A stretch of 33,483 nucleotides of DNA from Cytophagales bacterium (GCA_036735585.1 DAINOB010000001.1:1-33483), one strand, 5' to 3'. Numbered from the stretch's first letter, positions 1 through 33,483 are shown. Numbers and translations are program-made. Notes: generated from the letters alone by a model not told the origin.

Positions 1-1
1 G

Positions 2-484
2 CAAAGACCCCTCCAGATGTCGGATTTTAAAGCTAAGGCAGATGCAAAATCTCCCTATTTTGCCATGACCTACACTAAAATAAGCCATGCTATTCGAATT
101 GAAAACAATCAATTGATCATCCAATTGTACCATATTTTTGATTCCCAGAAATCATGGATGAAAAAGGCAAAAGCAGATTCTGCCTTGTTGGCGCATGAGC
201 AATTACATTTTGATCTATCTGAACTCTACGCTAGGAAAACTCAAATGAAGTTGCAAAAGATGAAACTAGGTAAAAATGTGATAGAGCAAATCAATGAGCT
301 GATTTCGAAAGAATTGACAGAGCTAAACAAAGAGCAAGACAGATACGATGAAGAAACCCAACATGGCATACTAGATGAGAAACAGAAAATGTGGTCTGAG
401 GAAGTTGAAAATGCCTTGAAAACATATCCTCAAGCCTTATCTGAAATTCAATTTCCCTACACGTATCCTGCTAATGGCCAGTAA
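2..484 (+). CDS. DUF922-like putative Zn-metallopeptidase, probably 5'-partial
   Basis: HEQLHFD (HExxH-type) motif followed by ELYARK, preceded by an SDFK..D segment typical of DUF922. The frame has no stop between nt 2 and the first ATG at 17, so the N-terminus likely lies upstream of the window. Confidence 0.6.
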   Translation, partial: QRPLQMSDFKAKADAKSPYFAMTYTKISHAIRIENNQLIIQLYHIFDSQKSWMKKAKADSALLAHEQLHFDLSELYARKTQMKLQKMKLGKNVIEQINELISKELTELNKEQDRYDEETQHGILDEKQKMWSEEVENALKTYPQALSEIQFPYTYPANGQ

Positions 485-1088
485 CTGCGAAGTAAATCAA
501 TCGCCCTCCGAAAACTATCAAGGCAACACCAGAGATTTTATTGATACGCTGAAGCATTTGCGGGGTTATCCATTGGCTTATTCTTGTAGCAGTGTAAGAC
601 TTTAATAGGTCAGAAAAAAAGATGGTAGAAATGGCTGAACTGAAATAAGCAAGCTTTTCATGGTCATTAAATGAGTCGCCCAAGGATACCAGACTCACCG
701 TACTAATCCAAAAGAGCAAAACAAAAGGATTGATCAAGTTGATCATAAATCCTCTGGCAAAGCTTCTCTTGTAACCCTTTCCTGCACCCAAATCTCGAGG
801 TCCTTGCTTAAGCGGAAGCACAAAAGCAGATATCCCCACAATAATCAATAAAGCCCCCCCAGCATAGCCCATAAAAGATTTAAAATCATCATTATCCATC
901 AATGCAGATAATCCTCTTTCAGTGATAACTATGTAAAGCATATCGCTAACAGCAATGCCCATAGCCACAAAAAAACCGTTCTTAAATCCTTGGTTGAGGG
1001 AGGTTTTTAGCAAAGTAAAAAAAACCGGCCCAGGTAAAATTGCAATCAATAAGCCAGTGGCTATACCACTGAAAATGGCTTCGATCAT
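471..1088 (-). CDS. LysE/RhtB family amino-acid exporter
   Basis: 205 aa multi-pass membrane protein. The N-terminus GIATGLLIAILPGPVFFTLL matches the LysE-family signature. ATG start at 1088, 9 nt downstream of the GH3 stop. Confidence 0.8.
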   Translation of the reverse strand: MIEAIFSGIATGLLIAILPGPVFFTLLKTSLNQGFKNGFFVAMGIAVSDMLYIVITERGLSALMDNDDFKSFMGYAGGALLIIVGISAFVLPLKQGPRDLGAGKGYKRSFARGFMINLINPFVLLFWISTVSLVSLGDSFNDHEKLAYFSSAISTIFFSDLLKSYTATRISQWITPQMLQRINKISGVALIVFGGRLIYFAVTGH

Positions 1089-1097
1089 GCTGCGAGT

Positions 1098-2657
1098 TTA
1101 GATATAATTGCTACTTTTTAAAAATTCTTTCCAAGCAGCATGTTGTTTATCTTTCAACACACGCGGAAACTTTCTTTGAGCTCCTTCCATCCCAATGATT
1201 TTCATCCAATCATAGAATGCCCTTAATGGTACCTTATGCACAATTATTTCCTTGAGTGCGGCTTTACGTTCTACTGCATAGTCATCATTAAGCTGCTTCA
1301 AATGTCCGTCTAGTTCTATAGCCAGCTCATTCATGCTCGTAGAATCTCCGTCAATACCTAAATACCATTCATGAGCAAACATATTGCCTGAGGGCACTCC
1401 ACATACTGTAAATTCTCTTATGTCAGTTTTAAACTTATCCGCAGTGAGCAATACTGCTTTGGTCATATTATCTACCGATAAATGCTCTCCGCAGAGACTT
1501 AGAAAGTGTTTTGTGCGGCCAGTAATCACTATCCTTACAGGCTTAAGGTTAGTTACTTTCACTACATCTCCAATCAAATACCTCCATGCACCAGCACAAG
1601 TTGACAGCAACAGCGCATACTCTTCACCTTCTGCCAACTGACCGATATGATATACTTTCGCACCTGAAACTGGCAATCCGTCCACATCAAAATTTTCAGG
1701 TTTAAACGGGATAAACTCATAATACAAGCCCTGATCCAGCACCAAGCGCATACCCTTAGCGTCAGGCATATCCTGAAAGGCAATAAAGCCTTCAGAGGCC
1801 AAATAGGTCTCTAAATAAATCAAAGGTTTGCCTACTATTTTCTGAAAACTGCTTCTGTAAGGATCAAAAGCTACCCCACCGTGTATAAAAACTTCCAAAT
1901 TAGGCCAAATTTCGTGGATGGAGCTTTTGTTATGCTGTTGCAATATTTTCTCAATGAGCAATTGTGTCCATGCGGGTACACCTACTATCATCCCTACATC
2001 CCATGAAGCGGCATTATCGGAAATCATGTCCAACTTATTCGACCAATCTGCTACTTGAGAGATTTTCTTCCCTGGCTTATAAAAAGGATGTAGCCAAAAT
2101 GGTAATCTGCCGGCTGTAATACCACTTAGGTCGCCTTCCAAATACTGGCCTTTGGCGGCCAAGTTGGTGCTTCCACTCAAAGCAAGAATCTGTTTTTCGA
2201 AAAAATTAGGATTCAGCCCTTTATACCTGCCTAGAGAAAGTAACTGCCTCACTCCTACTTTTCTCATGGCAAGAAGCATAGATTTAGTGACAGGAATTCT
2301 TTTAGAGGAAGCTTCAGATGTGCCACTACTCAAGGCAAAGTATTTTACCTTCCCAGGCCATGTTACACTTTCTTTGCCATCTAAAGATTTTATCCACCAA
2401 TCTGAATACATTTTGTTGTAATCATGTAGAGGTACTTCTTCAGCAAAATTCTGCATGAAGGAAATCTCATTCCTATTCGAGGTGCGGAGGAGTTTTTCAA
2501 AATTGTATTTCTTACCAAATTCAGTGTCTACTGCTTTGGTAATCAGTTTCTTCAAAGTATTGTAGGATTGCTTTACCGCATCGGAATCTGTATTTCTTCC
2601 AATAGGTAAGTCTTTAAGCTTGATACTACTTTTTAATAAAGTGCCCAACAAAGCCAT
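1098..2657 (-). CDS. GH3 family (auxin-responsive-promoter-like) acyl-acid amido synthetase homologue
   Basis: About 520 aa with the LSSGTSEASSKRIPVT adenylation-type motif and overall GH3-like layout. The track start at 2690 is TTG; the first ATG is at 2657. Confidence 0.75.
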   Translation of the reverse strand: MALLGTLLKSSIKLKDLPIGRNTDSDAVKQSYNTLKKLITKAVDTEFGKKYNFEKLLRTSNRNEISFMQNFAEEVPLHDYNKMYSDWWIKSLDGKESVTWPGKVKYFALSSGTSEASSKRIPVTKSMLLAMRKVGVRQLLSLGRYKGLNPNFFEKQILALSGSTNLAAKGQYLEGDLSGITAGRLPFWLHPFYKPGKKISQVADWSNKLDMISDNAASWDVGMIVGVPAWTQLLIEKILQQHNKSSIHEIWPNLEVFIHGGVAFDPYRSSFQKIVGKPLIYLETYLASEGFIAFQDMPDAKGMRLVLDQGLYYEFIPFKPENFDVDGLPVSGAKVYHIGQLAEGEEYALLLSTCAGAWRYLIGDVVKVTNLKPVRIVITGRTKHFLSLCGEHLSVDNMTKAVLLTADKFKTDIREFTVCGVPSGNMFAHEWYLGIDGDSTSMNELAIELDGHLKQLNDDYAVERKAALKEIIVHKVPLRAFYDWMKIIGMEGAQRKFPRVLKDKQHAAWKEFLKSSNYI

Positions 2658-2737
2658 GTCAGCAAGGGTTTTAAACGTAAAGTTGAACAATTTTTATTTT
2701 CGACAAGTGATTAAGACTAGATCACTTAACTAGCATT

Positions 2738-3415
2738 ATGGAAATAGCAGACAGATTCAAGGAAATTGGAAAAGAAATAGAGCCGTATAATGCTACTCTA
2801 GTAGCTGTAAGTAAAACCCATAAACCAGAAGTTATACTTGAAGCTTACAATGCTGGTCAAAGAATCTTTGGTGAGAATAAAGTGCAAGAACTTGTGAACA
2901 AGGCAGAAATGCTTCCCAAGGATATACAGTGGCACATGATTGGCCATCTTCAGACCAACAAGGTAAAATTACTTCTCCCTCATGTAGCCTTGATTCATAG
3001 CATAGACAGTGAAAAGCTATTGCTTACCATTGAAAAAGAGGCAGAAAAACTGCAAAAACCAATTCAAGGGCTGCTCCAGGTACACATAGCTACCGAAGAG
3101 ACAAAGTTTGGATGGAGTGCCGAGGAATTGATCAGCTTTTTGCAAATCTTTCCTTTTGATCGTCTACAATGGCTGAGGATTGTAGGCTTAATGGGGATGG
3201 CTTCATTTACATCAGATGAGACTCAAGTGGCGGAAGAGTTTGAATCTTTACAGAGGCTTAACAATGAGGTAAAAGAGTCTTTCGAATATTGCAAAGACTT
3301 TAGTGTATTGAGTACCGGTATGAGTGGAGATTACCGAATTGCCCTAAAAAAAGGAAGTACTATGGTCAGAATTGGAAGTAAATTATTTGGAGAACGAAAC
3401 TATACTCAAGCATGA
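2738..3415 (+). CDS. yggS: YggS family pyridoxal-phosphate homeostasis protein
   Basis: VAVSKTHKP (PLP lysine), FGENKVQE and WHMIGHLQTNKVK motifs. 225 aa, a typical length. Confidence 0.9.
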   Translation: MEIADRFKEIGKEIEPYNATLVAVSKTHKPEVILEAYNAGQRIFGENKVQELVNKAEMLPKDIQWHMIGHLQTNKVKLLLPHVALIHSIDSEKLLLTIEKEAEKLQKPIQGLLQVHIATEETKFGWSAEELISFLQIFPFDRLQWLRIVGLMGMASFTSDETQVAEEFESLQRLNNEVKESFEYCKDFSVLSTGMSGDYRIALKKGSTMVRIGSKLFGERNYTQA

Positions 3416-3798
3416 GATCACAGAAATTCTTCAGTATTGCAGCAACTACAATGGCTTTGGCAGTAGCTTTTGGTGCATTTGGATCGCATGCGTTGGCTAC
3501 AGTACTAGAGCAAAACAATAGAATTCAGACTTGGGATACCGCAAGTAAATACCATTTCTATCATGGTCTTGGGCTCTTTGTAGTAGGTTATTTATACAGA
3601 AAAACCGGCACTAGGCCGGTTTTCTATAGTTTCCATCTTATGTTGGCTGGTACTATTATCTTTTCAGGTACGCTTTACCTACTAAGTGTAACAGGATATA
3701 CTGTTTTGGGTGCTGTGACACCAGTGGGAGGCCTTTTGCTTATCGCTTCTTGGCTGGTACTCGGAAGATCTTTATGGGTGTATAAAAAACTTAATTAG
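3412..3798 (+). CDS. DUF423 (YgdD-like) small membrane protein
   Basis: 128 aa with 4 TM segments and the FGAFGSHAL motif. Its ATG overlaps the yggS TGA (ATGA). Confidence 0.75.
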   Translation: MRSQKFFSIAATTMALAVAFGAFGSHALATVLEQNNRIQTWDTASKYHFYHGLGLFVVGYLYRKTGTRPVFYSFHLMLAGTIIFSGTLYLLSVTGYTVLGAVTPVGGLLLIASWLVLGRSLWVYKKLN

Positions 3799-4211
3799 TT
3801 CGCAGCGGGAAGCACATTGCATATCACGGATATGCGTGCATCTCCTTCTTGACTGTTAGATTGGATAGTGAGCACTTTATTTTGTTGTCCCATTTTACCT
3901 GCACTGTTGAAAGAAGCTTCTATAGTTCCGGTTTTACCTGGCATAATTGGGTCCTTTGACCAGTTAGAAGCTGTGCATCCGCAAGTAGTGAGCACATTGG
4001 AGAGAATAAGTGGCTCAGAACCATTGTTCTTAAATGTAAAAACATGCTTTACTACTTCTCCTTGCTTGATGTCTCCAAAATTCTTTGATTCTTCATTGAA
4101 TTTTATTTTTGCTCCTTTTTTATCATCAACTTTAGCTGCTTCACTTTGTGCAAAGGCAGCACTTGAAAATAAAAGCATAAATGCCAATAAACTTAATGTG
4201 ATTGTTTTCAT
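3795..4211 (-). CDS. DUF1573 domain-containing secreted protein
   Basis: Signal peptide MKTITLSLLAFMLLFSSAAFAQ. The FGDIKQGEVVKHVFTFKNNGSEPLILSNVLTTCGCT block is characteristic of DUF1573. The track start at 4244 is TTG; the ATG is at 4211. Confidence 0.8.
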   Translation of the reverse strand: MKTITLSLLAFMLLFSSAAFAQSEAAKVDDKKGAKIKFNEESKNFGDIKQGEVVKHVFTFKNNGSEPLILSNVLTTCGCTASNWSKDPIMPGKTGTIEASFNSAGKMGQQNKVLTIQSNSQEGDARISVICNVLPAAN

Positions 4212-4286
4212 GATTGTACGTGGGTTTGATATACCTAATGTCAAAGTTAGTAAAAACCGAAGTCTAAAGTCAAATTCTGGACCAAA

Positions 4287-4733
4287 TTAAGAGGCAGGAA
4301 ATACATTGGCCATGATGGACCTTGACTTGGCTACTAAAACTCGACTTTCTTGAGTGATAGCATATACTTCTGCTTCGCAATAATTTAAGTTCTTTCCTTT
4401 TTTATACACCCAACCTACAGCTTCAATCATTTGACCTACAGCAGGATATAGGTAGGATACATTTAAATCTGCTGTTACTACATGTACCTCCTTACTTACT
4501 AAAGTTAAGGCAGCAAGCCCACTTACAATATCTGCAAGGGTGGCAGTGACACCGCCATGCAAAAATCCGTTCTGTTGTTGATGCTTTTCAGACATGCAAA
4601 GCTGAGCTGAAACTTTGCCCTCACTAACTTCATTGATGGAGATGCCTACCAAGTGCATGAAATGCTGTCCTTGAAGTAATGTCTCAATTCTATTTTTAAA
4701 CTCAGGATTTTCTGATTCCCATTGATAGTTCAT
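4287..4733 (-). CDS. PaaI-type hotdog-fold thioesterase
   Basis: LHGGVTATLADIVSGLAA motif and ~148 aa size from the internal ATG at 4733. Using this start removes the overlap with the divergent NUDIX gene. Confidence 0.75.
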   Translation of the reverse strand: MNYQWESENPEFKNRIETLLQGQHFMHLVGISINEVSEGKVSAQLCMSEKHQQQNGFLHGGVTATLADIVSGLAALTLVSKEVHVVTADLNVSYLYPAVGQMIEAVGWVYKKGKNLNYCEAEVYAITQESRVLVAKSRSIMANVFPAS

Positions 4734-4770
4734 TGTATGTGGAGTGTACTTCCTTTTATTTGTTACAAAT

Positions 4771-5280
4771 ATGAAAGATAGGACAGAGGAAAACGAGGAT
4801 TTGTTTAAACCCTTTAACAATAGGCTCAGGATCAGAGTAAGTGGGATATGTTTGAGTGAGCATGATGAAATCCTCCTTATCAGACATAGATACCCGGGGA
4901 AAAGACAGTATTTGATAGCACCACCAGGAGGTGAAATGCATTTTGGTGAGCATGCACATAAAGCACTGAAGAGAGAATATAAAGAAGAAACCGGGCTTGA
5001 AATTGAAGTTGGCCAGCTTCTTTTCGTACATGAATTTAATCAAGGAAAGCTGCACGCGATAGAGCTTTTCTTCAAGGTATTTTCGCTAAATACCTATGAA
5101 TTACGCCTCGGAACTGATCCTGAATTAAAATCTGAAGAGCAAATCATCACAAACGTAGAGTGGATGAATATTGATTCGATACAAAGTCACCCCAAGGAAT
5201 GCCTTCATCATTGTATCAGGAATTTGAATCATGTTTCTGATATAGAAAAAAGGAAAGGATACAGCAGCGAGATTTATTAA
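4771..5280 (+). CDS. NUDIX hydrolase
   Basis: Perfect Nudix box in GEMHFGEHAHKALKREYKEETGL (Gx5Ex7REUxEExGU). The track start at 4744 is GTG; the first ATG is at 4771. Confidence 0.85.
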   Translation: MKDRTEENEDLFKPFNNRLRIRVSGICLSEHDEILLIRHRYPGKRQYLIAPPGGEMHFGEHAHKALKREYKEETGLEIEVGQLLFVHEFNQGKLHAIELFFKVFSLNTYELRLGTDPELKSEEQIITNVEWMNIDSIQSHPKECLHHCIRNLNHVSDIEKRKGYSSEIY

Positions 5281-5293
5281 ATTTTAATATTAC

Positions 5294-5317
5294 AGCTTAG
5301 GCCCTAAGTTGTTTTTC
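5294..5317 (+). terminator. Weak candidate intrinsic terminator after the NUDIX gene
   Basis: A 7-bp stem (AGCTTAG/CTAAGTT, one G-U pair) with a 3-nt loop, followed by GTTTTTC, 14 nt after the stop codon. Confidence 0.3.
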
Positions 5318-5351
5318 AAAAAATAGTATACTTGCACAAAAATCTTTTTCC

Positions 5352-5930
5352 ATGCTCAAGATCAGGATTCTTTCCATCGCATTATTTGTTATCAGTCTTG
5401 GCTTGGCCTATTTCCTTTATATCAAAATCAAGGAACCTATAGAGGAAGCCAAGCGAATTGCCCAAATAGAATCAAGGGTTATAGATAAACTGAAGTTCAT
5501 CAGGGAGGTTCAAAAAGAATATTTGCTACAAAACAACAAATATTGTGGCAGTTGGGATACTCTTCAAATGTTTGTAAATGATGGGAAGAAGGTCCTTACC
5601 CAAACCAAAGAATATGTGATCACTTTGAGTTACGGAGCTGATACCTCTATCTTCAAAATAGATACACTAGGGATTTATAGTTTAAGAGACAGCGTTTTTA
5701 ACAGTGAAAAATTTCCTGGAATCAATATAAATGAGGTATCACGCATACCTTTCAGTGGCAAGCAATTTGATTTATTCGCTGATAAAATAATAAAAGGAGG
5801 GGTTACGGTAGATGTGTTTGAAGTAAAAGATATCGAACCTGTAAATCCAGCTCGCAGAAAAAAAGATAATGATAAAGCCCTAAAAGTTGGTTCTCGGGTA
5901 GATGTAACTACTGCCGGCAATTGGGAATGA
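5352..5930 (+). CDS. Hypothetical N-terminally membrane-anchored protein
   Basis: 192 aa with a single N-terminal hydrophobic helix (ILSIALFVISLGLAYFLYI). No motif I recognise. It is followed 1 nt later by the next gene. Confidence 0.5.
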   Translation: MLKIRILSIALFVISLGLAYFLYIKIKEPIEEAKRIAQIESRVIDKLKFIREVQKEYLLQNNKYCGSWDTLQMFVNDGKKVLTQTKEYVITLSYGADTSIFKIDTLGIYSLRDSVFNSEKFPGININEVSRIPFSGKQFDLFADKIIKGGVTVDVFEVKDIEPVNPARRKKDNDKALKVGSRVDVTTAGNWE

Positions 5931-5931
5931 C

Positions 5932-6819
5932 ATGAGTCGAGTGGCCATCAAACATAGAGTCATACAGAAAATTAAGGATGACTATTTCAATGTTGATGAT
6001 ATTGGTGGCTACAATCTGTTTATCAAGCTATATGATACCAGGCTTAAAATCTGCATAACAGAGGAATCCACTCACAAATGCTTATTTTTGGAAGACTTCT
6101 TAATCAGTAAGTCTTTGCGGGAGTCAGAAAGAATACAATTGCTTGAAACCATTTATGATGAACACTCCTTTCTAAAAGCAGGATTCTGGAAATCCGTAAG
6201 ATTGGTGATATCAAGCAAGCACTTCACGTTTATCCCTAGAGTACTTTTTGATGATAGCGAACTGGAAAGCTATATTTCTCTTTCTACACGCTATGATTCA
6301 AACACTGAAGATTTAGCCTACTACAGTCATCATAACTCTGAAGCTATATGTGTTTTCTCAGTGAATAGAGAAATCATTCAGTGGTTTCAAGAATCCTATC
6401 CTCAAGTAGAGATTAAATTGCTTCACAATACTTCCCCTCTTATAGAAGGAGCTTTGCAAAATACCATGCCTGTTTCTCAAAAGCAGCTTTACCTTTTTGC
6501 CGATGATGATCAATTAACAGGTATAGTCACTTGGAAAGAGAAGTTGGAATTCTGCAATACATTTACTTTTAAGAACGCGGATGAGTTGCTGTATTTCACC
6601 ATGTGGATTATGGGTGAGATGGAGATGGACCCAGCAGTAAATGAAGTAATCCTATTTGGCGAAATCACTGAAGAGTCTGATTATTATCAGAAGCTCTACG
6701 AGTATATCTTGAACGTAAGCTTTGGAAATAAGCCAGGATTCTTAAAATTTTCCTATCAGTTTGATCAAGTGAATGATCATCGCTACCTCGATCTGTATTG
6801 CATGCATCTTTGCAAGTAA
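5932..6819 (+). CDS. Hypothetical protein, possibly DUF3822 family
   Basis: 295 aa soluble ORF immediately upstream of coaD. Size and context resemble Bacteroidota DUF3822 genes. The family assignment is a recollection, not a motif match. Confidence 0.45.
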   Translation: MSRVAIKHRVIQKIKDDYFNVDDIGGYNLFIKLYDTRLKICITEESTHKCLFLEDFLISKSLRESERIQLLETIYDEHSFLKAGFWKSVRLVISSKHFTFIPRVLFDDSELESYISLSTRYDSNTEDLAYYSHHNSEAICVFSVNREIIQWFQESYPQVEIKLLHNTSPLIEGALQNTMPVSQKQLYLFADDDQLTGIVTWKEKLEFCNTFTFKNADELLYFTMWIMGEMEMDPAVNEVILFGEITEESDYYQKLYEYILNVSFGNKPGFLKFSYQFDQVNDHRYLDLYCMHLCK

Positions 6820-6824
6820 CTCTA

Positions 6825-7277
6825 ATGTCAAAAAAAGCCGTATTTCCAGGTTCTTTTGATCCTTTTACCAAAGGCCATGAGGACATTGTTTTGAGAGGTC
6901 TAAAGATATTTGATGAAATCATTATTGGCATTGGTCACAATACTAAGAAGCAACGCTTTTTTGATGTCAATAAAATGAAAATGCTTATTGAACAAACTTT
7001 TGAAGGAAATGATAAAGTAAGTATAGTGGTGTATGATGAACTTACTGCTGACTTCGCAAAAAGAATGGAGGCAGGCTTTTTACTAAGAGGATTAAGAAAT
7101 ACTACTGATTTTGAATTTGAAAATGGCATTTCACAAGTAAATAGGTATCTGGTAGAAAATCTGGAAACAGTTTTTCTTATTACTTCACCCCAATTTGCTG
7201 CCATCAGCAGTTCTATTATTAGAGAGGTACATAAGTATGGAGGAGATGTGCGAGAGTTTTTACCTTACACCCTATAA
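6825..7277 (+). CDS. coaD: Phosphopantetheine adenylyltransferase
   Basis: KAVFPGSFDPFTKGHEDIV nucleotidyltransferase (T/HxGH) motif and ISSSIIRE near the C-terminus. The track start at 6798 is TTG; the ATG at 6825 gives the canonical N-terminus. Confidence 0.9.
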   Translation: MSKKAVFPGSFDPFTKGHEDIVLRGLKIFDEIIIGIGHNTKKQRFFDVNKMKMLIEQTFEGNDKVSIVVYDELTADFAKRMEAGFLLRGLRNTTDFEFENGISQVNRYLVENLETVFLITSPQFAAISSSIIREVHKYGGDVREFLPYTL

Positions 7278-7286
7278 AAGGGTAAT

Positions 7287-8402
7287 ATGTCTTCAAAAGC
7301 ACTCCGTACAACATTACTATTTATTTCTCTGGTCTTTTTAACTGCTGGTTGCCTTCCTGCAAGATTCACATGGTACAATTTTGCCAATATCACTGACCAT
7401 AAGATATTCCCCAATAGATCTTTAGCAGCCTCTAATCAACCTTGGGAATTCTATGCTTCTCCAAATCCAATAGAACCAAAAAAAATAGCTTATAAAGAAA
7501 AGGAAGTCAATTTTGATGAGTTTCTGCACAAATCTAAAACTGTAGCATTTATCATCATAAGAAACGATACAATACTTTCAGAAAGATATCTCAATGGCTA
7601 CGCTGAAAATGATGTGGTGGCATCTTTCTCAATGGCCAAATCATTTACTTCGGCACTTGTAGGTATTGCAATAGAGGAAGGAATTTTAGGAAGTGAAAAC
7701 GATACCATCTCACAATACATACCTGAGTTGGCAAAGAATGGGTTTAATCGAGTGACCATAAAACATTTGTTGCAAATGACCAGTGGATTAAAATATTCTG
7801 AAAGCTATATCTCTCCCTTTAGTGATGCTGCGATACAATACTATGGGAGAAACCTGGAGAAGCATCTTTTAAAGTCAAAGCTCAAAAATAATCCTGGGGA
7901 AAAATTTGCCTACACCAGCGGCACTACTCAGCTTTTAGGTTATGTGCTTCATCGAGCCTTAAATGCCAAAGGCATGACCTTGACGCAGTATTTACAACTT
8001 AAAATTTGGGGACCCACTGGAATGGAATCTGATGCTAGTTGGAGTTTGGACAAAAAAGATGGGTTGGAAAAAACATTTTGTTGCATCAATGCTATAGGGC
8101 GTGACTTTGCTAGAATGGGGAGATTGTACCTCCATAAAGGTGCACGAGGCGAACATCAAATTGTACCCTCCTCATGGGTAAGTAAGAGTACCGCTATAGA
8201 TACCACTGACGGCTCTGCATGGTTTTATCAATACCAATGGTGGCTTGCATCAAAAGATCAAAGTGACTTCTTAATGAATGGGCACTTAGGACAGTTTGTG
8301 TATGTGCACCCTGCTAAAAACTTGATCATAGTAAGGCTTGGTAAAAAGGAAGGGAAAGTGCGGTGGACTAACTTTTTTAAAAGTATGGCTGAAGCTTATT
8401 AA
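7287..8402 (+). CDS. Serine hydrolase (beta-lactamase/PBP-like family), probable lipoprotein
   Basis: SMAKS (SxxK) active-site motif and a lipobox-like LTAGC after the signal peptide. 371 aa. Confidence 0.8.
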   Translation: MSSKALRTTLLFISLVFLTAGCLPARFTWYNFANITDHKIFPNRSLAASNQPWEFYASPNPIEPKKIAYKEKEVNFDEFLHKSKTVAFIIIRNDTILSERYLNGYAENDVVASFSMAKSFTSALVGIAIEEGILGSENDTISQYIPELAKNGFNRVTIKHLLQMTSGLKYSESYISPFSDAAIQYYGRNLEKHLLKSKLKNNPGEKFAYTSGTTQLLGYVLHRALNAKGMTLTQYLQLKIWGPTGMESDASWSLDKKDGLEKTFCCINAIGRDFARMGRLYLHKGARGEHQIVPSSWVSKSTAIDTTDGSAWFYQYQWWLASKDQSDFLMNGHLGQFVYVHPAKNLIIVRLGKKEGKVRWTNFFKSMAEAY

Positions 8403-8493
8403 ATAAAGTACAACCATAATATTTAGTTTGTGCTAATCAAGTATACTTAGTATCGTATATTTTTTCATTTGAAAAATAAGTGCGGGTAATTAA

Positions 8494-8880
8494 ATGCTAC
8501 CTATGTCAATTCCAAATCTACGTTCTAGAGCGATTGCGGCTATAATAGATGCACTTATCATTTTGGGCCTTTCTTATGCCCTGTATTCAGCTTTGGGAAA
8601 ATCTTGGTTTGATACCCGATTATTTGCCATTCCCATAAGCCTTATTTATCACACTATTGGTTTAGTTTCTCCCCTACAAGGTTCAATAGGAAAGTATTTT
8701 ATGGGAATGAAAGTAATCTCTATTCATGGAAATAAAATTCCATTTGGTTGGGCTATTGCAAGAGCTGTGTTCAGAGGGCTAGTAAGTTTTATGGGCGCTG
8801 GGCTGGTTATTGCGGCATTCGATCCAAATAACAGAGGTCCTCACGATAAAGTATGTGGAACCATAGTAGTGATACAATAA
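8494..8880 (+). CDS. RDD family membrane protein
   Basis: 128 aa. R near the N-terminus (LRSRAIAAIIDALI) and a C-terminal GPHDKVCGTIVV block fit the RDD domain pattern, with 3 hydrophobic segments. Confidence 0.7.
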   Translation: MLPMSIPNLRSRAIAAIIDALIILGLSYALYSALGKSWFDTRLFAIPISLIYHTIGLVSPLQGSIGKYFMGMKVISIHGNKIPFGWAIARAVFRGLVSFMGAGLVIAAFDPNNRGPHDKVCGTIVVIQ

Positions 8881-8884
8881 GCGC

Positions 8885-9949
8885 TTACATTCTTGGAGTA
8901 TCAAATCGCTTACGCTCCACTTCCATTTTTACTTTTTTAATGTAACGATAGGCGAATGAAATCTCAACTGCTCCTCTCCCATTGGTATAGTTGTTAAGAG
9001 ACGAAGTATTTAAATCGTAACTAAATGCAAACGTAAATTTATCTGTATTAAGGCCTGTAGCGAATATAAAGCTATCTTCAAGCCTGTGCCATATCCCTGC
9101 AATAATATCTACATTGGCTAATTTACTTTTTGAATCAAAGGATGCAGGAAATTTAGCAGATACACCAGGATTAATTTGTATCAAACCAGCTTGATAGACT
9201 ACTATGTAGTTGGGGGATATATATATGCCTAAATGACTTGGAATATCAATTCTTCCAAATGTTTTGATCACCGGTGGTAAATTTTGGGTTTGGCCTTCAA
9301 CCAATGACTCATTGGGGCTGTTGAGTTGATACCCAGACAAGCCGAGCGAAAGGTTCTTTCTTCTTCTTTTCTTTTTGCCAAACTGAGCGTTATAACTAAC
9401 ACCTACTCCTACATCTGGCATGATGCGAGTAGCCATTAGGTCTTCCTCTCCTGTAGCTAGAGATGGGTCTAATCCAGACCCTGGTCTATATTGATTGCCC
9501 CAACCTGCTCCTATGTTAGCCTGTTTTTGAATAAATCCAAGCATCATCCCAAAGCTAACGTACTTTTCGTTTTTACTCTTTAGCGGAAGGTTGTATGCAA
9601 AGCTTGCATTGGCTCCTGTATTCTTCACCAAGCCATTTGCTGCATTATCATTCACCAATGAAAGACCTATCCCGCCCCAATTTTCCATTTTTTTTGTCCT
9701 GCTTGTTAAAGGATGGATCAAGGAAACTTGTGTAGATGTATAAGCTTCTGAAATGCTGGTCCACTGACTCCTATGTACTCCACTTATAGACAAATGCTCT
9801 TCTGCTGCTGCAAACGTAGGGTTGAGATATAATCTGGAGGCAAAGAACTGAGAAAACTCAAAGTTCTGTGCTCTAAGTCCTTGTCCTGACAGCACGAAAA
9901 GGCATAGGAATAGTATTTGTCGGTATGATGCGTGACTGATGCTACTCAT
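8885..9949 (-). CDS. PorP/SprF family T9SS membrane protein (copy 1)
   Basis: Signal peptide followed by FSQFFASRLYLNPTFAA, the hallmark N-terminal motif of PorP/SprF beta-barrels. 354 aa. Its ATG overlaps the stop of the upstream cargo gene (ATGA at 9946-9949). Confidence 0.85.
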   Translation of the reverse strand: MSSISHASYRQILFLCLFVLSGQGLRAQNFEFSQFFASRLYLNPTFAAAEEHLSISGVHRSQWTSISEAYTSTQVSLIHPLTSRTKKMENWGGIGLSLVNDNAANGLVKNTGANASFAYNLPLKSKNEKYVSFGMMLGFIQKQANIGAGWGNQYRPGSGLDPSLATGEEDLMATRIMPDVGVGVSYNAQFGKKKRRRKNLSLGLSGYQLNSPNESLVEGQTQNLPPVIKTFGRIDIPSHLGIYISPNYIVVYQAGLIQINPGVSAKFPASFDSKSKLANVDIIAGIWHRLEDSFIFATGLNTDKFTFAFSYDLNTSSLNNYTNGRGAVEISFAYRYIKKVKMEVERKRFDTPRM

Positions 9950-11853
9950 CTAAAAAGTGTGGCGCTCCCCACAAGATTGATGGGTGTTCCATCAAGAAAC
10001 TTTCCACTTACAGTATAAGTATAAGCGCCTTGTGGCAATTCATTACCAGAGTTATTCATAGCTCCATTCCATCCTAACTCTTGCACTAATTGTAAGTTGC
10101 TGTTTTCAAAAACTACTTGCCCCCACCGGTTGTAGATCATCATCATAAATTCATCCTCAGAGATGTTTGTTCCAAAGATTCTCAGACTTGAATTATTGGA
10201 ATTGGTGGAGTTGGGTCTAAAAAACTTAGGTATAAAAATTACATTTTGGTCCTGCAAGTTTATGCTGTCTTGTGGTAGGGCAAAAGTAAAAACGGTGATG
10301 GTATCTTGTAAACTAGGGCATCCAGATGAATCTATAGCAATAACATAGTATTCTCTATTTCCTAAGGTAGCAACATTTCCAGTAAAGGTTAATACTGGTG
10401 TATTTACATCAACTACGTTGATATTCACAGGGCTCCATTCAAATGTATAAGGTTCACCTGCTCCACCACTTGCACTGGCAGTAAATTGCGCAGAATTAAA
10501 TACCCTTACACTATCAATCTTTGGAGACACTACTACACTAGGTATTGGTCTAGTTCCTAAAGTAACAGAATCGAATTTTTGGCAGTTTGCTTGATCTCTT
10601 ACTCTCACTATATAGACAAGTGGAGTAGTCAAACTACCAGGAGTAGCAATGGGGTTTGCAGAGGTAGAACTGCTCAACTTATCTAAACCTTGATTCCATA
10701 AAAAAGAATAAGGTGGAAGTCCGCCATTTACAACAGCGTTAAGTTGATAATCAGAGCCTTCACAAAGTATTGAATCTTGCTGTGGTATGGAAACTGACAA
10801 ACTATTGACAGTAACATTGGTATTACCAGTGGTACTGCAACCGACCGAATCAGTCACCGTTACTATGTAATTTATTGAGTTGATTGCAGTTAAGGTTACC
10901 GTTGGTCCTTGGGTAGCATTCAACCCTGTACTTGGGGTCCAATTATAGGTGAAAGGTGCCGCACCGCCAGTAGCAGTAGCTGATAAGTTGAAGACTGAAT
11001 CAGGACAAACTGCAGGATTCTGAGGCGTGATAGATACATTTATTGGAGGCGCCACATTTATTGTCACAAATGCCGTATCTGCATTGCACTGAAGTATCGA
11101 AGCATCCCTCACAATTACTCTATAGGTAGTAGTTGCAGAAGGTGTAGCTACAGGATTGGATATAGTAGGATTATTAAGTCCACCTGAAGGTGTCCAAGTA
11201 GTTTGATAAGGTGGTGTTCCAGAAACCACGGACGAATTTAACAACGCAAAAGTTCCTGAACATATAGAGGTATCATTTGATGCTGTGATTTGTGGACCTG
11301 CTGTAATAGAAACATTTACTGAATCGGTAAAACTGCATGATAAGGTTACTACTACCCTGGTTTGCCTCATCCAATAGATTCCTGGAGTCGTGACACGTAT
11401 AAAAGTATCCGTGGCTCCAGTATTCCAAAGCTGAGAACCCAGCCCCGTACCAGGAATAGTACCTAAAGCGGGTCTTCGAATAGTTGCAGTATCCCCGCTG
11501 CATAGTGCTATATCTGGTCCCAGAGAAAATCTAGGGGTAAGAAATTGCCTTACAAAGATGCTGTCACGGTAAGAAACATTATTTGAATCGGTGGCAATGA
11601 CAAAGTAATAGAAACCTAAGTTAGGAACTGAATCAAGTAACAATGTATCTGCGAAAGAAAGTGAAGTTGTATCGAATTCTATAAACCAACTATAATTATT
11701 AAATCCAGATGTTGCTCTCAATATCAATTTATCCCCTTCACAGAAAGTAGCGGAAGAACCATTCAAAATATTAAGCTGCGCCAAAACAGGAAAGTAAGAA
11801 ACCTGCAAGGTAAAACAAGTTACAAAAAGAAATTTTAGAAAGCCTACTTTCAT
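9946..11853 (-). CDS. T9SS type-B sorting-domain cell-surface protein with Ig-like modules
   Basis: Signal peptide MKVGFLKFLFVTCFTLQVSYFPVLAQ and four ~80 aa modules (C..L.a...GG.pPY.y.W.P..GL ... Y.V.V.D..GC). C-terminal ...IYNRWGQVVFE...GWNG...LPQGAYTYTV... gliding-motility-type sorting domain. The track start at 11874 is TTG; the ATG is at 11853. Confidence 0.85.
   Translation of the reverse strand: MKVGFLKFLFVTCFTLQVSYFPVLAQLNILNGSSATFCEGDKLILRATSGFNNYSWFIEFDTTSLSFADTLLLDSVPNLGFYYFVIATDSNNVSYRDSIFVRQFLTPRFSLGPDIALCSGDTATIRRPALGTIPGTGLGSQLWNTGATDTFIRVTTPGIYWMRQTRVVVTLSCSFTDSVNVSITAGPQITASNDTSICSGTFALLNSSVVSGTPPYQTTWTPSGGLNNPTISNPVATPSATTTYRVIVRDASILQCNADTAFVTINVAPPINVSITPQNPAVCPDSVFNLSATATGGAAPFTYNWTPSTGLNATQGPTVTLTAINSINYIVTVTDSVGCSTTGNTNVTVNSLSVSIPQQDSILCEGSDYQLNAVVNGGLPPYSFLWNQGLDKLSSSTSANPIATPGSLTTPLVYIVRVRDQANCQKFDSVTLGTRPIPSVVVSPKIDSVRVFNSAQFTASASGGAGEPYTFEWSPVNINVVDVNTPVLTFTGNVATLGNREYYVIAIDSSGCPSLQDTITVFTFALPQDSINLQDQNVIFIPKFFRPNSTNSNNSSLRIFGTNISEDEFMMMIYNRWGQVVFENSNLQLVQELGWNGAMNNSGNELPQGAYTYTVSGKFLDGTPINLVGSATLFR
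9949..10242 (-). other. Type-B (CHU_C/gliding-motility-associated) C-terminal sorting domain of the 642-aa protein
   Basis: VIFIPKFFRPN...IYNRWGQVVFENSN...GWNGAMNNSGNELPQGAYTYTVSGKFLDG...ATLFR. It matches the NRWG / GW(D/N)G / G.Y.Y pattern of TIGR04131-type domains. Confidence 0.75.
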
Positions 11854-11893
11854 AGAATAAGCAAAATTAGGCAATACACATACAAAAAGCTAA

Positions 11894-11927
11894 AATTTTA
11901 GGTGTTCGAGTATGAACACCTAAAATT
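11894..11927 (-). terminator. Strong hairpin (candidate bidirectional intrinsic terminator/attenuator) 8 nt after the giant-gene stop
   Basis: Perfect 14-bp stem AATTTTAGGTGTTC / GAACACCTAAAATT with the 6-nt loop GAGTAT. On the minus strand it is followed by TTAGCTTTTTG and preceded by an A-run. Confidence 0.6.
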
Positions 11928-11934
11928 GATTTTT

Positions 11935-14900
11935 TTATCTAATCAGTGTCACACTGCCTTGCTTCTTGAAGGGTCCTGCAAATTCACTTTCGATTCCTTT
12001 ATACGTAACAATGAAAGGATAAGTACCTGTAGGCATTTCTTCTCCTTTATAAGTGCCATCCCAGCCCTCCGTGATGTCTGTGGCATAGAAGATTATTTCA
12101 CCCCATCTGTTGAAAATGGTCAGTGAAAAATCACTGAAATATTCTCCAAACAACCTGAAGAAGTCATCCTTACCATCACCATTGGGAGTAAAGCCCGAGG
12201 GTGTAAAAATCCTAGGTGAGCATCTATCAAAGACTAGAATACTATCCGTAGCAGGGCAGTTGGCCTCATTGAAAACGGTGACCGTATAATAACCTGAATC
12301 CGTGGCATAGAAGGTAGATAGTGTATCTGTACTGTCAGCACCAAACCCAAACCATTCATACCGCGCAAAACCTGAAACATTCAAAGCAACACTGTCATCA
12401 TCTGCTTTACAGAATTTGATGCTTGCAGGTAATACCAATTGAGGTAAAGGACTAAAGATTAACGTGGCACTGTCTTCATCAAAGCATTGGTCAATAGCAA
12501 ATCTTACAGAGTATATTCCGGGTGTCGTAGCCCTGTAAATACTGTCGCGTTCACTTTCAATGGCAAGCCCTTCGGTAAACCAAGTATATACACCAGAAGA
12601 TAGATTTAAGCTATCATAGTTGATAGGTGTGCCATTAAGAACAACTGGTAGGCCTTGACAACCTGTAGTGTCATTGAGTACCACCTCAGGCCTGATCGTA
12701 GTAGACAATACTATGGTATCTCGTCCTATACATCCATAACTGTCTGTAATTAAGACTTGAAACACTTGGTTTACACTTGGGGTGTCATTGCCCAATGTAT
12801 CAAAGAAGAAGGTGGTATAGGCTAAGGTATCTCCCAAACTGGTCCATATATATTGAGCACCCGGGAATGCTGTGGTAGCAATCGTCACATCACTACCCAC
12901 ACAAACTGTCCTATCTGAGCCATTTGGCCGCGGAGGAATCACCACATTGGTGCTGGCATCTGTAAAGCACTGGTCAAAGAAATACAGTATCCTATGAATG
13001 CCGGGTTGTTCGAGTTGCAGTGTGCTGTTGTTGGCTCCTAATATGATAGAATCATTTCTAAACCATAAGAAGGTACCTGCCACTCCAGGCACGTTGGCTA
13101 CATTACTGTTGATGAGTAATGAGGTGTCAAAACAGAAGCTTGTGTCCATGTTAAATGTAGGCGGATTGATCCCAAACAATCGTATGGTGTCTGTTGTAAC
13201 ACATCCTCTTGAGTCTTGAGCAGTTACCACAAATCCCGTATCATTTGAAACGGTAACTACTACATTATGGCTGTTGGAAATAATCAGTCCGTTCAGGGTA
13301 CTCCATCTGTATTGATTGCCTGTTTCTCTGAATGAAGTCAACAGTACATTACTACCTCTACACACGGTCTTGTCCAACCCTGCATCTGCAAAGGGTGGTG
13401 GTGCTATCCCAACTACCATATCGCTGTTGGCTCCAGGACAAGCTCCAGTGGGGATAGAGGTAAGTGTAAACTCTATTCTCTGTAAAGTGAAATCCGAAGC
13501 TGATGGGAAGTAGAAAGGTGTCAGCTGTTGTGGACTTGGAGAGAACACTCCTGTACCATTGGTAGTCCATGAGCCTCCTATGGCGTTTTGTATACTTCCT
13601 TGCAGTTGGATAGATCCGTTTTGCACGCACAAGGAGCTTGGTCCTGTATTCACTACAGGAAGCCTTTGAAGCGTGTAGATTACGGAATCTGTCTTTGCTT
13701 TACACTTTCCGGGAGCAGAGGTAAGTCTAAAAATGATTGAATTTCTTAGCCTATCATCTAGGGATATGGCGTACGTAGGGGAAAGTACATCTTCCGATGG
13801 GGCAAACACTCCTGTCCCGTTTGTCGTCCATGAGGTATTCAATAGTTGATCTATCGTTCCGTTTAATTGTATTTGAAGTGCATCTTCGCATACTGCTAAA
13901 TCAGGTCCAGCTTCTACTTTAGGTGCTTCCACAAACCTTACGATCTTGTTGTCGCTTACGGACTGGCAAAGTCCATTTCCTGTAGTATTTGCGGTAAGTA
14001 CTACAGCTCCAGCAAATTTATCTGCCGCACTTGGCAAGTAAAAAGCATTAGGAGAAGTAGCCGTAGGCAAGATGATACCAGTACCTGTACTCAACCATTG
14101 TACACCATTGGCTCTAGCAAAAGTAGCACTGATGGGAATGGAATCTTGATCAGAACATATCTCTTCAGGTACCGTAATGCTGATTTCTGGTACACGTAAA
14201 ATTCTTAAAATCTTCGTATCACTTACTGGAGAGCAAGTTCCATTCCCATCGGAAGTTAAGGTAAGACCTACCTGCCCTGCTTGTTTGTCACTCGCAGAGG
14301 GCTGATAAACTGCATTAAGGGTAAAGGCATTGGGTACAAATGTTCCTGTGCCTGTAGTAGTCCACACACCTCCATTGGCAACAGTAACAAAGCCACTTAG
14401 CTGTATAAAATTTGCATCTGCACAAATGGTATCATTCAATCCCGCATCCACTGTAGGTGTAGGGGTAAACAATACTCTGATGCTATCTATTGTGCTGTTA
14501 CAAACATTGGTTGGTAGAGAGGCAAGTCGAATGAATATAGAGTCACTTGCAATATCAGCTGCACTTGGCTGATAAAACCCATTGAGGGAGGTATTGGAAG
14601 GAAGGAAAATACCTGTACCTGTAGACGACCAAGTGCCTCCAGGTGCATTCAATATCAATCCATTCAAGTTGATAAGCTGAACGTCTCTACAAATTTCTAT
14701 ATCAAATCCAGCATTTACGACCGCAGCAGGTTCTGTGTTGAAAGTAATGGTAGCAAAAGCAGCTGATGAATCGCAAGGAGCATTTCCTGTAGAAACTAAA
14801 TACACTGTAACAGCATTGGCCGCTAAATCTGAGGCAGTAGGAAAGTAACGAGGTGTCAGAATAGTATCGTTGTCGAAAGTCCCTGTACCTAGGGTTTTCC

Positions 14901-17900
14901 AGCGCACACTTGGTGTGTTTACTGAAGTGCCAGACAACTGGATAAAAGGCTCATTTCTACATACATCAGTCGGAGCTGATGCCGTTACCAGGGGCACTCG
15001 TCTAATGCGAACAACTGTACTATCGAATGCCGCCCTACAAGTGCCATTTCCAAGGGTAGTAAGTCTAAAGAATATGCTGTCACTAGCTCTATCCGCTACA
15101 GAAAGCGCATATATAGGATTCAATTGGAATGGATCTGTGGAGAAAGAACCTGAGCCTGTAGAACTCCATGACACTCCCTGAGCAACTGTGATAACCGAAC
15201 TGAGATTTACTGTTGTACTTGTCTCACAAATTACTTGAGCAGGACTGATAGTGGTGGTAACTGTTGGCGTCAAATTAATTCTAACAGTATCTGAAACCTG
15301 CCTACAAATTCCCGTCCCTGTTGTGGTGGCAATTAACTCTACAAATCCTAAGTTTCTTTCAGCTATTGTAGGTGTGTAAAAAATACTGAAGTTGTTTGGT
15401 CCATTCAGTGGTAGTGGCGTTACAGAACCTACTTTCCTCCAAATAGCACCTCCAGCTTGGGTAGCGGTGGCCTGAAGCAATAGGCTGTCTACATCCCTAC
15501 AAATGGTAATGTCAAACCCAGCAAAAATAGTGGGTGCAGGATTGATGAATAGGGTAAGCTGGTCTGATTGGCTGCTACATGCCGTAGGACTCGTCACTTG
15601 TATCGTAAGTACCACTAGTGAATCTTGAATATCCTGGGCCGAGGGCACATATATGGCATTAGCGGTGATATCATTTGGAATAAACGTACCTGTGCCGCTG
15701 GTAGACCAAGTCACTGCACTTGCATTGGCAATCACAGGATTGAGCTGCAACCCTGAACTGTCGGCACATATCGTCCGATTGGGACCTGCATTTACTGTAG
15801 GGCCAGGTAATATCCTTAGCAAAAGCGTGTCTATAACAGGTGGACATGCCCCTGAAGCCGGTGAAACTAAAGTTAACAGCACTTGTTGAGCTGCTATCTC
15901 CCCTGCGGTAGGTTGATACGTGGCATTTAATACATTCCTTGAAGGACTGAATGTGCCAAGTCCTCCCACCCAACTTCCGTTTGCACCTGAGCCATTCAGC
16001 AGGTATGGAAAATCATTGGTGCAAACTGTATCTATTGGGCCACCTGCATTGATTACCAGAGCCGTGGAAAACTGTATATTCAATGTATCAAATGCCGGGA
16101 AGCAAGTATTGTTCCCATTGGCTTGATACACAAGTGATACTAATCCAGCTGCAGTATCTGCTTGACTTGGGAAATAAAAACCACTTGCAGAAAGATTTGA
16201 TGGTTGGAATGTTCCAGAACCTAGTGTGGTCCAGAACCCATTAGGTGAATTGGTAGATTGTGCAAACAGTGGCAAGCTGTCCAAAGAAGCACAGACTTGG
16301 TAGTCCTGCCCTACATTCACTGTGGGACTTTGTGTAATAGCCAACACCATCCCATCAGATACATTGGCGCATATACCGTCTGTGACAGTGCGAATGGTGA
16401 AAAACAAGGTGTCCAATAATCTATCAGCTACAGAAGGTTGATAAAATATAGATGCCGTTGCCGTATCACTCAATATTCCTGAACCATTTGTAGTCCATTT
16501 TACTCTTAATGCGTTTGCGAATGTACCTGTGATATCTACCGATTCATCATCAGAGCACATTTGCTTATCAATGCCCGCATTAACTGTAGGTGGGGCTACT
16601 ATTCTTAGCGTCAGGCTGTCTTCTATAGGATTACATACAGTATTCAGTGTAGTTACGCTTCTTATTGTAACTACAGTATCCAATAGACCTGGTACGTAAA
16701 ACACTGTGTCACTAAGCGCATTTGGTAAAAATGATCCGGTACCTGTACTAGTCCATGACACCCCTCCTGCATGGGCATAGTTTGCTATTAAGCGAACTCC
16801 AGGTGCTGTCTTACAGATAGATGTGTCATTCCCAATATTTAGAGTAGGTAGTGGGTTGATTGTGATCAACATACTATCTATTCTTGGCTTACAGATTCCA
16901 GTGCCAGTAGTTTGTAAATACAGCTTTACCAAACCGTTATTACGATCCGCGACACTCGGGAAATAATTGGCATTTAGATCTGTAGCAAATGGAGTAAAGC
17001 CTCCTGTGCCTAAAGTAGACCATACTACACCCGATGCATTAGTAACAGTACCAGAAAGCGAAACGCTATTTTGACTTCGACAAATGGTCTGACTTGTTCC
17101 TGCATCTATTGTTGGGGCTGTTCTAAAATATAGATCATAGCTTCTTCTGGTAGTATCGCAAAGTCCGTTGCCAGTAGTGCTGAACGTAAACCTCACTTGA
17201 CCAGCAGCAATATCTAGATTTGAAGGAATATAACTTGTGTTGAACCCTGTATCACTAGGTGTGAAAATTCCTGTACCTGAGCTATTCCAAATGCCGCCTG
17301 TAGCTACTGTTACAACTGCGGATAGTGGAATGCTGGGCGTATCGCTACACACCAAAGTGTCTCCAACGAATTGAATATCGGGTTTTGGAGTGAGTGTGAT
17401 TATGATGGTATCTATCGGAGGAGGTACGCAAGGTCCATTACCAGTACTGGAGAGAAACAATCTTGCAAAGCCATTCAAGCGATCAACCGTGGTAAATACA
17501 TAATTAGGGTTGGCAACAAAACTGTTCGGAAAGAAACTTCCGTTGCTGGCACTACTCCAACTTACTCCTCCCGCATTTTGTACCGAGCCATTTAAGGAAG
17601 TACTTAATTTATCCTCGCATACATCATAGTCACCACCTGCATTGATGATTGGGGCGCGTATAATTCTGACCAATAAGGTGTCTCGTTTTGCTACGCATTG
17701 CCCTGTGCCTGTAGTAGTGGCAAAAACCAAAATACTGTCTCGTTGCCTGTCTGCAAAGGTGAGTTGATAGGTAGGCGTGGGACTGGTGTTAGAAGGGGAA
17801 AACGAACCAGTACCATTTGAACTCCACAAAACTCCTGTAGCATTGGTTGTCAATGCACTTAAAGGCAGTGTAGTTGTGGTTTCACAAATCTCTACATCTA

Positions 17901-20900
17901 AGCCAAGGCTCAATTCGGGCTCTGGGGTGAAGGTAACAATCAAGGAATTGGAGTCTGGATTGCAAATTCCATTGCCAGTTGTAGTTAGCCTCAAGGAAAC
18001 AAATTGAACTTGCTTATCCTGAGCACTAGGGATATATCTCGCATTCAAGGAAGTAGCATTGGGTACAAATATCCCTGTGCCTGTACTCAACCAAACTCCG
18101 CCTGTCGCATTAAATACCTGACCTAGCAATTGAACGGTATCACGATCTGCACATAAGGTCTGATTGGGGCCAGCAATGGCTCTTGGTCTTTTTGTTAATG
18201 TCATCAATACTGAATCTTGGGCTGGGGCACATGTCCCATTTCCCAATGTGGTAATAAATAAGCGCACACTTCCAAAGGCTGTATCTGCCTGTGAGGGGAA
18301 GTACCTAGAAGATGGTGTATTGGCGGTAGGTGAAAATATGCCCGATCCTGAGGTACTCCAGATTACTCCTTGGGCATTTGAAAAGGTTCCAAAGAGTTGA
18401 ATATTGTTTACATCTGAGCAAAATGACTGAGGAGAACCTGCACTTGTAGAAGGTGCATCTTGTAAGTCTATATTGATCGTATCTCTGTTGGGTTGGCAGC
18501 TTCCATTTCCCGTGGAGCTTAAAACTAAAACAACTCGCTGAGCTGTTCTCTCTGCTGGGGTTGGTAAATAGCCTGCATTTAATGTAGTAGCGTTTGGCGT
18601 GAACACTCCCCCGCCAAGGCTGGACCATAATCCTCCCGTGGCTAATGTCACAGCACCATTTAGTTGAATAGTATCTACTGTCTCACATACATCCTGGTCG
18701 GGGCCGGCATTGGCTACCACACTAGGATTGATAGTAACCCTTACAGAATCTCTTACTACGCCACAACCGTTTGCTGGAGGAACAGACAATACCAAATTGA
18801 CATTGCCATTTAATTTATCTGTAGCAGATAGAATGTATCGTCCTTGAGGGGTGTTTGCATTGGGGGTGAAGGCTCCTGTACCTGTAGTAGTCCAAACACT
18901 GAAAGGCGAATTTGTTACTGTTCCGTTAAGTTGAATCGTGTCTGTTTCAGCACACACCACTATGTCTGAACCGGCATTTATAACTGGGCCTTGAAGTATC
19001 GTGAAGAGTACCGTATCTGTAACCTGAATGCAATTAGGATTTGGGTTTGTAACCAATCTAAGTCTCACAAATCCATTCAAAACTTCTGCCGCAGATGGGG
19101 TATATCTTGCATTAAGTGTTGCCGAATTGGGGGTAAAGCTCCCGTTACCACCAAACCAAGTAGCCGCACTGCCTGATCCTGCCAATTGTATGGGAAAATC
19201 ACTGGTACATACCGTACGGTCTGGGCCAGCATTCACCACTGGATCTGCTGTAAACGTGATGACCATACTTGATGAATCAGCATTGCATAATCCATTTCCT
19301 GTAGATATAAGGGTAAGCACTACAAACCCATTTAGTCTATCTGTAGCACTAGGTAGGTAGTTGGCATTTAGCACATTGACATTAGGGCTGAATGTACCTG
19401 ATCCTGAGGAAACCCACCTGCCACCTGTGGCGCGTATCACTGAACCATTTAAAGTCACACTAGGCAATCCCCCACACACGGTTTGATTAGGACCTGCATT
19501 GGCTACAGGGCTTTGGGTGACTTGAATGGTGGCCGTAGACTGTACAGGATTACAATTTCCATTTAGTCTCGTCTCGGCTGTTATGGTAAAGCTACCTGCT
19601 AAAATTTCGCTCGCTGTAGGGATGTAAATTACATTTACAGAGTCTGAATTAGGAATAAAGCTACCTCCATTTCCGATCCATCGTACGCCTCCTGCTACAG
19701 TGAAGCTAGCACTCAGGTTTACTGCTGAATTGTCTTCGCATACAGCAGAAGGTGCTGAAATTGAAACGGTAGGAGCGTTAACAAAATTAATACGCACCGT
19801 GTCAAAGCTCGGATCACAAAATCCATTTCCTGTGGTTCTGAATCGTATGTCCACAAAACCCGCATTCAGCTCGTTCTGATTAGGAGTGTATGTTACATTC
19901 AAATTGTTTCTTCCAGGGGTAAATGTTCCACCACCGCCTACCCATCGGCCACCTCCTGCATTGGATACTGTACCTGAAAGGGATACAACTGCATTGTTTT
20001 TACACAAGGTCTGATCTGGTCCTGCATTTGAAACGGGGCCAGGCAATACACGGATTTGGATGGAATCTGATACTGGAAGACAATTGTTATTTAATGTGTC
20101 TGTGGTTAATGCTAATGTTAGTCCGCCTGCTGTAACTTCTGCTGGTGTAAGGGAATAAACAGTAATCAATGAATCCTGACTTGGATTGAACACTCCAGAG
20201 CCATTACTCCAAAAACCTCCACCCCCTCCTGATACTACTCCATTCAACTGTACGACTGGGTTATTGGTACAGACATCCACAATCGCAGGGCCTGCATTTA
20301 CAGAGGGTGGGTTTACAAAATTGATGGTCAATGAATCATTCAAGCCAGGGCATGTGACTGTATTTACTCTGAAAAATAATTTTACCGAACCATTTGTAAG
20401 CTCTTGTGCAGTAGGTAAATAGGTTACATTGAACTGATTGGGTGGTATCGGAGTAAATGTACCACCTCCGCCTGACCATAGTCTTGAAGCAGTAATTCCA
20501 CTCAAAGAAGAACCTGTAAGCGTAACTAAAGGATTGTTCCTACAGACACTTTGATCTGGACCAGCTTCCGCTCTTGGAGCTTGGCCTATGATGACTTGTA
20601 TACTGTCACGCGTAGGAGTGCAACCTGCGCCTGACGTATTTAAGTACAGGAAGATAACTGTTGAGGCAATATCGATGGGGCCTGGCTCATACGTTGCATT
20701 TAATGTGCTGGCATTGGGGAAAAATGTGCCATCGCCTAATGAAGACCAAAATCCAGTAGCCCCCATAGAGACACTTCCATTTAAATTAACCGTTGGATTG
20801 GTCTCACATACATTGACATTTGCCCCTGCATTGGCCACTGGAGATGGGGTAATGGCAAATTCCACGGTGTCACTGACTGCTGCGCAACCACTTATTCCTG

Positions 20901-23355
20901 TAACGGTATAAGCCAATCTAAATGTCCCATTGGCACTATCAGTACTAGTAATGTTGTATGTTGCATTTGGATCATTGGCATTTGGAGAAAATGTTCCTGA
21001 ACCTCCAGACCATATCCCTGGAAGACTAGGGCTTACAACAGCGCTGAGTGCAATGGTCTTTTCAAAATCACACACCAAGCGGTCTACTCCGGCATCTACA
21101 ATTGGCGGATCTATAAAGGTAATAGTTAGGGTATCTGATTCGGGTTGGCAAAAGCCTGAACCTATTGAGGTTAGAATTAAATTAACCTGCCCAAAAGCAA
21201 TCTCTGCAGCAGTTGGTACATAGATCGCATTTAAAGTGCTGTCGTTTGGTGTAAAGGAACCAGAGCCCCCTGACCAGCGACCCCCTGTGGCTACAGATGG
21301 CGGTACTCCTATTACATTGACCGAACCACTCAATTGAATTTCAGGATTGTTCTTGCAAACCTGGGTATCGCCTAAGGCCAATACAACTATAGGCTCAATA
21401 ATATTAATTAGCACGCTATCTATCGCAGGGACAACACAAGGCACTACTCCATTGGTAAAAAACTTTAAATACACACCACCTGTGTCTATCTCAGCTTGAC
21501 TTGGTATATAAATAGAATTTACAGCGGAACTATCTGGAAGGAAAATCCCCGTTCCTCCAGCCCAAAAAGAACCAGCGCCAACTCCTGAGCCTGATAAATT
21601 TACCGAAGGATTGTTGTAACAAACCGTAGATCCAGGTCCTGCATTGGAAGTAGGTGGAGGAGAAAAGTTGATTTGAATGCTGTCGGTCTGGGGAGGACAG
21701 CCTATAGAATCATTGGTGGAAGTAAGCCTGATGATAAGGGAACCATTGGGAACTACATCTCCAGGGCCAAAAATATAGGTACCGATAAGTGATGAATCGT
21801 TGGGTAAAAATGATCCAGACCCATTTGTAGTCCAGCGCCCTGTTACTGAGCCTATCGTTACAGAACCGTTTAGAGGTATCTGGCCGTCTGTTGCACAGAT
21901 TGAAGTATCATTGGGTATAGCAGGAGGATTGAAGAAGTTGGCATCTACTAATGTTATTGAATTAGGTATTGAGGCATTTGAGGATTGAATACTAGCAAAC
22001 CACCAAGTATTGATAGAACGCAAGTCACCCCAAAAAGTCCTTGGCGTGATTCCATCAGGGGCAATATTTCCGCTCCACTTGTGACAACCTGTAGGATCAG
22101 TACATCCAATAAAAGGATCTCTCGTACCTCCAGCAATCAAAGTATCATCCCAATACAATCGAGGTTGAGGACCAAGTGGCCTTACTAATTGTACTCTATA
22201 CCCATCCGGGTGATTCTCTACATCATAAAGAGGAAGGTGCGTAAGACCATTATAATAATCTACTGTGATAGGGATCACTGTTCCTGGAAGAACCAATTGC
22301 CCCAGACCATTTAAACTATTCCATGGAACGCAATTAAGCCCACTATCCACTTGAGTTGTGATTAATACATCGGCAGAATTTTCTTGATATTCAGGTATTC
22401 CATTAAGCTCAAGAATGATATCAACAGTACCAGCTTTATTTACAAATACATTTAGACAACGATTCTGGGGGTCACAACCTGTGATTGTGGGTGGCGCGGT
22501 GATGTCACCCAAAACCCCTGTAGGAAAGCAAGAAGAATCAGGATCATTCAGAAAAATAGGATATTCCGGAAAGGTAAAGTTTCCAGCCCTAGACCTTCTG
22601 TCATTGATTATGTTTCCTGTGTTGGTGCAGCCTCGAGAGTTGGCAGAAACAATAAACCCAAATGGCTGCATTCCTCCAAAATCCAAACGAGTAACTACCC
22701 CATCGGGTGCATACATAAACATATTGGCCCTATATCTATTGGTAAATGAACCAGTGGTTAGATCCCATGCTCTAGACCATAAGCGGCCTAGCCTAATCGT
22801 ATTTGTTGCGATTGTAGCAACAGTAACATCGAAAAGTTCAAATCGTCTATTTACTACTTGTACTGTATTGGCATTATTTGCATTAAATTCTATATAATAG
22901 TTTCCAGTTAGCGTTGGTGTATATTGTAATGCGTTGTAGCCCCCTGCTCCTACCACTGCTGCAGGTCCGGCAACCGCTTGCGCATAATTGTTAATGAGTC
23001 CAGGGCCCGGTGCTGTAGGGATTTGAACAGGTCCAAAAACAATATTGCCATTTGGATCCCTTAATCTTACAAAAGTGGGTTGTGTAATATTAGTGGTTCG
23101 TACTCCAAAGTAAATTCTCTCACCAGGATTGCAAATGTTGATATAAAGTCTCTGATTAGAGTCTGCGGAATAGGTCATAAACCTACGCTGTGGCTGTGTT
23201 GTAGGATCCCATATCTGCATAAAGCCTGCGTCCCCGGCAGCGGGTCTAAGTTCTCGTGTGCCTTCTGAATAGGACTGAAAGACAGAAAGGGTAAAAAAGC
23301 AATAGAGAAATATAAATCTCAACTTGCTTAGTAATTTACTCGGTTCGGTTTCCAT
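11935..23355 (-). CDS. Giant T9SS type-B cargo: repetitive cell-surface (adhesin-like) protein, ~3806 aa from the preferred start
   Basis: Uninterrupted 11.5-kb ORF. The preferred start is the ATG at 23355 (METEPSKLLSKLRFIFLYCFFTLSVFQSYS = signal peptide); the track start at 23502 adds 49 residues that do not look like a signal. Layout is head domain, 32 + 5 Ig-like modules, and a canonical type-B sorting domain at the C-terminus. Confidence 0.9.
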   Translation of the reverse strand: METEPSKLLSKLRFIFLYCFFTLSVFQSYSEGTRELRPAAGDAGFMQIWDPTTQPQRRFMTYSADSNQRLYINICNPGERIYFGVRTTNITQPTFVRLRDPNGNIVFGPVQIPTAPGPGLINNYAQAVAGPAAVVGAGGYNALQYTPTLTGNYYIEFNANNANTVQVVNRRFELFDVTVATIATNTIRLGRLWSRAWDLTTGSFTNRYRANMFMYAPDGVVTRLDFGGMQPFGFIVSANSRGCTNTGNIINDRRSRAGNFTFPEYPIFLNDPDSSCFPTGVLGDITAPPTITGCDPQNRCLNVFVNKAGTVDIILELNGIPEYQENSADVLITTQVDSGLNCVPWNSLNGLGQLVLPGTVIPITVDYYNGLTHLPLYDVENHPDGYRVQLVRPLGPQPRLYWDDTLIAGGTRDPFIGCTDPTGCHKWSGNIAPDGITPRTFWGDLRSINTWWFASIQSSNASIPNSITLVDANFFNPPAIPNDTSICATDGQIPLNGSVTIGSVTGRWTTNGSGSFLPNDSSLIGTYIFGPGDVVPNGSLIIRLTSTNDSIGCPPQTDSIQINFSPPPTSNAGPGSTVCYNNPSVNLSGSGVGAGSFWAGGTGIFLPDSSAVNSIYIPSQAEIDTGGVYLKFFTNGVVPCVVPAIDSVLINIIEPIVVLALGDTQVCKNNPEIQLSGSVNVIGVPPSVATGGRWSGGSGSFTPNDSTLNAIYVPTAAEIAFGQVNLILTSIGSGFCQPESDTLTITFIDPPIVDAGVDRLVCDFEKTIALSAVVSPSLPGIWSGGSGTFSPNANDPNATYNITSTDSANGTFRLAYTVTGISGCAAVSDTVEFAITPSPVANAGANVNVCETNPTVNLNGSVSMGATGFWSSLGDGTFFPNASTLNATYEPGPIDIASTVIFLYLNTSGAGCTPTRDSIQVIIGQAPRAEAGPDQSVCRNNPLVTLTGSSLSGITASRLWSGGGGTFTPIPPNQFNVTYLPTAQELTNGSVKLFFRVNTVTCPGLNDSLTINFVNPPSVNAGPAIVDVCTNNPVVQLNGVVSGGGGGFWSNGSGVFNPSQDSLITVYSLTPAEVTAGGLTLALTTDTLNNNCLPVSDSIQIRVLPGPVSNAGPDQTLCKNNAVVSLSGTVSNAGGGRWVGGGGTFTPGRNNLNVTYTPNQNELNAGFVDIRFRTTGNGFCDPSFDTVRINFVNAPTVSISAPSAVCEDNSAVNLSASFTVAGGVRWIGNGGSFIPNSDSVNVIYIPTASEILAGSFTITAETRLNGNCNPVQSTATIQVTQSPVANAGPNQTVCGGLPSVTLNGSVIRATGGRWVSSGSGTFSPNVNVLNANYLPSATDRLNGFVVLTLISTGNGLCNADSSSMVITFTADPVVNAGPDRTVCTSDFPIQLAGSGSAATWFGGNGSFTPNSATLNARYTPSAAEVLNGFVRLRLVTNPNPNCIQVTDTVLFTILQGPVINAGSDIVVCAETDTIQLNGTVTNSPFSVWTTTGTGAFTPNANTPQGRYILSATDKLNGNVNLVLSVPPANGCGVVRDSVRVTINPSVVANAGPDQDVCETVDTIQLNGAVTLATGGLWSSLGGGVFTPNATTLNAGYLPTPAERTAQRVVLVLSSTGNGSCQPNRDTINIDLQDAPSTSAGSPQSFCSDVNNIQLFGTFSNAQGVIWSTSGSGIFSPTANTPSSRYFPSQADTAFGSVRLFITTLGNGTCAPAQDSVLMTLTKRPRAIAGPNQTLCADRDTVQLLGQVFNATGGVWLSTGTGIFVPNATSLNARYIPSAQDKQVQFVSLRLTTTGNGICNPDSNSLIVTFTPEPELSLGLDVEICETTTTLPLSALTTNATGVLWSSNGTGSFSPSNTSPTPTYQLTFADRQRDSILVFATTTGTGQCVAKRDTLLVRIIRAPIINAGGDYDVCEDKLSTSLNGSVQNAGGVSWSSASNGSFFPNSFVANPNYVFTTVDRLNGFARLFLSSTGNGPCVPPPIDTIIITLTPKPDIQFVGDTLVCSDTPSIPLSAVVTVATGGIWNSSGTGIFTPSDTGFNTSYIPSNLDIAAGQVRFTFSTTGNGLCDTTRRSYDLYFRTAPTIDAGTSQTICRSQNSVSLSGTVTNASGVVWSTLGTGGFTPFATDLNANYFPSVADRNNGLVKLYLQTTGTGICKPRIDSMLITINPLPTLNIGNDTSICKTAPGVRLIANYAHAGGVSWTSTGTGSFLPNALSDTVFYVPGLLDTVVTIRSVTTLNTVCNPIEDSLTLRIVAPPTVNAGIDKQMCSDDESVDITGTFANALRVKWTTNGSGILSDTATASIFYQPSVADRLLDTLFFTIRTVTDGICANVSDGMVLAITQSPTVNVGQDYQVCASLDSLPLFAQSTNSPNGFWTTLGSGTFQPSNLSASGFYFPSQADTAAGLVSLVYQANGNNTCFPAFDTLNIQFSTALVINAGGPIDTVCTNDFPYLLNGSGANGSWVGGLGTFSPSRNVLNATYQPTAGEIAAQQVLLTLVSPASGACPPVIDTLLLRILPGPTVNAGPNRTICADSSGLQLNPVIANASAVTWSTSGTGTFIPNDITANAIYVPSAQDIQDSLVVLTIQVTSPTACSSQSDQLTLFINPAPTIFAGFDITICRDVDSLLLQATATQAGGAIWRKVGSVTPLPLNGPNNFSIFYTPTIAERNLGFVELIATTTGTGICRQVSDTVRINLTPTVTTTISPAQVICETSTTVNLSSVITVAQGVSWSSTGSGSFSTDPFQLNPIYALSVADRASDSIFFRLTTLGNGTCRAAFDSTVVRIRRVPLVTASAPTDVCRNEPFIQLSGTSVNTPSVRWKTLGTGTFDNDTILTPRYFPTASDLAANAVTVYLVSTGNAPCDSSAAFATITFNTEPAAVVNAGFDIEICRDVQLINLNGLILNAPGGTWSSTGTGIFLPSNTSLNGFYQPSAADIASDSIFIRLASLPTNVCNSTIDSIRVLFTPTPTVDAGLNDTICADANFIQLSGFVTVANGGVWTTTGTGTFVPNAFTLNAVYQPSASDKQAGQVGLTLTSDGNGTCSPVSDTKILRILRVPEISITVPEEICSDQDSIPISATFARANGVQWLSTGTGIILPTATSPNAFYLPSAADKFAGAVVLTANTTGNGLCQSVSDNKIVRFVEAPKVEAGPDLAVCEDALQIQLNGTIDQLLNTSWTTNGTGVFAPSEDVLSPTYAISLDDRLRNSIIFRLTSAPGKCKAKTDSVIYTLQRLPVVNTGPSSLCVQNGSIQLQGSIQNAIGGSWTTNGTGVFSPSPQQLTPFYFPSASDFTLQRIEFTLTSIPTGACPGANSDMVVGIAPPPFADAGLDKTVCRGSNVLLTSFRETGNQYRWSTLNGLIISNSHNVVVTVSNDTGFVVTAQDSRGCVTTDTIRLFGINPPTFNMDTSFCFDTSLLINSNVANVPGVAGTFLWFRNDSIILGANNSTLQLEQPGIHRILYFFDQCFTDASTNVVIPPRPNGSDRTVCVGSDVTIATTAFPGAQYIWTSLGDTLAYTTFFFDTLGNDTPSVNQVFQVLITDSYGCIGRDTIVLSTTIRPEVVLNDTTGCQGLPVVLNGTPINYDSLNLSSGVYTWFTEGLAIESERDSIYRATTPGIYSVRFAIDQCFDEDSATLIFSPLPQLVLPASIKFCKADDDSVALNVSGFARYEWFGFGADSTDTLSTFYATDSGYYTVTVFNEANCPATDSILVFDRCSPRIFTPSGFTPNGDGKDDFFRLFGEYFSDFSLTIFNRWGEIIFYATDITEGWDGTYKGEEMPTGTYPFIVTYKGIESEFAGPFKKQGSVTLIR
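11938..12210 (-). other. Type-B (CHU_C/gliding-motility-associated) C-terminal sorting domain of the giant protein
   Basis: IFTPSGFTPNGDGKDDFFRLFGEYFSDFSLTIFNRWGEIIFYATDITEGWDGTYKGEEMPTGTYPFIVTY...GSVTLIR. A textbook match to the PNGDG.ND / NRWG / GWDG / G.Y motif series. Confidence 0.85.
12211..13386 (-). repeat. Five class-2 Ig-like modules (~75-82 aa each) preceding the sorting domain
   Basis: Each unit has an early Cys, a Y.W or W.F aromatic pair and a late D..GC/DQC/NC motif (e.g. CRGSNVLL...YRWS...AQDSRGCVTTDTIRL). This class differs from the 32-copy class and resembles the modules of the adjacent 642-aa protein. Confidence 0.6.
13387..21915 (-). repeat. Array of 32 tandem, diverged ~88-aa (~265-bp) coding repeats
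   Basis: Manual segmentation of the translation gives 32 consecutive units. Consensus: NAGpDqtvC.....iqLnGsv.nA.Gg.WsttGtGtF.Pn...lnA.Y.PSaaD...G.v.L.LtttGNG.C.p..DsvtI.....P.v. There are two conserved Cys ~62 residues apart and one conserved Trp. 8529 nt / 32 = ~266 nt per unit. Confidence 0.85.
21916..23265 (-). other. Non-repetitive N-terminal head region (~450 aa) of the giant protein
   Basis: It starts after the predicted signal cleavage (SYS/EG). It has no internal periodicity, several Cys pairs (RGCTNTG, SSCFP, TGCDPQNRC, GCTDPTGC) and is Trp/Tyr/Arg-richer than the repeat array. I cannot name a family. Confidence 0.5.
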
Positions 23356-23766
23356 ACGGTCTGCAGTTAGTTTCAAGTTTACCTCTAAAAATAGTTTCTT
23401 AGAGATACTTTTATAAAACCCTAATACGCTTGTGAGTAAATTTTGGTTGGAACAGTTGGAAAGAACTCTTGTTTTAATCAAACTAAATGTTGTATTCTTC
23501 ATGTTTAGATATAGTCCCTACGATTACGAGCTTTGATTTCGGTTTAAAATGCTTTTGAGGATTTCCAATTTCAGAAACTCATTTATGATTTAGTTCTAGA
23601 TTCTCAATTTGCTACAAAAGGTAAACAATTTCTCCTGTCTCAAAATGCCCCACAAGGTACATATTTATCATGATATCAAAATCGAATGCTTAATAACCCA
23701 AATCGAATTTGAACCAATTTTGCATACCTTTACCCTTAATTCAGTATACATCATCGGCCTTATCTC

Positions 23767-24840
23767 TTGATCAAATTGAAACTAAACAAAAAAACTAATT
23801 CAAAAGGCATACTTGTTTCTATGTTGTTTCTTGCTCTAAGCATGGCACCATATAAGTGTGCACTAGCCCAAGATATTCAGTTCAGTCAGTTTTATACCGC
23901 TACTCTTTATGTAAATCCAGCTTTTGCAGGATCTATGCATCAGAGCAGGGCTATGTTTCATCAGCGTGTACAATGGCCACAGCTTGAGGCAAAATATATC
24001 ACTTCATTATTCTCTTACGACAACTTTATCGATAAGTATAATAGTGGAATAGGTATTATGGCTATTCAGGATTTTCAAGGTGCCAACAACATTAGTTCCT
24101 CCGAAGCACATATTTTATATGCCTATGAACTGAACCTAAGCCGTACCTTTAGTTTTAGAGCAGGGTTTCAAGGAGGAATTATGTCACGCCAAATCAATTA
24201 CAACAAGCTTTCTTTTCCAAGCCAATTCAATAACCAAGGATTCCAAGGTGGAGATATATCGGCCAATATTGGGGATGAACGTGTAAACTTTTTTGATGTT
24301 TCTACAGGTGGATTGCTTTACAGCGAGCGATTATGGGTGGGTGTAAGTGCACACCATATGAATGAGCCAAACCAAAGTTTTCTAGGTGGAGTTACTCGAT
24401 TGCCCGCACGTTTTGCCTTTATTGGTGGATACAAAATTTATTTGGACAATACTGCAAATACCTCACTCAAAAGAAGAGCTGACCATCGAGAAGTGTCTAT
24501 TACTCCTACCTTTCACTACAAATTTCAAGGCAAATCTGATCAGCTTGACATAGGCTTGTACGGAACCTACAATCAAATATTCGGGGGTGTTTGGTACAGA
24601 GGACTTCCTTTCAAAAGGATTGAGTCTTTTCTACCTAACAATGAGTCCGTTGTTTTCATAGCTGGTGTATTTTATAAGAGATTTAGATTTGGCTACAGCT
24701 ATGATGCTACGGTATCCAAACTCACAGAGGTGCGTACAGGGGGATCACATGAGATCAACTTAACCTACTTCCACAAACCCAAACCAGCGAAAAGGAAACT
24801 TAGAAAGGATATCCCCTGCCCTCCTGGAGCAGGCGAATAA
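23767..24840 (+). CDS. PorP/SprF family T9SS membrane protein (copy 2), divergent from the giant gene
   Basis: Signal peptide ending ALAQ followed by IQFSQFYTATLYVNPAFAGS (the PorP/SprF hallmark). 357 aa. 23767 is a TTG; the alternative ATG at 23821 would leave a short signal peptide. Confidence 0.85.
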   Translation: MIKLKLNKKTNSKGILVSMLFLALSMAPYKCALAQDIQFSQFYTATLYVNPAFAGSMHQSRAMFHQRVQWPQLEAKYITSLFSYDNFIDKYNSGIGIMAIQDFQGANNISSSEAHILYAYELNLSRTFSFRAGFQGGIMSRQINYNKLSFPSQFNNQGFQGGDISANIGDERVNFFDVSTGGLLYSERLWVGVSAHHMNEPNQSFLGGVTRLPARFAFIGGYKIYLDNTANTSLKRRADHREVSITPTFHYKFQGKSDQLDIGLYGTYNQIFGGVWYRGLPFKRIESFLPNNESVVFIAGVFYKRFRFGYSYDATVSKLTEVRTGGSHEINLTYFHKPKPAKRKLRKDIPCPPGAGE

Positions 24841-24853
24841 TAGAACTTTAGAA

Positions 24854-25162
24854 TCAATAGAAGTTGAATCGCCCTTCGTGCTTTTCAATGGCCGAATTTG
24901 CCTTCTTTACATTGAGCTTATTTAGGTTGGCCTGATTCTTCCTCTGAGTCTTCATGTTCTCCTTTTGAATTTTGGATGCATTTGATTGATTATCCTCAAT
25001 TACATTTTTGGCTTGCTCCTGAAAAATATTGGGAGTCTTTTTCTTAGCCATAGCGGCTTTCATCAACTTGGATTTCCTAGCCTTTTTAGCACGATACATC
25101 CTCATGTCGCATGACGAAAAAATCAGAGTTGAAAGTAAAAGAAGTGATACAAGCTTTTTCAA
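24854..25162 (-). CDS. Small Lys/Asn/Gln-rich putative lipoprotein
   Basis: Lipobox-like LIFSSC after a hydrophobic N-terminus. The rest is low-complexity and basic. TTG start, downstream of the amidohydrolase on the same strand. Coding status is uncertain. Confidence 0.45.
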   Translation of the reverse strand: MKKLVSLLLLSTLIFSSCDMRMYRAKKARKSKLMKAAMAKKKTPNIFQEQAKNVIEDNQSNASKIQKENMKTQRKNQANLNKLNVKKANSAIEKHEGRFNFY

Positions 25163-25214
25163 AGGAAGTATTTAGATGCTGTAAAGATGGACAGAAAATT
25201 AAAAAATAGAAAAT

Positions 25215-26855
25215 TCAATCGTGCAACTGATAAACCCATTCTCCGGCAATCATAGTTTTCATGACATTAACATTCCGTGTTTGTGTTCCCTGTTCAACCA
25301 TAATATCAGATTCCAACACCACCAAATCAGCTTGATATCCTATAGCCAGCTTCCCTAATCGGTGGTCTTCAAAAGCAGCATAGGCTGCGCCTAATGTCAT
25401 ACAATCCATTGCTTCTTTACTTGAAAGGGCATTGCGCTTTTGGAATCCATTATCAGGAAAGCCTGAAGCGTCTTGCCTAGTAACTGCAGCATGAAATCCA
25501 TACAAAGGATTGATGTCTTCAACCGGAAAATCTGATCCGCATGCTAAGATGCCTGCCTCATCCAACAATTGTCTATAAGCATAGGCATATGAAATTCTCT
25601 CTTTCCCGAGCCTTTCTTCTGCCCAGTACATATCGGAGGTGCAGTGTGTAGGCTGCACAGAAGGAATGATTTTATGTTTACCAAAAATGGAGAAATCCTG
25701 TGGATGTATTACTTGCGCATGCTCAATTCTCCATCTAAGAGGATTGCCTGAAGAAATCACCTCCGCATAGATACCTAGCATCGTTCTATTTGCAGAGTCG
25801 CCAATGCAATGGGTGTTTAACTGAAATCCTTGTTGATGGACTTGGCGGGCTATCATTTGCAATTGCTGTGGGGCTTTAAGCAAAAAACCCATAGTTTGAG
25901 GCTTGTCCTCGTAAGGATGTAGCAAACATGCACCTCTGGAACCCAAAGCCCCGTCAGCGTAGAGCTTGTAGGAGTCAACCTTAAACCCTTCTTGTTTAAT
26001 CTTACCTCTTTTGGCGAAAAATTGAATGTTCTCCTGAGAAGCTGAAGCCATAGCATTAAGACGAATTTTAAGCCGCTTATCTTTATAGATTTTTTCAAAA
26101 ATCAACAAATCTGGCAAGTCCAGTCCCGCATCTGTTAGATAGGTTAATCCTTTAGAAAGCATTTCCTTTTCTGCTTGAAGCAATAAATTTTCTTTGACTT
26201 CGGAATCAGGTTTAGGAATGATTTTTTTTACCAAATTCATGGCATTGTCTACAAGTATTCCAGTGACTCTACCTTGGGAAGAAACTACCTCCCCTCCTTC
26301 AATTTGAATAGGATTGTCTAGTACTCCTGCCATTTGTAATGCTTTGCTACTCACATAAGCGGCATGACCATCTACTCTCACAAGATATACTGGGATATTT
26401 GGAAAAAGACTGTCCAAAAGCGACCGATCAGGAAATTGCTTTTCAGGCCATTTGTTTTGATCCCAACCTCTACCTAATATCCAACTTTGCTCTGGAAATC
26501 TTTTTCTATGTTCTTTCAGGCGATCTGCCAACTCAGATATCGACTCCACTCCTACCAAATTAGCCTCCAACTTACCTAAAGCATACCCTAGAAAGTGACA
26601 ATGTGCATCGTGAAATCCGGGATAAACTGCTTTACCATTAAGATCTAAGGATGGAACTGAGTGATACTTTTTGAGCAACTCTTTTGAACTACCCAAAGCT
26701 TTGACAATGCCATTATCAATATATATGGATTCTACCTTTTCATTGCCTCCGTCCGAGGTGTAAATGTTGCCATTAAAGAGCAACAGCTTTTGCCCAAATG
26801 CTATTGGAAGAAAATGAAAACATAGAACTACACTTAATACAAGTTGCTTGTTCAT
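25215..26855 (-). CDS. Secreted amidohydrolase family protein (YtcJ-like, Amidohydro_3)
   Basis: Signal peptide, PGFHDAHCHF metal-binding HxH motif, and later HCIGD and GSDFPVE motifs typical of metal-dependent amidohydrolases. 546 aa. Confidence 0.8.
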   Translation of the reverse strand: MNKQLVLSVVLCFHFLPIAFGQKLLLFNGNIYTSDGGNEKVESIYIDNGIVKALGSSKELLKKYHSVPSLDLNGKAVYPGFHDAHCHFLGYALGKLEANLVGVESISELADRLKEHRKRFPEQSWILGRGWDQNKWPEKQFPDRSLLDSLFPNIPVYLVRVDGHAAYVSSKALQMAGVLDNPIQIEGGEVVSSQGRVTGILVDNAMNLVKKIIPKPDSEVKENLLLQAEKEMLSKGLTYLTDAGLDLPDLLIFEKIYKDKRLKIRLNAMASASQENIQFFAKRGKIKQEGFKVDSYKLYADGALGSRGACLLHPYEDKPQTMGFLLKAPQQLQMIARQVHQQGFQLNTHCIGDSANRTMLGIYAEVISSGNPLRWRIEHAQVIHPQDFSIFGKHKIIPSVQPTHCTSDMYWAEERLGKERISYAYAYRQLLDEAGILACGSDFPVEDINPLYGFHAAVTRQDASGFPDNGFQKRNALSSKEAMDCMTLGAAYAAFEDHRLGKLAIGYQADLVVLESDIMVEQGTQTRNVNVMKTMIAGEWVYQLHD

Positions 26856-26861
26856 AGTTGC

Positions 26862-27635
26862 TCAATCAAATCTTAGATGCTTTACCGATTCACCCGAAAA
26901 TTCTAACTCTCGAAGCGCATCAATCCCAATTTCAAGGTGTTTTTGCGCAAAACTTTGGGTTACTATTTTATCACTTAACTCAGTTTTAACACCTTCGGGG
27001 ATCATAGGATTGTCAGAAACTAACAAAAGCGCCCCGTGAGGAATCTCATTGATGAAGCCTACTACAAAAATGGTCGCAGTTTCCATATCTATACCCATAG
27101 CTCTTATGCGGGTCAGGTATTTTTTAAATTCTTCATCATGCTCCCATACCCTTCTATTGGTGGTATATACTGTGCCTGTCCAATAATCAAGTTCATGTTT
27201 TTTAATCATGGATGAAACGGCTCTCTGAAGCTGGAAGGAAGGCAAAGCTGGTATTTCTGGAGGAAGATAATCGTTGGAAGTACCTTCACCTCGAATGGCT
27301 GCAATGGGTAGAATCAAATCCCCAACCTTATTCTTCTTTTTCAAGCCTCCACATTTACCTAGAAAGAGAGCAGCTGTAGGTTTTACAGCGGAAATCAGAT
27401 CCATCACTGTGGCTGCCATAGCGCTGCCCATTCCAAAATTGATGATAGTAATGTTTTGGTAGGTGGCTGTTTGCATAGGTCGATCTTTACCCAAAACAGG
27501 CACCTCAAACTTATCAGCAAACATATCTACGTAGTTGATGAAGTTTGTTAAGAGAATGTACTTACCAAAGGATTCTAAGGGAGTCCCTGTATATCTAGGA
27601 AGCCAATTCTCTACTATTTGGTTTTTATCAATCAT
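26862..27635 (-). CDS. amn: AMP nucleosidase-like protein (short Bacteroidota form, PNP/UDP phosphorylase superfamily)
   Basis: NWLPRYTG...ILLTNF...INFGMGSAMAAT...LFLGKCGGLKK...ILPIAAIRGEGTS.DY block pattern matches short AMP nucleosidases. 257 aa. Confidence 0.75.
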   Translation of the reverse strand: MIDKNQIVENWLPRYTGTPLESFGKYILLTNFINYVDMFADKFEVPVLGKDRPMQTATYQNITIINFGMGSAMAATVMDLISAVKPTAALFLGKCGGLKKKNKVGDLILPIAAIRGEGTSNDYLPPEIPALPSFQLQRAVSSMIKKHELDYWTGTVYTTNRRVWEHDEEFKKYLTRIRAMGIDMETATIFVVGFINEIPHGALLLVSDNPMIPEGVKTELSDKIVTQSFAQKHLEIGIDALRELEFSGESVKHLRFD

Positions 27636-27677
27636 AGGAAGTAGTTGGGTACTTGCAGATATGCATAGATTTGAAAG

Positions 27678-28139
27678 ATGATTCCTCTGAATTTCCCCAA
27701 TGTGGATTGCAAAGTTAAATTTTCTGAGAGCAGAGCTTACATTTTCGATGCACTTAGGAAAAAATATATTCTAATGACACCGGAGGAATGGGTGAGGCAA
27801 CATTTGATTCACTGGCTTTACACCCACTTAGGCTACCCCAAATCTTTAATGCAAATTGAAAAAGGCTATATAAACCCAAAGAATTTAAAAAGACGAACCG
27901 ATCTACTTGTAAGAGATACGCACGGGAATGCACTTCTACTTTGTGAATGCAAAGCGGCAGAAATATCACTCAATGAAATTTCTGTAAGGCAAGCGGTAGT
28001 CTATAATGAATTCTATAATGCTCCCTGGATTATGGTAACCAATGGGTTGAAACATGTATATCTTCACCGTGATCAAAAACTAGGAAAATACGTCCAATGG
28101 AAGCAATTGCCTACTTTTAGCCAGTTAATTGAAAAATAA
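27678..28139 (+). CDS. Stand-alone HsdR_N-like (PD-(D/E)xK fold) domain protein
   Basis: 153 aa. EEWVRQHLIHWL...GYP...I.IE... then RTDLLVRD...ALLLCECKA gives a D...ExK nuclease-type motif, as in type I restriction HsdR N-terminal domain-only proteins. No hsdM, hsdS or helicase gene is nearby. Confidence 0.65.
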   Translation: MIPLNFPNVDCKVKFSESRAYIFDALRKKYILMTPEEWVRQHLIHWLYTHLGYPKSLMQIEKGYINPKNLKRRTDLLVRDTHGNALLLCECKAAEISLNEISVRQAVVYNEFYNAPWIMVTNGLKHVYLHRDQKLGKYVQWKQLPTFSQLIEK

Positions 28140-28146
28140 TATTCGT

Positions 28147-29832
28147 ATGGATTTAAAAGGGTTGCCTTTATGGCCTTTCATTTTTTTGCTCTTAGTCTAT
28201 GTGGCAGGCATGTTCATCGATATTATGGATGTAGACGCATCTCAATATGCCTCTATGTCAAGAGAGATGCTAGAAACAGGTGAATACTTGAAACTTTACA
28301 ATAGATACCAAGATTACCTGGACAAACCCCCACTCCTGTTTTGGGTATCTTCTTTATCATTTAAGCTACTTGGGATATCTAATTTTAGCTATAAACTGCC
28401 CACTGTTCTTTTCACGATAATAGGACTATGGTCTACTTTCAAGCTTGGTTCACTTCTTTATAATCCACGCACGGGTTACTATGCAGCACTGGTATTGGGT
28501 ACTTGTCAGGCATGGTTTCTAATCAATCATGACATAAGAACTGATACCATTCTTGCTGCAAGCACCATTTATGGATTGTATCATTTGATTCTTTTCGACA
28601 AAACTGAGAAGCTTCAATTTTTAGTTTTGGGAGCTATTGGTGTGGCAGGAGCGGTCCTTACTAAAGGTCCTATTGGCCTAATGGTTCCTGCCTTGGCAAT
28701 GGGTACTGATTTTATAGCACGCAGAGCATGGGGTTCTATTTTTCGCTGGCAATGGCTCTTGATGTTGGCGATAGTTGGCCTTTTGATAAGTCCATTTTTG
28801 TATGGTTTGTATGAACAATTTGATAGATCACCAGGAAAGGTAATCAACGGTATGGTTATCGATTCTGGCATCAAGTTCTACTTATGGACCCAAAGCTTTG
28901 GAAGGCTTACTGGTGAAAATGCCTGGAGAGACAATAGCACCGTATTCTTTTTTACCCACACCTTTTTATGGTCATTTCTGCCTTGGTCTGTTTTTTACTT
29001 ACTAGGGCTTTGGGATCAGATCAAAACTATAATAAAAGGCAAGTCTGATTCTATCTTACCTGAGTTGTTCACTCTAGGTGGGTTTATCCTTCCCTTTATC
29101 GCATTTTCGCTATCCAACTACAAGCTGCCACACTACATTTATGTCATTTTCCCGCTTGCCGCTATTACCACGGGACGTTATTTATCTATTCTATCTGATG
29201 CCGATACCTATAACAACAAAGTGATAAAGACGATGACCATTGTACAAGGAGTACATGTATTTGCTTTTGCTTTGATCGTTGGGCTTTTGTCAATCATTTC
29301 ATTCCCTGGTATGAGTTGGTGGAAATGGGCATTATTTATAATACTGTGGTCAGGTGCTCTTTATCATTTGTTTAAAGACAAAAGCTTCATTGGTCGGTGT
29401 ATTCAGGCATCGGTTTTAGCCATTCTAGCAGTAAATTGGGTGCTCAATACACATGTGTATCCAGCCCTTTTACAATACCAAAGCTACAAAGTAGCAGCGC
29501 TCAAAGTAAGGGAGATGAATGTAGCACCTCAATATTTTATGACTTTGGCGGAAAGCTTGCACAGTATGGACTTTTATAGCAGGAGAATAGTTACTGATCT
29601 CTCCAGTGTAGATATGCTGAGAGAAACAATGATGAAACAAGACAGTCTTTACTTGTATACCAATAGTGACCGTCTGAGTGAAGTTAAAAGCTTAAATAAA
29701 TGGAAAGTAACTGTGATCCAAGAAATGGACCACTTTCATGTCACTCAGCTTACGTTGAAATTCTTAAACCCAAGCAGAAGGTCAGCAGAAGTGAAAAAGA
29801 GATATTTAGTAAAGGTAGAAAAGCAAATCTAA
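28147..29832 (+). CDS. Glycosyltransferase family 39 (ArnT/PMT-like) membrane protein
   Basis: DVDASQYASMSREMLETGEYL...YLDKPPLLFW N-terminal loop motif and more than 10 TM segments. The track start at 28129 is TTG inside the upstream gene; the ATG at 28147 follows its stop. Confidence 0.8.
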   Translation: MDLKGLPLWPFIFLLLVYVAGMFIDIMDVDASQYASMSREMLETGEYLKLYNRYQDYLDKPPLLFWVSSLSFKLLGISNFSYKLPTVLFTIIGLWSTFKLGSLLYNPRTGYYAALVLGTCQAWFLINHDIRTDTILAASTIYGLYHLILFDKTEKLQFLVLGAIGVAGAVLTKGPIGLMVPALAMGTDFIARRAWGSIFRWQWLLMLAIVGLLISPFLYGLYEQFDRSPGKVINGMVIDSGIKFYLWTQSFGRLTGENAWRDNSTVFFFTHTFLWSFLPWSVFYLLGLWDQIKTIIKGKSDSILPELFTLGGFILPFIAFSLSNYKLPHYIYVIFPLAAITTGRYLSILSDADTYNNKVIKTMTIVQGVHVFAFALIVGLLSIISFPGMSWWKWALFIILWSGALYHLFKDKSFIGRCIQASVLAILAVNWVLNTHVYPALLQYQSYKVAALKVREMNVAPQYFMTLAESLHSMDFYSRRIVTDLSSVDMLRETMMKQDSLYLYTNSDRLSEVKSLNKWKVTVIQEMDHFHVTQLTLKFLNPSRRSAEVKKRYLVKVEKQI

Positions 29833-29836
29833 AGCA

Positions 29837-30544
29837 CTAAATATCACCCAATTGAGGTCTTATTAAAAGCTCCTCCACTACCGTAGATGCGCTTAAAGAA
29901 TAACATGCCCATATGCTATCTGCGATATCTTGAGGCTGGATAAAACGTTCTTCAGGTAAATCTACTCCATCCCAACTGCTGGTAAGAACTGCTCCTGGCA
30001 AAACACTTGTCACTTTTACTCCTGAGTGTTTGGTTTCTTCTCTCAACACTTTGCTCATGCCCAACAAAGCAAATTTGGTGATTGAATAAGATCCTCCATT
30101 GGCATACGCCATAATACTAGCTATGGAGCATATATTAAAAACATGACCTTTCCCTGCTGAAATCATATTTGGAACAATGCCTCTGCTTACATGATAGGCA
30201 GAAAATAGATTGGCTTGCATCATATGTTCCAGCGAGTTCTCTTCTTCTGTCAAAATAGAACCAGGTTTAAAGTATCCAGTGTTGTTGATTAAAACATGGA
30301 TAGGATGTGCGATTGCATGTATAAAATTTAGAAAGTCACTCACTTGAGCCCTCTCTGACAAATCGCAGGCATAGTAGTGAAGTGTTCTGCTGGGAAAGTT
30401 TTTCTGGAAATCTTGAATGAGCGCTTTACCGTCTTCCGCATGTCTAGAGCAAGTTATGATATTGTATCCCTTTGAGGCAAACATATTTACGAGGGCAAGA
30501 CCTATACCACGAGTGCCACCAGTAATAACAGCTGATTGATACAT
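29837..30544 (-). CDS. SDR family oxidoreductase
   Basis: ITGGTRGIGLAL (TGxxxGxG) and YSITKFAL (YxxxK) motifs. 235 aa. Confidence 0.9.
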   Translation of the reverse strand: MYQSAVITGGTRGIGLALVNMFASKGYNIITCSRHAEDGKALIQDFQKNFPSRTLHYYACDLSERAQVSDFLNFIHAIAHPIHVLINNTGYFKPGSILTEEENSLEHMMQANLFSAYHVSRGIVPNMISAGKGHVFNICSIASIMAYANGGSYSITKFALLGMSKVLREETKHSGVKVTSVLPGAVLTSSWDGVDLPEERFIQPQDIADSIWACYSLSASTVVEELLIRPQLGDI

Positions 30545-30551
30545 GAGATTT

Positions 30552-31100
30552 TTAAAACTTGGTCTTTAGAATTTCAGAAGCGATGATGGCTTGCTTGAGA
30601 GTTTGAGGATTTTTCAGGAGAACAGAATATATATTTTCTTTTTTCTCCTCATGTTGAAACTCTTTAAATAGCGACCCCCTTTCATAGCTTTCATCAAGAC
30701 CTGTGGAAGGATTGGTGGACTCCAAGCTTTTATTTTCTGTGTAGTAAGTATCTATTTCAGTCTTACCTGTTTTTGCCTTAATCATCTTCTTTGATGGCAA
30801 AGACTGCGCTGAAGGTTTCTTAAATGCTGTAGATCTAGAGGGCAAAGGATCTGAAGCTGGCTTTCGCACTACTACAGGTACAGGCTCCAAGGCTTCTTTT
30901 GGCATTGGAGGATTTATTTTTTCGAGTTTCCGCTCTTCCAAAATCTCCTTCAATACCTCTTCAAATGTAGGCGTGGTCTCAGTTCGTTCTTGATTGGGAT
31001 TCCCCGTATTCTGTGGAGCCTTTTTTCTGGCACCTCTCAATTGAAATATGAAGTAAATAATACCAGCAATAATGTAGAGCCAATTTGAATAGTCTTCCAT
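30552..31100 (-). CDS. Hypothetical membrane-anchored Pro/Lys/Glu-rich protein
   Basis: N-terminal TM helix (WLYIIAGIIYFIFQL), then a low-complexity linker, with a conserved-looking C-terminal QAIIASEILKTKF. It lies 7 nt upstream of the SDR gene on the same strand. Confidence 0.5.
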   Translation of the reverse strand: MEDYSNWLYIIAGIIYFIFQLRGARKKAPQNTGNPNQERTETTPTFEEVLKEILEERKLEKINPPMPKEALEPVPVVVRKPASDPLPSRSTAFKKPSAQSLPSKKMIKAKTGKTEIDTYYTENKSLESTNPSTGLDESYERGSLFKEFQHEEKKENIYSVLLKNPQTLKQAIIASEILKTKF

Positions 31101-31123
31101 AAATCAAAAGTAGGAATTATTCC

Positions 31124-31131
31124 TATTTTTG
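31124..31131 (+). promoter_or_regulatory. Candidate Bacteroidota -7 promoter element (TAnnTTTG) for smc
   Basis: Exact TATTTTTG match 19 nt upstream of the smc ATG, immediately 3' of a 15-nt palindrome. Confidence 0.3.
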
Positions 31132-31149
31132 CCTCCCCCCTTCTAAGCG

Positions 31150-33483
31150 ATGCAGCTCAATACACTAGAAATTAAAGGATTTAAAAGCTTTGGCGACAAA
31201 ATCGTGATCCATTTTGATCAAGGAATCACAGGTATTGTAGGGCCTAATGGGTGTGGAAAGTCCAACATTGTAGATGCCATACGCTGGGTATTGGGTGAGC
31301 AAAAATCAAGAATGCTTCGCTCCGACAAGATGGAGAACGTCATTTTTAATGGCACAAGCAATCGCAAGCCTTCACAATTGGCAGAGGTATCGCTCACTTT
31401 TAGCAATACTAAAAACTTGCTTCCTACAGAATACAATCAAGTGACCATCACTCGCAAGTATTACAGAAGTGGTGAAAGCGAGTATTTACTCAATGGGGTT
31501 AATTGTAGATTAAAGGACATCACCAACCTTTTCCTAGATACGGGGATAGGACCTGATAGCTATGCAATCATTGAGCTTAAAATGATTGATGAAATCCTGA
31601 ATGACAAGGAAAATTCCCGAAGATTACTATTTGAAGAAGCCGCTGGAGTTTCAAAATTTAAAATCAGGAAAAAAGAGACCTTCCGAAAACTGGAAGACAC
31701 CGATGCAGACCTGGCAAGGGTAGACGATTTGCTTTTTGAGATCAACAAAAATCTTAAAAGCCTTGAAAAACAAGCCAGACAAGCAGAGCAATATCTGACG
31801 TTAAAAAAGGAATTACGAGATAAATCTATTGAATGGGCGGCTGTTCTGGTTCAAAACGAATCGCATAGACTTGAACAAATCAACCAACGGATAAAAACTG
31901 AAAATGACCTAAAAACGAATCTGAGTACTCAGCTTGGTGAGTTGAATAGCAAATCAGAAAAGGTAAAACTAGACATTGTGCATGCGGAGAATCTTGTTGG
32001 CTCTAGGCAAAAAACATTCAATGAACAGATCAATAAGATCAGGAATTATGAAAGTGAACGAAAAATAAAAAATGAGCGATTGCGCTACCTCACCGAGCGT
32101 AGAGATGCTCTGACAGAGCAAAGAGACTCTGATAAGAAAAGCCTGGAAAGAGCAGAGTTTACGATTAAAAGTTTGCAAGATGAAGCCTATGAAATAACTC
32201 AGGCGGTGAAGCTTATTCGCGAAAAAGTGAAACTGCTTGAAGTCAATTATCAAGAAAGTAAAGCTGACGCAGACACGTATGCCAGAGATATGAGTATGCT
32301 CAACGATACAGTAAATGCTATCCAGCAAGCATTTTATGAGAAATCAAAAAATCTGGAGCTCTTTCAAATACAGCTCAACGCTACCAAAAACGAACTCGAA
32401 AAGACTACAGCGGGCGAACAGCAGAAAAATACTTCCTTGGTAGATTTCACCTCAAAGCTCAAGGAGGTGATAGATCAATTAAAGCTTGAAACCCAGCTAT
32501 TTGAAGAATTAAATTCTCAAGAAACCGAACTAGACCAAAAACTACTTCAGAAGACTGAAGATATTGAGCAGCTCAAAGAGGATGTAGCCAAACTTAATCG
32601 GCAACTAGATCAAAAACAAAACGAGTATAGCCTTACCAAATCCTTGGTGGAAAATCTGGAAGGGTTCCCAGAAGCCATTCGCTTTTTGAAAAAACATGCC
32701 GAATGGGGAAAGGATGCTCCTTTGCTATCGGATATTCTTACTTGCCCGGAAGAGTATAAGTTGACTATTGAAAATTTCCTTGAGCCCTACATGAATTATT
32801 ATGTAGTGGAAGATGAACGGCAAGCCTTACAGGCGGTAGAAATGCTTAGTAACTCCGCAAAAGGAAGAGCCAATTTTTTTCTTCTCAACAAGTTTGAAAA
32901 GGTAAAGCAAACCAGTCCTAGTTTCAGCACTCAAGCCACTCCAGCCATTGAGGTTGTAGAGTTTGATTTTGCTTTTAAAAATCTAGTAAGTCATTTGCTT
33001 CACAATGTATACCTCACCGATGATAAGGAAACCCTACTCCCTGACCAAGATGATGTGGTGTACCTAAGCAAAAATGCAAGACTTACTCGTAGAAAAAGAA
33101 GTATATCGGGTGGCTCGGTAGGTTTGTTTGAAGGAAAAAGAATAGGCAGGGCCAAAAATTTGGAAAAGCTACAGGAAGAAATAAAAAATCTCAATTCGAA
33201 GCTATCCAAGCAAAGGAAATTTCTAGAGGAATCACAACTTAAGTGGACTTCACTCAAAGAAAGCAGCCGCAAACAATTGATCGCTCAGAAAAGAGAACAT
33301 TTATATCAACTGCAGCAAGAGCAGACTGTCTTAAACACGAGACAAGAAGAATTTAAACATCAAATGCTCCATAGTGCCGGGCGTAGAGATGAGCTTATGG
33401 AGACTATTCTCACCTTAGAAAATACCATTAGAAAGCTGAGACCAGAAACCGATGAATTGTCTGCTGCACTTCAAAACAGCAGA
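31150..33483 (+). CDS. smc: Chromosome segregation protein SMC (3'-partial, first 778 codons)
   Basis: My translation gives MQLNTLEIKGFKSFGDKIVIHFDQGITGIVGPNGCGKSNIVDAIRWVLGEQ (Walker A), then long coiled-coil sequence and a hinge-like segment (~32700-32900). In the lines I spot-checked (near 32700-32820 and 33361-33483) the frame is open and SMC-like. It is absent from the ORF track, presumably because no stop falls inside the window. Confidence 0.9.
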   Translation, partial: MQLNTLEIKGFKSFGDKIVIHFDQGITGIVGPNGCGKSNIVDAIRWVLGEQKSRMLRSDKMENVIFNGTSNRKPSQLAEVSLTFSNTKNLLPTEYNQVTITRKYYRSGESEYLLNGVNCRLKDITNLFLDTGIGPDSYAIIELKMIDEILNDKENSRRLLFEEAAGVSKFKIRKKETFRKLEDTDADLARVDDLLFEINKNLKSLEKQARQAEQYLTLKKELRDKSIEWAAVLVQNESHRLEQINQRIKTENDLKTNLSTQLGELNSKSEKVKLDIVHAENLVGSRQKTFNEQINKIRNYESERKIKNERLRYLTERRDALTEQRDSDKKSLERAEFTIKSLQDEAYEITQAVKLIREKVKLLEVNYQESKADADTYARDMSMLNDTVNAIQQAFYEKSKNLELFQIQLNATKNELEKTTAGEQQKNTSLVDFTSKLKEVIDQLKLETQLFEELNSQETELDQKLLQKTEDIEQLKEDVAKLNRQLDQKQNEYSLTKSLVENLEGFPEAIRFLKKHAEWGKDAPLLSDILTCPEEYKLTIENFLEPYMNYYVVEDERQALQAVEMLSNSAKGRANFFLLNKFEKVKQTSPSFSTQATPAIEVVEFDFAFKNLVSHLLHNVYLTDDKETLLPDQDDVVYLSKNARLTRRKRSISGGSVGLFEGKRIGRAKNLEKLQEEIKNLNSKLSKQRKFLEESQLKWTSLKESSRKQLIAQKREHLYQLQQEQTVLNTRQEEFKHQMLHSAGRRDELMETILTLENTIRKLRPETDELSAALQNSR

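Follow-up and report, generated by a model that had tools for sequence, protein, structure and literature searches.

A giant type IX secretion cargo protein of a Cytophaga-like bacterium with a stalk of 32 diverged Ig-like modules

Organisation of the locus

The window analysed in this work is a stretch of 33,483 nucleotides from a Cytophagales bacterium (GCA_036735585.1, DAINOB010000001.1:1-33483). It harbours a giant ORF, a smaller gene for a second type-B cargo protein and two PorP/SprF-family genes (Table 1). From the N- to the C-terminus, the giant protein consists of a head, 32 two-cysteine modules, five shorter two-cysteine units and a type-B type IX secretion system (T9SS) sorting domain. 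M50 was taken as the likely start, since the starts of the relatives are located 25-33 aa ahead of a conserved A/S-EGT(K/R)EL motif. The putative signal peptide has a conserved position after M50 (alignment of 20 relatives) and was modelled by AF2 as a helix at model residues 5-25. The ORF encodes a real protein of approximately 3,800 residues from a Cytophaga-like bacterium, predicted to be secreted to the cell surface; its exact sequence was absent from the protein collections searched.

Table 1. Features of the giant gene and its neighbours. Positions are counted from the first nucleotide of the window.
Feature	Position	Strand	Evidence or remark
Second PorP/SprF-family gene	8885..9949	-	Shares 4 bp with the 642-aa gene
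Second type-B CTD protein, 642 aa, Ig_7-like units	9946..11874	-	CHU_C, E 7e-11
Terminator-like hairpin, 14-15 bp and T-rich tail	11894..11927	-	Directly past the stop codon of the giant ORF
Giant ORF, 3855 aa from the first ATG	11935..23502	-	Uninterrupted over 11.6 kb
T9SS type-B C-terminal sorting domain (CHU_C / TIGR04131)	11938..12204	-	PF13585, TIGR04131
Five shorter two-Cys Ig-like units, 76-83 aa (aa 3372-3765)	12208..13389	-	Ig_7-related
Stalk, 32 tandem Ig-like two-Cys modules, 85-95 aa (aa 527-3371)	13390..21924	-	Cys periodicity, alignment, AF2, Foldseek
Module 23, second short marker, 85 aa	15796..16050	-	Closest paralogue of module 11 (47.6% identity)
Module 11, short marker, 85 aa	18982..19236	-	Short length conserved in relatives
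Conserved head, all-beta, no curated family (aa 80-526)	21925..23265	-	Alignment and AF2
Probable Sec signal peptide (aa 50-79), METEPSKLLSKLRFIFLYCFFTLSVFQSYS	23266..23355	-	Hydrophobic stretch, then conserved EGT motif
Likely true start, M50	23355	-	Gives 3806 aa
PorP/SprF-family gene, divergent upstream of the giant	23767..24840	+	PF11751, E 1.7e-69; TIGR03519, E 4.1e-76

The sorting domain scored above the curated cutoffs of PF13585 (E 1.2e-16, aa 3767-3838; 61 bits, cutoff 27) and TIGR04131 (E 2.7e-15, aa 3768-3845; 56.3 bits, cutoff 35). These matches, together with the adjoining PorP/SprF genes, agree with an earlier sequence-only reading of this DNA, which had considered the protein as T9SS type-B cargo. 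Orthologues of the upstream PorP/SprF gene (45-53% identity; 79% in L051, a locus of the closest relative) adjoin head-bearing genes in 24 related loci, and to judge from the sequences its product is likely the cognate outer-membrane anchor of the giant. According to PMC9143113, PorP-like proteins serve as the anchors of type-B cargo, and type-A CTD proteins are covalently attached to LPS.

The 642-aa protein showed weak matches to Ig_7 and SprB (PF13573), and it was 27% identical over 477 aa to the C-terminal 484 aa of the giant, so that it resembles a stalk-less copy of this part. The product of the second PorP/SprF gene is probably its anchor; the two PorP genes are only 25% identical to each other. 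No PorE/OmpA-like gene was found among the window ORFs scanned.

The stalk module and the head

Modules were delimited by cutting 9 residues ahead of each first cysteine. Cysteine positions were strictly periodic along the array, and C10, W31, Y50 and C76 were invariant in the alignment of the 32 modules, while L18, G35, G37, F39 and P41 were kept in at least 90% of them. The 32 tandem two-cysteine modules with a single tryptophan, described from the sequence beforehand, were recovered, as was the count of 37 units in all (32 modules plus the five shorter C-terminal units). The module size estimated earlier (84-93 aa) was roughly right, the measured range being 85-95 aa; the estimated identity of 30-45% includes the mean protein identity of module pairs (32.5%) near its lower end, but individual pairs ranged from 18 to 54%. 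Codon-aligned DNA identity between modules was 44% on average (maximum 57%) and Tandem Repeats Finder did not find a DNA-level array in the giant gene. This divergence in both protein and DNA indicates that the array is not an assembly stutter. The array is rich in Ser, Thr, Asn and Gly; the scarcity of charged residues noticed earlier was borne out, with 10.3% charged residues in all, Lys at 0.9%, Glu at 1.5% and His absent.

Searches of the whole protein against Pfam and NCBIfam (E<=1) gave no match for the module, and CHU_C was the sole Pfam family matched. Single modules compared with the curated models at E<=10 yielded noise only (four unrelated families, E>=0.1), and a module profile found no chain among the PDB sequences at E<=10. 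The Pfam models for SprB (PF13573), PKD, HYR, cadherin and Big did not match the giant. Hence, as the sequence-only reading had anticipated, the module belongs to a class without a curated name and is not a SprB repeat, PKD, HYR or cadherin domain; in the HMMER-type search that it had proposed, TIGR04131 was matched and no curated repeat family claimed the module. Although nameless, the module is widespread: its profile matched 7,485 representative protein clusters, it is very common in Bacteroidota, and arrays reach 67 copies.

The fold was predicted by AF2 for modules 13-14, which were modelled as an Ig-like tandem (pLDDT 97.4), in line with the beta-sandwich guessed earlier. The top Foldseek match of this pair was the base of GhpA (9fly_A; E 2e-7, 18% identity, TMq 0.48), closely followed by cadherins and titin tandems. 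Cadherin-23, protocadherin-15 and the titin Ig segments share with the stalk a tandem beta-sandwich geometry and diverged repeats of conserved number and order; however, these are animal proteins without sequence relation to the module, and Pfam indicated no cadherin Ca2+-linker motifs in the giant.

The five C-terminal units link the module to Ig_7. Unit 33 matched PF19081 (E 1.2e-4) with 22.7 bits, under the gathering score of 27.3 bits, and hhalign aligned the C-terminal units with the 89-aa module (probability 65%, E 6e-5), while the 89-aa modules themselves did not match Ig_7 at all. The module and Ig_7 both have a two-cysteine Ig-like skeleton (C ... W ... C-x-x-D) and are found beside a type-B CTD, but the 89-aa module is approximately 10 residues longer, owing to a G-x-G-x-F-x-P ... 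Y-x-P-S-x-x-D segment and a short helix that Ig_7 lacks. These similarities indicate that the module is not isolated, being distantly related to the CHU_C-associated Ig-like domain, Ig_7.

The array contained 49 D[ST][AILVMT] sequons, compared to 13 ± 3.5 in shuffled sequences, and in 23 of the 32 modules one was located at the same site after the second cysteine. This D-S/T-hydrophobic O-glycosylation motif is cited in PMC11611037, and in GhpA glycans and disulfides are reported in all of the Ig-like domains (10.1101/2024.01.29.577165). The stalk is probably stabilised by one predicted disulfide per module and probably carries O-glycans at the recurrent site. The D-S/T-x motif is in or beside the last strand, and its conservation may be structural instead of serving glycosylation.

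The head showed 52 invariant columns among 20 relatives and was modelled with a pLDDT of 86.7 and a pTM of 0.84. Neither Pfam nor the PDB sequences gave a match, no binding or catalytic family was recognised, and no global fold match to the model was found in the PDB or BFVD. Sequence conservation was higher in the head than in the stalk. Other Bacteroidota proteins, of 585-900 aa, carry the head joined directly to a CTD of type A or type B, with the stalk absent or short. Being the most conserved part and found independently of the stalk, the head is considered the working part of the protein. Because the anchor is C-terminal, the head would form the distal end, and from this position and by analogy with precedents it is tentatively taken as a binding module, the most probable role.

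Module number and register among relatives

The head-bearing relatives in Cytophagaceae had 32 or 38 modules, or only 1-6; their carriers are Cytophaga and Sporocytophaga relatives, with several paralogues per genome. Exactly 32 modules were present in 17 of the 24 complete representative relatives and 38 in three of them, and the genome loci showed the same pattern. The copy number is supported independently by the closest relative, of which two further assemblies (P0032 and the L051 locus) both showed 32 modules with a near-identical period profile.

The register of the array was also conserved. Short modules hold positions 11 and 23; the one at position 11 is short in nearly all of the 32-module relatives and also in the 38-module relatives, in which the second marker is at 26. 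Module 11 was the best same-position match in 8 of 15 distant relatives, and over all comparisons the module at the same position was the best match 66 times out of 480 (15 expected by chance). Module number and order thus stayed at 32 (38 in the sister class) while the sequences diverged to approximately 35% identity. The count of 32 and the two marker positions persisted even where head identity between relatives has dropped to 38-50%, which supports the view proposed from the sequence that the array is old and maintained and not a recent duplication. Count and order are conserved, and fibril length appears to be under selection. Speculatively, the markers at 11 and 23, or at 11 and 26, might act as hinges or keep the protomers of a multimer in lateral register.

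A proposed surface fibril and its alternatives

The ORF product belongs to the known giant type IX secretion adhesins, with a module number that is unusually fixed across distant relatives. Our main reading, to which we give a probability of roughly 0.7, is that the giant is a PorP-anchored surface fibril of fixed length with a distal binding head in Cytophagaceae. The protein would be bound on the surface by the cognate PorP/SprF-like barrel encoded divergently upstream. The 32 Ig-like modules and five Ig_7-like units would form the stalk, which would place the head approximately 100-150 nm from the outer membrane.

A mobile gliding adhesin of the SprB type is conceivable, but we consider it doubtful. 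SprB of Flavobacterium johnsoniae with its partner SprF resembles the giant in being a giant repetitive type-B CTD cargo with an adjoining PorP-like gene and no adjoining PorE-like gene; the window ORFs scanned included no PorE/OmpA-like gene, which fits the postulate that PorP is the sole anchor of mobile cargo (PMC9143113). Moreover, the Cytophaga and Sporocytophaga relatives that carry the giant glide, and giant type-B 'sprB homologues' are reportedly present in C. hutchinsonii in several redundant copies (PMC11611037). However, the giant gave no PF13573 match at E<=1 (the weak match to this model came from the 642-aa protein next to it), its head and module families differ from those of SprB, and the PorP-like gene is downstream in the sprB locus and divergent upstream here. 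The head is also present on type-A CTD proteins, indicating that it is not specific to a moving adhesin, and the deletion of the sprB homologue chu_2225 in C. hutchinsonii left gliding intact (unpublished data cited in PMC11611037). A multimeric grappling hook such as GhpA, in which a parallel bundle of protomers forms a rigid hollow rod of uniform length whose heads catch cells or particles, seems unlikely. GhpA (Aureispira, cryoEM 9fly) follows a common plan with the giant (giant T9SS substrate, distal N-terminal device, long run of slightly varying Ig-like domains, C-terminal sorting domain and PorP homologue), and its hooks are reported to be uniform in length, with disulfides and O-glycans in every Ig domain (10.1101/2024.01.29.577165). 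It is the top fold match of the module pair, and a fixed number with register-specific markers is what the lateral packing of a bundle needs. The tandem Ig-like stem fold is common to both, that of the giant being known from prediction. Nevertheless, sequence similarity between GhpA and the module was undetectable in the PDB profile search (E<=10), and the fold score hardly separates GhpA from cadherins and titin. GhpA is a heptamer with 52 repeats and a 1,400-aa hook, compared to 32+5 units and a head of approximately 450 aa here, and it has PorP and PorE homologues (ghpB, ghpC) downstream, while no equivalent of the PorE-like ghpC was found near the giant among the window ORFs scanned.

We also regard as improbable a passive coat or spacer, that is, a glycosylated brush shaping the envelope whose head has no specific ligand. 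The low charge, the Ser/Thr/Asn/Gly-rich composition, the density of O-glycosylation sequons and the several paralogues per genome would suit a coat. By contrast, a head that is the most conserved part and occurs without the stalk points to a specific activity, and a coat does not need an exact module count. An assembly artefact or a decaying pseudogene has a negligible probability and was refuted for practical purposes by the intact ORF, by the divergence of the repeats and by the independent assemblies of relatives with the same 32 modules and period profile. The anchored fibril with a distal binding head remains our preferred reading. Going further, the head-bearing family of Cytophagaceae could tentatively be regarded as a class of length-quantised T9SS surface devices not described so far. 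The stalk would then be a structured ruler, more than a simple spacer, and would present an effector head of a new type at a set distance from the cell.

Giant type-B T9SS cargo proteins such as SprB and GhpA act in gliding, adhesion and predation in Bacteroidota, and to our knowledge GhpA is the only one of them with a solved structure. The 89-aa two-cysteine module is a widespread domain family without a Pfam or NCBIfam model, and because this model is missing, thousands of proteins are annotated just as 'gliding motility-associated C-terminal domain' or 'hypothetical'. The head is displayed at widely differing distances from the cell: it may adjoin the CTD directly or sit on top of a stalk of 32 or 38 modules. 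The stalk offers a clear bacterial case in which repeats diverged to approximately 35% identity while their number and order stayed fixed, which suggests that fibril length is under selection. Both cellulose degradation and gliding require cell contact in Cytophaga and its relatives; we know of no identified adhesins in these bacteria, and the head-bearing family is a concrete candidate. If these proteins are indeed length-quantised devices, they would provide a bacterial system for how filament length is set solely by a genetically fixed number of diverged domains.

The giant open reading frame and its module array

The giant, a T9SS type-B cargo protein, is encoded by one minus-strand ORF. 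A hydrophobic signal-like stretch follows its M50 (window 23355) and precedes the motif EGT(R/K)EL, which lies 25-33 aa downstream of the start in all relatives aligned. Since the relatives align from M50, the 147 nt ahead of it are likely a 5' leader, and M50 is probably the true start rather than the first ATG. The giant contains 85 strictly periodic cysteines. Charged residues are scarce in the array, as the sequence-only reading had noted (10.3%; Lys 0.9%, Glu 1.5%, no His), while Thr, Ser, Gly, Asn and Pro are abundant. The GC content of the gene was 0.42-0.46 (window 12000..23000) vs. 0.36-0.41 in the flanks. Horizontal transfer was considered for this reason and rejected: the family is native to Cytophagaceae, and the Gly/Ala/Thr/Pro-rich composition is the simplest explanation of the higher GC. 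A plasmid search and an Rfam scan gave no match, and the protein collections searched contained no exact copy of the giant, whether read from the first ATG or from M50.

Features of the giant and its neighbourhood
Feature	Coordinates	Strand or position	Remarks
Giant ORF	11935..23502	-	3855 aa from first ATG
Likely 5' leader	23356..23502	-	relatives align from M50 (23355)
Module 11, short subtype	18982..19236	-	position kept in distant 32-module relatives
Module 23, short subtype	15796..16050	-	position kept in distant 32-module relatives; 26th in 38-module class
PorP/SprF-family gene	23767..24840	divergent from giant, upstream	family-model matches
Hairpin, 14-15 bp, T-rich tails on both strands	11894..11927	past the giant's stop codon, ahead of the next gene	perfect-looking palindrome
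642-aa type-B CTD protein of Ig_7-like units	9946..11874	-	downstream of giant
Second PorP/SprF gene	8885..9949	-	overlaps the 642-aa protein gene by 4 bp

Unit boundaries were set nine residues ahead of each first Cys. This delimited an unbroken run of 32 units, each 85-95 aa long, over aa 527-3371, followed by five shorter units (76-83 aa, at aa 3372-3765), making a total of 37. The earlier description of one ORF with 32 tandem two-cysteine modules was therefore correct; the unit size given then was 84-93 aa. The invariant Cys pair and the Trp noted earlier were found when the 32 units were aligned (alignment A1): C10, W31, Y50 and C76 are invariant, L18, G35, G37, F39 and P41 are at least 90% conserved and one further position is always Asp or Glu. 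Pairwise protein identity between units averaged 32.5%, independent of the distance between them; the units are diverged as estimated, over a range (18-54%) wider than the 30-45% proposed. Codon-aligned DNA identity had a mean of 44% (maximum 57%), and Tandem Repeats Finder detected no DNA-level array in the giant. Moreover, two independent assemblies of the closest relative (protein P0032 and locus L051) likewise contain 32 units, whose lengths follow almost the profile seen in the giant. Collapse or stutter of the array in assembly is therefore excluded; the sequence-only reading had argued against a stutter.

Identity, fold and abundance of the module

Compared with Pfam and NCBIfam, the whole giant matched only the type-B T9SS sorting domain, at its C-terminus (PF13585 CHU_C, 61 bits; TIGR04131, 56.3 bits; each over its cutoff), confirming its assignment as type-B cargo. 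Searched alone against Pfam (E<=10), the 32 modules gave merely four unrelated single matches (E>=0.1), and the module profile had no match among PDB sequences (E<=10), in line with the initial impression of a class without a recognised name. Shorter than the 89-aa module, the five C-terminal units make up a separate subclass. One of them matched Pfam Ig_7 ('Ig-like domain CHU_C associated'; E 1.2e-4, under the gathering score), and profile-profile comparison connected the module with the C-terminal units (probability 65%, E 6e-5). These two links place the module as an expanded form distantly related to the Ig_7 group and in no curated family.

AlphaFold2 was run on modules 13-14 with an alignment of 31 overlapping two-module windows. 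The model (mean pLDDT 97.4, pTM 0.81) bore out the beta-sandwich proposed earlier, each module having about seven strands and, where the P-S-x-x-D segment lies, a single short helix. In Foldseek against PDB, the module pair matched best the base of GhpA, the grappling-hook protein of Aureispira and a known giant T9SS surface protein, as solved by cryoEM (9fly_A, E 2e-7, 18% identity), followed by many cadherin EC tandems and titin Ig tandems (E ~3e-7 to 1e-5). The predicted pair is thus a generic Ig-like tandem, GhpA being the nearest solved example by a small margin only.

A word-indexed homologue search with the module profile returned 6 short fragments only, and an exhaustive search of 1.84 billion representative proteins was used for the counts. 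It yielded 7,485 proteins at E<=1e-3 and 1,961 at E<=1e-30, the longest array comprising 67 modules in a 6,625-aa protein. Source names were generic ('gliding motility-associated C-terminal domain-containing protein', 'PKD domain-containing protein', 'beta strand repeat-containing protein', 'hypothetical'), and organism labels, where given, were mostly Bacteroidota. Judged by these profile matches, the module is noteworthy as an abundant but uncurated Ig-like unit.

Module number and register among relatives

Relatives were sampled as the 150 best module-bearing representatives with mutual identity <50%. The giant's head (aa 80-526) was present in 25 of these 150. Exactly 32 modules were counted in 17 of the 24 complete head-bearing representatives; two of the 24 scored 33, the first C-terminal unit also passing, three had 38 modules and one had 30. 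Module-bearing proteins without this head had 13 to 67 modules. A genome scan (one genome per GTDB species) found 282 head relatives, and the best 80 of the 282 loci were kept. Among these best 80, most were labelled Cytophagaceae/Cytophagales, including Sporocytophaga MAGs and Cytophaga aurantiaca DSM 3654, and the closest relative (78% identical) came from a pond Cytophagaceae MAG; several genomes hold more than one head-bearing paralogue. In the same 80 loci, the complete arrays had 32 modules in 14 and '33' in 5, at least 38 in eight and at least 37 in one (all nine extending past the fetched stretch), and only 1-6 in about ten.

The spacing between successive first cysteines revealed short modules (85 aa) at positions 11 and 23 of nearly all 32-module proteins, and at positions 11 and 26 in the 38-module class. 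When the giant was compared with 15 distant relatives, the same-position module came out best 66 times in 480 comparisons (15 expected by chance), and same-position identity exceeded off-position identity at 32 of 32 positions. Module number and order have been kept since before divergence to about 35% module identity, and the count of 32, the markers at 11 and 23 and the same-position matches all support the earlier view of an old, maintained array. This strictly conserved number with its marker positions is the second noteworthy feature of the giant.

In the giant itself, modules 11 and 23 are mutually closest paralogues (47.6% identity). They represent a specialised short subtype, sharing C-T-x-D-F-P and W-x-G-G-x-G. 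Their pairing prompted consideration of a 12-module super-repeat, which was rejected: mean identity at distance 12 was 0.34, no higher than at other distances. The 38-module proteins (loci L003, L021, L035, L037, L042-L044 and L073) form a sister class with three added modules between the markers and three after the second marker, and share genomes with 32-module and 1-6-module paralogues (e.g. MAG JAEYZG).

Head, gene neighbourhood and proposed fibril

The head has 52 invariant columns among 20 relatives (39-76% identical to the giant's head), an identity exceeding that of same-position modules in distant relatives (30-41%). A Pfam scan of the giant and the 20 heads gave no match to the head, nor did its profile match PDB sequences; like the module, it is without a curated family. 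Its AlphaFold2 model is all-beta (pLDDT 86.7, pTM 0.84). Foldseek against PDB and BFVD found no global match and only local beta-sandwich likeness (GH2 N-terminal domains, Tk-SP jelly roll; TM <=0.18), so no function is assignable to it. A profile search located the same head in 585-900-aa proteins, joined directly or via PKD domains to a C-terminal sorting domain (CTD) of type B (PF13585) or type A (PF18962). Given these fusions, the head is an autonomous cargo module and the stalk an optional spacer.

Orthologues of the upstream PorP/SprF (outer-membrane anchor family) gene adjoin the gene for the head in 24 related loci, where they lie either upstream in divergent orientation or immediately downstream (45-53% identity, 79% in L051). 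Cargo and anchor are known together from PG1035 with PorP and SprB with SprF (PMC9143113). The 642-aa protein shares 27% identity with the last 484 aa of the giant and, with the second PorP/SprF (only 25% identical to the upstream one), forms a second cargo-anchor pair, giving two such pairs in the window. A single operon of the giant and the downstream genes was considered and rejected, as the giant's stop codon is followed by a strong hairpin of terminator type with a T-rich tail; the giant is thus probably transcribed on its own. This hairpin looks like a bidirectional terminator.

The remaining genes of the window are housekeeping (amidohydrolase, AMP nucleosidase, glycosyltransferase, beta-lactamase-fold protein and others). 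A 530-aa protein (1098..2690, -) has all three domains (PF03321, PF23571, PF23572) of the GH3 family, best known from plant auxin-conjugating enzymes and encoded here by a Cytophagaceae genome. A stand-alone 153-aa protein (27678..28139, +) matches HSDR_N_2, a domain from the N-terminus of R subunits in type I restriction systems, with no further restriction genes nearby. Long ORFs overlap on opposite strands at 3795..4244(-)/3868..4290(+) and 4287..4820(-)/4744..5280(+); the NUDIX ORF (4744..5280, +) is the only one of the four with a family match, and the gene calls at 3795..5280 are therefore ambiguous.

The rise per domain in Ig-like tandems is typically 3.5-4.5 nm, and the 37 domains of the giant would form a fibril of ~130-165 nm fully extended, shorter if zigzag (working figure 100-150 nm). 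The two invariant cysteines suggest one disulfide per module, intra- or inter-module. GhpA has its C-terminus at the outer-membrane base and its N-terminal device distal (10.1101/2024.01.29.577165); by analogy, the giant's head would be the distal end of the fibril. The motif D-(S/T)-(A/I/L/V/M/T), a site of O-glycosylation in Bacteroidota (cited in PMC11611037), occurs 49 times in the array vs. 13 ± 3.5 in shuffles, and at the same site, 4-6 residues past the second Cys, in 23 of 32 modules. This pattern would fit a single glycan on each module, as GhpA has, although the motif could also be structural. No PorE/OmpA-like gene was found in the window. If the postulate of PMC9143113 is followed, this speaks for a mobile fibril of the SprB kind; that type-A CTD proteins also carry this head argues that the head need not move.

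In kind, the giant ranks with SprB and GhpA among the very large surface filaments exported as type-B T9SS cargo. It fits neither of the two: it lacks the SprB repeats that characterise SprB, it shares the Ig-like stem fold of GhpA with no detectable sequence homology, it is without the PorE partner that GhpA has, and its head differs from both. For C. hutchinsonii, a review (PMC11611037) mentions chu_2225 and its paralogues, several giant type-B 'sprB homologues' that are redundant, gliding being reportedly unaffected when one of them is deleted; they may be related to the giant. Module and head of the giant both stand outside curated families, and its module number is strictly conserved along with the marker positions.
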